64,000 bases of DNA, from assembly GCA_963740185.1 (NCBI GenBank), contig CAVUDH010000001.1, positions 60,752 through 124,751 of the forward strand, written 5' to 3'. Source of the DNA: an uncultured Verrucomicrobiae bacterium (lineage in GTDB: Bacteria; Verrucomicrobiota; Verrucomicrobiia; Chthoniobacterales; JAATET01). The translations under genes were made by a program, and so were the position numbers. This document shows, in pieces, positions 1 to 64,000 of this stretch (positions are counted from its first letter, which is position 1; every line of letters begins with the position of its first letter). The notes under the pieces were generated by a model. It saw only the letters and a list, made by a program, of their open reading frames with translations, ran no database searches and was not told the DNA's origin.

Positions 1-682
1 ACCGGACGTGGGTGAAGATGTGGATGAACAATTTCCCACCCGGCACCATCCACGAAGCCACCCGCCGCAGGAGCTCGCGGTAGTTTTTCATGTGCTCGAA
101 CATCTCGACGCTCACCACCCGGTCGAACTGATCCGCCTCGAGATCCAGCTCATTCATGTCGCACGTGATCACCCGCACGTTCGCGAATCCCCGCTCGGCG
201 CACCGAGCCTCGATGTGCTCGCGCTGGGTCGCCGAATTTGAAACCGCCGTGATCCGCGCCGCGGGATATTTCTCCGCCATCCAGAGAGTCAGACTCCCCC
301 ACCCACAGCCGAGTTCGAGAATTTGCTGCCCATCCGTTAACTCCGCGCGCTCGCAAGACAACGTCAACATCGCTTCCTCCGACTCCGCAAACGTCGTGTC
401 CGGCTTCGGCCAATATCCCGAGCTATACTTCATTCGCGGTCCGAGACAGAGTTTGAAAAACTCCGTCGGCACCTCGTAGTGCTGCTCGTTGGCGGCATCC
501 GTCTTGATCGCGATCGGGCTCGCCTTCAATTCCTCTACGAAACCCTGCAGCGCCGCCTGCTGAGCCTCGACGCCGCCGCGATCCTCCTCCCGCAATTTCT
601 TCGCGAGCAGATTCCGGATTCCCATCCGCACCGCCGCGTCCGGCAACAACCCCTTGGCCAACAATTGATCAATCGACATCAT
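1..682 (-). CDS. SAM-dependent methyltransferase, cyclopropane-fatty-acid synthase/coclaurine N-methyltransferase-like (3' end runs off the window)
   Basis: Not in the ORF track. Manual minus-strand translation gives MSIDQLLAKGLLPD...ANEQHYEVPTEFFKLCLGPRMKYSSGYW...ILELGCGWGSLTLWMAE...DRVVSVEMFEHMKNY, with the SAM motif and Cfa-family motifs. Confidence 0.85.
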   Translation of the reverse strand, partial: MMSIDQLLAKGLLPDAAVRMGIRNLLAKKLREEDRGGVEAQQAALQGFVEELKASPIAIKTDAANEQHYEVPTEFFKLCLGPRMKYSSGYWPKPDTTFAESEEAMLTLSCERAELTDGQQILELGCGWGSLTLWMAEKYPAARITAVSNSATQREHIEARCAERGFANVRVITCDMNELDLEADQFDRVVSVEMFEHMKNYRELLRRVASWMVPGGKLFIHIFTHVR

Positions 683-691
683 AAAAAACCC

Positions 692-738
692 GGGGAGCGC
701 GGGCATCCTGCCCGCCCGTCGGGGCTTCCAGCCCCGAC
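692..738. repeat. REP-like double hairpin (GGGGAG foot)
   Basis: ggggag-c-gcgggc atcct gcccgc-cc-gtcggggc ttcca gccccgac; same architecture as the copies at 52526, 54165 and 55795. Confidence 0.7.
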
Positions 739-794
739 GAATCGTTCCAACCCGCAAAGCGGCACTTTCAACCGAACATCAAAGTTACCCGCCC

Positions 795-1592
795 TCACCG
801 CCCCTCCTTCGGAAACCACGGAACGAACACGCTCGTCGTCCGCTGATACTCCCGATACTTGTTGCCGCGCGATTTCAGCGACTGCTCCTCCGCCGTCGGC
901 ACCCCGGTGACTCGGAGCAGGAAATACAGCATCAGCGCCGGGCAAAATATCGAGATCCACCCGTCCTTCGACCCGCAGGCGAAGACGAAAAACGCCACCC
1001 ACACGAGCCACTCGCAGAAATAATTGGGATGACGCGAATACCGCCACAGCCCGCGGCGACAGACCTCCCCCTTGTTCCCCGGCTTGTTGCGAAACGCGTT
1101 GAGCTGCCAATCCGCGACGCTCTCGCCCACCATCGCCACGAGCCACAACGCCGCGCCCGCCCACTCCCACACCGAAAGCGCCGCCGTCTGATTTTGCGCC
1201 GCCAGCGCGAAGGGCACCGTGAGCAGGGCCAGCAGCACTCCCTGCAATTGGAAAAACCCGAAGAACATCAACCAGGGGGAGTTCGGAAATTGATCCCGCA
1301 GAGTCGCGTAGCGCCCGTCTTCCTCCGGATGATGTTTCGCGATGCGTCGCCACAAATGCGTCCCCAGGCGCAGACTCCAGACCGCCACCATCACCGCGAT
1401 GAGCGTCTTCCGATCCGGGTCACCCCGCCCCAGCAGCCAGTAGGCTCCGACCAGGAGGGTGAACCCAAGCGACCACGCCACGTCGACGATGCTGGCGTTG
1501 TTGATCCAGCGAGCGAACACCCAGGTCAGCATCATCAGCGCCAGGGCCAGCGCAAACCCGACCGACACCAAGAACCAAAAACTCTCCGTCAT
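795..1592 (-). CDS. DUF1295 family membrane protein (steroid 5-alpha-reductase/ICMT-like)
   Basis: NNASIVDVAWS, EDGRY, ESVADWQL, GLWRYSRHPNYFCEW, YQRTTSVFVPW. The ATG at 1592 overlaps the upstream stop (ATGA). Confidence 0.9.
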   Translation of the reverse strand: MTESFWFLVSVGFALALALMMLTWVFARWINNASIVDVAWSLGFTLLVGAYWLLGRGDPDRKTLIAVMVAVWSLRLGTHLWRRIAKHHPEEDGRYATLRDQFPNSPWLMFFGFFQLQGVLLALLTVPFALAAQNQTAALSVWEWAGAALWLVAMVGESVADWQLNAFRNKPGNKGEVCRRGLWRYSRHPNYFCEWLVWVAFFVFACGSKDGWISIFCPALMLYFLLRVTGVPTAEEQSLKSRGNKYREYQRTTSVFVPWFPKEGR

Positions 1593-2860
1593 CCTGCCTG
1601 CCCCCCGAAACCATAAACCTCCGACCGCAACGCAAGATTGTTCGGGCGAGTGTAGATCGCCTGCACCACCGAGATGTGCCGGGTCCCGAAGGCCGCCTCG
1701 CAATAGCGCAGATAATACCGCCACTTCCGCAGGAATCGTTCGTCAAATCCCAGCGCCCGCACCGCTTCCCGCTGCTCCTCGAAGCGCTCTGCCCATACCC
1801 GCAAGGTCTTCGCGTAGAAAAATCCGATGTCTTCCCAATCGAACAGATTCAGCCACCCGGTCTGAGTGAATGCCTCGGTCATCCGCGCCTGCGACACCAG
1901 CAGGGAGCCCGGGAAAATGTGTTTTTGAATGAAATCCACTCCGTCCCGCAGAATCCGAAACTGCCGGTCCGGGCAGGTGATCATCTGCAGTCCCAGTAAT
2001 CCGTTTGGACGCAGCAGTCGCTCGCACGCCGCCACAAACGTGTTCAGATAGGCGTCGCCTACCGCCTCGATCATTTCGATCGAGACGATCTTGTCGAACT
2101 GCCCCGTAATCTTCCGATAATCCTCGAGCCGCACGCTCACCCGATCCGCCAAACCCGCCGCAGCGATCCGATTCGTCGCCTCCGCGAATTGCTCCTCGGA
2201 AATCGTCACGGTCGTCACCCGACACCCGTAGGTGCCCGCCGCGTGCAGTGAAAATCCACCCCACCCCGTCCCGATCTCCAGCACCTCGTCGTCCGATCCG
2301 ATCTGCAGCTTCCGACACAGTTGATCGTATTTCTTCGTCTGCGCCGCTTCCAGCGAAAGGTCCGGCGGATCAAAGTAGCCGCTCGAATACGTCATCGTCG
2401 GATCGAGCCAAAGCTTGAAGAAATCGTTACTCAGATCGTAGTGCTCGCTGATGTTCCGTCGACTCGTCACGAGACTGTTCGGACGGCGTTTGTGCAGGAG
2501 CCGGTTGTAGGCATTGAGCAGCCCGATCCCGACGCCCGGACGCCCGCCTTCGGTGCGCATTCCGGCGGTCGAATCCGCGTTGAGAATGAAAAATGCGATC
2601 ACCTTCGCGAGGTCCGGCGTGTCCCAATCTCCGTCCACGTAAGCCTCACCCAGTCCGATCGGACCCGACACCACGCACTTGCGAAAAAATTCCTCCCGCC
2701 TCACCGCAATGCGCGCACCGAGTCCGGGATACAACCCGCCGAACGTCCGCTCCTCGCCGCCCGGCAATTCCACCACGAGCGTCCCCCGCGTCAGCGGGGC
2801 CAGGGTTTTCAATACGATCTTTCGGAACAACGACGTCATGCGGATGGATTTACGCGCCAT
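1589..2860 (-). CDS. cfa: Cyclopropane-fatty-acyl-phospholipid synthase family methyltransferase
   Basis: GLGEAYVDGDW, NISEHYDLSNDFFKLWLDPTMTYSS, LEIGTGWGG, SIEMIEAVG, FIQKHIFPG, RKWRYYLRYCEAAF. Start is 2860 or 2839. Confidence 0.88.
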   Translation of the reverse strand: MARKSIRMTSLFRKIVLKTLAPLTRGTLVVELPGGEERTFGGLYPGLGARIAVRREEFFRKCVVSGPIGLGEAYVDGDWDTPDLAKVIAFFILNADSTAGMRTEGGRPGVGIGLLNAYNRLLHKRRPNSLVTSRRNISEHYDLSNDFFKLWLDPTMTYSSGYFDPPDLSLEAAQTKKYDQLCRKLQIGSDDEVLEIGTGWGGFSLHAAGTYGCRVTTVTISEEQFAEATNRIAAAGLADRVSVRLEDYRKITGQFDKIVSIEMIEAVGDAYLNTFVAACERLLRPNGLLGLQMITCPDRQFRILRDGVDFIQKHIFPGSLLVSQARMTEAFTQTGWLNLFDWEDIGFFYAKTLRVWAERFEEQREAVRALGFDERFLRKWRYYLRYCEAAFGTRHISVVQAIYTRPNNLALRSEVYGFGGQAG

Positions 2861-2947
2861 CGTTTCCAACGGATGACCCAACCTCAGGTTTGAACAGAAG
2901 AACGCCGAAAGCGCAAAGCATCTCCACCCGGCTGCCTGCTGCCCCCT

Positions 2948-3007
2948 GAGCGTCGTCACCCCCGCTTCTACGAAGCAGGCCCCTCCGTAGTGGTCGACGT
3001 AAGGAGG
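2948..3007. repeat. GTAG-footed REP-like pair
   Basis: Reverse complement of gtagaagcgg(a/g)ggt(c/g)acgacgctc, followed by gtagtggtcgacgtaaggagg; related units recur at 45680-45727 and 60327-60350. Confidence 0.65.
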
Positions 3008-3101
3008 CCCCGCCCGGCACCACGCCCACCCGAGGCGACCGAAAAAGCCGCGACAATCGTTCGGTTGAACATTACGACCTACTGGTTCGTCTTTTCACAC
3101 C

Positions 3102-4361
3102 ATGGATAAAATACTCGTTCACGGCGGAGCCACCCTCAATGGCAGCGTCCGCATCAGCGGATCAAAAAACTCCGCACTGCCCATTCTTGCCGCCACGCTT
3201 CTCACCCGGGACGAGTGCATCATTCACCGCGTCCCGGACCTCTCCGACATCCACTTCATGCTCACGATCCTGAGCGAACTCGACGCCGAGGTGGAGCGCG
3301 CCAGCGGCACCGTCCGCGTCAAGGCCGAGAAGATCAAGACCGAGGCCCCTTACGACATCGTCCGCAAAATGCGCGCCTCCGTCTGCATCCTCGGCCCGCT
3401 CCTCGGTCGCGAATGCCAGGCCACCGTCTCGCTCCCCGGCGGTTGCGTGATCGGCGACCGCCCGATCGATCTTCATCTGTCCGGCTTCGAGGCACTCGGA
3501 GCCGCCGTCCGCGTCCAAGCTGGTGACGTCCGCGTCCTCGCTCCCCAACTCCGCGGCACCACCGTGAACATGCGCGGCAAATTCGGTTCCACCGTTCTCG
3601 GCACGGACAACATCATGATGGCCGCCGTCCTCGCCGAAGGCACCACCGTGATCGATGGGGCCGCCGAGGAACCTGAAGTCGTCGATCTCGCCAATTTTCT
3701 CATCAAGATGGGTGCAAAAATCGAGGGCGCCGGCACCCGCCGCATCGTCATCGAAGGCGTCAAGGAGCTCCACGGTGCCGAGCACACCGTCATCCCCGAC
3801 CGCATCGAAGCCGGCACCTTCCTGGCCGCAGCCGCCATCGCGGGCGAGAGCGTCACCCTCAAGAAGGTCGACCCCACCCACCTTACCGCCGTCACCACAC
3901 CCCTCTTGGATGCGGGCTACGCGATCACCGCCGACGGCGATAACCTCACGCTCGAGCGCAACGGCTCCCGCCATCCGATCGAACTCTCCACCGCGCCGCA
4001 CCCCGGATTCCCCACCGACATGCAGGCCCAGATGTGCGCGCTCCTGAGCGTCGCCGACGGCATTTCCGTGATCACGGACAACGTCTTCCCCCAGCGCTTC
4101 ATGCACGTAGCCGAGCTCAAGCGCATGGGCGCGCAGATCGACCTGCAAGGCTCCACCGCGATCATCACCGGCGTCGAGCGGCTCAGCGGCGCACCCGTGA
4201 TGGCCAGCGATCTCCGGGCGTCCGCCGCCCTCGTTCTCGCCGGACTTCGCGCCGAAGGCGTCACCGAAGTCAACCGCGTCTACCACGTCGACCGCGGCTA
4301 CGAACGCATCGACGAAAAGCTCAATGATCTCGGCGCCCACATCGAGCGCGTGAAGGCCTGA
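3102..4361 (+). CDS. murA: UDP-N-acetylglucosamine 1-carboxyvinyltransferase
   Basis: GSKNSALPIL, KMRAS, LPGGCVIGDRPIDLH, PDRIEAGT, PGFPTDMQAQ, DLRASAALVLAGL, HVDRGYE. Confidence 0.98.
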   Translation: MDKILVHGGATLNGSVRISGSKNSALPILAATLLTRDECIIHRVPDLSDIHFMLTILSELDAEVERASGTVRVKAEKIKTEAPYDIVRKMRASVCILGPLLGRECQATVSLPGGCVIGDRPIDLHLSGFEALGAAVRVQAGDVRVLAPQLRGTTVNMRGKFGSTVLGTDNIMMAAVLAEGTTVIDGAAEEPEVVDLANFLIKMGAKIEGAGTRRIVIEGVKELHGAEHTVIPDRIEAGTFLAAAAIAGESVTLKKVDPTHLTAVTTPLLDAGYAITADGDNLTLERNGSRHPIELSTAPHPGFPTDMQAQMCALLSVADGISVITDNVFPQRFMHVAELKRMGAQIDLQGSTAIITGVERLSGAPVMASDLRASAALVLAGLRAEGVTEVNRVYHVDRGYERIDEKLNDLGAHIERVKA

Positions 4362-4395
4362 CCGGCCTTCTCACACCGAATCGGAAGGATTTGAA

Positions 4396-4510
4396 GGCTC
4401 ACGCGAAGCCACGAAGCCGCAAAGAAAATACCCAAGGGTTTCTCACGCAGAGTCTCCGAGAATTCCTTCTGGATCTGTCTTCCTCTGCGCCCCTGCGTCT
4501 CTGCGCGAGG
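4396..4510. repeat. Inverted pair of 8-bp-period tandem repeats (intergenic)
   Basis: ggctcacgcgaagccacgaagccgcaaag ... tctcacgcagag ... ctctgcgc ccctgcgt ctctgcgcgag; related elements at 12526 and 15982. Confidence 0.65.
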
Positions 4511-4518
4511 AAAATTCT

Positions 4519-5322
4519 TCACCGCACGTTCAGGATCTCCGTCGCGCCCCACCGGTAACGGTCCCGGATCGCCCGCGTGATTAATTCCTTCGCCGCCCCC
4601 ACCGCGTCGCCCAGATCCAACCCCCGGGCCAAACCCAGGGCGATCGCCGCCGAATACGTGCACCCCGTGCCGTGCGGATCCGCTCCCGGCTCGAACGCCG
4701 CTTCGTAGACCCGCCGCTCCCCGTCCGCCCCCACCAGTACGTCCCGCGCGACCTCACCGCCCAGGTGCCCGCCCTTCAATAAAAACGCCGTTTCGTAAAG
4801 CAACGCCAACTCCCGTCCCGCCGCTTCCATCTCGTCGAAATCCCGCACCGATCGCCCGGCCAGAATCGCCAGTTCATCGACGTTCGGCGTGACCAGCGTC
4901 GCCAGCGGGATCAATTCCTCCCGGTAAGCAGCCACCGCCGCATCTTCCAGCAGCGGATCCCCACTGGAAGCCACCATCACCGGATCGACCACCAGCGGCA
5001 CGCCGCCCGCGACCGGCTCCCGCAGCGCCGCAACCACCGTCCGCACGATCTCCGCCGAGAAAAGCATCCCGGTCTTCACCGCCCCAACGGGGAACGCCTC
5101 AAATCCAAGCCGCACCTGCGCTTCGACCATCCCCGGCTCCATCGCGACGATCGACTCCACCTTCCCCGGCACCTCGGCGACCACGCAAGTGACCGCCGTC
5201 AACGCGTAGCCCCCTTGCGCCGTGATCGTCCGCAGATCCGCCTGCAACCCCGCACCCGCCGAGTTATCCGACCCCGCGATCGTCAGCACGACCGCCGGGG
5301 CCGTCCCGTCCGGCCCGCTCAA
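4519..5322 (-). CDS. thiD: Hydroxymethylpyrimidine/phosphomethylpyrimidine kinase
   Basis: VLTIAGSDNSAGAGLQADLRT, AVKTGML, VVDPVMVASSG, TPNVDE, LLKGGH, HGTGCTYSAAIA. Probable TTG start overlaps the upstream stop. Confidence 0.93.
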   Translation of the reverse strand: MSGPDGTAPAVVLTIAGSDNSAGAGLQADLRTITAQGGYALTAVTCVVAEVPGKVESIVAMEPGMVEAQVRLGFEAFPVGAVKTGMLFSAEIVRTVVAALREPVAGGVPLVVDPVMVASSGDPLLEDAAVAAYREELIPLATLVTPNVDELAILAGRSVRDFDEMEAAGRELALLYETAFLLKGGHLGGEVARDVLVGADGERRVYEAAFEPGADPHGTGCTYSAAIALGLARGLDLGDAVGAAKELITRAIRDRYRWGATEILNVR

Positions 5323-6002
5323 CGCCGATTGCCCAACAGGATGAACAAATAATAGGCCAACTGGCCGAGCACCGCGACAAATGCCGCTACGTAGGTCAAC
5401 GCCGCCGAATCGAGCACGGTTTTCACGCCCCTCGTTTCCTCGCCGGGCTGGATTAATTGCATCTGACCAAGGATCAATTTCGCCCGCCGACTCGCGTCGA
5501 ATTCCACCGGCAACGTGATCATTTGAAACAAAGCCAAGGCTCCGTAGCAGACCGCCGCCACGATGATGGCCTCCCGAAAAAGGAACGGGACAAACATTCC
5601 ACCGATCAGCACGAACGGCAGCACCCGCGAGGCGATCGACGTCATCGGCACCACCGCCATCCGCCACTTCAGCGGCGCGTAGGCCTTCGAGTGCTGGATC
5701 GCGTGCCCGCACTCGTGAGCGGATATTCCCAACGCCGCCACCGACGGCGTGTGATACACGTCCGTCGACAGACAAAGCCGCTTCTTCGTCGGATCGTAAT
5801 GATCGCCCAGCATGTCGTTGATTTCGACCACGTCGACGTCATTGATCTGCGCCGCGCGCAGAATCTGTCGGGCTGCTTCCGCTCCGGACACCCCCGACGA
5901 GGCGCGCACTTGCTTCCACTTGCCAAACGCGGATTTCACCTTGAATTGCGCGATCAAGCCAAGGACCAACGGGATTCCAATCAGAACAAAAAATAGCATC
6001 AT
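5319..6002 (-). CDS. Putative neutral zinc metallopeptidase (YugP/Zn_peptidase_2 family)
   Basis: DHYDPTKK, AHECGHAIQH (HExxH), ITLPVEFDASRRA, AALTYVAA. Confidence 0.92.
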   Translation of the reverse strand: MMLFFVLIGIPLVLGLIAQFKVKSAFGKWKQVRASSGVSGAEAARQILRAAQINDVDVVEINDMLGDHYDPTKKRLCLSTDVYHTPSVAALGISAHECGHAIQHSKAYAPLKWRMAVVPMTSIASRVLPFVLIGGMFVPFLFREAIIVAAVCYGALALFQMITLPVEFDASRRAKLILGQMQLIQPGEETRGVKTVLDSAALTYVAAFVAVLGQLAYYLFILLGNRR

Positions 6003-6060
6003 AGGTCAGAAAAGTAGGTTGTCGGAGGCTTTGGACAGATCAAGCCGAAGGATGTTCAAA

Positions 6061-6165
6061 TTCCGCACTTTCCATTTTCCATTTCTCATTTCTCGTTTCT
6101 CGTTTCTCATTCCGCATTTCTCGTTTCTCATTCCGCATTTCTCATTTCTCATTCCGCATTTCTCA
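6061..6165. repeat. Tandem array of 15 degenerate heptamers (TTTCTCA/TTTCTCG/TTCCGCA)
   Basis: Read directly; includes a higher-order 21-bp unit (tttctcR tttctca ttccgca) three times. Confidence 0.95.
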
Positions 6166-6184
6166 TTACCATCCGCCGCCTGTT

Positions 6185-7830
6185 ATGGAGACCTTCGTCA
6201 TCGGCCACAAAAACCCCGACATGGACGCCATCGTGTCGGCCATCGCCTACGCCCGCCTGAAACAACTCACCGGCGAGCCCGGCACCACCGCCGCCCGCTG
6301 CGGCAGCACGAACGAGCGAATCGATTTTGTCCTGAAAAAATTTGCCGTCCCCGCGCCGACGTTTCTCAGCGACGTCCGGCCACGCGTCGAAGACGTGATG
6401 GATCGTGACGTGGTCTGCGTGAATCACCGCTCTCCCGTCTACGACGCGATGCAGCAGATCGGTGAGACGAAATTTCGCGGCCTCCCCGTGGTCGACGACG
6501 ACAAGCGCTGCATCGGACTCATCTCCGGCTTCAAAGTCAGCCAGATCCTCTTCCCGCCCATCGAAGAGCTCAGCATGACGCGCCGGGTCGAGGCCTCCGT
6601 CGCCAACGTGGCCAGCACGGTCGCGGAACCGTCCTCGCGGGCACGCCCTGCGAGGACTATCTACGCCTGACTCTCGTTGTCGCCGCCATGCATTTCAGTT
6701 CGCTCGAAGAACGGCTCGCCGCGCTCGACCTCCCCCACACCATCGTCATCGTCGGCGACCGCTTCCGGGTCCAACACATGGCCATCAAGATGGGTGCGAA
6801 GGCCCTCATCGTCACCGGCGGCCTCCCCGTCGGCGAAGACGTCCTGGAAGCCGCCCGGGCGGCGGGAACCACCGTGATCAGCTCGCCGCACGACACCGCC
6901 ACGACCGTCCTCCTCGCCCGCAGCGCCGTCACCGCCGAGCGGATGCTCTACGCCGACTTCCAATCCATCTCCCCCGACACCTCGCTCGCGGAGGCCCGCC
7001 GCGAAGTCATGCTCGCCTCGCAGTTTGCCTTCCCGGTCATCGACGACGATCAGCGTCTCGTTGGGATTCTGACCAAGAGCGATTTCCTGCGCACCGTCCC
7101 GCGCCAACTCATCCTCGTCGACCACAACGAACTCACCCAGGCCGTCGACGGAGCCCACGAGATTCCCATCGTCGAGATCATCGACCACCACCGGCTCGGC
7201 TCAGCCGCCACCGACGCGCCGATTCTCTTCCTCAACCGCCCGGTTGGCTCCACCAGCACCATCGTCGCGACGTGCTACCAACAAGCGGGCATCGCCATTC
7301 CGCCCGAGATCGCGGGCATCCTCATGGCCGGGCTCATCTCCGACACCCTAAACTTGAGTTCCCCCACGACCACCGACGTGGACCGCGGGATCATGGACGA
7401 TCTCTCCGCCATCACCGGGATCGAACCCGGCACGCTGGCCGAGGAAATTTTCTCCGTCGGATCGCCGCTCCTTACGATGACCGCCGACGACGCCGTCACC
7501 GCCGACTGCAAGGACTACGCCGAACGCGGACATTCCTTCTCCGTCGCGCAAATCGAAGAACTCAGTTTTTCCCACTTTGACGACAAAAAGGCCGCCCTGA
7601 TCGAGGCGCTGGAATCCTTCCGCGCCTCCCGTAACTTTCTCTTCTCCGCGCTGCTCGTCACCGACATCAACACGCAGAATTCCGTCCTCATCGTTCGTGG
7701 CAGCACGGCCTTCACCAAGCACATCGACTACCCCGACCTCGGTGCCCACCTGTGGCAGATGGACGGCGTCGTCTCGCGCAAGAAACAGCTCCTGCCCTAT
7801 CTCAGCAGCATCCTCGGCAAAATGGCCTGA
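6185..7830 (+). CDS. ppaC: Mn-dependent inorganic pyrophosphatase with CBS-DRTGG-CBS insert (one frameshift near 6623)
   Basis: GHKNPDMDAIVS, CBS domains, LVDHNE, IIDHH, PVGSTSTIV, ISDTL, GVVSRKKQLLP. Two ORFs join with a single-base shift. Confidence 0.9.
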
Positions 7831-7840
7831 GGCATTTTTT

Positions 7841-7957
7841 TTGGAGTGCGGCGCTCAGCGCCGCTTTCGCCGCGCGGGTTGAATTTTGCGGATTCGCGCT
7901 GGCCATTGTCCGCCCACCGATCCGCATCCGAAAGCTCCGCCGAGCGGAGCACTCCAG
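7841..7957. repeat. REP-like inverted element (TGGAGTGC...GCACTCCA) between convergent genes
   Basis: ttggagtgcggcgctcagcgccgcttt ... aaagctccgccgagcggagcactcca. Confidence 0.65.
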
Positions 7958-7962
7958 AAAGA

Positions 7963-9288
7963 CTACCCGAGACGATCCAACCCCCGACGCACGCCGTCGA
8001 ACATCTCGTCGATCTCCGCCCGCGTGATCACCAGCGGCGGCGACAGCGCGATCAGATCGCGGATGCCGCGCACGATCACCCCTTCTTCGCGGATCAGTCC
8101 AGCCGCCCGCGCGCCGAGTGCGCCCAGCGGCCGTCCGCCGGCGACCCGCAGTTCCAGCGCACCAATCAACTGATAACCCCGCACCTCCGCGACCAACGGG
8201 TGGTCCGTAAAATCGTGCAGCCGCTGCTGAAAATAGGGTCCAATCTCGTCCCGAACCGCTTCGATCAGCCCCCCCTCATCGATCACCTGCAAATTCGCCA
8301 GCGCCGCCGCCGCGCACGTCGGATGTCCGCTGTAAGTGAATCCGTGGGAAAAATACCCGCCCGAGTTGATCACCTCCACCATCTCATCGCTCGCCATCGT
8401 CGCGCCCATCGGCAGATACCCACTCGTCAGTCCCTTGGCCAACGTCATCACGTCCGGATCGAGGTCCCACAGCTCACTCGCAAACCACGCGCCCACCCGG
8501 CCAAACGCCGTGATCACCTCGTCCGCCACGAACAGGACTTCATTCGCGCGGCAAAGCTCGCGCAGCGCTTTCAGGTATCCCTCCGGCGGCACGATCACGC
8601 CGCCGGCACCCTGGATCGGCTCGACGAACATCGCCGAGATCGTCCCGGCCCCCTCCCGCTCGATCACCGCCGCCGTCTCCGCCAGACACTTTCGCCCGAA
8701 TTCCTCCGCGCTCAATTTCGACTGCGCCGCGTACGGATGCGGCGCGGGCACGTGAACGAACTCCGGCAGCGGCAACCCGAACGGCACGTTGCACACCGGC
8801 AACCCCGTCAAGCTCGAAGTCGCCATCGTCACCCCGTGGTAGGCAAAATTGCGCGACAGCACTTTCCGCTTCTCCGGCCGACCGAGGATCTCGTTGTAGG
8901 ATCGGATCATCTTGAGCGCCGTCTCGTTCGCCTCCGACCCCGAGTTCGAGAAGACCGCCCGGTTCACCCGCCCCGGTGCGTGTCGCCCCAGCCACTCGGC
9001 CAACCGGATCGCGGGCTCGGTGGTGCTGTTGAAAAACGACGGGTAATACGGCAGCGCCGCCATCTGATCCCGCACGGCATCCAGGATCGGTTGGCAATTG
9101 TAGCCCACGTTCACGCACCACAGCCCGGCCAACCCGTCGAGCAGGCGTTCGCCGCTCGCACTGACCACGTGGCAACCCTCACCCGCCGTCAGCACGTGCG
9201 TTCCCTCCCCGTGCATCGAAGCGTGGTCCGTGAACGGATGAATGTGAAAATTCCGATCCGTGGCCTGCAATTCGGCTAGCTGATTCAT
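7963..9288 (-). CDS. Class III aminotransferase (omega-amine/putrescine:pyruvate type)
   Basis: DGLAGLWCVNVGY, NSGSEANE, AYHG, EPIQGAGGVIVP, ADEVITAFGR, LAKGLTSGYLP, HGFTYSGHP. Confidence 0.93.
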   Translation of the reverse strand: MNQLAELQATDRNFHIHPFTDHASMHGEGTHVLTAGEGCHVVSASGERLLDGLAGLWCVNVGYNCQPILDAVRDQMAALPYYPSFFNSTTEPAIRLAEWLGRHAPGRVNRAVFSNSGSEANETALKMIRSYNEILGRPEKRKVLSRNFAYHGVTMATSSLTGLPVCNVPFGLPLPEFVHVPAPHPYAAQSKLSAEEFGRKCLAETAAVIEREGAGTISAMFVEPIQGAGGVIVPPEGYLKALRELCRANEVLFVADEVITAFGRVGAWFASELWDLDPDVMTLAKGLTSGYLPMGATMASDEMVEVINSGGYFSHGFTYSGHPTCAAAALANLQVIDEGGLIEAVRDEIGPYFQQRLHDFTDHPLVAEVRGYQLIGALELRVAGGRPLGALGARAAGLIREEGVIVRGIRDLIALSPPLVITRAEIDEMFDGVRRGLDRLG

Positions 9289-9340
9289 ACCACCAAAATC
9301 TACCCGCTCCCCCCGCCAAGCCAAGCCCGGCGAGTGACGC

Positions 9341-10198
9341 CTACTCCGTGATCAACGGCTCGATGCGCGCCATCGTTGCCGGCCCGATCCCGCTGACCCG
9401 GATCACGTCAGCCGTCGCTTGATAAGGTCGACCGTCGATGATCCGCTGCGCCAAAGCCGGACCAATCCCCGGCAACGATTTCAACTCACCGGTCGTTGCA
9501 TTGTTGATCGATACCAGGCCCGACGAATCCGCTCCCGGCACCTCCTCGACCTCCCCCACTCCCCGAGTAGGCGTCTCCCGGAGACTGTCGATCCGCCAAG
9601 GCGTGGGCCCAGCCGCCGCCGTCGCGCTGCCGTCCCCGTAGATTCCCATCTTCGCCCTCCGCGCCCGGTCCTGCATCCGGCGGAGGTCGGCCTCCATCCG
9701 GTGCGCCGCCGGCCAATGATCCGGCACCCCCGGCATTCCGTAGGCCCGAGCCAACCCGGCCGCCACCAACTCCTCCGCGAGCTTCAACTCCTCGCCATCG
9801 CGCTGAAAAAGAACGTGAGCGTAAAACCGCGGCTGGCGGCTTGCCCCCCGCGCATCCTGCCAACGGGTCACCACCGTGAACGGCCGACCCCGCAGCGCCC
9901 GCTCCGTGAAACGCGCCGCATCCTCGCCTCCCGCCATCACCGCCGTTTCCGAAACGCCAAACGCCTCCGCCTGCTCCCTTATGCGACTCGGCACCTGCCG
10001 ATCCGTCTCCGGAGTGTCCACGAAATAGAGCCGGAAAATGTAATCCCGCCCCTCGTGAGCCGCGTGGAAGCTGTCTCCATCCGCGTATCCGGTCGTGACA
10101 AACCGGCATCCTTCCAGCGTCTCCCAATCCCCTCCCCTCGCCAGGAGTAAAGCGGGAAGCAAAACGGCGGCCAAAGTGAGGCGGGCGATCTTCGTCAT
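9341..10198 (-). CDS. Secreted thermonuclease (SNase-like) fused to a ComEA-type helix-hairpin-helix domain
   Basis: Signal peptide; DGDSF, RLYFVDTPE, EELVAAGLAR; C-terminal INNATTGELKSLPGIGPALAQRII...VSGIGP. Confidence 0.8.
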   Translation of the reverse strand: MTKIARLTLAAVLLPALLLARGGDWETLEGCRFVTTGYADGDSFHAAHEGRDYIFRLYFVDTPETDRQVPSRIREQAEAFGVSETAVMAGGEDAARFTERALRGRPFTVVTRWQDARGASRQPRFYAHVLFQRDGEELKLAEELVAAGLARAYGMPGVPDHWPAAHRMEADLRRMQDRARRAKMGIYGDGSATAAAGPTPWRIDSLRETPTRGVGEVEEVPGADSSGLVSINNATTGELKSLPGIGPALAQRIIDGRPYQATADVIRVSGIGPATMARIEPLITE

Positions 10199-10342
10199 TT
10201 CGTCGCTTTCGTGGCTAGCCAGCAGCCACCGGGCGGTCAAGCCAAGCTCGCCCGAGCCCGGTTTTCACGCTTGACGCTGTATCGCCCATTCGGTTGTTTT
10301 CGCGCCAGTTTTGAGCAGCAAACCCGCGACCCGATCAAATTA

Positions 10343-11851
10343 ATGGATTCCGTTTTCAACAGCATGCTGTGGAGCGTCTGCTATCTCGTCGTGCTCATCG
10401 GCCTGTCAGCCTACGGACTGCACCGTTACTCGATCATCTATCTGTTCCTCAAGCACATCCGCCGCCAGATCGAACCCGCCTCGCACTTCGAATCCCTCCC
10501 GACCGTCACCGTCCAACTCCCGATCTTCAACGAGTATTACGTCGTCAAGCGACTTATCGCCGCCGTCGGTAAACTCGATTACCCCCGCGACCTTTTGCAA
10601 ATCCAGGTCCTCGACGATTCCACCGACGAGACCCGCGCCATCGCGGAGGCCGAGACCGAGCGGCTTCGAAGCCAAGGATTCGACGCCGTTCACATCCACC
10701 GCACCGACCGCACCGGCTACAAGGCAGGTGCCCTTGAAAACGGCCTCGCCACCGCCACCGGCGACTACGTCTTCATCCTCGACGCCGACTTCGTCCCCCA
10801 GCCCGACATTCTGCACCACTCCATCCACCACTTCACCGATCCCGGCATCGGCATGGTGCAAATGCGCTGGGGCCACCTGAATCGCGACCACTCGCTCCTC
10901 ACCCGCATCCAGGCCCTCTTCCTCGACGGCCACCTCCTGCTCGAACAAACCGCCCGCCACCGCAGCGGACGATTTTTTAATTTCAACGGCACCGCCGGCA
11001 TCTGGCGACGCAGCGCCATCAGCGACGCCGGCGGCTGGCAGCACGATACCCTCACCGAAGACCTCGACCTGAGCTACCGCGCCCAACTTCGCGGCTGGAA
11101 GTTCATCTTCCTCCCCGACGTCGTCGTCCCCGCCGAGCTGCCGCCCGACATGAACGGCTTCAAGAGCCAGCAACACCGCTGGACCAAAGGCTCGATTCAG
11201 ACCTGCAAGAAGCTTCTCCCCCGCATCTGGGCGGCACCGCTCCCACTCGCCGTAAAAATCGAGGCGACGATGCATCTCACGTCAAACTTCGGTTACCTCC
11301 TCCTCGCAATGCTCTGCGTCCTCGTGCTCCCGCAGACCATGTCCGGCAACCATCGCATCACGAATACCCTCCTCATCGACCTCCCCATCTTCCTCGCCAC
11401 CACGGTCTCCATTGCCTGTTTCTACATCTGCGCCCAGCGCTACCTGAATCCCCGCGGATGGCTGCGCGACATTCTGCTCCTCCCCTGCCTCATCTCGCTC
11501 GCCATCGGCATGTCGGTCAACAATGCCCGCGCCGTCATCGAAGCCCTCGCCAACCACCAATCCGGCTTCACCCGCACGCCGAAATACGGCGACGCCCGCA
11601 GCTTCACCCGCACCCGCCGCAAATCCTACCTCCCCCTCGCCTCGATCCTCCCCTTCATCGAAGCGCTCCTCGCCGTCTATTTCGCCTACTGCGCCTGGCA
11701 AGCCATCCTCCTGCACCAATGGACGTCGGTTCCGTTCATCCTCATGTTCTTCATCGGGTTTACCTACGTTTCAGCGAAATCCCTCACCTTTTGGCTCAGC
11801 CGCTGGACCACCCCAGCCACCAACGAAACCCGCCCCCCCGTCACCGCGTGA
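10343..11851 (+). CDS. GT2 processive glycosyltransferase (cellulose synthase-like/CslA-like)
   Basis: [52 protein letters not shown]; flanking TM helices. Confidence 0.92.
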
Positions 11852-12502
11852 AAACGCCAAAACGCGAGCGAAGCGAGCCTCGCCATTTCTCATTTCGCAT
11901 TCCGCATTTGCCTCGGTCGCTCCCGCTCCTCTCGCCCTTCGGGCTGCTCCGCAGAGCCAGAGCAGGCTGCCCCGAGCCTTCCCGGGCTCCGGTGCTCGCA
12001 TTCCTGAGCGTAATCGCCCTGGCAGGCTGCGCCGGCGACACCCGCCACGAGCTTCTCATCAGCGTCGCCGACCAGCGCATGGTCGTTCTCGACGAAGGGG
12101 AATTTGTCGCCGCCTACCCAATCTCCACTTCGAAGTTTGGACTCGGGAGTACCCAGGGCAGCAACAAAACGCCCCTCGGGAGCTTCAAGATCAAAAAGAA
12201 GATCGGCGACAACCTCGCCCCCGGCGCCGTGCTCAAGCACCGGAAACCCACCGGCGAGATCCTCGCCGTCAACGCCCCCGGTCGCGATCCCATCGTCACG
12301 CGCATCCTCTGGCTCGACGGGCAGGAAGCCGCCAATCGCAACGCCTATTCCCGCTTCATCTACATCCACGGCACCCCCGAAGAGACCACGCATCGGCACC
12401 CCCGCCAGCTTCGGCTGCATCCGCATGCGCTCCCAAGACGTCATCGCCCTCTACGACCGCGTCGGCTCCGGAGCCCGCGTCCAAATCCGCGAAGCTTTCT
12501 GA
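11848..12502 (+). CDS. L,D-transpeptidase (YkuD) family lipoprotein (frameshift near 12385; start uncertain)
   Basis: Lipobox LAGC; YPISTSKFG, TPLGSF, IVTRILWL, IYIHGTPEE, then in the shifted frame IGTPASFGCIRM. Confidence 0.82.
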
Positions 12503-12525
12503 TACCGGGCTCGATGAATAAAATT

Positions 12526-12710
12526 TCTCACGCGGAGACGCGGAGAATCGATAATTCAAAATCTCTGCGCCTCTGCGTCTCTGCGCGAGATCCCCGGATT
12601 GCATTCTTCGTTCCGACACCCGCAAAACGCGCGACCGCCGCGATTGAAGTTTTCTGATCCACCTCTTCGTCCGTATTCTTTTCGCGTGAATTCGCGCCCT
12701 TCGCGGGCAA
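12526..12710. repeat. Two consecutive inverted short-period repeat elements
   Basis: tctcacgcggagacgcggag ... ctctgcgcctctgcgtctctgcgcgaga, then ccgcaaaacgcgcga ... ttcgcgtgaattcgcgcccttcgcggg. Confidence 0.65.
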
Positions 12711-12722
12711 CCCTCTCCTTTT

Positions 12723-14558
12723 ATGAATTTTCTCAAACCCATTCTCTGGGGCAACACCGTCGCCCTCTCGTGGATGTGGGGCCTCGGCCTCTTCTTCTCG
12801 GTCCAGTTCACTTCGCAATTCGGAATCCTCGGACTACTCATGTTCGCGATCCCGAATTTCCTCGGGCTCATGGCCTTCGGACTCGTCACTCAACTCATCG
12901 CCAACCGCCAGCCCGGGTCCGAGTCTCTCGCCCTCTTCTTCACCCGCTGGGCGCGACCCTTCCGGCTCATCTTCTTTCTCTACCAAGCCCTCGCGATCAC
13001 CCTCACCATCTTCGCATTCATTCATTACGTCTGGCAGCCCCTCGGTCTCACACCGGAGGTGCTCTTCCTTCCGCTCACGCTCCTCATCGTTCTCGCGGCA
13101 GCGATTCTCTTCGGTGAGGAATTCGACATTCGCCGCATCAAATATTCCCACGGCGTCCTCTTTCTCATCGCCCTCGGAGCCATCGTCGTCCTCTTCTTCG
13201 GCCGCGACGATTTCGCCAACATCTCCGCCCTCACTCCCGACCTCCGCCCCGCCGAAGACCTCAGCTTCTGGGGCTACGTTGTCCCCATCTGCGTCGGCTT
13301 CCTCGTCGGCCCCTGGCTCGATCTCCAGCAATGGCAACGCGCCATCCAGATGCATCGCGAGCGCGTCTCCATCGCGTGGTCCTACGTCAGCGGCAGCACG
13401 CAATTCTTCGCGCTCCTCCTCTTTCACGGTGCCCTCACCCTCTGGGCGCTCGACCTCGGTGCGGCCCGATTCATCCGCTCCGGCCTCACCGGCCACACCT
13501 ACGGGCAGGACCTGCTCATGCGCTTCTTCTACGAAAACTCCAGCACCGCTCCGTGGATTTTCGGAGCCTACTGCGTGTTCGTTTCCGTCTGCGTCCTCAC
13601 CACGCTCGACAGCGGCTATATCGCGCTCCGTTGGTTTTTCCAGTCGAACGTCAAAGCCAGCAACCACCCGATCTTCTCGCTCATCCCGACCAAGCTCATC
13701 ACCTCCCCGATCCCCGCGCTTCTATTCTGTGGGATCATCGGCCTCGTCTCCGCCGTCCTCGGGCTGGAACTCGAGTATTTCATGATCTTCTACGGCACGT
13801 TTTTTGTCGGCTACGCCACGCTTGGAATCGTCCGCTGTTTTCTCAACAGCCCCGCCAACGCGATCCCGCAAATCAAGATGTTCAGCATCGGCAGCCTGGC
13901 CGTCGTCATCTTCGCCTTCGGGTACTTTCTTCGGAATCCGCTCTTTCAAATGATCGGCTCCCTCCTCCCGCTCGCCTACATCCTCTGGCTCCTGCTCAAG
14001 CCCGGCAGCTCCGAGGAATTTGTCGCCGACGAAGAAGATGTCGCCGGACCCTCCGACCGCCAGATCGCCCCCGCCTCACCAGCGACCGCACCCACCAATC
14101 ACCAATCACAAATCACCAGCCACGGCTCCACCCACGACCTCGGCGGGCACTTCGAAGACAAGTGGTTCGTTCACCGCTTCATCGCCACCTACGCCGACAC
14201 CAACTCCGTCGGCAATGTCTACTTCGGCATGTACGCCATGTGGGTCGGCAAGACCCGGGAGCTGTTCTTCAACAAGGTGATGCCGAAGTTCAACCTCGAG
14301 AACACCCCGTTCTACATCCTCACCCGATCCTTCGAACACAAGTTCATGCGCGAAACGCGCGAGTTCGAGACCGTCGCCGTCCGCATTCGGATCGGCAGCT
14401 TCAACCGCAAATTCGTCACCCTCGAACACGAGATCCACGACTCCCACGACAACCTCCTCGGCAAAGGCAAGCAATCGCTCCTCTTCGTCACGTCCACCGA
14501 CTACAAGATGATTGATATCCCGCACGAAGTTCACTCCGCCTTCGTCGTGCACACGTGA
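12723..14558 (+). CDS. Multi-pass membrane protein (SSS/APC-like) fused to a C-terminal hotdog-fold acyl-CoA thioesterase
   Basis: About 12-13 hydrophobic segments (SWMWGLGLFFS, GPWLDLQQWQR, LTTLDS), then YADTNSVGNVYFGMYAMWVGKTRE, a 4HBT/YbgC-like D-x-x-G-N/H-V motif. Confidence 0.75.
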   Translation: MNFLKPILWGNTVALSWMWGLGLFFSVQFTSQFGILGLLMFAIPNFLGLMAFGLVTQLIANRQPGSESLALFFTRWARPFRLIFFLYQALAITLTIFAFIHYVWQPLGLTPEVLFLPLTLLIVLAAAILFGEEFDIRRIKYSHGVLFLIALGAIVVLFFGRDDFANISALTPDLRPAEDLSFWGYVVPICVGFLVGPWLDLQQWQRAIQMHRERVSIAWSYVSGSTQFFALLLFHGALTLWALDLGAARFIRSGLTGHTYGQDLLMRFFYENSSTAPWIFGAYCVFVSVCVLTTLDSGYIALRWFFQSNVKASNHPIFSLIPTKLITSPIPALLFCGIIGLVSAVLGLELEYFMIFYGTFFVGYATLGIVRCFLNSPANAIPQIKMFSIGSLAVVIFAFGYFLRNPLFQMIGSLLPLAYILWLLLKPGSSEEFVADEEDVAGPSDRQIAPASPATAPTNHQSQITSHGSTHDLGGHFEDKWFVHRFIATYADTNSVGNVYFGMYAMWVGKTRELFFNKVMPKFNLENTPFYILTRSFEHKFMRETREFETVAVRIRIGSFNRKFVTLEHEIHDSHDNLLGKGKQSLLFVTSTDYKMIDIPHEVHSAFVVHT

Positions 14559-14565
14559 TGGGGAG

Positions 14566-14593
14566 TTGTTGGTTATTGGTTATTGGTTATTGG
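14566..14593. repeat. Heptamer tandem (TTATTGG)x4 upstream of an RBS
   Basis: ttgttgg ttattgg ttattgg ttattgg taggagc aATG. Confidence 0.85.
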
Positions 14594-14601
14594 TAGGAGC
14601 A

Positions 14602-15978
14602 ATGCGCCCGCACCACCTCTGTCCGCTCGTCGCACTGTTTCTCCTCTCAGCCTGCGACCCCCCTCCGCGACCCGAGAACGCCCCGTCCCCGACGGCAACG
14701 CCCGGCATTACCCCACCAATCACCAATCACGATTCACCAATCACACCCCCAGCGGCCACTCCAACTCCCGCGCCCACGCCACCCGCACCGCCGCAAGTCC
14801 CTCGCAAGCGCATCGACGTCTCGAAGCTCTACAACGACGTTCTTGTCGAAAGCAAATTCGTCGCCGTCCCGTCCGAGCAAACCGCAGCGCAGGACCGGGC
14901 CGACGACGACGCCTACGCTCTCCGCCTGACCTTCGAGGCCAAGATCCCGACCGCCAGCCGCACCCTCGGCCAGATCACCCGCAATTCCCCCCGGCTCCCC
15001 ATCGCCCTACCCGGCCTTGCCGCCCTCCTGCAAAATGCCGAAGTCTCCCCCGCCTTCGCCGAGCTCTACGACCGCAAGGTCGACTACACCAAGGCCCGCC
15101 TCAACCGCCTCGACACCCTCCTGACCCGGCACAACTTCTACGATTGCGACACCATCCTCGAACTCGAGAATCCCACCACCAACCGCCGCGCCCTCCTCAT
15201 GCAGGGCGACATGGACGTCAACACCGACGGCTCCGACGGAGATCGCCAGTTCACCGTCGACGGCAGCTCACAATTCTTCCAGCCCCAGACCAGCTACCGC
15301 TGGCGGCGCCTCACCGACCGACCCAACCCCTTCCTCGCCACCACCCGCCAGCTCCTGGCCGAAGCCGAGGAGGAATACAAAATTGTCGGGCTCCCCGTGG
15401 AAAAAAACCGCCAACTCGAAGCCACCATCGCCCACGAAAAGGCCACCCTCTACGAACTCGACGTCTACAGCTTCCTCATCTCCGGCGCCGACCCGTTCAT
15501 CGTCCTCCCCGGCTTCATGATCCGGGACGCAACCGGACCGTTCGCTCCGAAGATCGGCGACTACGCCGCCGTCATCTACCGCGACACCGTCTACCCGGCC
15601 CTCCTCGGTGACGTCGGCCCTTCCTTCAAAGTCGGCGAAGCCTCCCTCCGCCTCACCAAGGAGTTGAACCCGAAAAGCTCCGCCTACTCGCGTCCTGTCA
15701 GCTCCCTCGACGTCACTTACCTCGTCTTCCCCGGGACGGCCGAAGAAAAAGCCACTCCACCCGACCTCGCGCTCTGGCACACCAAAGTGACCGACCTCCT
15801 CGCGGACCTCGGCCTCACCCCCACCAGCATCCATCGCTGGGAAAACCTCATCCAACCCTGGCCCACCCCCTCGCCTGCGCCCACGCCTGCGCCCACTTCC
15901 ACCGCAACCCCAAGCCCGACTCCTGCCTCCGCAGCGTCACCATCTCCAACCGCCTCACCGACGCCAACGCCTGAATGA
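14602..15978 (+). CDS. Glycoside hydrolase family 75 (chitosanase-like) lipoprotein with Pro/Thr-rich termini
   Basis: Lipobox LSAC; DMDVNTDGSDGDR, DPFIVLP, GDYAAVIY, GDVGPSFKVGEASLRL, VTYLVFPG. Confidence 0.78.
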   Translation: MRPHHLCPLVALFLLSACDPPPRPENAPSPTATPGITPPITNHDSPITPPAATPTPAPTPPAPPQVPRKRIDVSKLYNDVLVESKFVAVPSEQTAAQDRADDDAYALRLTFEAKIPTASRTLGQITRNSPRLPIALPGLAALLQNAEVSPAFAELYDRKVDYTKARLNRLDTLLTRHNFYDCDTILELENPTTNRRALLMQGDMDVNTDGSDGDRQFTVDGSSQFFQPQTSYRWRRLTDRPNPFLATTRQLLAEAEEEYKIVGLPVEKNRQLEATIAHEKATLYELDVYSFLISGADPFIVLPGFMIRDATGPFAPKIGDYAAVIYRDTVYPALLGDVGPSFKVGEASLRLTKELNPKSSAYSRPVSSLDVTYLVFPGTAEEKATPPDLALWHTKVTDLLADLGLTPTSIHRWENLIQPWPTPSPAPTPAPTSTATPSPTPASAASPSPTASPTPTPE

Positions 15979-15981
15979 TGA

Positions 15982-16060
15982 GGCTCACGCGAAGCCGCCA
16001 AGGCGCAAAGAATAGGTTACTCATCAGAACCCCCCGCGCCCTCCGCGCCTCCGCGTGAGA
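15982..16060. repeat. Inverted short-period repeat element between convergent genes
   Basis: ggctcacgcgaagccgccaaggcgcaaag ... ccgcgccctccgcgcctccgcgtgaga; left arm closely matches 4396. Confidence 0.65.
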
Positions 16061-16094
16061 CCTGGTATTTTCCAGAATCGGTAAGATTGCCTCC

Positions 16095-16496
16095 TCAGCG
16101 ATCCGCGCCGAAGCCCCGCTGCGCCAGCACGATCCCGACCACCATCGCGGGCACGAAGACCAGCACCTCCGGGCTCAATCGCCCCAGATCGGCCAACGCC
16201 GGCCCGGGACAGAATCCTCCCAGACCCCAGCCCACCCCGAAGGCGACCGCCCCGAGGATCAGCCGTTTCGAGATCGGATCGGACTCTCCCCTCGGCAGGT
16301 TCAACGGTCGCCTCAGCGCCCAGTATCCCGCCGCGAAGGTCGCCATCGCCGCCCCCATCACGAAGGCCAGCGTCGGGTCCCAGTCTCCCGTCACGTCCAG
16401 AAACGCCACCACCCGCTGCGGATCCGTCATTCCCGAAAGCGCCAGTCCCGCTCCGAACAGCGCGCCGCCAACCAATGCCCCAATCAATGCTTTCAT
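16095..16496 (-). CDS. YeeE/YedE family sulfur-transport membrane protein (second subunit)
   Basis: FGAGLALSGMTDPQRVVAFLD, WDPTLAFVM, FGVGWGLGGFCPGP. Confidence 0.9.
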   Translation of the reverse strand: MKALIGALVGGALFGAGLALSGMTDPQRVVAFLDVTGDWDPTLAFVMGAAMATFAAGYWALRRPLNLPRGESDPISKRLILGAVAFGVGWGLGGFCPGPALADLGRLSPEVLVFVPAMVVGIVLAQRGFGADR

Positions 16497-16499
16497 CCT

Positions 16500-16922
16500 T
16501 TAGACCACGCTTTGAAAGGCCCACACGGTGAGAATCCCCGCAGCCATGAACGTGGCCGTCGCCACCATCGAATCCCGAGCTCCCATGCTCGCCCCGCACA
16601 CCCCGTGCCCGCTCGTGCAACCCCCGCCGTAGCGGGTCCCGAACCCCACCAGCACTCCAGCCACGGCATAAATCACCCAGCCTCGCCCCTCCGGCACCCG
16701 GTAGATCGCCGCAAAATCGTTCGTCCGAAACATCAGCACCGCTCCCGCGATCAACCCCAACAAAAAGAGAATCCGCCACCAGGAGTCCCCCACCTTCGGG
16801 CGAAACAACCGACCAAACACCCCCGAGATTCCCGGCGTCTTGCCCGTCGCCGCCATCGCCACCAAACTTCCCAGTCCGATCAGCACCCCGCCACCCAGAC
16901 CGTAAACAAACGATTCCTTCAT
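16500..16922 (-). CDS. YeeE/YedE family sulfur-transport membrane protein (first subunit)
   Basis: GGVLIG, GISG, GVLVGFGTRYGGGCTSGHGVCG, SMVATATFM. Confidence 0.9.
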   Translation of the reverse strand: MKESFVYGLGGGVLIGLGSLVAMAATGKTPGISGVFGRLFRPKVGDSWWRILFLLGLIAGAVLMFRTNDFAAIYRVPEGRGWVIYAVAGVLVGFGTRYGGGCTSGHGVCGASMGARDSMVATATFMAAGILTVWAFQSVV

Positions 16923-17011
16923 CTTCGAATTTTCGCACCCAAATCGCCGGGATTTTGTCGGCACACTCCCGTCGCCGGACGGGAGGTCATCAACCCCAGC
17001 GAGTGGACTCG

Positions 17012-17263
17012 TTACATCCCACCCGATGCGGCCTCCTGGGCCGCAACGAATGCCGGCAGGATCAACGCCGACAGGATTCCGACTCCGAAGAGGACCACCA
17101 GAAAGATTAGCGACGCGATCGCCCAGTTTTTCTTCGAAGGAGGGGTGGAACCGCTGAACGCCCAGATCAAGAGCGCGACTAAATTCACCAGCGGGATCGC
17201 TGTGATGATGTAGGTGACGATCCAATTGCCGACGCTGATCGTTTGACTTTCGTTTTGGTCCAT
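17012..17263 (-). CDS. Small hypothetical membrane protein
   Basis: SVGNWIVTYIITAIPLVNLVALLIWAF...SKKNWAIA; two hydrophobic segments. Confidence 0.7.
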   Translation of the reverse strand: MDQNESQTISVGNWIVTYIITAIPLVNLVALLIWAFSGSTPPSKKNWAIASLIFLVVLFGVGILSALILPAFVAAQEAASGGM

Positions 17264-17285
17264 TTGGGTAGTCTTTAGATATTCA

Positions 17286-17780
17286 CTAACCTTGCAAAGG
17301 CGCAATACTGGTTAGGATTTCCATCATCAGGTCTTCGTTTTCATCAATCAGGTCAGGATGGCAGAACACGTAGGCAACGAGGTTGTCCTCCTCCATCGTC
17401 AGCGCCGCAGCAATGATCATCACCGCTTGGCCTCCGATGTCGGCCGCCCCTGACCCCATGAACGCGTGGAAGCCGTTAAAGTCAGCGACCTCTTCGTATT
17501 CACCCTCCAAGTCGAGGCCGATGTTATTGACGAACTCTTCGAAAAGTTCCTCGGTGCCGATGCCCGAGTCCTCGTATCCAACGATGACAAAGCTCAACCC
17601 GCCCTCAGCCGGGGAGGCGACCAGGGTGTTCTCATCGATCTCGACGTCCCACGTGTCCGGAAGGTCAAAACTGACGTTGAACGGGGCGGATTCGTAAGTT
17701 TCCCATTCGACGGCCTGAGCGATCGAAGTGAGCCCGAGGGCGAGAAGCCCGACAGTAAAGCGTTGCAATGTTTTGTTCAT
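17286..17780 (-). CDS. Secreted acidic hypothetical protein
   Basis: Signal peptide ending AQA; FNVSFDLPDTWDV resembles the N-terminus of the PsbP/DcrB-like fold. Confidence 0.7.
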   Translation of the reverse strand: MNKTLQRFTVGLLALGLTSIAQAVEWETYESAPFNVSFDLPDTWDVEIDENTLVASPAEGGLSFVIVGYEDSGIGTEELFEEFVNNIGLDLEGEYEEVADFNGFHAFMGSGAADIGGQAVMIIAAALTMEEDNLVAYVFCHPDLIDENEDLMMEILTSIAPLQG

Positions 17781-17811
17781 AATTTTTAACGAGCGGCGGC
17801 GTTTACTTCAA

Positions 17812-18048
17812 TTATTCGTAGACGTCGTATTCGACGATTGTTTCTTCCTCGTACGATTCCACGACGATTTCGTCGTCTTCGTAAACATCGCCCGAGTCCT
17901 CGTGAAAGACGTCTTCATCGACGATCACGTCGTCGTAATGGCCGTCATCATCATACACCGCGCACCCCGTTGCTAGGAAGAGCGCCAAAATCGTTAACGT
18001 GCAGCCGCCGAGACTGTTGCAAAGAGCTTTCAATCTATTAGCCGCCAT
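17812..18048 (-). CDS. Small, very acidic putative lipoprotein
   Basis: LALFLATGC lipobox followed by a D/E/V/Y-rich tail. Confidence 0.5.
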   Translation of the reverse strand: MAANRLKALCNSLGGCTLTILALFLATGCAVYDDDGHYDDVIVDEDVFHEDSGDVYEDDEIVVESYEEETIVEYDVYE

Positions 18049-18234
18049 AGTGCAGGCACTCAATCGGAAATGGCGGTTAGGGAAAAGCCCTAAGTTCACC
18101 GCACCATCGTGGCAATCCGGTGCCCAAGGATTCGAGCTTTCGTCAACGGAACACCGCGGCGGAGCCTGAAGAAAAAATCAAACCGGTCGACGGGCCGCCG
18201 ATTTCCCGCGCCCAGCCGGGAACAAGCCGATCCG

Positions 18235-18822
18235 CTATTCGGGTTGGATCCAGTCGATTTCGATCTGGAACGATCCCGGCTTTTTGTCCCCCAGCAAAAT
18301 CCCGACCTGCTCGATGTCAGCTAGATCGAGCGGAGGACCGTCGAGCGTCTCTCCGTGGTGGCTCGGGGTCATGCCGGCGAAGGGAACCGTGACCTCGACC
18401 CACTCCCCGGCCTTCGTTTCGAAGTTGCCGCTGAACTGAACGCGATCGCCGCGGTGCCGGGCACTCGTCGCAAGCCTCAGCTCGTAGCGGCGTCCGTCGC
18501 CGCGAACCCGCAGCCGCATCCCAGTCGCGTCGCTCAGATCGAGCTGCACGTCGTCCGTTTCGACGAGCGAAAACCCACCGTTATTCTCCAGAGAGAGATC
18601 TCCCGTGAAACGAAGCGTTCCGTCCTCGACGACCGCCTTCCCGCTGGATCGTCCACCCATGACCCGATCCGTCATCGCTCCCCAACCCTCACCACCATCG
18701 GGACCCGAGAAATCGAACAGGTGCTCGCCTTCGGCGCCAGTTGCCGGCAGGACGGCGAACAAGGAGAAGGCACAAACGCCGGTCGCTAACAGGTGGGAAA
18801 AGTTTGATTTCATTGTTGTCAT
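18235..18822 (-). CDS. CIA30/NDUFAF1 family protein (signal peptide)
   Basis: WGAMTDRVMGGRS, FTGDLSLENNGGFS, LRVRGDGRRY, GDKKPGSFQIEIDWI. Confidence 0.9.
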   Translation of the reverse strand: MTTMKSNFSHLLATGVCAFSLFAVLPATGAEGEHLFDFSGPDGGEGWGAMTDRVMGGRSSGKAVVEDGTLRFTGDLSLENNGGFSLVETDDVQLDLSDATGMRLRVRGDGRRYELRLATSARHRGDRVQFSGNFETKAGEWVEVTVPFAGMTPSHHGETLDGPPLDLADIEQVGILLGDKKPGSFQIEIDWIQPE

Positions 18823-18901
18823 TACGTCTCAAACGCCGAATCGCGTTGATTTCCGGGAAGTTTTTTTTCCGGTTCAACCGAAGTGAGCCAAGCTCATCGA
18901 C

Positions 18902-20203
18902 CTACTCGTCGCCTTGGATGGCCGAGCGAAGCAACTCGAAGATCTCCGTGTTGTCCAAATATCCCGCCACCGCTTCGCTGCCCGGCCCGCTGCCCAGCAG
19001 CCACACGTCGCCACCGGTGTGATACGCCGAGTCCTTCGTCACCAGCGCCGGCTGCGCAAAGTCCGGGTCAGCGGCGTCGAGCAACTCGCCGTCGCGAAGA
19101 TTGACGTCGGGATTCCCGCCGGGGCCGCTGGCAAAGGTCAGCACGCTGGTGCCCGTGCCCGGATTGGTTCGCAGCAGAATGTCACCGCGCAAGTTGCTTT
19201 TCAGATAGCCGTTCAACGCCAGCCCGCCCGTCCCGTGATCAGTCGTCACGAGGATCAGCGTATTTTCGCTCACCGTCTCGCGCAAATAAGCCAGCGTCGC
19301 GTCCAGCTCGAGCACTTCGACGATGGCCCGCTTCGCGGTGTTCGCGTGGGACGCCTTGTCCGGCAGCGCGGCCTCGACCATCAGAAAGTAGGGTCGATCA
19401 TCGGCACGCAGGAACTCCAGTGCGGCCCGCGTCAGGTCGACGAGCCGCAACTCCCGAACTCCGTCGGCGTAATACGTAAATGTGCTTGGCGCGAAGAGTC
19501 CGAGCACCGGTGCTTTCAAACCGCCCAATTCCGACACGCTCCGGAACGCGCCCCAATCGCGAAACACCGACACCGGCGAGGCGTCCAGCGCCGCCATATT
19601 TTCCCGCACGATTTCGCGCTCACCCGCGCGGTAGTCCGCCGCCAGGCTCTCACCGCCATCGAAAAACCACATCTCTCCGCCGCCCAGAACGATATCCGCC
19701 CGTCGCCCCAGCTCGGGAATCAACTTCCCCGCGATCACCGCCGATTCGTTGCGCTGGTCGTGCTCGACCAAAAACGGAGCCGGGGTCCCCCCGGCCACGG
19801 AGTCGTCCGACACAATCCCAACCGACCAGCCAGCCTCTCGGGCGATGTCCAGGACACTTTCCCGAGCGGACGCCGGATTTCGGTCGGCCATTCCCACAAA
19901 TCCATTGGGAGCCTTCACGCCACGCGCCATCGCCGTGGCTGCCGCCGCAGAATCCGTCACCAGATCCGAAGCCGAATACGTCCGCACCACCGCCGAGTGG
20001 GGAAAATCCTCCAGCGCCAGCCTGCCCCGCACGCCCTGCGAATAAATCCGGGCCGCCGTGATCAACTCACTCGAAGTCCCGTCCGCGATCACCAGCACCA
20101 CCCCGTCGAGCGGCTCCGCCGCCGCCTCCCGAGACGGCATCACGAACACCAAACCAAGAACTCCCACCAACCGCGCCGCGCGCCTAAAATTAAAATCCAC
20201 CAT
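18902..20203 (-). CDS. Alkaline phosphatase
   Basis: LVIADG, VTDSAAAATAMARGVK, DIVLGGG, FLMVE...DKASHAN, VTTDHGTGG, HTGGDV. Confidence 0.88.
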   Translation of the reverse strand: MVDFNFRRAARLVGVLGLVFVMPSREAAAEPLDGVVLVIADGTSSELITAARIYSQGVRGRLALEDFPHSAVVRTYSASDLVTDSAAAATAMARGVKAPNGFVGMADRNPASARESVLDIAREAGWSVGIVSDDSVAGGTPAPFLVEHDQRNESAVIAGKLIPELGRRADIVLGGGEMWFFDGGESLAADYRAGEREIVRENMAALDASPVSVFRDWGAFRSVSELGGLKAPVLGLFAPSTFTYYADGVRELRLVDLTRAALEFLRADDRPYFLMVEAALPDKASHANTAKRAIVEVLELDATLAYLRETVSENTLILVTTDHGTGGLALNGYLKSNLRGDILLRTNPGTGTSVLTFASGPGGNPDVNLRDGELLDAADPDFAQPALVTKDSAYHTGGDVWLLGSGPGSEAVAGYLDNTEIFELLRSAIQGDE

Positions 20204-20333
20204 CTTTTGGCGGCAAGTTACCGGGTCCACCGCCAAGCTCAACCCATTCGACGGCGATCTCGTATTCGCAAAATCTGCGTCTCATCGCGCAACCAGCTTG
20301 ATCCGCTCCCCCATCCCCACTAGGACCCCCTGC

Positions 20334-22046
20334 GTGCCAGACCTCACTCCCGATGAGAAAATTGCCGGCCTCGTTGCTCCGGTCTTCGCGCTTCGTGGCC
20401 CCGACGACCTCGGCATCGGCGACACGGCTGCCCTCGAAGAACTCGGCGAATGGGCTGCCCGCCAGGGTCTCCGCATCATCCAGATCCTCCCCATCAACGA
20501 AAGCGGCGGCGATAACAGCCCCTACAACGTGATCAGCTCGATGGCGCTCGACCCGGTCACCATCGCGACCACCCCCGCCCGCCTGCCCGACCTCTCCAAG
20601 GCCGAATACCGCCGCATCACCGGCACCCGAGACCCCGACGCCCTCCGGACTGGTCCGGTCGATTACGCGACCGTCCGCCCGCTCAAGCGCGAATTGCTCC
20701 TCGCGGCCTACAATAAATTTACCAGTCGCGCGACTGCGAACCGCCGCGCGGATTTCGAAGCTTTCCTCGAGAAGCACCACGATTGGCTCGAGCCCTACAC
20801 GCTCTACCGCACGCTGATCGCCCTCAACGACGGCTCCGAAGTCGCCGCCCATTGGCCGGAACATCACCGCACTCTCGCCGCAGCGACGGCCTGGCTCCAG
20901 TCTCTCGAAGGCGATGACCGCGCCGAAGTCGAGCGCCTCAACGGCTTCCACCGCTACGTCCAGTGGATCGCGTATTCCCAGTGGCGCGACGTCCGCGCCC
21001 ACCTCACCAGCCTCGGCGTTTCCATCATGGGCGACATCCCCGTCGGCGTCAGCATCCACAGCTGCGACGTCTGGAGCGAACCTCAGGAGTTTGACCTCAC
21101 CCGATCCAGCGGCGCTCCGCCCGAGACGACCTTCCAGTCCGACCCGTTCATTACGCAATGGGGTCAAAATTGGGGCTTTCCCCTCTACGACTGGGACGCC
21201 ATGGCCCGCAACGACTTCGCGTGGTGGCGGCGGCGGCTGCGCGCCATGTTCGAGACTTACGACCTCGTTCGCGTGGACCACGCTCTCGGATTTTTCCGCA
21301 TCTACAGCTTCCCCTGGCGTCCCGAGGAAAACGCCAGCTTCCTCGACCTGTCAGACGACGCAGCCAAGGCCCTGACCAATGGCCGCCTCCCCGGATTCGT
21401 GCCCAACGACGACGACACCCCCCAGCACTGCGAAGCCAACCGCCGGCAGGGCGAGAAACTTTTCCAGCTCATGCTCGAGGAGACCGGCCAACACCGCCTC
21501 ATCGCCGAGGATCTCGGATCCGTCCCCCCCTACGTCCGCCCGTCCCTCGTCAAACTCGAGATCCCGGGCTTCAAGATTCCCCAGTGGGAGCGCCACCCCG
21601 ACGGCACCATCATTCTCGGGTCCGACTACCAACGCCTGTCACTCGCCTGCTACGCCACCCACGATCACCCTCCCACCCGCGCGTTCTGGACGAGTTGGTT
21701 CGAACAATCCCAGTCCACCGACCCCGACGTCTCGGGCCACGCCAATTGGGAAATGTCCGAACTCCTCCGCTTCGCCGGTCGCCCCGACCTTCTCGGCCAG
21801 CCCTTCACCGCCGAAGTCCACCGCGCCCTGCAGCACGCGCTGATGGCGTCGAACTCCTGGCTCGCCGTCCCCATGATCACCGACATTTTCGGCACCGACC
21901 ACGTCTTCAACACCCCCGGCGCCATCGGTGCGGAGAACTGGACCCAACGCCTCCCGGGCACCATCGCCGAGATGGACCGGGACTTCGCTTCAGAAATTGC
22001 CGCGCTGGGCGAGACCTTATTGGCGACAAATCGTTTACATCAATAA
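20334..22046 (+). CDS. malQ: 4-alpha-glucanotransferase (GH77)
   Basis: GIGD, QILPIN, SPYN, IMGDIPVGV, GAPP, GQNWGFPLYDW, RVDHALGFFR, IAEDLG, THDH, NTPG...NW. Confidence 0.95.
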   Translation: MPDLTPDEKIAGLVAPVFALRGPDDLGIGDTAALEELGEWAARQGLRIIQILPINESGGDNSPYNVISSMALDPVTIATTPARLPDLSKAEYRRITGTRDPDALRTGPVDYATVRPLKRELLLAAYNKFTSRATANRRADFEAFLEKHHDWLEPYTLYRTLIALNDGSEVAAHWPEHHRTLAAATAWLQSLEGDDRAEVERLNGFHRYVQWIAYSQWRDVRAHLTSLGVSIMGDIPVGVSIHSCDVWSEPQEFDLTRSSGAPPETTFQSDPFITQWGQNWGFPLYDWDAMARNDFAWWRRRLRAMFETYDLVRVDHALGFFRIYSFPWRPEENASFLDLSDDAAKALTNGRLPGFVPNDDDTPQHCEANRRQGEKLFQLMLEETGQHRLIAEDLGSVPPYVRPSLVKLEIPGFKIPQWERHPDGTIILGSDYQRLSLACYATHDHPPTRAFWTSWFEQSQSTDPDVSGHANWEMSELLRFAGRPDLLGQPFTAEVHRALQHALMASNSWLAVPMITDIFGTDHVFNTPGAIGAENWTQRLPGTIAEMDRDFASEIAALGETLLATNRLHQ

Positions 22047-22108
22047 TTTCGCCAAACGGCCCAGGACTTGCTTACTCACGGCGCGGATTTTCAACTCGAA
22101 TTTTAACC

Positions 22109-22414
22109 ATGGCAAATTTAACAAAACGAGATCTGGTCGTTCGGATCAGCAACGAAACCGGTCAGACTCAGCAGCAAGTCTTCGACGTGGTGCAGAAAAC
22201 GCTCGACTACATCACCGACGCCCTGGCCGACGGGAACAACGTGGAACTCCGCAATTTCGGCGTCTTCGAGGTCAAGCTCACGAAATCACGCGTCGGGCGC
22301 AATCCCAACAAGCCCGAGAACGACGTCGTCATCCCCGCTCGAGCGACGGTCAAATTCAAAGCTGGCAAAGTCATGCGACAAAGAGTTCTCATGCTCACGG
22401 ATGCGATGAAGTAG
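22109..22414 (+). CDS. HU/IHF family DNA-binding protein
   Basis: NLTKRDLV, VELRNFGVFEVK, RVGRNPN, VKFKAGK. Confidence 0.95.
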   Translation: MANLTKRDLVVRISNETGQTQQQVFDVVQKTLDYITDALADGNNVELRNFGVFEVKLTKSRVGRNPNKPENDVVIPARATVKFKAGKVMRQRVLMLTDAMK

Positions 22415-22455
22415 CCTCGCCAACCCGCCTCTTTCCCACCGACTCATCCCCGTTA

Positions 22456-22490
22456 AATCTGCAATCCACAATCGGAAATCCAAAATTGGA
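22456..22490. repeat. Degenerate heptamer tandem (AATCnnn)x5 upstream of uvrA
   Basis: aatctgc aatccac aatcgga aatccaa aattgga. Confidence 0.7.
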
Positions 22491-22526
22491 AGTCCGCCCC
22501 CTTGCCTAGGCGCGTAGTATCCTCCC

Positions 22527-28095
<5,569 letters not shown>

Positions 28096-28312
28096 GGATG
28101 GAGGATGGAGTCAGGTGAGAGTTCGTAGTTGAGAGTTGAATTCCTCGAACTCGAGAGTTTTGAGGTGCGTCGTCCCTCCCCAGCCCTAAACGATCACCTT
28201 TCCCATCCAGAGTGAGATTTTGAGCCGGGTCCGATTTCTTTGCGACCTTTGCGCCTTCTGTTCAAAAAACCAGCCAGCGAGCTCTTGTTGGCGGCTGGAA
28301 GCCGCCACACCG

Positions 28313-29194
28313 TTACTGAGCGGCGGCGATCTTTTCCGGCGCGCTGGCGGCGGCGACTTCTTCCGCGCGGGACTTCACTTTGCCAGCGAACCATTCGTCG
28401 TATTCCGCCTGACTCACCACGCGAATCGGCGCCTTCATGTTGTAGTGCCCCGAGCCGCAGAGCTGACTGCACGCGAGTTCGAAATTTCCTTCGCGGGTTG
28501 TCACGAACCAGACCCAGTCGATTGTCCGACCAGGCACGGCGTCCTGGTACAACCGGAACTCAGGAACGTAGAACGAGTGAATCACGTCGCGGGACCGCAA
28601 AATGATGTGAACCGGCTTCCCAACCGGGATGACCAGTTCGGTCGACGAAAAATCGTCAGATTGATCGAAGTCGTCCCGGACCAGACCGAACTTGTTCTCC
28701 GTTCCACCCAGTTGGGCGAGATCAACCGGGTCCAAGACGCCGTCCGCGCCGCCGTAGCGCAGGTCCCACGCGTACTGGTAGCCGACGACCTCGACGGTGA
28801 CGGCATCGACGGGCGGCGCCGTTTTCGTGATCTGATTCCACACGTGGTCACCCCAGATCGCGAGCGCGAGGAAGATCACGGTCGGCAGTGCCGTCCAGAT
28901 CAACTCCGCCTTGTTGTTCCCGTGGATGTAATACGCCTTCACGCCCGGACGACGCCGGTAACGAATGAGGTAGTAGATATAAAAGCCCTGAGTGAGAACG
29001 AAGACACCGGCCGTGAGCCAAAAGATGACGTTGATGATCACGTCGATCTTCTCGGCGTTCGTCGTCGCGCTCGGCGGAGTCCAATACGGATTGTTGGTCC
29101 GCTGCTCGGCCATGAGGTCCGGGCAGAGACCGGCCACCAACAAAAACCCGAGGAAAAACAGGAATCGGACTTTAGAAAACGGGAGGCACTTCAT
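28313..29194 (-). CDS. coxB: Cytochrome c oxidase subunit II (CuA)
   Basis: ELIWTALP, GYQYAW, SRDVIHSF, DAVPG, CSQLCGSGHYNM. Confidence 0.92.
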   Translation of the reverse strand: MKCLPFSKVRFLFFLGFLLVAGLCPDLMAEQRTNNPYWTPPSATTNAEKIDVIINVIFWLTAGVFVLTQGFYIYYLIRYRRRPGVKAYYIHGNNKAELIWTALPTVIFLALAIWGDHVWNQITKTAPPVDAVTVEVVGYQYAWDLRYGGADGVLDPVDLAQLGGTENKFGLVRDDFDQSDDFSSTELVIPVGKPVHIILRSRDVIHSFYVPEFRLYQDAVPGRTIDWVWFVTTREGNFELACSQLCGSGHYNMKAPIRVVSQAEYDEWFAGKVKSRAEEVAAASAPEKIAAAQ

Positions 29195-29252
29195 CGGGTC
29201 GAAAGGCTAAGGGCTGTGGGAGCGTTGTGCAAATGGGAGGTCGACGCTTCGG

Positions 29253-30002
29253 TCACGCACCAGCCGGGGTAGTGGGCGCCGCGGCGTCCGGTTCAGGGGC
29301 TGCGGCACCATCAGCGCCCTCTTCAGCCGGTGCCTCCGAACCGGCGTCAGCCGCTGGTCCTCCACCCGCTTCGGAAATCAACTGCCGGGGGATCGCCTGC
29401 AGGGCGGCTTGCGTCCAGGGCTCGCTCCGATCCGCCGTTTCTTCGCGAATCAAGGCGACGTAATCCGAAGTGATCGGCTCGGCTTGATTTCCCCATTCGT
29501 TGCGAATGTAGGTCAATACCCCGGCGATTTCGGAATCTTTCAGCTGCTTCCAGGCGGGCATCGCGTTGTTGTAAATATTACCCTTCACCTCGACCGGACC
29601 CTGGAGCCCCTGAAGTAGCACTTTCACCAGGTGATTATCCCCGTGCCAATCGCCATCAAGAACCCAGCCGCTGGCAACCAGCGGTGGGAATTGACCCGCG
29701 ACGCCCAATCCGTCCGCTTTGTGGCAGACCACGCAATTCGCGGAGTAAATTCGCTTGCCGAGCACCATCGGATCGGGAGGACCCGCCGGACCACCGCCGC
29801 CGCCGCTCCAAGAGACCTGAGTGGCGTTGAAAACGTCCGACTGAAAGCCGCCGCTATTCAGCCCCAGGTAAAGCGCAGCCCACCCAACCAACACGACGGC
29901 GAGGATCCAGAGCCACGAAGGAACCGGAGCTGCTGCAGCTGTCGGCTCACCGGGGTCGGCGGCCGGGAGCTTGTCGGACGATGGAGAATGCGGGTCGGTC
30001 AC
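29253..30002 (-). CDS. Membrane-anchored monoheme cytochrome c
   Basis: TM helix; GKRIYSANCVVCH, FPPL, YNNAMP, VLTYIRNEWGN. Start is GTG at 30002. Confidence 0.9.
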   Translation of the reverse strand: MTDPHSPSSDKLPAADPGEPTAAAAPVPSWLWILAVVLVGWAALYLGLNSGGFQSDVFNATQVSWSGGGGGPAGPPDPMVLGKRIYSANCVVCHKADGLGVAGQFPPLVASGWVLDGDWHGDNHLVKVLLQGLQGPVEVKGNIYNNAMPAWKQLKDSEIAGVLTYIRNEWGNQAEPITSDYVALIREETADRSEPWTQAALQAIPRQLISEAGGGPAADAGSEAPAEEGADGAAAPEPDAAAPTTPAGA

Positions 30003-30017
30003 TTTGACAAAAATTGG

Positions 30018-30647
30018 TTACTCTTCTTCGGCGGGAGCCGGTGCTTCGGGAAGCGGGTAGTCGCGCTTCAGCGACATAAGATACGAAACGAGGTCCTGAG
30101 CCGGTTTCGTCGGGACGATCTCGTAGCCGGGTTTCGGCTGCCAGGGTCCCTCGACGGCAACCGCCAGCTCGCTGCTTTGGCCGGAAATTTTCCGCTCTTC
30201 GAAGAGGTAACGGTAAGCTGGCATATTCGAGCCAGGAGTCATCACGGTCGGCTCGTAAAGCATGCGGTAGAGGTAGGCAGCTTCGGTTTGCCGGAGTCCG
30301 ATGTTGCTCAGATCCGACCCGATGCGTTCGATTCCGAGGAACGGCATCGTCGTCCGGAGGTAATCGCGCGGCACCGTCTGACGGGGTCCGAGCTCGCGGG
30401 TGATGTCGGTGAACTGGGGAAGCGGGCGAACCTGTTGACTGTGGCAGGAGACGCAGCCATTCGCTGCGTAAACGTTCTGACCCAGCGTCGCGGTCCCGGG
30501 CCACGGAGGGGGGACCATGGCACCCGTCTCCTCGGAAACCTCAGGTTGCAGGCTACCCTGGCTCACGTAAGCGTAAGCCACGATTCCCAACCAGGAGGAC
30601 GAGAAAACGACCAGAATTCCCAAAAATAATTTCGGCAGCGTGCTCAT
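30018..30647 (-). CDS. cbb3-type oxidase subunit II-like cytochrome c (CcoO/FixO-like)
   Basis: GQNVYAANGCVSCHSQQVRP, RIGSDLSNIG, PGSNMPAYRYLF. Confidence 0.85.
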   Translation of the reverse strand: MSTLPKLFLGILVVFSSSWLGIVAYAYVSQGSLQPEVSEETGAMVPPPWPGTATLGQNVYAANGCVSCHSQQVRPLPQFTDITRELGPRQTVPRDYLRTTMPFLGIERIGSDLSNIGLRQTEAAYLYRMLYEPTVMTPGSNMPAYRYLFEERKISGQSSELAVAVEGPWQPKPGYEIVPTKPAQDLVSYLMSLKRDYPLPEAPAPAEEE

Positions 30648-32117
30648 ACGGAAACAACCTCCCTCTCGTCCACCGCCGGGGTCGACGCCGTGCTGACCTT
30701 TTCCGCCACAACGATCGGACGGGCCAGGGTCACGGCCAACGTCGTGGCAAACATCACGTTCACCGCCAACAGGGTCAGCTCGCTGATCGCGACCATCACC
30801 CGGTAGGGCTCGGCGAATTTAAGACTGTAAATAAAAGTCACTCCGGGATCGCGCATCGAGAATCCCTGAGTCATCCCACCAATCAACGCACAAGTGACAA
30901 TCATTCCGAGTGCCGCAACGCTCAGCCAGAGAATCACCGGGCGCAGACCGATCAGAGCCGTTTGCGAGCCGTAGAGCCTCGGTAGCACCGAGTAGATGGC
31001 TCCGAAGAACGTGAGAGTCACCATCCCGCCAACCACCAGCGTCGACAGGCCCGAGGTCACCATCGTGAAGTGGTAAAGACTGTTCACGGACGGGAAGACG
31101 ATCATCGATTGCAGAGCGACGAACAGTGCGTAGCAGGAGAACCCGGCCACAAAAAAGGGCAGCGTGACGCTTTGGTCCGGAGTTGGCGCGCCGGCTGCCG
31201 TCATCCGCAAGTTCGCGCCGACGGCCAGCATGGGGAGCAGTAGCAGCACCGTGGCCACCACGCTCGCGCTGACCAACCAGACCGGAACCGGACCACCAAT
31301 CAGTTGATTCAGATCCGCTCCAATTTGCCAAAACGAGCAACGACCAAAATCCGAAAACTGCCAATCCGTAGCTGTAAACCGGACGGCCCAGCGCTCGGGG
31401 AATGAAGTAGTAAATGAGGCCCAACGCGATTGGCACGAGCCAGAGATGGATGATCCCGTTGGTGAACCAGGCGTGGATCGGACCCGTTGCCGAGCCCGGC
31501 ACCGGGCTCCAGACGAGCAGCACATTTGCGGTCGCGTAGAGCCACGGGAAAGCGAGGAACGCCGCCAGCAGATACCACATCGAGACGTAGACCGCTCCCG
31601 GTCGGCGCAGACGGAACATCACAAAGGCCCACGACGCGATCAGTCCGTAGGCGATCAGCAGGATCGGCGAGATTCCAGCCGGCATCTCGAGCAATCGCAG
31701 CGAGGAACTTCCACCCCCGAGAATGGACAGCACGCCGACCAGCAGGGCCAGGTTCCAAAGAATCGCACCGCAGATGAGCAGAGCGTGGTTACGCAACTCA
31801 ACCCCACTCAGACGAGTCGTCAGCCAAATTCCGAGACCGATTCCAGCCTGCGAAGCCCATCCGTAAATGAGCGCGTTCATCGACGCGGGTTGGACCCGTC
31901 CGTAGCTGAGAAAGGCGAGGCCATCAAAGAGGCGGGGCAGAACCAGCTCGAACGCGGCCAGCGTCGCGAGCAGCGATCCGACCACCAGCCACACCGTTCC
32001 CAGGCCCACGAAGAGCAGGACGGGGCCACGAGTGGAGCGGTCGATCAGAGCCTGACCGCTGTAAGCCAGAGATCCGGGATTCATCGAGGGATGGACGTTG
32101 GACGTTCCGGCGGTCAT
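30644..32117 (-). CDS. cbb3-type oxidase subunit I-like protein lacking heme/Cu histidines (frameshift near 31315)
   Basis: CcoN-like YGRVQP..NALIYGW, LLEMP, YVSMWY, YYFIP...PVYSYGL..FGFW, LIGGPVP, HFT; His ligands replaced. Confidence 0.78.
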
Positions 32118-32761
32118 GAGGGTTCGTTCGTTGGGGCCGGCTCGGGCGAGTTGGCAGGATCCGCACCGGGCGGGGTCGGCTCGGCCTCGGCGGCAGGCTC
32201 ATCCGGGGATTGATCGGAATCTTCAGCGGCAGCCTCCGGTGACGGTTCAGCTTCCGGGGTAGCGGACGCCTCGGCTGCAGCGGGCGCCTCGGCTGCAGCG
32301 GGCGGCGTCGCCGCAACCGGGTCGGCTGGCGCGGGATTGCCGGTCGGCCCGGCAGCAGCGTCGGGCTCAGCAGCAGCGTCAGATTCGGCTCCCGCATCCG
32401 GATCTGCGGGCGCGGCAACCGCCGGGGCTGGAGTCGCGATTGGGTAAGCAGCCCGTGGTTCCTGCTCGTTCAGGTTCGCCAGTTCCAGTTCCATGGCCTG
32501 CTGGATCGGAATTCGAACGATGCCCTTCTCGCGGTCGATCCATCCGTAGCCCTCGAGCTCCGCCTGGTCAGCGGCCGTCAACTCTTCCAAATTCGCCCGG
32601 CGAACCTCGGCCTTCTCCGCGTCGTCGTTGGGCCCGGTGGAACCCGACCGCAGCAGCCAGGCTGCTGCCCAGAAGATCGCGATCATCGCGAGCGCGCCGA
32701 AGAACATCGGCCAAACCGACCGCTCACTGGTCGGTTGAGGAGTGGGGTGAGTGTCAGACAT
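32114..32761 (-). CDS. Single-TM hypothetical protein of the ACIII operon, Ala/Pro/Glu-rich tail
   Basis: YGWIDREKGIVRIPIQQAMEL; operon position after the ActF-like gene. Confidence 0.7.
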   Translation of the reverse strand: MSDTHPTPQPTSERSVWPMFFGALAMIAIFWAAAWLLRSGSTGPNDDAEKAEVRRANLEELTAADQAELEGYGWIDREKGIVRIPIQQAMELELANLNEQEPRAAYPIATPAPAVAAPADPDAGAESDAAAEPDAAAGPTGNPAPADPVAATPPAAAEAPAAAEASATPEAEPSPEAAAEDSDQSPDEPAAEAEPTPPGADPANSPEPAPTNEPS

Positions 32762-33993
32762 CAGTTCTTGAGATTGATCGACAGCAGCAGGCGAGGATCC
32801 TTCGCGGGGAAGAGACTCGAGTCACCCAGCCGCTTGAGGAAGACCGCCGCCAGGAGACAGCCAATGCCAAGCGGGCAAAGCAAGTCCAGCGGATGAATCG
32901 CGACGCCGGCCTTGTGCAGCTCCGGCAGAATCACGACGTAAAGATCCATGAAGTGCATGATCAGAATCCAGACCGCCATTCCGCAGAGATAATACGGTTT
33001 CCGCTTCAGTGGCTGGGGCAGTAGAAGCAGGAACGGGATGAAGAAATGCCCGATCATGAGAAATTGGCTCAAATACCACCAGGACTCGGTGTTGCGGCGC
33101 AGAAACCAGATCGTTTCTTCCGGAATGTTTGCGTACCAGATCAGCATATATTGGCTGAATCCGATGTAGGCCCAGAAGACGGTGAACGCGAACATGAGCT
33201 TACCCATGATGTGGTAGTGCTCGATCGTGACGACTTCCTTGAGGTAACCAGCGCTCTGGATGGCGGTGATGATCAACACCAACACGCACATCGAACTGAG
33301 GGCCGTCCCGGCGAAGATGTAGACGCCCCACATGGTCGAGAACCAGTGATAATCGAGGCCCATGAGGTAATCGATGGAGGCGAAGGTCAGCGTGATCGCG
33401 AAAAGCGGTAACGTTGCGAACGTGAGTTTGCGGTTCCAAACCGTGTATTTCGGATCACCCGCCGCGTCCTGTGCGATGGAGTTTCGCCGGAACAGCCACG
33501 TCACCAGCGCGAGGAAACCAAAGTAAAACGCGCACCGAGCCCAGAAGAATGCCGGCGTGAGGTAAGGCCACTTCGCGGTCAGCAGAGGATCATCCGCGTT
33601 CTCGGGCAGCATCCAATGCCAGAGGTGGTCCTTCACGAAAATCAGCGGGATGAAGAGGATCCCGACAAAGATCAGCAAACTGCCGAGATTTTCCATCTGG
33701 CGACGCACGGTCACCGACCACTCGGCGTCGACCCCGTGGTGAACGAGCGTCCAGAAGAGCCCCCCGAGGCAGATCGTGAAGAAAAAGAAGAATGCGAACA
33801 GGTAGGAGAACGCGAATTGCGCGGGCTGGAAAAATCCCCAGATGAAGCTCCCCAAGAGCGCCAAACCTCCGACGAGGCCGAGGATCAAGAACTTGCCGCC
33901 GACGTGCTTGTAGTCAAAAATCTCGGCGGGCGGTGGTCCCGCAGGCGAGTGCCCGTGGTGCGCGGGGGCGGAGGTTTCCAGAGAAGCGGACAT
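32761..33993 (-). CDS. actF: Alternative complex III subunit ActF-like membrane protein
   Basis: AFSYL, AEWSVTVRR, WHWM, YLTPAFFWAR, HWFSTMWG, HYHIMGKLMFAFTVFWAYIGFSQYMLIWYANIPEET. Confidence 0.85.
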   Translation of the reverse strand: MSASLETSAPAHHGHSPAGPPPAEIFDYKHVGGKFLILGLVGGLALLGSFIWGFFQPAQFAFSYLFAFFFFFTICLGGLFWTLVHHGVDAEWSVTVRRQMENLGSLLIFVGILFIPLIFVKDHLWHWMLPENADDPLLTAKWPYLTPAFFWARCAFYFGFLALVTWLFRRNSIAQDAAGDPKYTVWNRKLTFATLPLFAITLTFASIDYLMGLDYHWFSTMWGVYIFAGTALSSMCVLVLIITAIQSAGYLKEVVTIEHYHIMGKLMFAFTVFWAYIGFSQYMLIWYANIPEETIWFLRRNTESWWYLSQFLMIGHFFIPFLLLLPQPLKRKPYYLCGMAVWILIMHFMDLYVVILPELHKAGVAIHPLDLLCPLGIGCLLAAVFLKRLGDSSLFPAKDPRLLLSINLKN

Positions 33994-33997
33994 GCGG

Positions 33998-34687
33998 TTA
34001 TTGCTGAGATTCGAGTTGCGCCCGTTCGGCCTCCGGAACGTCGGCCATGGTCCCCTGCCACGAGCGTTGCAGCGACCGAACGTAGGCGACGATCGCCCAG
34101 CGGTCCTGGACCTGAATGTTGTGGCCGTAGCCCATCATCGTATTTTTACCGTGGGTGATCGTGTTGAAAATCTCGCCGTCAGCCATCTCCAGGAAGCGGT
34201 CCTGGTGCAGATTCGCGATGCCGACGATCCCGTATTTCGACGTAATGCCATTACCCTGGCCGGTCGCGCCATGGCAAACCGCGCAACTGATCGCGTACCG
34301 CTGCTGACCCCGCGCGAGAATGTCCGAGGTCACCTCGAACGGAACCCCGGTCCCCCACTGGTCGCCGAACTTACCGGTATCGAAATAACCGGGCGCGCCG
34401 CTGAACCGGATCGACTTGTAGGGACCTGCCGCCGCGACGTTCGCTGCCTGGTCACCCGCCTCGAGTGGCATCGCGTAGCCCATCGGGACGGTTCCCGCCA
34501 CGGGCACCCGGGTCGCTGATCCATCGGCGAAAAAATCGCTCGGTTTCTGCGCCTTCACCTTGGGCTGGTGATCCATGTCGGGAAAGATCTCGATCGGGCG
34601 CGATTCGAAACGCTGCCCACGGAAACCTGCCAGCGCCACAACCGTCACGACGGCCAGCGCGAAGAAAATGAAAAAGTATTTGAGCAT
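33998..34687 (-). CDS. actE: Alternative complex III subunit ActE-like monoheme cytochrome c
   Basis: FPDMDHQPKVKAQ, RVPVAGTVP, RGQQRYAISCAVCHG, DGEIFNTITHGKNTMMGY, DRWAIVAYVRSLQ. Confidence 0.85.
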   Translation of the reverse strand: MLKYFFIFFALAVVTVVALAGFRGQRFESRPIEIFPDMDHQPKVKAQKPSDFFADGSATRVPVAGTVPMGYAMPLEAGDQAANVAAAGPYKSIRFSGAPGYFDTGKFGDQWGTGVPFEVTSDILARGQQRYAISCAVCHGATGQGNGITSKYGIVGIANLHQDRFLEMADGEIFNTITHGKNTMMGYGHNIQVQDRWAIVAYVRSLQRSWQGTMADVPEAERAQLESQQ

Positions 34688-34977
34688 CTCGGTTACTGCC
34701 CGCGTCCAGAAAACGCGAACAAGCGTGTTACTTGCCCGACTCCGACAACGTCAACGATTTTAGCGATTTTCAGCGTCCAAAAACCCATTTTCAACGCGTC
34801 GGCGCCAGAGGGGTTTTGATCGCTCGCGGATTGCATTAGTTTTTCTTATACCTCAAGCCGAACCGGGGTCCAGTCACAATCCGCCGAATCTTGGCCAGGC
34901 GACATTGAAAATAGGTCTCGGAACCGTTCGTCCTTGTCGGTTCCGGCTCGCAGCGGAAACTCTTGGGCAATCTTTCC

Positions 34978-37045
34978 ATGAATTCGCCGTCCTCACTGCA
35001 CCGCTTCGTCCCCACGGGTCGCACCTCCCTTTCCCACGCCCGCCCCCTGCCACTCGACCGCTTCCTTTTCGGTGCCTGCTACTACCCGGAGCACTGGGAC
35101 GCGGCGACCCGCGAGGACGACGCCACCCGAATGCGGGCGGCTGGTTTCAACGTCGTTCGAATGGCGGAGTTTGCCTGGGACCTCATTGAACCTGTCGAAG
35201 GCGCATTCGATTTCACCCTGTTCGACGAGACCATCGCCCACCTCGGCGTGCACGGCATCGACACGATCCTCTGCACGCCGACCGCGACACCGCCCCGCTG
35301 GCTCACCGAGCGCCATCCGGAGATCCTGCGGGTCGACGGCGCCGACCGCCCGATGCGCCACGGCTCCCGGCAACACGCCGACCTCGCGCATCCCACGTTC
35401 CGCGAGCACTCCCGCCGGATCACGCGAGCGATGGCCGGGCATTTCGCCGCGAACCCCCACGTGATCGGCTGGCAGACGGACAACGAGTTCTATTGCCACC
35501 TGGACAACGACCACGGGCCGGCGACGCAGGAGGCCTTTCGGGAGTATCTGCGGCGGCTCTACGACGGCGACATCGTTGCGCTCAACCGCGCGTGGGGCAC
35601 CCAATTCTGGGCGCAGACCTACACCGACTTCGAGCAGGTCGAAACCCCACGCCCGATGCGCCCGACCTTTCTCAATCCCGGACACGCCCTCGATTATCAG
35701 CGCGCGCTGAGCTGGATCGCGACGGAATTCCAACACGATCAGGTCGAGCTGCTCCGAGCCGCGAATCCGGATTGGTTCGTGTTTCACAACGGGATCTTCG
35801 GCGGCATCGATTTCCGCGGACCCTTCACCGAGGACCTCGATTTCCTCGGCTACGACGTCTACCCGTTTTTCGAGAAAAACTCCGCGCTCCGCCCCGCCAC
35901 GCACGCATTTAACTGCGACCGCGCCCGCGCCTGGTCCGGCAATTTCCTCGTTCCCGAGCACCAGGCCGGACCCGGTGGCCAGGCACCCTACTTCCACAAC
36001 AATCCCGAGCCGGGCGAGATGCGGAGGATGACCTATGCCACCATCGCACGCGGGGCCGACAGCCTGCTCTACTTCCGCTGGCGCACCTGCCGCACCGGAG
36101 CCGAGCAGTATTGGTGCGGCATCCTCGACCACGACAACGTCCCGCGTCGCCGCTACGACGAGACGAAGCAGGTCGGTGAGGAATTGGCAAAAATCGGACC
36201 CGTCCTCATGGGATCGACCGTCTCGTTCGACGTCGGGATCGCCATGGCCGCCTACGACGTCCGCGAAGCGGATGCGACCTATTCGCAGGGTTTGCCCTCG
36301 AGCCAGAATCTGCGGCGAGGCCGTTCACGGCGAGTTCTGGAAACGGGGTTTCACCGTCGGGTGCTGTCATCCCACGGATCTCCCCGCCGACCTGAAACTC
36401 TACGTGATTCCGCAATGGCTCCTCTTCGATCCGGCGTGGGTCGCGTCGCTGGAACGCTGGGTCCAGGCGGGCGGCACGCTCGTCATCGGTGCCCGGACCG
36501 CCACCCGCGACCTCGAAAATCAGATCATTCCCACCACGCCCCCCGGCTGCCTCGCGTCGCTCGCAGGAGTGACCGTCGTGGAGAGCGGATGCGAAAATGA
36601 CCCCGCTCGCGTCAAACGAATCGTCGGCGATTCGTTCGCCACCGCCGGAGAGCGATGGTACGAAGTCCTGGCTCCCGACGCGGGCGCCGAGACGCTGGCC
36701 AAATGGTCCGGTCGCCACGTCGACGGGCAGCCCGCCATCACTCGCCGACCCGTCGGGCGGGGCCGCGTCGTTTACGTCGGAACCTACCTGACGGCAGGCG
36801 TCGCGAGCGATCTCGTCGAGATGTTGGCCAAACACGCCGGGCTCTCATCCCCAATTCCGAATCTCCCGACCGGCCTCGAGGTCGTCCACCGCAGCACGTC
36901 CGATCACTCGCTGTGGTTCATCCTGAATCCGACGGACGAGCCGCTTCCACTCCCGGACCTCCCGTCCGGCGAACGCCTCGTCGACGACGCGACCGGCAAC
37001 AGCCTCCCCCCCAACGGAGTGATCGTGATCAAAACAACGGGATAG
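34978..37045 (+). CDS. Beta-galactosidase, GH42 (frameshift near 36313)
   Basis: GACYYPEHW, RMAEFAW, CTPTATPPRWL, WQTDNE (acid/base), LNRAWGTQFW, PEHQAG (nucleophile), YFRWR..GAEQYW; no signal peptide evident. Confidence 0.92.
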
Positions 37046-37073
37046 TGTGTCCGAGATTTATCGATGAAAACGG

Positions 37074-37287
37074 CAACGCCAACCGCGTTGAATCCTGCAG
37101 CCCAGAGTTGCCCGTCGCGGGCTACTCTGGGTAGAGCACGATGAGAAAAACTACCCTGAAGGGGTAGTATCAGCGCGACGGGATAGAATCCCTTTGGGAT
37201 ACATGCACGGTATCGGTAGCCCACCCGGGGTAGTCGCTCCTTCGTCGCGACAACCCCGGGCTGGGGGGTGCAACGCCGTTGGCGTAG
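37074..37287. repeat. About 214-bp composite inverted repeat (REPIN/MITE-like) between convergent genes
   Basis: Left caacgccaaccgcgttgaatcctgcagcccagagttg matches the reverse complement of right caaccccgggctggggggtgcaacgccgttggcgtag; internal ccctgaagggg and ccctttggg hairpins. Confidence 0.75.
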
Positions 37288-37370
37288 TGCTTTCACCCGC
37301 GCCCGACGCGCCGTTTAATCACGGACGACCTGAAGAGCCTCAAGTCTCAACCGTCGAGTTGGTCTCGGCC

Positions 37371-40300
37371 TCACGGGGCGAACTGCTGACTCGCCAGCAC
37401 TCGCCACTTGTAAAAGTCATTCAGCGTGTCGTTCGTGGATGTGCTCGTCGCGAAGTCGATGTTCACCGCATCGAGATCCACGTAGCGCTCGATGGTGGTC
37501 GAGCCGCGGTATTCAGCCTCCACGACGCCCGTCGCTTCGTCCCACTGCGCCTGATTGGTACCGGGATTCTTCAGCGCCTGCGCCTTGTAGTGGACCGTGT
37601 AAGTATTCGATTTCGTCGTCAGCCGCGGATAGATGTTCGTGTAAGGCCGCTCACGGAGATTATCACCGGTGAGAAGATGAGAATTCCAAAAGGCGCTGCC
37701 CTGCGCATCGGTGGTCCAATTCTGGCCCTGCGGAACGAGGAACACATCGCAAATTTCGGTCGCGGATCGGAAGATATCCCCATCGTCAAAGCGCTTTTTG
37801 AACTGCCTTAACGTGCCGTTCGCCGCGCTGAGATTCAGACTCTCACGAGGGTTGCGCGAGAGCATGCCGTTCGTATTGACCGCCTTGTATCCACCGAGCG
37901 CATCTGCATTGTCGAGCACCATGACCTGCTCAGCTTTGAGAACTGCGCGCAGGCTGCTATCCCGATTGATGTAGGTAAACGGCATGATTTGGTAATTCAT
38001 ATTCACCTTGCCCGCCGTCGACATTGGCTCACTGATAGGATACGGCTCGACGATCGGCATCCAAAAGAGATCCATCCACAAGTGATCAGCCGGAGCTCCC
38101 GGCAGACTGCTTCCGTCGCCCTGTCGACCCTTCGCCCCCGGGTGCTGACCGCTCGGGTCCGGGCGAAACAACAATGTCTGCCACGGTCGGCTCGTGTTCA
38201 CCCCCGTTGATAGCGATCCAAACATTCCCGCCGAAGGAATTTGACGATTCGGAGTGAAGAATGTCCGGGAGACCGATTGAAATTCCTGACTGTTGTCGAA
38301 ATACGGAGCGGTCGAACCGGGCTCGATGTTCCCCTCATCCGGCTTGTTGATGTAGCCGCCATCGGAATAGTGCGCCAGCCCCGTGTCCCAGTCGCCGGGA
38401 ACGGACGATCCCGAGCCTCCCGCAAACGCGCCATTTAAATGCTTCGGTGCAATCGGCACACCATCAGCCTTGTAGGTCAGCCCCTCGACCAACCGGCCAC
38501 TCGTGCGTCCAGCAAACGGACGAAACGCCACTCCTGCGACCAACCCGTGCGCAAAGTGACTCGTCGACGTCCAATCTTCGTGAGGAACGTAAGCCGAGGC
38601 TGGAACGTTTCTCCCGGATACAATCCGGGGGTCACCCCCTGCCAATACCATGCTCCGCACGACATCCTCTTGATGCAGTTGTCCCATCGTGCCGTCCACC
38701 GGCCCCGTATCGAACCGATCAAACGGCGCGACTGACGGACTTCTCCCATCCTGACGAAACTCAGTGCCCACCAAGCGCCCGTTTGCCGGACTGAGACCGG
38801 GAACGGGCAAGGTGGTCGGCCCCACCGGAATCTCCATCTCGATCGTTTGAACCAAACGGTTAGAATCGATCATCGGCGGGATGGCCTCTTCCTGCCCGGA
38901 ATAGATCCGAATCGTGATGCGACCACCTTCGAAACTCATCGTCTCGCCAGTGTTATTCGGGATGTCGAAGATTTTACTGAAAAACGGAAAACGCGACTCC
39001 TCGGTCTCTTCGTAGCTCAACGTCTTAGGCAAACTGGCGTTGCTCGTCGCACCCTGCGTGCGATCCGCCACCATCGATCGCCAATCGACGGTGCCACCGA
39101 CCATGCGCCCGTGGAAGAGATCGTTGTTGGATACCCAAACGCTCCCACGCGCCGGGAATCCCATCGATTCCGCCGGAAGGCCGGCCCCTCCCAGGCGAAA
39201 TGAGTCTAGCCCTTCGATCTCGACCAGAAAATCGGAGTTGTAATCGCTCCACCCCATCGCCGGGACGAAGAACTGGAGCACAAAGATCGCGAGCACCTGA
39301 GTCGTGTTCTGAGGCTGCGTCGCGTTGTCGTATCCCGCAAAATCGGGTGCCGTCGCCGTTCCGATTGCCTGCCGCTGGCCGGACGCCACCCCGACCGGCG
39401 AAGCTCCCCCGTCGTTTTTTCCGACGCCGACGAACATGATCGACGCCTCGCTGACCAAGGGAAAACGTCCGAAACCTTTGGTTTCGGAAGGTCCTCCGCC
39501 CGAATTCGACGGGATTCGAATCGGCACGACCTGACCGTTTCCGGGAATTGTGTAGATGCTTCCGCGCCTGGCTTGATTGGTCCCCCCATAGGGCTGACTC
39601 ACCGTCGTATCGCGCAGGTTGGTGATCCGAATGTAATCGAACATCTCGGTGAGAATCTGATTGCGATCCAGCGGGTATTTATTGGCAAACGACCCGCCGA
39701 ACCCTGGTATCTGCCGACCGGATAGACCCTGCAGATAGGCGTAAAGATCCCGATTGCGTGCGATCTCGGCGTAGTCCGCAGTCGCGCTTCGGCGGTCTTT
39801 TCGCTGGAAGAAATACGGCTCTCCGTCGAGCGTTGAAACGAACGCCAGTAATCGATCCGTTGCATTGCGAGTAGCGTCGCTATCGGTCGCGTGAATGGGC
39901 CACATCGCGATCCGCGGCAGGTTGAAGAGATTCACCTCCGGCGCGCGGCTATTCGCCGTCAGGAAGAACTTTGCGGATTCGAGATCAGCCTTGTCGAGAT
40001 TGGGCCCGCTTCCCCCAGAGTTACGCTCAACGTTGAAGAGCAATTCGTCGACTGAAGCGTAGAGCCGGTCTCCGTCGAGAGTCAGACTGTCTGAGATCTG
40101 CGAGATATTGCTCGGAGTGGTCTCCGATTCTGATTCGGCCCCGTTGGAAACTTGCACGTTCGATCCGCCCGCCTGCACGCGCGGCGCGATACTGTAAATA
40201 CTGTCGAATGTCAGAGGTGAAGACTTCGCTGGTAACACCGCACTCAGGCTAGTCATTGCGGGATGCCCCGGGTAGCGTTGAAACTCATTCCTGGCCGGTT

Positions 40301-41117
40301 GATAAGTTGCGAGATCGCGATCGTATCGGCTCTGGACCCGCGGCGTATCCCAATACGCGCCCTCGCTGGCGGTATTGATGTTCACCTTGGAGGTATCATC
40401 GTCGGTCCAAAAAGCGATTCGACCGACGATCGAGTTGTTCTCATCCGCAGTCGGCACATCCGCCACGGTTCCCGAGCCCGTGGCGGCTTGGAAGCTGCCG
40501 TCCTCCAACACGTAGAGCCACTCGACTGGCATGGGCGCGCTTTGATCGGGCGTGGTCGGAGCACCATCAATCGTGAATTGATCAATGGCACCCTCCGACG
40601 CCAAACCCTCGGAGGGAGTCGTGTCGATCGCGGCGGGATCGAGAATGGGGTAGGCCTCCTCGTCGACACCATCGACGGGCACAACGACTGGAGCGTTCAA
40701 GTCCGTCCATCGCGCGGTATCAACCGTCCAATCCGCAATCTTCGCGACTTCAGCCGCCGGATCGATCGTCGTCCCGATCATCGCGGGTGCGGAATACAAC
40801 TTGAACGCTTCCTTCAGGTTGCCCGAATTATCGAAGGTCCGGATCATTCCCGGCTGCGAAGCCCACGCGACGTCCTGTCCCTGCAGAGTTGCGAGGTTAA
40901 TCTGCGACTGCACCAGACCGACGGCGGATTCGGACAACTGCCGCGCGGAGATGAGCGAGCTGTATCCCGCCGCGGCGGATCGTTCGGTCGTCGCTCGATT
41001 CAAGAACGCAATCGCCAGCGCGACCACGAGCACGAGCACGGACAGGACGATGACGAGGGCAAAACCCGCATCGCGGCTCCTGCCAGCGGGAGATTTTTGG
41101 GGGACACGGATTTTCAT
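37371..41117 (-). CDS. Verru_Chthon cassette protein A (large PilX-like protein, about 1250 aa)
   Basis: Prepilin-like GFALVIVLSVL; WASQPGMIR, RIAFWTDDDTSKVNINTASEG, QPARNEFQRYPGHPAMTSLS, DLFWMPIVEPYPISEPMSTAGKVNMN, LTGDNLRERPYTNIYPRLTTKSNT. Confidence 0.9.
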   Translation of the reverse strand: MKIRVPQKSPAGRSRDAGFALVIVLSVLVLVVALAIAFLNRATTERSAAAGYSSLISARQLSESAVGLVQSQINLATLQGQDVAWASQPGMIRTFDNSGNLKEAFKLYSAPAMIGTTIDPAAEVAKIADWTVDTARWTDLNAPVVVPVDGVDEEAYPILDPAAIDTTPSEGLASEGAIDQFTIDGAPTTPDQSAPMPVEWLYVLEDGSFQAATGSGTVADVPTADENNSIVGRIAFWTDDDTSKVNINTASEGAYWDTPRVQSRYDRDLATYQPARNEFQRYPGHPAMTSLSAVLPAKSSPLTFDSIYSIAPRVQAGGSNVQVSNGAESESETTPSNISQISDSLTLDGDRLYASVDELLFNVERNSGGSGPNLDKADLESAKFFLTANSRAPEVNLFNLPRIAMWPIHATDSDATRNATDRLLAFVSTLDGEPYFFQRKDRRSATADYAEIARNRDLYAYLQGLSGRQIPGFGGSFANKYPLDRNQILTEMFDYIRITNLRDTTVSQPYGGTNQARRGSIYTIPGNGQVVPIRIPSNSGGGPSETKGFGRFPLVSEASIMFVGVGKNDGGASPVGVASGQRQAIGTATAPDFAGYDNATQPQNTTQVLAIFVLQFFVPAMGWSDYNSDFLVEIEGLDSFRLGGAGLPAESMGFPARGSVWVSNNDLFHGRMVGGTVDWRSMVADRTQGATSNASLPKTLSYEETEESRFPFFSKIFDIPNNTGETMSFEGGRITIRIYSGQEEAIPPMIDSNRLVQTIEMEIPVGPTTLPVPGLSPANGRLVGTEFRQDGRSPSVAPFDRFDTGPVDGTMGQLHQEDVVRSMVLAGGDPRIVSGRNVPASAYVPHEDWTSTSHFAHGLVAGVAFRPFAGRTSGRLVEGLTYKADGVPIAPKHLNGAFAGGSGSSVPGDWDTGLAHYSDGGYINKPDEGNIEPGSTAPYFDNSQEFQSVSRTFFTPNRQIPSAGMFGSLSTGVNTSRPWQTLLFRPDPSGQHPGAKGRQGDGSSLPGAPADHLWMDLFWMPIVEPYPISEPMSTAGKVNMNYQIMPFTYINRDSSLRAVLKAEQVMVLDNADALGGYKAVNTNGMLSRNPRESLNLSAANGTLRQFKKRFDDGDIFRSATEICDVFLVPQGQNWTTDAQGSAFWNSHLLTGDNLRERPYTNIYPRLTTKSNTYTVHYKAQALKNPGTNQAQWDEATGVVEAEYRGSTTIERYVDLDAVNIDFATSTSTNDTLNDFYKWRVLASQQFAP

Positions 41118-41712
41118 CAGAGCGATGGTCGGTAGGTCAGCACCTTCCCGGTGATGGGGTTGATTTGGAGGGTGTAGTAATTTTGGGGAGGACTCGCCGT
41201 GTCGGTCGCCGCCTGAACGGTCATCCAATTCGAGTTCTTCATCGATCCATCGAGCTGCCCGGTCGCCCGGAATCGGAAACGCGGCGAACTTCAGCACTCC
41301 CGTCGGCTCCCGAAGTCCATCGTTCCCGTCTCGGTCGCGTCGCTCCAACAGCGGCGAGAGCGTCGTCCCGGGGCTGATGTAAATTGCCCCGGGGAACTTC
41401 ATCAATTTCCCGACGACGCCCTTGCCATCCGGCGCCGGGTCCTTGCTCCAGACCTGCACCGCGCGCCACTGCGGCGGTGGCGTCGGCACCGTCGGTAAAT
41501 TTGAAAAACCGAACGTAAACGTCCCGGTTCTTCGAGACCGCCTCCTGCCGCGCGAGCACGAAGGCGTCACTGATCATCTGACCGGCCCGCGAGACGCCGG
41601 AGCCGGCCAGCACGCTGTTCAGCGCCGGCACCGCGACGGCCATCAGCACGACGATCACCGCCGTCACGACCAGCAATTCGACGAGGGAAAACGCCCGGGA
41701 CTCCGTCTTCAT
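41117..41712 (-). CDS. Verru_Chthon cassette protein D (FimT/GspH-like pilin; several frameshifts)
   Basis: AFSLVELLVV prepilin motif, LARQEAVSKNRDVYVRF, C-terminus NYYTLQINPITGKVLTYRPSL; stop overlaps the A start (TGATG). Confidence 0.8.
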
Positions 41713-42766
41713 TCCGCGCTCCATTTACTCGCTCGAATCGGCACCGCGCTCGAGAAGACTCGGTATTCGAATCGGCGGCGTCACGTTGTTCAACGCGACC
41801 TTCAGCGCATCAAGATCGTCCTCGTATTGGGCCGGTGTCGTGAATTTCCCCGCGAAGGCCTGCGTGATCTGGCTGGGCTCCGAGCTCGAACTCTCCCGCC
41901 AACCGATCCGCGGACGCCTCGTCGATGGCGATCATCGTCACGAGGACCACGGGAGGCAGTTGATTCGCCTGAGCGGGCTGGGGATTATCACCCACGTTCG
42001 CGGTCGATTCGTAGGAGTAGGCGCGATCCGAGATACTCGGATTGGAGGCGTTCGGGTACTGCGCGAGCAGGATCAGCGCGAGGATGTTCTCCGACGCCAC
42101 CTCGGCGTCGTCGATGTGATCCGAATACCAACCCTGACCCGGTCGTCCCGTAGATCGTATTGTCCTCCGTCGGCACAATCATCTGCATCAGCCGGTAACG
42201 GTAGCGCTGATCGCCCTGGGTATCCCTCACGTGCGGCCGGGAGCTTCAGCGCATTCTCCGCCCGGTCAAACTGGACGAAATACCCACACGCATTGAGCAA
42301 AGTGGACATCCCACCGTAATTGGTTTCGTCCGATGTCTGGCTGACCGGTGCCTGGAAGAAGATCGCCTGACCAAAGTCCGAAGCGTTCGGGAATCGCAAA
42401 ATCGCCGTTTGGACCGATCTGAAAACTCAATTCCGACTGCCGCCCGTAGCGATCAGGGGTGAAACTTTCGAGTGCGCTGGAGTTGCTGGCCCGCTGGTAA
42501 GCCGCCATCGAACTCCCACCCGAATCGAAGTAATCGTAGTAAACGTTCAGCGTCGCCTGACTCAGCGTGCGGGTGATGAGTTGGAACGCATTCCGCGCGT
42601 CCTGGAAGGCTTCGATCTTTGCCGTGCTGCGACGCCAGATGCGCGAGGTGTCCTCGATCACCGAAAACACGAGCACCATGAGGACGCTCAAGACGGCGAT
42701 CGCCACCAGAATCTCGATCAGCGTGAATCCCCGCCGACCTCGCCGCTCATGTCCGCCGGTGATCAT
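41709..42766 (-). CDS. Verru_Chthon cassette protein C (PilW/GspJ-like pilin; several frameshifts)
   Basis: GFTLIEILVAIAVL, AFQDARNAF, LSQATLNVYYDY, YGRQSEL, AIFFQAP, LLNACGYFV, NQLPPVV..TMIAIDEASA, YRVFSSAVPIRASKWS. Confidence 0.82.
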
Positions 42767-42788
42767 ATCGATTCTAGCCTTCGTCTCG

Positions 42789-43284
42789 CTAACTCCCAGC
42801 GGCGACGGGAATGCTAAAGGTTCCCGAAGTCTCGTTTTCCGCCCCGTCGACACTGGACGTTCGCGACCTCGACCTCGATCACCTTCACGTTGCTGGCCAA
42901 AGCCAAGCCCTGGGCCGACGCCATTTGCGATCCCGGAAAGACGATATCTTCGACCGAGGTCGTGACCCGGTAACGGGTGAAGTGCCCCTTCCCGGTCCTG
43001 CAACTGGCCTTCGTCGTCGAAGTAAAGATTCGCGCCGTCGTATTTCGCGTCGAGCTCGGCGAAGGGCGTCAGCGCCGCTTCGCTCGAGATCCGGTGACTG
43101 ATCATGCTCTGCGCGGTGTCGTCCATCGCGTCGCGCATCGTCGTGAGCCCGACCGGGATCAAACCGACCGCAGCCACGAGCCCAAACGACGCGATCCCCA
43201 GTGCCAGGGTGACTTCCACCAGACTAAACGCCCGGAGGCTGCGCAATCCGACTGGATCGGACGTTGGATGGAGCTTGATTTCAT
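42789..43284 (-). CDS. Verru_Chthon cassette protein B (PilV/GspI-like pilin; frameshifts)
   Basis: RAFSLVEVTLALGIASFGLVAAVGLIPVGL, YFDDEGQ. Probable ATG at 43284 with a lost A in a homopolymer, or TTG at 43246. Confidence 0.8.
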
Positions 43285-43314
43285 ATTTCGCGGCTTCATT
43301 GGTGTCGCTCGTAG

Positions 43315-43330
43315 TGCAACATCCGTGCCA
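43315..43330 (-). promoter_or_regulatory. Sigma-54 (-24/-12) promoter of the pilin-like cassette
   Basis: Minus strand reads TGGCAC-GGATG-TTGCA, an exact TGGCAC-N5-TTGC consensus about 30 bp upstream of gene B. Confidence 0.8.
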
Positions 43331-43381
43331 GTTGCATTACGCGCAAGTCCTCGGGCTATTTGCAAAATCTTCGCTTTCATC

Positions 43382-44461
43382 TTATCGCTTCCGGTAGACG
43401 CGGACGTAATCGACGAACGCCTGTGACATGACTCGGGTGTCGTCGTTTCGGAAATCTTTGGCCCGGAAGAGCGGCCATCGCCCTGATTCGGATCCCAGGC
43501 GTTGGGTTGAAATTCCAATCGTCAGCATCATCATCATGTCGACCGGATCCGTCGGAATGTTCTCGGTGAACGTGTAATAGACCTGACCGTCGACCGAGCA
43601 CTCCATCGAAGTCGGCGACCAATGGAGCGCGTAGGTGTGAAACTCCGGGTCCGTCACGTCGACGAACGACGTCGACGGAGGCATGGTCCCCGCGCTGAAT
43701 TGTTTCGATTCGGACGAGCCCCAGTGATTCGCGACGTTAAAGCTCTTGTTCATGTACTTCGGCGCACCCTTTGCGATTTCGATCACATCCACTTCGGTGC
43801 CATCGGTAGGATTCCCGTTGTAGGCACGCGTCTCGGTGAAGAGCCAGAATGCGAACCACGTTGAATGACCCGACCACCTGGTCGCTCCGCACCCGCGCCG
43901 TAATGTAGAGATCGCCGCCCCGCGGGCTGACAAACTTCCCTTCGCCCGGTTCCCATTTCACTCCGGTTGGCTCCGACTTAACCCAACGATCCGGATACCC
44001 CGAGACGAGATAGGCCGCCTTCCCGGCTCGCCATGCGCGTTTGTCGGCCCGACTTGTCGGTCACGATGCGCGATCAGCAAGATTTCCATCCCCGTCCCGC
44101 CAGTGGTTCCCGGTCTTGGAACTGAACATCTGCGCCGTATTCGGATCACTCCCGTCGGACCAGCGAAGACCCTTCTCGGTCTTTTCGCGAAAATCCGTCG
44201 GCGTGTAACCTAGAAACGGATACCACTGAGTAATCTTCGGATCGGTCTCGTCACCGGTGATCGCCCTCGAATTCATCCGACCACTCAAGCACCCAATCGC
44301 CGTCGGGTAGATAATCCGTCTCCACCGCCTCACCCACGATCTCATTCTGCTCCCCGACGGTCGCCGTCGAGGAGACCTCGGACTGAGCACCTGCCACCCC
44401 GACTACGAGTGCGAACATGCGGTCCGGACGGAGAATGCCGCGAGTCAGGAGACAGGTTCAT
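43382..44461 (-). CDS. Secreted glycoside hydrolase family 16 (multiple frameshifts)
   Basis: Signal-like N-terminus; WVLEWSDEFEG, WFAFWL, GTEVDVIE (ExDxxE), FHTYALHW, SVDGQ, FVDYVRVY. Confidence 0.78.
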
Positions 44462-44546
44462 AAGTATTTCAGGGGGGGGTGACAGACGGCGACCTTCAGG
44501 GTGCAGCGTGACGTCGGTCGGAAGAATTCTCCCATCCCACCCATTC

Positions 44547-44574
44547 TGCAACGTCAATCTAATGTTGCAAATAC
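44547..44574. promoter_or_regulatory. Candidate operator in the GH16/GntR divergent region
   Basis: tgcaac-N11-gttgcaaatac; the right half is the exact reverse complement of gtatttgcaaca at 48736-48747. Confidence 0.55.
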
Positions 44575-44599
44575 TCACCCTCGGTTTCACGTTGCGCGC

Positions 44600-45649
44600 A
44601 TGCCGCGAAAGCCGACCATCTACGTGAAACATGCTCGTGCCGGGATTCTCGAACTGCTCGAGACCAACCCGAAAAGCGAACCCCTCCCCACCCTCCGCGA
44701 GCTCGGCGAGCAGTTCACGATCCACCCCTCGACCATCTTTCGACTCCTGCGGGATCTCGAGACCGAGGGCGTCGTGTGGCAGGGTCCCAGCGGTCGATTT
44801 TTTCACTCCAGCGCCCGCCGGAAGACCCTCCGCCGCGCGCCCGGTCTGCTTCATCGGACGCGAAATGTGGCAATGGAGTCAGCTCTACCAGGAAATCCTG
44901 GAAGGCGTCGCGGAAGTCTGCTCGGCCAACGGGAGCCCGCTGATCTTTCTGTCGGCACCCACCCTCGTTCAGGTCCCGGTCACCCTGCAGCCACCGGTCT
45001 TCGCCACCCCCCACGGCCAGAAGCGCGAGCTCCAGCGCCTCCTGCCTTCCGTCCCGCGCGGCTGCGCCGGCCTGCTGTTCGATCACCTGTGGAGTGATTC
45101 CACCCTCAAAGCCGCTTCCCTTCCCCAACGGCGAGATGGTCCAGCTCCTCCATGGATCCGGGAAAAACGCCGAAGTCCTGATGCCGAATTACGACGCCGG
45201 TGCGGACATGGTCGCGCACTACGTCGAGACGAGGAAGTTTGACCTCCTCTACCTCGTGACTCCGTTTCAGGGCGAACCCGCCATCGCCGCCATGCTCGAC
45301 TCGGCTGCGCTCCACCCTCGCCCATTTCGACGTGCGGGAGATCGATTTCCAAGACCGCGAGACCCTCACCCAGATCATCGACGGCACCCACGGACACGTC
45401 GGCGTCGTCTGCCCCGAAGACTTCACCGCCTGCGGAATCGCCGACATGGTCGCGCGATCCGCCAAGTCCTGCGACCAGCACCTCACCGAGATCGTCGCGA
45501 CTCAAGGCACCGGCGTCGTCACGGCACCGCACTCCCGTCTTCGCTTTGACTACCGACGACTCGGCCGCGCCGCCGCTTCCCACATTCTCCACGGCACCAA
45601 TTACAAACCCATGCGCCCCAGCTTCGTCACCTCCCTCGAAGACGACTGA
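44600..45649 (+). CDS. GntR-type wHTH regulator with a LacI-like sugar-binding C-terminal domain (frameshifts)
   Basis: LPTLRELGEQFTIHPSTIFRLLRDLETEGVV..GPSGRFF; YQEILEGV..., VVCPEDFTA, FDYRRLGRAAASHIL. Confidence 0.75.
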
Positions 45650-45679
45650 CGCTGGAAGCCGGAGCCCCGGGCCCCAAGT

Positions 45680-45727
45680 CTCCTCACGTCGACCACTACA
45701 CCCGTGGAAGCGGAGGTCACGACGCTC
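45680..45727. repeat. GTAG-footed REP-like pair
   Basis: ctcctcacgtcgaccactac plus gtggaagcggaggtcacgacgctc; same units as 2948-3007. Confidence 0.65.
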
Positions 45728-45832
45728 GACCCGACCGCCGCCACGCCAGCAGATCGAATCGAGTCCGCGATCCCTCTATTTGCATCATCTCCGAATGTTG
45801 CCGGTTCACCCACTCTCCCCCACCCTGATTTG

Positions 45833-47950
45833 ATGCCCCTCCTCGCCTTCGCGAACCTCCACTCGGCAGACTTCCTGATCCTCGTCGCCATCATCGCAGT
45901 CGTCGCGGGATTCGCCCTCCACACCCGACGCTACACCCGCAGCGTCGCCGATTTCCTCTCCGCCAACCGCTGCGCCGGCCGCTACCTCCTCACCGTCGCC
46001 TCCGGCATGGCGGGCATCGGAGCCGTCTCCATCGTCGCGATGTGGGAACAGTTTTACCAAGCCGGGTTCACCGCCCAATTCTGGGGCACAATGATGGCCC
46101 CCCTCGGCCTCCTCATGGCCCTCTCCGGCTGGATCATCTACCGCTACCGGGAGACCCGCGCCATGACACTGGGCCAGTTCTTCGAAATGCGCTACAGCCG
46201 GCGACTTTCGCATCTTCGCGGGCATCCTCTGCTGGGTCAGCGGCATTCTGAACTACGGCATCTTCCCCGCCGTCACCGGTCGCTTCCTCATCTACTTCCT
46301 CGGCCTGCCCGTCCACCACTGGACCGTCCCCGGCCTCGGACTCGAGCTGAATGTCACCCTCGGCATCGTCATGGCCATCGTCCTCGCCGTCGCCGTGTTC
46401 ATCACCCTCACCGGCGGCCAGATCGCCGTCATGGTCACCGATTTCATCCAGGGGCAGCTCAGCAACATCGTCTTCCTGATCCTCCTCGTCGTGATGCTCT
46501 GGATGTTTCCGTGGAACGTCATCGTCGAGACGCTCGAACGCGCCCCCGCGGGCGAGTCCAAGCTCAACCCCTTCGACACCGGCTCGCTCCCCGATTTCAA
46601 CCCCGCCTTCTTCTTCATCCTGCTCTTCCTCACCGTCTACAACTACATGGTCTGGCAGGGCGCGCAGGGCTACAACAGCTCCGCCATCAATCCCCACGAG
46701 GCGAAAATGGCCAACCTCCTCGGGCAGTTCCGCGCCGGCGTGACCTACCTCCTCATCCCGCTGGCCGCCGATCTGCGCCTACGTGCTCATGAACGCACCC
46801 GTCCACGAAGCCGCCACCGCCGCGACGACGTCGACGCTCGCCGCCATCGGCGATCCCCAGATCGCCACGCAGATGACCACCACCGTCGCGCTCTCGCAGA
46901 TCCTCCCGGTCGGCATCATGGGACTCTTCGTGTCGCGTCATGCTCATGGCCGCCGTCAGCACCGACACCACCTACCTCCACTCGTGGGGCAGCATCTTCA
47001 TCCAGGACGTCCTCACCCCCATCCGCCAGGCCCGCGGCAAAGACCGAACACATCCCCCCCGCGCAGCACCTTCGCTGGTTAAAAACCTCCATCGTCGGCG
47101 TCGCCCTCTTCGCCTGGACTTTCAGCATGATCTTCCCGCTCCGCGAATATATCCAAATGTATTTCCAAGCCACCGGCGCGATCTTCACCGGAGGCGCCGG
47201 AGCCGTGCTCATCGGCGGACTCTACTGGAAACGCGGCACCACCGCCGGCGCCTGGGCGTCCATGATCGTCGGCTGCACGCTCGCCGTCATCAGCGTCCTC
47301 ACGATCAATCTCCTCTGGCCCAACGGCATCCCCGCCCTCCAAGCCGCCTACCCCGCCGTCGGGTGGATCCAAGCGATGCCCGTCGAATTCTGGATCAACG
47401 GCATCCAGATCGCCTTCCTCGTCTCGCTCATCGCCGTCGCCACCTATCTTCGTCGTCTCCCTGCTCTCCCCCAACCCCCACGTCGACATGGACCGCCTCC
47501 TCCACCGGGGGAAATATTCAGGCCGCCGCGCCCGAAGGCGCCGATCACATCGCCCCACCCGCCACCGGCTGGCGCGCCTTCGCCTTCACCCCCGAGTTCA
47601 CCCGCGGCGACAAAATTATCTACTGCGCTAAACATCGGCTGGGTCCTCTTCTTCTTCACCGCCTTCCTCACCATCTGCATCTGGCAACTCTTCTCACAAA
47701 TGGCCGAACGAGTGGTGGGCCAATTGGTGGCTCTTCAACCTCATCTTCATCGGTGCCACCGGCACCATTACCACCGTCTGGTTCCTCATCGGCGGCATCA
47801 AGGATCTACGCCGACTCTTCGCCCGCTCGCCACGATCCAACGCGACGAGAAGATGACGGCACGGTCACCACGAAGCAGATCAGAAATACGAGGGTTAGAA
47901 CCGCAGACTGCTCGCAGACCCCGCAGATGGTGACTGGAATCTCTGGTTAA
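45833..47950 (+). CDS. Sodium:solute symporter family transporter (many frameshifts; end approximate)
   Basis: SVADFLSANRCAGRYL, YRYRETRAMTLGQFFEMRYSR, TGGQIAVMVTDFIQG, WQGAQGYNSSA, AAVSTDTTYLHSWGSIFIQD, GGLYWKRGTTAGAW. Confidence 0.85.
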
Positions 47951-48029
47951 AAATGTCTTCAGATCCTCGTCCAGCGTCCGCGAAATCCCGCTGACCCGCT
48001 TCGCCGTTCAAACCCAATCATCACCCACC

Positions 48030-48707
48030 ATGAAACTTCCCACGACTCTCTCCGCTCATGCCTCTCGTTGTGCTCCTCACCGTTGCGCCGCACTCATCTC
48101 CATGGACCAAGCCAATCCGCGTTTCCGAAACCGGACACCACCCTCCACCTCGGCCAACCGTGGAACGACTCAGCCCGACCCCGGCTTCCACCCCGGCGAC
48201 GTCCGACTTTCCTGGACTCCAACCGCGCTCACCGTCGAAGCCGATCTCACCGACGACCACGTTTTCACCGCCGCCACCGGCGACAACCAGAAAACGTGGG
48301 AACTCGGCGACGTCTTCGAGATCTTCATCCAGCCCGTCGGCCGCCCCGACTACGTCGAACTCCACGTCGTCCCGACCAACCACCGCGTCCACGCCCAATT
48401 CCCCGGCCCCGGCCTGATCGCCAGCCCGAACGACCCCCTCCTCGCCTTCGACCAGAGCCATCGTCGAGCCCGTCGGCTTCACGAGCACCGCCACCCAGAC
48501 CCCAAAGGGCTGGAAGGTCACCGCCACGATCCCGGCCTCGGTCTTGACGTCGCGAAGTTCACCCCCGGCCAACGCCTCCGCATCAGCTTTTCCCGCTACG
48601 ACGCCACTCCCGATCAGGACCCCGTTCTCTCGACCACCGCCGCCCACCCCGTCATCCGATTCCACCGCCCCGAAGAGTGGACGGAGGTCGAACTCGTCGC
48701 CGATTAA
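48030..48707 (+). CDS. CBM9-like/DOMON-like sugar-binding protein (local frameshifts likely)
   Basis: VRLSWTPTALTVEADLTD, TWELGDVFEIFIQP, YVELHV, LRISFSRYD, FHRPEEW. Confidence 0.65.
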   Translation: MKLPTTLSAHASRCAPHRCAALISMDQANPRFRNRTPPSTSANRGTTQPDPGFHPGDVRLSWTPTALTVEADLTDDHVFTAATGDNQKTWELGDVFEIFIQPVGRPDYVELHVVPTNHRVHAQFPGPGLIASPNDPLLAFDQSHRRARRLHEHRHPDPKGLEGHRHDPGLGLDVAKFTPGQRLRISFSRYDATPDQDPVLSTTAAHPVIRFHRPEEWTEVELVAD

Positions 48708-48735
48708 GATTTTGAAAACGCCGCGGGATGCTCCT

Positions 48736-48762
48736 GTATTTGCAACAGTTCCTTTTATTGCT
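48736..48762. promoter_or_regulatory. Candidate operator upstream of the PEP-CTERM gene
   Basis: gtatttgcaac-N10-attgct. Confidence 0.5.
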
Positions 48763-48856
48763 TCTCGAGCTGTTGCGATTACCGTTCCTCATAACCCCGG
48801 AAGAGATTTGCCAACGCATTACCTGCCAAATCGTATCCGATAAACCCCAATCCATC

Positions 48857-49609
48857 GTGAAAATAAAAAAACTTCCGCTCATCCTCTCCTCTCTGTTGCT
48901 CTCGGCCGCTCTACCTGCGGTTGGTCAGTCATACATCGAAAATTTCACAGGTTTTTCGAATAGCCTTACTTCGGGCCAGACGGGCGGAGACGAGGGTCAA
49001 ATAATCGCAGACTCAATTGGTGCGAATTCGAGCGCGTCATCTGGGAGCGTTCCCGCCATTGACGGCACTTCGCTGTTCCTAACGATTGACACCACTAGTG
49101 CTGCGAACAGCTTCGGTGGATTTATTAGGACCACGATACAGCCAGGATTCAGCGCAGGTGACTTAACTTCCTCTGACGCCGCCGATTACAACATTGTTTT
49201 TGATCTCCAGGCTAATGGGTTTACCCCCGTTAATGTCGATGTGTTCCTGAACTTCAGAGATTCGACGAATACGAACGTCTTTGGTCAAATCAGCATCAAT
49301 CAAGGCAACGCTGCGTTTTCCGTGTTCGTCAACCAACTCAATACCAACAACACAGTTTCGGTCAGTCTGCCCCTTAGTGAGTTCTCAGGGCTCCCTGCTA
49401 ACGTATCCGGACTCGCCAGCGCTGACCGATTCTCATATCAAATCAACTCACGCTCCCCCTTGGCGAACTACTCGGCTGGCAACGCCAACGTCTTGGTAAT
49501 TGACAATGTAGGCATCGTCGCCGTCCCTGAGCCTTCATCCGTCGCCCTTCTCGGCCTCGCCGCCGCTGGTGTCGCGATTTTCGCTCGCCGTCGCAATCGT
49601 GGCGCCTGA
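48857..49609 (+). CDS. PEP-CTERM sorting-domain surface protein
   Basis: Signal peptide; Ser/Asn/Gly-rich, Lys-free mature region; C-terminal VPEPSSVALLGLAAAGVAIFARRRNRGA. Confidence 0.93.
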   Translation: MKIKKLPLILSSLLLSAALPAVGQSYIENFTGFSNSLTSGQTGGDEGQIIADSIGANSSASSGSVPAIDGTSLFLTIDTTSAANSFGGFIRTTIQPGFSAGDLTSSDAADYNIVFDLQANGFTPVNVDVFLNFRDSTNTNVFGQISINQGNAAFSVFVNQLNTNNTVSVSLPLSEFSGLPANVSGLASADRFSYQINSRSPLANYSAGNANVLVIDNVGIVAVPEPSSVALLGLAAAGVAIFARRRNRGA

Positions 49610-49645
49610 TCCGACCTCGAGCGACGACCGTTGCTCACACGTTTC

Positions 49646-49674
49646 GAAAGCCACGCCTCCTCGGCGTGGCTTTC
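49646..49674 (+). terminator. Hairpin, probable intrinsic terminator or mRNA stabiliser
   Basis: gaaagccacgcc-tcctc-ggcgtggctttc right after the PEP-CTERM gene. Confidence 0.65.
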
Positions 49675-49719
49675 TGCTATCCTGAAACCTCGAATTCACG
49701 AACCCAATTCAGCTTCCCA

Positions 49720-50328
49720 ATGACGACACTTGTATCGACCCTCTTCGCCCTCGCCATCGCATCCGTCTGCTTCGCTAACGTCCTCTACGAAAACCCAGAG
49801 GGTGCCGGCTCCGCTCCCGAAAGCGGCCTCACCGTCGAACCCGGCGAAGCCCCCGACGGCACCCCTGCACTCGTTATCGGCGGTGATCCTGACGGCGAAT
49901 ATTCCAAGTTTTACAACGAGAGAGACCTCAACGGCACCCCCACGCTTTTCATCGACATTCATCCCGACGACCGAGGCCAACCCTATACCTTCTCCTACGA
50001 CGTCTACCTCCCCGCCGACAGCGAGATCGAATCCAGCCAGATCAGCCTCCACTTCTACCGTGATTTTCCGAAGGATGGGAGCATCAACTTCGACGACGAC
50101 GAGAAGAACAAGATTAGCGAATCATTCTATGGGAAAACCCTCTTCGACGTCACCGACCAATGGCAGACGGTCACCGTCAGCGGAACGATCCCAGCCGTGG
50201 ACCAAGCCGACGTCGACATCGATGCCCTTCGCTTCAACATCGCGTTCGAGCAAATCGATTTCGAGAGCAACACCAATCCAATTTCCGCCTACGTTCGCAA
50301 TATCGTGTTCAAAACGACCAGCGAGTAG
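49720..50328 (+). CDS. Secreted acidic hypothetical protein, possible CBM-like beta-sandwich
   Basis: Signal peptide; GQPYTFSYDVY, TDQWQTVTVSGTIP, AYVRNIVF resemble jelly-roll CBM strands. Confidence 0.6.
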   Translation: MTTLVSTLFALAIASVCFANVLYENPEGAGSAPESGLTVEPGEAPDGTPALVIGGDPDGEYSKFYNERDLNGTPTLFIDIHPDDRGQPYTFSYDVYLPADSEIESSQISLHFYRDFPKDGSINFDDDEKNKISESFYGKTLFDVTDQWQTVTVSGTIPAVDQADVDIDALRFNIAFEQIDFESNTNPISAYVRNIVFKTTSE

Positions 50329-50405
50329 CGGTTTCTGCTCTCGTGCGTCGCACCTCTCCCGCATCCCCTTCGCGGCCTTGGCGACCTTCTGTTCAAAAAA
50401 TCACC

Positions 50406-51569
50406 TCACCCCCGCTCCCGCACGAACTCCCGCATCCGCTCCATCGCGACCTTGATCTGCTCCAGTCCTGTCGCGTAGCTCGCGCGCACGAAGCCTTCGC
50501 CGCACGCGCCGAACGCCGTCCCCGGCACGACCGCCACGTTCTTCTCCCGGAGCAGCCGCATCGAGAATTCCGCACTCGTCAGCCCGGTCCCGGTGATCTT
50601 CGGAAAAACGTAAAACGCCCCGCGCGGCTTGAAGCACTCCAGCCCCATCTCGTTGAGCGCACTCACGACGTAGTTTCGCCGCTGCTCGTAGTGACCCCGC
50701 ATCTTCCCCACCGCCGGTGCCCCCCGCTCCAGCGCCTCGAACGCCGCATCCTGACTCGTGATCGACGCGCAAAGGATCGCGTATTGATGGATCTTCATCA
50801 TCGCGTCGACGATCTCCGCCGGCCCGCACGCGTAGCCGATCCGGAAGCCGGTCATCGCGTAGGCTTTCGACATCCCATTGAGCAGCACCGTCCGCTCACG
50901 CATTCCCGGCAGCGAGGCCAGACTCACGCACCGGCCCCCGTCGTAGGTGAGTTCACTGTAGATCTCGTCCGTCAAAACGATCAGATCCCGCCGCACGCAC
51001 ACCCCGGCCAACTCGGTAGCCTGCTCCGCCGTGAGCGTCGCCCCAGTCGGATTCGTTGGAAAATTCAACAGCACCGCGCGCGTCTTCGGCCCGACCGCCG
51101 CATCGAGATCCGCCGCACGAAGGACGAACTCATCCTCCACGCGAGTCGGAATCGCCCGCGCCACGCCGTGAGCCAGCGCCACGCTTGGATTGTAGGACAC
51201 GTAGCACGGCTCGTGATAAAGCACCTCGTCGCCCGGATTCAAAATCGCCCGCAACGCGGAGTCGATCGCCTCCGACACGCCGACCGACACCAACACCTCC
51301 GTCTTCGGATCGTAACTCAACCCAAACGACCGCTCGACGTATCCCGAGATCGCCCGACGGAGACGCGGAGCTCCCAAGTTCGAGGTGTAGCCGGTCCGCC
51401 CGCGCTCCAACGAGTAAATCGCAGCCTCGCGAATGTGCCACGGCGTGACGAAATCCGGCTCCCCGATTCCGAGGGAAATCACGTCGTCCATCGACTGAAC
51501 GATCTCGAAAAAATCCCGAATTCCCGACTTGGGGATCGTTCGGATGTGATCCGCCACCAGGGCTCTCAC
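50406..51569 (-). CDS. Aminotransferase class I/II
   Basis: SGIRDFF, ISLGIGEPDFVTP, NFPTNPTG, TDEIYSEL, NGMSKAYAMTGFRIG, AVVPGTAFGACGEGFVRASYA. GTG start overlaps the Lrp stop. Confidence 0.95.
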   Translation of the reverse strand: MRALVADHIRTIPKSGIRDFFEIVQSMDDVISLGIGEPDFVTPWHIREAAIYSLERGRTGYTSNLGAPRLRRAISGYVERSFGLSYDPKTEVLVSVGVSEAIDSALRAILNPGDEVLYHEPCYVSYNPSVALAHGVARAIPTRVEDEFVLRAADLDAAVGPKTRAVLLNFPTNPTGATLTAEQATELAGVCVRRDLIVLTDEIYSELTYDGGRCVSLASLPGMRERTVLLNGMSKAYAMTGFRIGYACGPAEIVDAMMKIHQYAILCASITSQDAAFEALERGAPAVGKMRGHYEQRRNYVVSALNEMGLECFKPRGAFYVFPKITGTGLTSAEFSMRLLREKNVAVVPGTAFGACGEGFVRASYATGLEQIKVAMERMREFVRERG

Positions 51570-52045
51570 GGCGTGACGGACAGACGGTCCGAATCGGGCT
51601 GCTCCGTGTGGAACGTCCCGTTTTCCTTGTAGGTTTTCAACCGGAACCGCGTCGCCGTGGAGAGCACGCCCTCGATGGTGCTCAACTTCCGCGCGACGAA
51701 ATCGGCCACCTCCCGCAGATTCCCCGCCTCGACCTGAATCAACAAATCGTAGCCTCCGCTCATCAAGTAGCAGCTCTGCACCTCGTCGAACTTGGCGATC
51801 CGCGACGCGATCCGATCGAACCCCCCATCGCGCTCCGGCGTGATCCTCACCTCGATCAGCGAGGTCACCAGATCCGGGGACCACTTGTCCCGATTGATCA
51901 CCGTCTGATAGCCCACGATCACGCCGTCGGCCTCCAGCTTCGCAATGATTTCCTCCACCTCCTCGACCGAGCGGTCCAACAAGCGGGCAACGTCCGTCCG
52001 CGCCATGAGCGGATTGTGTTCGAGAAGATCAAGGAGAGCCTGCAT
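51566..52045 (-). CDS. Lrp/AsnC family transcriptional regulator
   Basis: KLEADGVIVGY, IEVRITPERDGGFDRIA, CYLMSGGYDL, STATRFRLKTYK. Confidence 0.93.
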   Translation of the reverse strand: MQALLDLLEHNPLMARTDVARLLDRSVEEVEEIIAKLEADGVIVGYQTVINRDKWSPDLVTSLIEVRITPERDGGFDRIASRIAKFDEVQSCYLMSGGYDLLIQVEAGNLREVADFVARKLSTIEGVLSTATRFRLKTYKENGTFHTEQPDSDRLSVTP

Positions 52046-52115
52046 GGGAAAAGCGTCAAACATGCCGGGCGCAATCACTATTGTGAAACGAAAATATTTC
52101 TCGTAGAAACCTCCC

Positions 52116-52521
52116 ATGCCCGCTGCAAAAAAGAAAACCGCCATCACCAAGAAATCCACCCCAGCCGCTAAAGCGAAGACTTCCGCGAAGCGGACCGGCC
52201 ACGAGCGCGAAGACAACCGTGAAGAAAACGGCTGCCGCCGCCACCAAGAAGGCGACCATTCCCAAATCCGCCTCCGCCAAAGCGAAAGCGACTAAAGCGA
52301 TTCCCGCCGACCGCGAACAGAAGCTCGCCGAGCAGGCCCTCAGCCTCGTCGATCAAGCCGCCGCCGTCCTCCGTGACCGCATCCGCGACGGAGCCACGCA
52401 GACCGCGAAGGGCCGCCTCGCCGCCAAGAAAAAGGCCAACACGCTCCTCTCCCGCGCCTCCGGCAACCTTCACAAAGCCGTCGACTTCGGCACCACCAAC
52501 CTCAAAAAGATCCTCGACTAA
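52116..52521 (+). CDS. Lys/Ala-rich histone H1-like basic protein (frameshift near 52200)
   Basis: MPAAKKKTAITKKSTPAAKAK in one frame continues as VKKTAAAATKKAT... in another; helical C-terminus. Confidence 0.6.
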
Positions 52522-52525
52522 AAAC

Positions 52526-52591
52526 GGGGAGAACAGGCTTCCAGCCTGTCGCGGCGGGCATCCCTGCCCGCCGCAGCTGCACGCAAGTGCA
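52526..52591. repeat. Three-hairpin REP-like element, copy 1
   Basis: ggggag-a-acaggc ttcca gcctgt-c-gcggcgggca tccc tgcccgccgc-agc-tgcac gcaa gtgca. Confidence 0.75.
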
Positions 52592-52604
52592 TCACGCCGC
52601 GCAC

Positions 52605-52632
52605 CCCCAGCGCCCAGCACCCAGCACCCAGC
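52605..52632. repeat. Heptamer tandem (nCCCAGC)x4
   Basis: ccccagc gcccagc acccagc acccagc. Confidence 0.75.
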
Positions 52633-52639
52633 GCCGAAA

Positions 52640-52666
52640 CGGCCCGCCCCAAAAAAAGGCGGGCCG
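52640..52666. terminator. GC-rich hairpin between convergent genes
   Basis: cggcccgcc-ccaaaaaaa-ggcgggccg. Confidence 0.45.
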
Positions 52667-52675
52667 CTTCCGTTT

Positions 52676-54097
52676 CTACATATCTTCCAGACTCCGCCCC
52701 TTCGTCTCCACCACCAGCGCCCGGACGACGAACAGAGACATTACCGCGAAGCCCGCGTAGAGCGCGTAAGCCCCACCCAGCCCGATACTCGTCAGCAACA
52801 CCGGAAACGACATCGTGACCACGAAATTCGTCAACCACTGCGACAGCCCGGCCACGGCCAATGCAGCACCCCGAATCTGATTGGGAAACATTTCGCCCAG
52901 CAGCACCCACATCACCGGCCCCCACGAGATGCCAAAGCACACGATGTAGGCATTGGCCGCGATCAACGCCGCGGCACCCATTCCGCCGCCCAACTCGAGA
53001 TCACCACTGGCGCCGACGTTGGCCGTCCCGAAGATCACGGCCAACGCACCGAGCGTGATCGCCATCCCCACCGATCCCATCATCAAGAGCGGTTTGCGAC
53101 CCCAGCGATCTACCAGACAGATCGCGACCAACGTCGAGACGACGTTGATTACGCCGCCGATCACATTGATCTTCAGCGCGTCCGCCTCCGAGTAACCCGC
53201 CGCCCGCCAGAGAACCTCTCCATAATAGAACACGACGTTGATCCCGACCAATTGCTGGAGCGCCGCGATGAAAAGACCGACCCACACGATCGGACGAACT
53301 CGCCTCGTCGCGGAATCGATCAGGTCACGAAACCCCGGACGCCGCCCTTTCGACAAGGTGCCCTGAATCTCCGCCACTTTCGCCGCCGCCGAAGACGCGC
53401 CCGAGACCCGCACCAGCACGGCTTCCGCCGCCTTCGTGTCACCCGCCGCCACCAAGTAACGCGGAGATTCGGGAATCAGGAACAACCCAATAAAAAACAG
53501 CACCACCGGCAACAACTCCGCCCAGAACATCCACTTCCAGGCTTCGAAACCGAGCCAAAACTCCGCGCTCGCGCCTCCCGCCGCCGCCGCGATGAGGTAG
53601 TTCGTCAAGAACGCCAGGAACAGCCCGAGCACGATGGCCATTTGCTGGAGGCTCGCCAGGCGCCCGCGATAGGCCGACGGCGCGACCTCACTGATGTAAG
53701 CCGGCGCGATCACGCTCGCCGCGCCCACCGCCAGCCCACCAATCAAGCGAAAGACGATGAACATCTCCGAACTCGTCGCCGCCCCCGAGCCCCACGAACT
53801 CAACGCAAAGCAAACTGCCGCCGCGAAAAGCGCCGTCCGCCGACCAAACCGATCCGCGATCTGACCCGCAAAAAATGCACCCACCGCGCAGCCCAGCAGC
53901 ATCGACGCCACGTTGAACCCGCTGCCCAGTTCACTCGCGCCAAAAGCCTTTTGCAGCGCACCGACCGCGCCATTGATACAGCCACTGTCATATCCGAAAA
54001 GAAATCCACCCAGCGCCGCCACGCAGCTGACAAGCAGCACGAAGCGAAGATCAGGGGAGTCAACGGCCGATGGAGAGGAATCCGGAGAGTTGTGCAT
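52676..54097 (-). CDS. MFS sugar porter (GlcP/XylE-like)
   Basis: GGFLFGYD, DRFGRR, YISEVAP..RGRL, PESPRYL, QQLVGINVVFYY, WGPVMWVLLGEMFP, ETKGRSLE. Confidence 0.95.
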   Translation of the reverse strand: MHNSPDSSPSAVDSPDLRFVLLVSCVAALGGFLFGYDSGCINGAVGALQKAFGASELGSGFNVASMLLGCAVGAFFAGQIADRFGRRTALFAAAVCFALSSWGSGAATSSEMFIVFRLIGGLAVGAASVIAPAYISEVAPSAYRGRLASLQQMAIVLGLFLAFLTNYLIAAAAGGASAEFWLGFEAWKWMFWAELLPVVLFFIGLFLIPESPRYLVAAGDTKAAEAVLVRVSGASSAAAKVAEIQGTLSKGRRPGFRDLIDSATRRVRPIVWVGLFIAALQQLVGINVVFYYGEVLWRAAGYSEADALKINVIGGVINVVSTLVAICLVDRWGRKPLLMMGSVGMAITLGALAVIFGTANVGASGDLELGGGMGAAALIAANAYIVCFGISWGPVMWVLLGEMFPNQIRGAALAVAGLSQWLTNFVVTMSFPVLLTSIGLGGAYALYAGFAVMSLFVVRALVVETKGRSLEDM

Positions 54098-54164
54098 AAT
54101 TCTGAGGGGGAGCGTGAATCATGTCGCACCAAACTGCCGAAGACAAGCGCAAGCAAACGCCCCC

Positions 54165-54261
54165 GGGGAGCACACCCTTCCAGGGTGTCGTGACCGGGTT
54201 GCCTTCCGGCGGTCTCCGCTTCGCTCCGGCTCCAGCCGGTCACACGCTGCACGCAAGTGCA
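54165..54261. repeat. Three-hairpin REP-like element, copy 2 (overlaps the 3' end of the cyclo-ligase gene)
   Basis: ggggag-c-acaccc ttcca gggtgt-c-gtgaccgg...ccggtcac-acgc-tgcac gcaa gtgca. Confidence 0.7.
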
Positions 54262-54794
54262 CCCATCTCGGTCACCACCCGATCCACCCCGGCGTCGTGG
54301 GCACTCACGGGCACCGCCGCCACGATCTGCCGGCCAAAAGCCACCCCGACCCGTCTCACCCCGACCGGCAACCCCGCCAGCAGCCGATCGTAATACCCAC
54401 CCCCGCGCCCCAACCGCCGCCCTGCCCGGTCAAAAGCCAGCCCCGGCACCAGGATCACCGCCGCCGCGCGCACGTCGACGGCCTCCCCGCTCACGGGAGC
54501 CCGCACCCCCCGCTCACCGGCCCGCAGTTCCGCCCGATCCCACACCACCACAAATTCCAGCCGCTCCCCCACGATCCGCGGAAACGCCACCTTCCCCCCC
54601 TCCAAGCGACAACCTTCCCACCACCCAGGCTCCGTCCCCATCGGAGCAAACCCCAGCACGAGCCTCGCCCCCGCGATTTCCGCCCGCACCCGCCCCGCGA
54701 TCACCACCGACGCTGCCAGCCGATCCGCCCGCGACATGGCCCGCAGCTCCGTCCGCATCGCGTCCCGCATCGTTTGCTTTTCCTCCGAAATCAT
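54240..54794 (-). CDS. 5-formyltetrahydrofolate cyclo-ligase
   Basis: KQTMRDAMR, ILVPGLAFDRAGRRLGRGGGYYDRLL, HDAGVDRVVTE. Confidence 0.92.
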   Translation of the reverse strand: MISEEKQTMRDAMRTELRAMSRADRLAASVVIAGRVRAEIAGARLVLGFAPMGTEPGWWEGCRLEGGKVAFPRIVGERLEFVVVWDRAELRAGERGVRAPVSGEAVDVRAAAVILVPGLAFDRAGRRLGRGGGYYDRLLAGLPVGVRRVGVAFGRQIVAAVPVSAHDAGVDRVVTEMGALACSV

Positions 54795-54818
54795 AGAAAA
54801 CTGGCCACTTTTCAAAAG

Positions 54819-55772
54819 ATGGCCCGAACAAATATCACGAAGCGAGTGCGCGAAGCCGGTGAAAAAATCACCGAACGCCGCCGCCGCCCCGAGCATCACA
54901 TCACCATGAAGCCCGGCTCCGGCTGGCACAAACGCAACTTCCTCTCCGAAGTCCTCATCCCCTCTCTCTTCACCCGCCGCCTCGGCTCCAACCTCAAGCC
55001 CGACTTCCCCCCCATCGGCGAAAACCAGATCTGCATCACCTGGACCGGCCACGCCTCCTTCCTCATCCAGACCGCCCGCACCTCCATCCTGATCGACCCC
55101 AACTGGGCCAAGTGGCTCAAAGTCATCAAACGCATCAAGCACCCCGGCCTCGAGCTTCACGACCTCCCCGACATCGACCTCGTCCTCGTTACCCACGCCC
55201 ACTTCGACCACCTCGATAAAAAAACCCTCCGCGCCGTCGCCGACCAACAACCCATCGTCGTCCCGCAAAACGTCGGCAGCCTCGTCAAGAATCTCGGCTT
55301 CCACGTCGTCCACGAACTCCCCGTCTGGGAATCCATCCAGCACGACGACGTCCGCGTCACCCTCACCCCCGCCTATCACTGGGGCGCCCGCGTGCTCCAC
55401 GACGTCCACCGCGGCTTCGGCGGCTTCCTCATCGAAGTCGGCGACCGCACCATTCTCCACTGCGGCGACAGCGCCTACGTCCCCGGATTTTTCGAAAAAA
55501 TCGCCGACCGCCACGACGTCGAGATCGCCCTCCTCCCGATCGGAGCCTACGAGGCCCCCAGCAAACGCGACGTCCACATGAATCCCGAGCAGGCCCTCCT
55601 CGCCTTCCAGGAGCTCCGCGCCCGCACCCTCATCCCCATGCACTACGGCACCTTCCGCCTCAGCTACGAGCCGCCCACCGAGCCCCCCCAGCGCCTCTGC
55701 GAAGCCGCCCAAAAAGTCGGCCTCCTCCAAAACGTCCACGTCCTCACCGAAGGCCAACCCGTCCTCTTTTAA
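54819..55772 (+). CDS. MBL-fold metallo-hydrolase (RomA/NAPE-PLD-like); start may be 54906
   Basis: ITWTGHASFLI, ILIDP, THAHFDHLD, PAYHWGAR, HCGDSAY, LPIGAY, HMNPEQA, IPMHYGTF. Confidence 0.9.
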   Translation: MARTNITKRVREAGEKITERRRRPEHHITMKPGSGWHKRNFLSEVLIPSLFTRRLGSNLKPDFPPIGENQICITWTGHASFLIQTARTSILIDPNWAKWLKVIKRIKHPGLELHDLPDIDLVLVTHAHFDHLDKKTLRAVADQQPIVVPQNVGSLVKNLGFHVVHELPVWESIQHDDVRVTLTPAYHWGARVLHDVHRGFGGFLIEVGDRTILHCGDSAYVPGFFEKIADRHDVEIALLPIGAYEAPSKRDVHMNPEQALLAFQELRARTLIPMHYGTFRLSYEPPTEPPQRLCEAAQKVGLLQNVHVLTEGQPVLF

Positions 55773-55794
55773 TCTTCGGGAGAACACTCACCAT

Positions 55795-55860
55795 GGGGAT
55801 CACGCCCTTCCAGGGCGTCCGCGACGGGCTTCCAGCCCGTCGCAGCTGCACGCAAGTGCA
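55795..55860. repeat. Three-hairpin REP-like element, copy 3
   Basis: ggggat-c-acgccc ttcca gggcgt-cc-gcgacgggc ttcca gcccgtcgc-agc-tgcac gcaa gtgca. Confidence 0.75.
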
Positions 55861-55981
55861 CCACGAAGTGGCCTCACCACCCAAACCCCTCGACCACCCC
55901 GGAAATTCCCCCAACCCCGACGGTTGATTTCCCTCGAGAATCATCCACTCTGTAGCGCCACCGAATCCGCTCCGACTCTTC

Positions 55982-57613
55982 ATGATCCTCGACACCCTTA
56001 AGTTTCTCCTCATCTGCGTTGAGGTCATCCTGATCTTCAACCTCATGATCCTCGTCCACGAATGGGGTCACTACCTCGCCGCCCGTTGGCGCGGACTCGT
56101 CGTCGAGAAGTTCGCCATCTGGTTCGGCAAGCCCCTTTGGAAGAAGACCATCAACGGCGTCGAATACCGCCTCGGCTCCATCCCCGCCGGTGGCTACGTC
56201 GCCATTCCTCAGCTCGCCCCCATGGAGCTCCTCGAAGGCGAGGTCGAAAACGACCGCGCCAAATATCCACCCATCGGCCCGCTCGACAAGATCATCGTCG
56301 CCGCCGCCGGACCCCTCTTCTCCATCCTCCTCGCGTTCTTTTTCGCCGTCCTCGTCTGGGGCCTCGGCCGCCCAGTCGGCGAGATGGAGACCAGCACCAC
56401 CGTCGGGTACACCGTCGAAGATGGCCCCGCCGCCCAGGCCGGCATCCTCCCTGGCGACCGGATCGTTTCCATCGACGGCAAGGAAGTCACCCAGTTCGGT
56501 CCCGCCGGCAACTCCCGCCAAAGCATCGTTTGGAACATCGCCAGCAGCGAAGACCCCACCATCGCCGTCGAGGTCGACCGCGACGGCACCCGGCAGACCT
56601 TCGACATCACCCCCGCCACCCCACCCCGCAACGGCTGGGGTCGGGCCAATCTCCGCCAGATCGGCATCCTCCCCTCCGTCACTCCGAAGATTGCCACCGT
56701 CGCCGACGGCAGCCCCGAGCAAACCGCCGGCTTCCAATCCGGCGACATCATCCTCGAAGCCGACGGCCAACCCGTCCGCAGCTTCCTCCAGCTCTCCACC
56801 CTTCTCGACGAAACCGGCGGCCAACCCCTCCCGGTCACCGTCCAGCGCGGCGAAGAATCCCTCGAGCTCCTCCTCCCAGCCGTCGCGCCCACCGTCGGCA
56901 GCCTCGTCAAAGACGGCCCCGCCTCGCGGGCCGGACTTCAGGAGAACGACGTCATCCTGACCGTCGACGGAGCCCCGCTCACCAGCCGCACGGCCTTCTC
57001 CGAGCAACTCACCGCCGGCGGCGGTCAGCCCGTTGAACTCACGATCCAGCGCGGCACCGAGACCATCACCACCACCGTCACCCCAGCCGTTCCGACGGAC
57101 GGCACCGATCCCAAGGTCGGCATCGCCTGGGCCAACGGCGGCATCAGTTGGGACTTCGAAGGTCAGCTCCACCGCGTCCATCCGAATCCCTTCCAGCAGA
57201 TCCAATCCAGCATGACCATGATGGCAGACACCCTCGGCGCGGTCATCTCGACCAAATCCGAAATCGGCCTCCAGCACCTCAGCGGCCCCGTCGGCATCAT
57301 GAACGTCTACTACCGCCTCTTCGAGCGGCAGGACGGTTGGCTCCTCGCGATCTGGTTCAGCGTCGTCCTCAACGTCAATCTCGCCCTTCTGAATCTCCTC
57401 CCGATCCCCGTCCTCGACGGCGGCCACATCACGCTCGCCATCATCGAGAAAATCATGCGCCGACCGGTCAACGTTCGCATCCTCGAGTTCCTGCAGAACG
57501 GCTTCGCCCTCGCGCTCATCGGCTTCATGCTCTACGTCACCTTCTACGACGTCATCGATCTCCACCTCTTCGGCGGCGGCGACTCCGCCCCGACGATGGA
57601 ATTCAAAAAGTAA
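55982..57613 (+). CDS. rseP: RIP metalloprotease RseP (M50) with about three PDZ domains
   Basis: VHEWGH, IPAGGYV, AAGP, PDZ repeats, LSGPVGI, NLLPIPVLDGGH. Confidence 0.95.
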   Translation: MILDTLKFLLICVEVILIFNLMILVHEWGHYLAARWRGLVVEKFAIWFGKPLWKKTINGVEYRLGSIPAGGYVAIPQLAPMELLEGEVENDRAKYPPIGPLDKIIVAAAGPLFSILLAFFFAVLVWGLGRPVGEMETSTTVGYTVEDGPAAQAGILPGDRIVSIDGKEVTQFGPAGNSRQSIVWNIASSEDPTIAVEVDRDGTRQTFDITPATPPRNGWGRANLRQIGILPSVTPKIATVADGSPEQTAGFQSGDIILEADGQPVRSFLQLSTLLDETGGQPLPVTVQRGEESLELLLPAVAPTVGSLVKDGPASRAGLQENDVILTVDGAPLTSRTAFSEQLTAGGGQPVELTIQRGTETITTTVTPAVPTDGTDPKVGIAWANGGISWDFEGQLHRVHPNPFQQIQSSMTMMADTLGAVISTKSEIGLQHLSGPVGIMNVYYRLFERQDGWLLAIWFSVVLNVNLALLNLLPIPVLDGGHITLAIIEKIMRRPVNVRILEFLQNGFALALIGFMLYVTFYDVIDLHLFGGGDSAPTMEFKK

Positions 57614-57625
57614 CTCCGTCCGCCC

Positions 57626-59466
57626 GTGCCAATCGAAAATCGAAAATCGAAAATCGAAAATCGAGAGGTCCACGTCGGCAACGTCACCATCGGCGGCGCC
57701 AACCCGATCCGCGTCCAGTCCATGATCACCTCGGACACGATGGACACCGAGGCCTGCATTCAGCAGACCCTCGCCCTCGTCGCCGCCGGTTGCGAAATCG
57801 TCCGCATCACCGCACCCACCATCAAGGACGCCGCGAACCTCGAGTTCATTAAAAAAGGCCTCCTCGCCCGCGGCTGCGACGTCCCGCTCGTCGCCGACAT
57901 CCATTTCAAACCCGCCGCCGCCCTCGAAGCCGCCCGCTGGGTCGAAAAAGTCCGCATCAATCCCGGCAACTTCGTCGACTCCAAAAAGTTCAAGACCCGC
58001 GAATACACGGACCTCGAATACGCCGCCGAGCTCGATCGCATCCGCGAAGCCTTCACCCCGCTCGTCACCCTTTGCAAAGACCTCGGTCGCGCCATGCGGA
58101 TCGGCACGAATCACGGCAGCCTCAGCGACCGCATCATGAACCGCTACGGCGACACGCCGCTCGGCATGGTCGAGAGCGCCCTCGAGTTTGCCCGCATCGC
58201 CCGCGACCTCGACTACCACAACTTCGTCTTCTCCATGAAGGCGAGCAATCCCAAGGTCATGATCCAGGCCTACCGTTTACTGGTCGCTCGTCTCGCTGCG
58301 CTCGACGAGCAACCAATGGGAAATGTGGAATGTGGAATGAGAAATGAAAGTGACTCCATTTCTCATTCCGCATTTCAAATTTCTCATCCCTCTTGGAACT
58401 ACCCAATCCACGTCGGCGTCACCGAAGCGGGCGACGGCGAAGACGGCCGCATCAAGAGCGCCATCGGCATCGGCAGCCTCCTCCACGACGGCATCGGCGA
58501 CACCGTCCGCGTCTCGCTCACCGAAGACAGCATCCACGAGATCCCCGTCGCGAAGGAACTCATCTCCGTGGCATCGGCTTCCACCCAACCCCGCGAAGCG
58601 GGGCACTCCATTTCTCATTCCACATTTCACATTTCAAATTATGCCCGCCGTTGCTCAAGTCGGCTCTTAATCACAGACACCCCGCTCGGCGGCACCGAAA
58701 CCATCCGCATCGTCGTCCACCGCCCGACCTACGACGCCCTCGCCCACAAGCTCGACAAGCTCGGCGACTACCAGCCCGAGATCATCCTCGATCAAGCCGG
58801 CCTCACCGAGATCGACCCCACCGATGACGACGCCATCGCCACGGCCAACGCCAGCCGCACCGCCCTCTTCGTCACCATCCCCGACACCTGCACCCTCCCC
58901 GTCATCGACGCCTACCGCCTTTTGGCACAAAAGCTCGACCCCCGCCACCCCCTCCTCCTCAAGGACACTTTCTGGATTCATCGAGTGTCGATTCTCGAGT
59001 TTCGAGTCTGCTGACTGCGGCGACGAATCTCGGTTCCCTCCTCTGCGACGGCATCGGCGACGCCATCCTCATCCAGGGCGAGCCCGCCCCCGGCCAATCC
59101 CTCCGCCTCGCCTACCACATTCTCCAGGCCGCCGGAGCCCGCATTTTCAAGACCGACTACGTCGCCTGCCCGAGTTGCGGCCGCACCCTCTTCAACCTCC
59201 AGGCCACCACCGCCCGCATCCGCGCCAGCACCGATCACCTCAAAGGCGTCCGCATCGCGATCATGGGCTGCATCGTCAACGGACCCGGCGAAATGGCCGA
59301 CGCCGATTTCGGCTACGTCGGCGGTGCTCCCGGCAAGATCAACCTCTACGTCGGCAAGACGGCGGTGAAATTCAACATCCCCGAAGCCGAAGCCGTCGAC
59401 CGCCTCATCGACCTCATCCGCGACCACGGCAAATGGCAGGAACCACGAACGCCCATCGCCAACTAA
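57626..59466 (+). CDS. ispG: 4-hydroxy-3-methylbut-2-en-1-yl diphosphate synthase, long form (frameshifts at about 58970-59040)
   Basis: [68 protein letters not shown]. Confidence 0.95.
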
Positions 59467-59573
59467 ACGGGATTAACTTGATTCACAGGATTGACAGGAT
59501 TTTTGAAAAGAAATTTCAGACCCTTTCCTCAATCCTGTTAATCCAGAAAATCCTGCATAATCCTGTTTAGTTT
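59466..59573. repeat. Inverted 9-bp-period repeat element (CAGGATT/AATCCTG)
   Basis: acaggattgacaggatt ... aatcctgttaatcc..aatcctgcataatcctgtttagttt. Confidence 0.75.
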
Positions 59574-59579
59574 TTCCCA

Positions 59580-60320
59580 ATGCGTCTTCTCACCCTCTGC
59601 GCCATCAGCACCCTCTGCGGTTCCATCACCACCGCCACCGCCGCGCCCGTCCCCTCCGATTGCCGCCAGCTCATCGTCGGTCTCACCGACTCGTGGGACA
59701 GCTCCACCGGCACCATCCAGCTGTTCCAGCGCACCTCCGCCACCGCCCCCTGGACCCCCGTCTCCGACCAACGCCGCATCCAGCTCGGCAAAAACGGCAT
59801 CGCCTGGGGCCGTGGCGTCGCCGGTCAGGACCAGCCCGGCGCGAAAAAGCGCGAAGGCGACAAACGCGCCCCCGCCGGTCTCTTCGCCATCGGCAAAGTC
59901 TACACCTTCGACGACGCCCTCCCCGCCGGCGCCGACTACCCCTTCCACACCATCACCACCAGCGACGCCTGGATCGACGACGTCACCAACCCGCTTTACA
60001 ATCAGCACGTCACCGTCGACCCCGCCAACCCGCCCGCCTGGTTCGCGAAGCAGGCCATGCGTCACAACGACCCGCCGCACCGCTGGCTCGTCGAGATCCG
60101 TCACAACGCCGACCCGCCCGTCCCCGGAGCCGGATCCGCCATTTTCTTCCACCTCCAACGCGGCCCCAACCGCAAAACCGCAGGCTGCACCGTTATGCCC
60201 GAAGACACCCTCATCCCCATCATCAGATGGCTCCGCGCGTCCGCCCACCCCCACTACGTTCTTTTGCCCACAGCCGACTACCAACGCCTCCAAAAGGATT
60301 GGAAACTCCCGCCGCGCTGA
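59580..60320 (+). CDS. Secreted L,D-transpeptidase (YkuD-like) family protein
   Basis: LGKNGIAWGRG, KREGDKRAPAGLF, GSAIFFH...TAGC. Confidence 0.85.
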   Translation: MRLLTLCAISTLCGSITTATAAPVPSDCRQLIVGLTDSWDSSTGTIQLFQRTSATAPWTPVSDQRRIQLGKNGIAWGRGVAGQDQPGAKKREGDKRAPAGLFAIGKVYTFDDALPAGADYPFHTITTSDAWIDDVTNPLYNQHVTVDPANPPAWFAKQAMRHNDPPHRWLVEIRHNADPPVPGAGSAIFFHLQRGPNRKTAGCTVMPEDTLIPIIRWLRASAHPHYVLLPTADYQRLQKDWKLPPR

Positions 60321-60326
60321 AACTTC

Positions 60327-60350
60327 GTAGAAGCGGAGGTCACGACGCTC
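60327..60350. repeat. GTAG-footed REP-like unit
   Basis: gtagaagcggaggtcacgacgctc. Confidence 0.6.
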
Positions 60351-60434
60351 CTCACTTCCGCCAACCCAACGCCTTCGCGACTGCCAGCAATTTCATTTGC
60401 TCCCCAGCGAACCCCGGTGTTACTTACACCCATT

Positions 60435-60668
60435 ATGAATACACTCGCCTTCGGTATGCCCGGTTTCCCGGAATGGATAATGATCGCTGTCATTGTGCTG
60501 GTCCTTTTCGGGGCCAAGCGACTCCCCGAACTCGCCCGCGGCATTGGCCAAAGCCTCGGGGAATTTCGCAAAGCGAAGGACGAATTCGACCGCGAGATCA
60601 AAAAGACTGCGGCTGACCTCGACATCAAGGAGCCAGCCGGCAAACAGCCCCACAACCCGACCGTTTGA
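60435..60668 (+). CDS. tatA: Twin-arginine translocase subunit TatA/E
   Basis: GFPEWIMIAVIVLVLFGAKRLPELARGIGQSLGEFRKA. Confidence 0.95.
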   Translation: MNTLAFGMPGFPEWIMIAVIVLVLFGAKRLPELARGIGQSLGEFRKAKDEFDREIKKTAADLDIKEPAGKQPHNPTV

Positions 60669-61747
60669 GAGGCCTGGTCTCCGCCCTCGATCCGATCCCC
60701 TTTCGAGTGCTCCTCCGCAGCCTCGTCGGCGCGTTTGTCGTATCGGCAATCACGACTGCTCCGCTCTACGCATCCGCCGCCCCACCCGCACCGACGCCAT
60801 CTCCGGCAGCGACACCTGCGGCGACGGCGACGCCCCAGCCTTCAGCCCCGCCCGCTCCGGTCACCGAGAGCAAGGCCACGACCGAAACGGCAACGGAGCC
60901 AAAACCAATTTCCGTCGCCGTCTACAACGTCGAAAATTGGCTCGCCATGAGCCGGACGGTCAACGGAGAGCGCGACGAAAACGCGCCGAAGCCCGAGGAA
61001 GAAAAGGAAGCGGTCGTCGACGTCATCTCCGGCCTTTCGCCCGACATCATCGGGATCATCGAAATCGGACCGGAATCTGATCTCGCGGATCTTCGGGACC
61101 GCCTCGCCTCCAAGGGGCTCGACTACGCCGACTCCGAACACGTCAAAGCCGCCGACAAAAGCCGTCACGTCGCGCTCCTCAGCAAATTCCCCATCGTCGC
61201 GCGCAATTCAAAAACCGACGTCAAATTCGACATGGGAGGGATTCTTCGGCCCATGTCTCGCGGTATCCTCGACGTCACCGTGCAGGTCAACCCCGAGTAT
61301 CAGCTCCGGATTCTTGGAGTTCATTTCAAATCCAAACGAGACGTCCCCGACTACGACCAAGCCTCCATGCGGGCCCGGGAAGCCCTCTACCTGAAAAACT
61401 ACGCCAACCGGATCATCGAAGAAAATCCCGAGGAAAACCTTCTCCTCCTGGGTGACTTCAACGACACCCGCAACGAATACCCAATTCGGGAACTCCTCGG
61501 CGGGAGCGGCGATCAATACCGCCTCACCGCCATCGACCTCGTCGATCCCATCGGCGACCGCTGGACCCACTACTGGGAATGGGCAGACCTTTATTCCCGA
61601 ATCGACTTCCTCATCGCCAACAGCGCTCTACTTCCGGAAATCGTTCCTGACTCCGGCGGCATCGATCGATCCGAGAATTTTCGCGTCGGCAGCGATCACC
61701 GCGCCCTGCACCTCCAGATCGCGCCAGAAAACGTCCCGGCAAATTAG
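60665..61747 (+). CDS. Secreted endonuclease/exonuclease/phosphatase family protein
   Basis: YNVEN, PDIIGIIE, VHFKSKR, LLGDFND, RIDFL, GSDH. Confidence 0.88.
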   Translation: MRGLVSALDPIPFRVLLRSLVGAFVVSAITTAPLYASAAPPAPTPSPAATPAATATPQPSAPPAPVTESKATTETATEPKPISVAVYNVENWLAMSRTVNGERDENAPKPEEEKEAVVDVISGLSPDIIGIIEIGPESDLADLRDRLASKGLDYADSEHVKAADKSRHVALLSKFPIVARNSKTDVKFDMGGILRPMSRGILDVTVQVNPEYQLRILGVHFKSKRDVPDYDQASMRAREALYLKNYANRIIEENPEENLLLLGDFNDTRNEYPIRELLGGSGDQYRLTAIDLVDPIGDRWTHYWEWADLYSRIDFLIANSALLPEIVPDSGGIDRSENFRVGSDHRALHLQIAPENVPAN

Positions 61748-61825
61748 ACAGAACCGACAGGATTTCAGCGCCCCCCTCACCAAATCCCGTTAATCCTGCT
61801 CATCCTGCATAATCCTGTTTAGTTT
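61745..61825. repeat. Inverted 9-bp-period repeat element, second copy
   Basis: agacagaaccgacaggattt ... aaatcccgttaatcctgctcatcctgcataatcctgtttagttt. Confidence 0.72.
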
Positions 61826-61831
61826 CCCTCA

Positions 61832-62869
61832 GTGCGCGCCGCCCTCCTCCTAGCGTTTCTCCTCCCACTGACCTTCCTCCACGCCGGCCCGGACGAAGAT
61901 TGGGCCGTCATCCTCGAACTCGACAAAGGCCCGCAAGCCGACCCGACCAGTCGCGACGAAGCGCTGCGCCTGGCGCGCTCCCACTTCGAGAAACACCGGG
62001 CCGCCATCCGACGATTCATCGCCGAAAACCCCGACGACCCCCGCGTCTTCGACGCCCAGCTCCGCCTCACCAGCATCGACGCGACCGAAGGCAGCATGGC
62101 CAACCAGCCCGCCCTCGTCACCGAGGCCCTGCGCGACCTCATGCGGCTCGAGAAATCCCCCGGCATCTCCCGGCAGCGCCTCGCCGACGTCACCTTCCGG
62201 CGCATCTCCCTGCAAATGCAGACCATCAAAGGCCGCGATCAAGACATCCGCGAAGCCATCGTCACCGCCGCCACAAACTTCGCCACCCGCTTTCCCGACG
62301 ACATCCGTTCTCCCCGCCTCCTCGTCGAAGCCGCCACCCTCTGCGACGAAGTCCCCGAGACCATGCGCGACCTCCTCACCCGCGCCCGCAAGCTGTCCAA
62401 AGAGCCCGCGCTCGACGCCCGCATCGACGACGACCTCCGCCGCATGGACGCCCTCGGTCGCCCCGTCGAAGCTACTTTCCAAGTCATCGACGGACGCACC
62501 GTCGACATCGCCCGGCTCCGGGGCCGCGTCGTGGTCCTGGTCTTCTGGGCCGCCGAGTCCCCGCATTCCGTGGTCTGGATGCGCGACTTCATCGACACCC
62601 TCCGCAAGATCCCCAAGGAAGACCTGCAAATCATCACCGTCAGCCTCGATGAAAACCGCGCGAGTCTCGACGACGCCCTCCGCGCCTTCGACATCGACTG
62701 GCCGACCTACTTCGACGGCAAAGGCTGGGAAAGCGACGTCGCCCGCCCCCTCGGCATCAACGCCCTCCCCACCGTCTGGGTCATCGACAAACGCGGCAAC
62801 CTCCGCGTCCTCAACGCCCGCAAGTCCCACCTCCAGTGGATCCGCAAACTCCAGCTCGAACGCGGCTGA
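61832..62869 (+). CDS. Secreted TlpA/ResA-like thioredoxin-fold protein lacking CxxC
   Basis: Helical N-domain; LRGRVVVLVFWAAESPHS, VSLDE, WPTYFDGKGW, GINALPTVWVIDKRG. Confidence 0.82.
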   Translation: MRAALLLAFLLPLTFLHAGPDEDWAVILELDKGPQADPTSRDEALRLARSHFEKHRAAIRRFIAENPDDPRVFDAQLRLTSIDATEGSMANQPALVTEALRDLMRLEKSPGISRQRLADVTFRRISLQMQTIKGRDQDIREAIVTAATNFATRFPDDIRSPRLLVEAATLCDEVPETMRDLLTRARKLSKEPALDARIDDDLRRMDALGRPVEATFQVIDGRTVDIARLRGRVVVLVFWAAESPHSVVWMRDFIDTLRKIPKEDLQIITVSLDENRASLDDALRAFDIDWPTYFDGKGWESDVARPLGINALPTVWVIDKRGNLRVLNARKSHLQWIRKLQLERG

Positions 62870-62914
62870 GCTGATCGACGAAAGAACGCACGCCTCCCAC
62901 AGACCCACGGCCAC

Positions 62915-63997
62915 ATGAGCGACCTGATCCTCTACACCACGGAAGACGGTCGGAGCCAAATCCAGCTCCGGGCTAAAGACCGGACCGTCTGGCTTTCTCA
63001 GCGAGAAATGGCGGATCTGTTCGCCGTCAGCGTCGACAACGTCGGCCTGCACCTCAAAAACATTTACGAGGATTCCGAACAAAGCCGGGAGGCAACTACC
63101 GAGGATTCCTCGGTAGTTCAAACCGAGGGAGAGCGCGAGGTTCAGCGCCCGCTCACACTCTACAACCTCGATGCCATCCTCGCCGTCGGCTACCGGGTGC
63201 GTTCGCCCCGGGGCGTGCAGTTCCGCCGCTGGGCGTCCACCATCCTGAAGGATTACCTCCTCAAGGGCTTCGCCATGGACGACGAACGGTTAAAGAGCCC
63301 CGATGGGCGCCCGGACCACTTCGACGAAATGCTGGAGCGCATCCGGGACATCCGGGCCTCCGAAAAACGCTTTTACCAGAAGGTGCGCGACCTTTTTGCA
63401 CTCTGTAGCGACTACGATAAAAGCGACCGCGCCACGCATCAATTCTTCGCCACCGTCCAGAACCTGCTCCTGTTCGCCGTCACCCGGAAAACCGCCGCTG
63501 AACTCATCACTGCCCGAGCCAACCGTGAGGATCCGAATTTCGGGCTCCTGCATTGGAAAGGAGCCAAAGTGCGCAAGCAGGACATCCTGACCGCCAAAAA
63601 CTACCTCACCGAGGACGAGATCGATACCCTGAACCGCCTCGTAGTGATCTTCCTGGAAACGGCGGAACTCCGAGCCAAGAACCGCCAGGAAACCCGCATG
63701 GGTTTCTGGAAGGACAACGTGGATCAGATCATTACGTCCAACGGCTTCCCCTTGCTCACTCACACCGGCTCGATCAGCCACGAGCAAATGGAGAGCGAAA
63801 CGAGCACGCTCTACGTCGAATACGACGACCGCCGCAAAAAGCAGGAAGCCTCGGAAGCGGATCAGCAGGACGATACCGAACTCAAAGCCCTCGAGGCCAA
63901 ACTCAAGAACCGGAAGAAGGCGATGTCAGCCGGCCCAAATGGAGCGGGAAAAACGACCTTCGCCCGGGAATTCCTGCCGCAGAGGCCGACTGGGTGA
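62915..63997 (+). CDS. RhuM family DNA-binding protein reading into a P-loop ATPase (zeta-toxin/AAA_33-like) fragment
   Basis: TVWLSQREMADLF, YNLDAILAVGYRVRSPRGVQFRRWA, GFAMDDERLK, IRDIRASEKRFYQK, AKNYLTEDE; ends AGPNGAGKTTFAREFLP. Confidence 0.88.
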   Translation: MSDLILYTTEDGRSQIQLRAKDRTVWLSQREMADLFAVSVDNVGLHLKNIYEDSEQSREATTEDSSVVQTEGEREVQRPLTLYNLDAILAVGYRVRSPRGVQFRRWASTILKDYLLKGFAMDDERLKSPDGRPDHFDEMLERIRDIRASEKRFYQKVRDLFALCSDYDKSDRATHQFFATVQNLLLFAVTRKTAAELITARANREDPNFGLLHWKGAKVRKQDILTAKNYLTEDEIDTLNRLVVIFLETAELRAKNRQETRMGFWKDNVDQIITSNGFPLLTHTGSISHEQMESETSTLYVEYDDRRKKQEASEADQQDDTELKALEAKLKNRKKAMSAGPNGAGKTTFAREFLPQRPTG

Positions 63998-64000
63998 TCG

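Follow-up and report, generated by a model that had tools for sequence, protein, structure and literature searches.

How do Verrucomicrobiota catch a polysaccharide at the outer membrane, or pass it through? Much of the breakdown of complex and sulfated polysaccharides in soil, water, and the gut is due to these bacteria, whose glycan uptake does not involve the SusCD machinery known from Bacteroidota. The question is raised by a locus in the window analyzed here (the whole 64,000-nucleotide stretch of DNA), in which genes for glycan breakdown and uptake adjoin a four-gene cassette, Verru_Chthon B-C-D-A. The nearest named relatives of cassette protein A belong to Chthoniobacterales. All the genes that the first-pass annotation had named at this locus are present near the coordinates given, most of them recognized by Pfam and TIGRFAM matches or by reading across frames, as follows:

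34963..37045, plus strand: GH42 beta-galactosidase, in two frames (ORFs 34963-36600 and 36035-37045), convergent with A
37371..41120, minus strand: Verru_Chthon cassette protein A, 1249 aa, intact (TIGR02600)
41121..41724, minus strand: cassette protein D, GspH-like prepilin, at least two frame changes (TIGR02596, E 4e-16, N-terminal part)
41712..42790, minus strand: cassette protein C, GspJ/PilW-like prepilin, at least four frame changes (TIGR02599 in two ORFs)
42800..43290, minus strand: cassette protein B, small prepilin, one frame change (TIGR02598, residues 1-78)
43382..44461, minus strand: secreted GH16, at least three frame changes (PF00722, E 1.2e-7, on the C-terminal ORF)
44462..44599, no strand: divergent control region between GH16 and the regulator (sequence reading and inverted-repeat search)
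44600..45650, plus strand: GntR-type winged-helix regulator with a sugar-binding-type C-terminal domain, at least three frame changes (read across three frames)
45833..47933, plus strand: sodium:solute symporter (SSS), at least seven frame changes (PF00474 and TIGR00813 on fragments; codon-HMM segments)
48030..48707, plus strand: small protein, weakly CBM9_1-like (translation; the middle of the ORF is apparently out of frame)
48728..49609, plus strand: PEP-CTERM–anchored protein (PF07589, 28.8 bits against a cut-off of 20.7; TIGR02595)
49666..50328, plus strand: small secreted protein of unassigned family (signal-like N-terminus in translation)

The genes form two divergent strings that start from one control region of about 140 bp. 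The first consists of GH16, the leading gene in coding-strand order, followed after a gap of about 90 bp by B-C-D-A, which lie adjacent to one another on the minus strand from 43290 to 37371. The second comprises the GntR-type regulator, SSS, the CBM9-like protein, the PEP-CTERM protein, and the small secreted protein, so that GH16 and the cassette are co-directional and both diverge from the regulator. An inverted repeat within the control region, TGCAAC-N11-GTTGCA (44547-44569), is a possible operator, judging from its sequence. The two GH42 domains, PF02449 (E 2.6e-115) and PF08532 (GH42M; E 3.8e-26), were matched in different ORFs, and the N-terminal motif and signal-like start of GH16 were read in frames other than that of its C-terminal ORF. 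The regulator fragments had no Pfam match; intact regulators with GntR and Peripla_BP_3 domains adjoin cassettes in relatives. The CBM9-like ORF, which had no Pfam match at E ≤ 0.01, was weakly similar to a CBM9_1 protein adjoining A in another genome (L027; tblastn E 6e-4 in a 15.6-kb database). The next protein carries a C-terminal PEP-CTERM sorting motif (PF07589, TIGR02595). The small secreted protein had no Pfam match and gave only a language-model lead in the ESM Atlas, to DUF4627 (0.94), in a cluster with CBM_4_9 on 16% of its members.

With GH42, GH16, a GntR-type regulator, and SSS all lying within 13 kb, the locus falls under the broad-sense definition of a CAZyme gene cluster or polysaccharide-utilization locus (PUL). 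We read it as a small, sugar-regulated glycan-utilization locus of a Verrucomicrobiota bacterium, and this reading is part of the joint explanation that we favor below. As had been claimed, no Plug, TonB-receptor, or SusD match was found among the window ORFs scanned; in the whole genome, at 79.9% completeness, there was one Plug match, on contig C15, and no SusD match.

Intactness of the genes was not confirmed. Those for C, D, B, GH16, the regulator, SSS, and GH42 carry frame changes, which by eye numbered at least four in C, two in D, one in B, three each in GH16 and the regulator, seven in SSS, and at least one in GH42. tblastn confirmed the changes in C, whose pieces lie in frames -1, -2, -3, -1, and -3, and in D, which spans three frames. 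Because the cassette genes are broken in this way, the stop/start coupling from C to A that had been described is not readable from the present sequence. If all of the roughly 20 frameshifts were real, this particular locus would be dead apart from A, and the copy would be a decaying, non-functional one in which D, C, B, GH16, the regulator, and SSS are truly disrupted and only A stays open. Their density fits such decay: about 20 changes fall within 6.8 kb, whereas 115 conserved genes from this assembly show about one per 6.9 kb, and the locus stretch, with nine frame switches per 7 kb, ranks near the 98th-99th percentile genome-wide (95th percentile, 7; 99th, 10). Long homopolymers were rejected as the cause, since the D-C-B stretch holds a single run of at least five bases, and this failure also speaks for decay. 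Conversely, no in-frame stop was found within any single-frame HSP by tblastn, and none by eye, where real decay should add nonsense mutations and deletions to the one-base indels, and A, in the middle of the locus, is free of frame changes over 3.75 kb. Frameshifts also affect the essential genes ispG and COX1 within the window and 13 of the 115 conserved genes genome-wide, and other frameshift-dense patches in the genome reach 19 switches per 7 kb. The assembly joins 79.9% completeness to only 19 contigs, and low completeness in few contigs is what one typically sees when a long-read assembly has not been polished. Since housekeeping genes of the same assembly are frameshifted too, the frameshifts at the locus are most likely consensus errors, and we regard decay of this copy as unlikely.

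The cassette proteins were then assigned by family models. A scored 1020.8 bits against TIGR02600 (cut-off 332.3) over model positions 1-1296, and B scored 62.2 bits against TIGR02598 (cut-off 51.4), at model positions 1-78 of 151 only because of its frame change. Whole-protein scores were unobtainable for C and D because their genes are broken by frame changes; C gave 104.7 and 43.4 bits on two fragments against TIGR02599 (whole-protein cut-off 256.5), and D gave 59.7 bits on its N-terminal part against TIGR02596 (whole-protein cut-off 70). C also matched GspJ/PilV and ComGE weakly, and D matched GspH weakly. In agreement with the prepilin-type N-termini reported earlier, all four proteins have a hydrophobic N-terminal pilin helix, as do the components of the type II secretion system (T2SS) tip. 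Profile searches against PDB sequences returned nothing for A, the N-terminal pilin helix only for C and D, and two chance-level PsaE rows only for B; A was likewise without a Pfam domain. A is a low-GC3 gene.

The TIGR02600-type family is large, with 2177 clusters at 50% identity, and multicopy: each of five named genomes had 7 to 24 matched pieces, and cassettes number about 5 to 22 per genome. Gene order varies among cassettes (B-C-A-D, B-C-D-A, and A-B-C-D), and one of them, L019, has the B-C-D-A order seen here. A search of genome draws with the TIGR02600 model found the family in 0 of 70 genomes at the phylum level (E ≤ 1e-60) and 1 of 45 at the class level (E ≤ 1e-25). Since a pattern scan of named Verrucomicrobiota records confirmed at least 648 stretches, we take this first look to be insensitive for the family and do not read the draws as absence. 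To our knowledge, the Verru_Chthon families have stood in TIGRFAMs for years without an assigned function. A full-text literature search for the cassette family name returned no paper, and among the matches listed in a search on minor pilins, Verrucomicrobiota, and CAZymes, the term "minor pilin" was absent.

The fold of A was compared with known structures using an AlphaFold2 model (pLDDT 87.7, pTM 0.91). The best matches were two T2SS tip subunits, GspK of ETEC (3ci0_K; Z 10.4, rmsd 3.5, 253 of 280 residues aligned), which forms a complex with GspI and GspJ to which GspH is added, and XcpX from the XcpVWX complex of P. aeruginosa (5vtm_X; Z 10.1). The model thus indicates that A is a minor pseudopilin of the GspK/XcpX fold with about 900 inserted residues, being 1249 aa long where GspK has about 310-330. 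This bears out the view of the first-pass annotation that the cassette is a minor-pilin-type set. That annotation had named two tip complexes for comparison, GspIJK and PilVWX-PilY1; A shares the fold of GspK, and the matches listed in the structure comparison included no PilY1-type beta-propeller. The third-best match (Z 5.6 over 118 residues) was 6qvi, ComZ, the competence tip pilin of Thermus thermophilus, and all others scored 4.8 or less. ComZ also combines a pilin fold with a large inserted domain and shows that a tip subunit can bind the very polymer that the cell imports, in its case DNA, but the match is weak and the inserted domains differ. Against the GspK family model NF037980, A scored 17 bits (cut-off 130) over its N-terminal 70 residues only. 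The 310-aa GspK encoded on contig C7 of the same genome aligned to positions 2-298 of 307 (E 1.2e-16) and also stayed below that cut-off, at 61 bits against 130. The beta-rich central part of A (residues ~570-890) is the least conserved region in a conservation profile. It gave generic beta-sandwich matches only (best Z 4.6), with Amuc_1102 at background level (Z 4.0), and Foldseek searches of the whole model and of the central domain against the PDB had no match at E ≤ 0.001, returning chance-level rows only.

The genome encodes machinery with which such proteins could be assembled. The C7 GspK belongs to a canonical gspG-H-I-J-K-M-D-E-F operon; the cassette lies on contig C1, outside that operon. 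PilT is present (431 bits, over its cut-off), as are four secretins and a separate minor-pilin set of the PilX_N type (L057), whose flanks are not CAZyme-rich. Since the T2SS operon has its own GspG-H-I-J-K, we regard the cassette as an additional, alternative tip set.

By its GspK fold, A would suit a secretion pseudopilus no less than a retractile pilus, and the main rival to glycan capture is the secretion of co-encoded enzymes. Upon induction, the cassette would then replace GspH-I-J-K on the housekeeping T2SS pseudopilus, and the enlarged A would recruit or expel the exo-enzymes encoded with it (GH16 at this locus, sulfatases and other GHs at others) without binding the glycan. Besides the fold itself, the complete T2SS with its GspG, the co-directional arrangement of the cassette with a signal-peptide GH16, and the presence of two T2SS-type ATPases 3 kb from another cassette (L134) are consistent with this idea. 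The authors of PMC13274419 proposed that alginases encoded beside a PulG-like pseudopilin are exported by the T2SS. Against a cargo-specific tip, H-I-J-K genes are already part of the T2SS operon, and a tip subunit of 135 kDa, greatly exceeding GspK in size, would leave little room in the secretin vestibule. In addition, one T2SS exports many substrates using one tip, cassettes (about 5 to 22 per genome) are far fewer than secreted enzymes, and many flanking genes encode cytoplasmic enzymes, transporters, or regulators. On balance, we consider this rival rather unlikely.

The first-pass annotation had proposed testing whether CAZymes, GntR-type regulators, and SSS transporters are enriched around cassettes. 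Flanking genes were scored for GH, PL, CE, or sulfatase and for LacI/GntR regulators, alongside matched random control regions. In the first test, which covered 20 cassette loci and 16 control regions in kin genomes, GH, CE, or sulfatase genes made up 31 of 207 flank ORFs versus 5 of 264 control ORFs (odds ratio 9.1, p 8e-8). Counted by locus, they occurred at 13/20 loci versus 4/16 regions (p 0.023), or at 11/18 versus 4/16 when orthologous pairs were merged (p 0.045), and sugar regulators with a periplasmic-binding-protein domain occurred at 8/20 loci versus 0/16 regions (p 0.0046). The second test compared 16 loci with 16 control regions in three named genomes. CAZyme or sulfatase matches were found in 27 of 141 flank ORFs versus 10 of 153 control ORFs, corresponding to 15/16 loci versus 7/16 regions, and LacI/GntR regulators were found at 11/16 loci versus 2/16 regions (two-sided hypergeometric p ~0.006 and ~0.003, respectively, calculated by hand). 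Three of the CAZyme-positive controls in this test (L141, L143, and L144) hold overlooked cassette-like genes. Cassettes are therefore statistically associated with CAZyme/sulfatase genes and with LacI/GntR regulators in both matched tests. Enrichment was not supported for SSS symporters, which occurred at 3/20 cassette loci versus 0/16 regions (p 0.24, not significant). The special tie between Verru_Chthon and PEP-CTERM genes that had been assumed was rejected, as a search for the C-terminal motif gave 9 true matches in 227 flank ORFs versus 8 in 343 control ORFs.

The same genome has two other true cassettes, one beside GHL6, sulfatases, and GH1 and the other beside GH39, GH42, and LacI, and a second pair of GH16 and LacI genes follows a cassette at L138. 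The closest relatives of A, SSS, and GH42 were only 45-56% identical (16 to 30 kin genomes searched); in 16 kin genomes, the closest GH42 and SSS proteins were 52-56% and 45-53% identical, respectively, and were too distant to be counted as the same genes. Part of the co-localization may reflect the residence of both gene classes in the accessory genome, the random controls consisting mostly of core genes. In a further alternative, the cassettes would be alternative type IV pilus tip sets for general adhesion to different surfaces or particles, similar to multiple minor-pilin/PilY1 sets; they would have no substrate-specific glycan role and would share variable parts of the genome with accumulating CAZyme genes. 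The multicopy and very divergent nature of the family, the presence of PilT and four secretins, the transposase or integrase genes in several cassette flanks, and the 7/20 loci of the first test without a CAZyme neighbor would suit such a role. Sugar-sensing LacI/GntR regulators at 8/20 and 11/16 loci, versus 0/16 and 2/16 controls, argue against it, as do the shared strand and short gaps between cassettes and neighboring enzymes and the separate PilX_N-type set, with its CAZyme-poor surroundings. We consider general adhesion quite unlikely.

Together, the fold of A, the identity of the cassette, the two neighborhood tests, the other cassettes of the genome, the local gene layout, and the lack of SusD favor a reading in which the cassette forms a sugar-induced pseudopilus or pilus tip whose enlarged A subunit binds the target glycan within a glycan-utilization locus. 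We hold this reading tentatively, as a real possibility that falls a little short of being probable. The four proteins would act as accessory minor pseudopilins of the GspI/J/H/K type, with B, C, and D as small prepilins and A as the GspK-like tip subunit, and would assemble into the tip of a fiber built by the machinery encoded elsewhere (the T2SS operon, the four secretins, and PilT). The genes would be co-transcribed, and the tip would be made only when the sugar signal of the locus is present. A would then bind the target glycan at the cell surface, holding it for GH16 and bringing it or its fragments to the envelope, for SSS to take up and GH42 to cleave. Capture or import of a glycan by A, which the first-pass annotation pictured as an adhesin for a galactan-type glycan, is a plausible hypothesis. 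Several observations count against the explanation: the central domain of A resembles generic beta-sandwiches only, A has no Pfam domain and no sequence relative in the PDB, 7/20 loci in the first test and 1/16 in the second lack a CAZyme or sulfatase neighbor, SSS symporters are not significantly enriched, GH42 lies on the strand opposite to the cassette, and, in three genomes of the same genus, the nearest GH42 homologues lie away from the places at which A homologues were found. In a more far-reaching version, the cassettes would be interchangeable, sugar-induced "glycan harpoon" tips, each giant A binding one polysaccharide class at the end of a retractile pseudopilus whose retraction via a secretin draws polymer into the periplasm. 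We think this version doubtful; if true, it would represent the long-sought SusCD-independent "selfish" polysaccharide uptake of Verrucomicrobiota, resembling DNA uptake by the competence pseudopilus.

Compared with the T2SS tip, the cassette shares the fold of the K subunit and its company of three small prepilins, but it is multicopy, variable in order, located outside the gsp operon, and placed next to CAZymes and sugar regulators. The priming complexes of type IVa pili, composed of minor pilins and PilY1, can likewise be present as several alternative sets per genome, as in Myxococcus xanthus, each with one very large tip-associated protein. In those sets PilY1 is a separate protein, whereas here the large protein is itself predicted to be a GspK-like pilin-fold subunit, and the genome holds the PilX_N-type set besides. 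SusC/SusD-based PULs of Bacteroidota likewise group enzymes in one inducible locus with a regulator that senses sugar, a transporter, and putative glycan-binding proteins of the cell surface; they differ in having an adjacent TonB-dependent transporter and SusD-like lipoprotein, neither of which was found among the window ORFs scanned, and any analogy between the cassette and SusCD would be a functional one.

Links between pilus-type genes and glycans have been described within the phylum. A type IV-like pilus locus of Akkermansiaceae was tied to glycan attachment and uptake (PMC13174399; bioRxiv 10.64898/2025.12.30.696933). A role in acquiring glycans was proposed for the pilus-type genes of Akkermansia MUL2 (Amuc_1098-1102), in organisms that lack a classical Sus system, and MUL2 is one conserved locus encoding PilM/N/O-like proteins and an archaeal-type pilin; the cassettes, in contrast, resemble GspH/I/J/K, are multicopy, and lie within separate CAZyme loci. 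For Verruconatronum alginivorum, PMC13274419 places a PulG-like pseudopilin gene in an alginate-induced cluster, counts 67 homologues genome-wide, and describes over-expression of a pseudopilin on alginate. That case likewise places a pseudopilin inside a polysaccharide-induced cluster of Verrucomicrobiota, but as a single gene resembling a major pseudopilin rather than the four-gene H/I/J/K-like set with a giant K seen here.

Two results, the predicted GspK fold of A with its large, variable insert and the location of cassettes near CAZymes and sugar regulators, supply a testable candidate for the step at the outer membrane, and the association hints at unexplored polysaccharide handling in related soil and water bacteria. 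If the tips are substrate-specific, a cassette beside a CAZyme cluster could serve as an annotation marker for SusCD-free PULs. Cultured carriers of the family exist, among them Chthoniobacter flavus Ellin428 and Verrucomicrobium sp. strains.

All genes that the first-pass annotation had named in this locus were recovered by family scans combined with frame-by-frame reading of the window (G000:C1:60752-124751, where G000 is the source genome, an assembly of 3.48 Mb in 19 contigs with a completeness of 79.9%). The minus-strand genes are arranged in the order GH16, B, C, D, A, where A to D denote the four pilin-like Verru_Chthon proteins of the cassette; fragments of B, C and D matched TIGR02598, TIGR02599 and TIGR02596, respectively, and carried prepilin methylation motifs. 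On the plus strand, a gene string begins approximately 140 bp from the GH16 start and comprises a GntR-type regulator bearing a sugar-binding-type domain, the SSS symporter, a 225-aa ORF, the PEP-CTERM protein and a secreted protein of 220 aa. Three of these features are specified below.

34963-37045, plus strand: GH42 gene (PF02449, E 2.6e-115)
37371-41120, minus strand: A, 1249 aa (TIGR02600, 1020.8 bits against a cut-off of 332.3)
48030-48707, plus strand: 225-aa ORF, with a tblastn match (E 6e-4) to the CBM9_1 protein adjoining A in region L027

The "CBM9-like" label previously given to the 225-aa ORF holds as a weak likeness, the tblastn match standing against the lack of any Pfam match at E<=0.01. 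The likeness is to the smallest of the CBM9_1-domain proteins (226 to 1290 aa) that recur beside cassettes, at L027:4878-5558, L126:16128-20000, L131:3-1571 and L135:15666-17939. As had been stated, the scan of window ORFs showed neither a TonB-dependent receptor nor a SusD, and the whole G000 assembly, at 79.9% completeness, gave no SusD match and one Plug match, on contig C15.

The five minus-strand genes share a strand with about 90 bp between the end of GH16 and B, and GH16-B-C-D-A are probably co-transcribed. The GH16-side and regulator-side strings lie on opposite strands with their starts about 140 bp apart, and two gene strings diverging from a shared spacer are the usual layout of a locally regulated sugar regulon. 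Judged from its sequence, the inverted repeat TGCAAC-N11-GTTGCA within this spacer is a putative operator. The divergent control region also contains a G8 run (plus strand, 44472-44480; read as C8 on the coding strand) a short way upstream of the GH16 start codon, which might be a slippage or phase-variation site. GH42 and A are convergent, and the nearest same-genus homologues of GH42 (52-56% identity) are located away from the A homologues found. Since even the best relatives found for A (45-49% identity, full length) and for a piece of the SSS symporter (45-53%) are too distant to be orthologues, the locus looks specific to G000 among the genomes searched, which for A included an unpublished kin genome, G016.

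The genes of the locus are not intact as read, A being without any frame change. By eye, we counted at least four frame changes in C, two in D, one in B, three each in GH16 and the regulator, seven in the SSS gene and one in GH42; tblastn with intact relatives likewise split C and D into pieces lying in differing frames, and no in-frame stops were found within any HSP confined to one frame segment. Long homopolymers were considered as the cause and rejected, as they do not explain the breaks. Elsewhere in the window, ispG (GcpE; 57614-59463), COX1 (30647-32117) and a DHH-CBS-DRTGG-DHHA2 pyrophosphatase gene (6005-7827) each read as two overlapping ORFs in different frames. When 266 same-genus proteins were searched against G000, the 115 orthologue-like matches used, covering 37,001 aa, contained 16 frame breaks in 13 genes, or about one per 6.9 kb; rpoB and rpoC were intact. 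A codon-usage HMM assigned nine same-strand frame switches per 7 kb to the 41-48 kb stretch, against a G000 median of 3, a 95th percentile of 7, a 99th percentile of 10 and a maximum of 19, and denser patches (13-19 switches per 7 kb) were located at C17:241-249 kb, C18:80-91 kb, C15:0-10 kb and C1:121-128 kb, the last beginning at 60.2 kb of the window. Low completeness with few contigs is the picture of a long-read assembly with consensus errors; together with the indel-only damage and the broken essential genes, it points to such errors as the probable source of the frame breaks. Real decay, by which this copy alone would be a dead locus whatever the cassette does in general, is unlikely, because the damage consists of indels only and essential genes are broken as well. 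At 22518-28092, two long UvrA-like ORFs for ABC ATPases, about 1000 and 990 aa in size, occupy different frames with some 390 bases in common; they are tandem paralogues or reflect a further frameshift. At the window end, a homologue of the RhuM-family "virulence protein" (62870-63994; PF13310, E 2.2e-106) adjoins a frameshift-dense patch.

Searches found neither a Pfam domain in A nor a related sequence in the PDB. Its family is very large, with 2177 cluster representatives matched at E<=1e-3; at E<=1e-30 there are 1422, and the closest is 70% identical. From an alignment of 75 sequences, AlphaFold2 gave a confident model of residues 51-1249 (pLDDT 87.7, pTM 0.91). Foldseek returned no match to the whole model. 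Exhaustive structural alignment ranked two chains well above the rest, namely 3ci0_K, the GspK chain of the GspK-I-J complex (Z 10.4, rmsd 3.5, 253 of 280 residues aligned), and XcpX (5vtm_X; Z 10.1); next came the Thermus competence tip pilin ComZ (6qvi; Z 5.6), with all others at Z<=4.8. The GspK alignment covers A-model residues 1 to 1199, and thus the pilin-type core is formed from both ends of A, with about 900 residues predicted to be inserted in it. Conservation is lowest at about residues 570-890, and residues 530-850, when modelled on their own (pLDDT 77.6), had generic beta-sandwich matches only (Z<=4.6), a result that speaks neither for nor against a carbohydrate-binding module. Against solved structures, C and D matched through the N-terminal pilin helix only, and B gave chance-level matches; weak family matches were to GspJ/PilV for C and to GspH for D.

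The source genome also encodes a set of such components elsewhere:

L157 (G000:C7:129000-148999), about 3545-14109, minus strand: canonical T2SS operon gspG-H-I-J-K-(L)-M-(?)-D-E-F, adjoining nusA

Its GspG scored over the cut-off (95.5 bits), and its GspK is of normal size (310 aa; E 1.2e-16, model positions 2-298 of 307). Among the other machinery genes of G000 are four secretins, about eight ATPases of the T2SSE type and a PilT that scored above its cut-off. Because G000 has its own canonical T2SS operon, the cassette does not represent the housekeeping set but an additional, alternative one of H/I/J/K-like type whose K is giant. A GspK-like fold in an extra set could also belong to a cargo-specific secretion tip, which we regard as a less probable reading than a glycan-binding one. 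Near a cassette in Spartobacteria bacterium LR76 (L134), flanked by GH42, LacI and heparinase-type lyase genes, two tandem T2SSE-type ATPases with MshEN domains (14815-18181) were seen at a distance of about 3 kb.

The first-pass annotation had proposed testing whether sugar-utilisation genes are enriched near cassettes, and we examined this neighbourhood twice. The first set comprised 20 cassette loci from 14 kin genomes, located by A, with genes taken from a crude purpose-made caller; 207 flank ORFs were scanned with Pfam after removal of 20 A-matching ORFs, B, C and D being kept, which lowers the flank rate. As controls, seeded choice picked 20 random stretches of 20 kb in these genomes, each 30 kb or more away from any match to A. 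From 16 of them 264 ORFs were scanned, with 15 regions covered entirely and L050 up to 14.8 kb, leaving out the 74 ORFs of L051-L054 and the last five of L050 (79 in all). Pfam glycoside hydrolase (GH), carbohydrate-esterase and sulfatase families accounted for 31/207 flank ORFs against 5/264 control ORFs (odds ratio 9.1, p 8e-8); the flank count falls to 28 without three BD-FAE/Abhydrolase_3 esterases. By locus, they occurred at 13/20 cassettes and in 4/16 controls (p 0.023), or 11/18 against 4/16 (p 0.045) when two orthologous pairs were merged. LacI/GntR/AraC regulators with a periplasmic-binding-protein domain were found at 8/20 loci and in 0/16 control regions (p 0.0046). As caveats on the two tests, kin genomes are not independent and the gene calls are crude, and since the random controls are mostly core genome, part of the signal may reflect an accessory-genome location common to both gene classes.

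A second test used 16 cassette loci and 16 random 14-kb controls, drawn with a seed from three of five named genomes, with A-D-like ORFs removed from both sets. GH, polysaccharide lyase (PL), carbohydrate-esterase and sulfatase matches were found in 27/141 cassette and 10/153 control ORFs, corresponding to 15/16 and 7/16 loci (two-sided hypergeometric p ~0.006, computed by hand), and LacI/GntR regulators at 11/16 and 2/16 loci (p ~0.003, same test). Three controls from Chthoniobacteraceae SH-KS-3 (L141, L143 and L144) contained divergent cassette-like genes that were absent from the E<=1e-40 list, each set flanked by GH/PL genes, with LacI in L141 and L144; the three regions account for six of the ten control matches and for the two control regulators. 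When they are removed, 4/135 ORFs and 4/13 regions remain positive among the controls, and 0/13 have a regulator. As these are three of eight random 14-kb regions of a 5.6-Mb genome, the true number of cassettes there exceeds about 20.

Thus, the proposed association stood for CAZyme/sulfatase genes and LacI/GntR regulators but not for SSS symporters (3/20 loci against 0/16 controls, p 0.24). A supposed link to PEP-CTERM genes did not emerge as enrichment, a C-terminal motif search giving 10 matches (one false) among 227 flank ORFs and 8 among 343 control ORFs. The two other true cassettes of G000 adjoin GHL6, sulfatases and GH1 (L055) or GH39, an intact GH42 and LacI (L056); its PilX_N-type minor-pilin set (L057) was without CAZyme-type neighbours. 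Neighbour families vary by locus (GH38/92/130; GH106 with RhaT; GH29; PL; GH16 with LacI; sulfatases), the pattern to be expected of substrate-specific modules. Near several cassettes (L020, L030, L034, L132 and L143, the last a random control with cassette-like genes) we also saw large proteins that carry the autotransporter-associated PATR repeat.

A pattern scan of one-genome-per-species contigs gave 701 matching stretches, at least 648 of them confirmed, with record titles including Chthoniobacterales ("Spartobacteria", Chthoniobacteraceae, Terrimicrobiaceae), Verrucomicrobium, Methylacidiphilales and others. The five named genomes held 7 to 24 matched pieces each, or about 5 to 22 genes. 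Cultured carriers include Chthoniobacter flavus Ellin428 and Verrucomicrobium sp. BvORR034 and BvORR106. A TIGR02600 family search matched 0/70 genomes in a phylum draw and 1/45 in a class draw; set against the 648 or more stretches that the pattern scan confirmed in records of named Verrucomicrobiota, its first-look filter seems insensitive for this long, divergent family.

We tentatively favour, at somewhat short of an even chance, a reading in which the cassette products form an alternative tip complex of a T2SS/T4P-type fibre, produced in response to the sugar signal of the locus. The enlarged, variable A subunit would bind the target glycan at the cell surface, GH16 would cut the bound glycan, and the products would be imported via the SSS symporter and then reach GH42. 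A rival reading, adhesion independent of substrate, appears rather improbable.

The components are of known kinds: the Verru_Chthon families are in NCBIfam, and tips of minor pseudopilins as well as multiple sets of minor pilins are already established. A full-text search by family name found no paper, and no function for the Verru_Chthon families was found in print, though supplements may hold cassette homologues; none of the papers listed by a further literature search mentioned minor pilins. Related reports tie MUL2, a type IV-like pilus locus of Akkermansiaceae, to glycan attachment and describe selfish uptake (PMC13174399), state that mucin use by Akkermansia requires pili genes (PMC12418764; bioRxiv 10.64898/2025.12.30.696933), and place a PulG-like pseudopilin in an alginate-induced cluster (PMC13274419).
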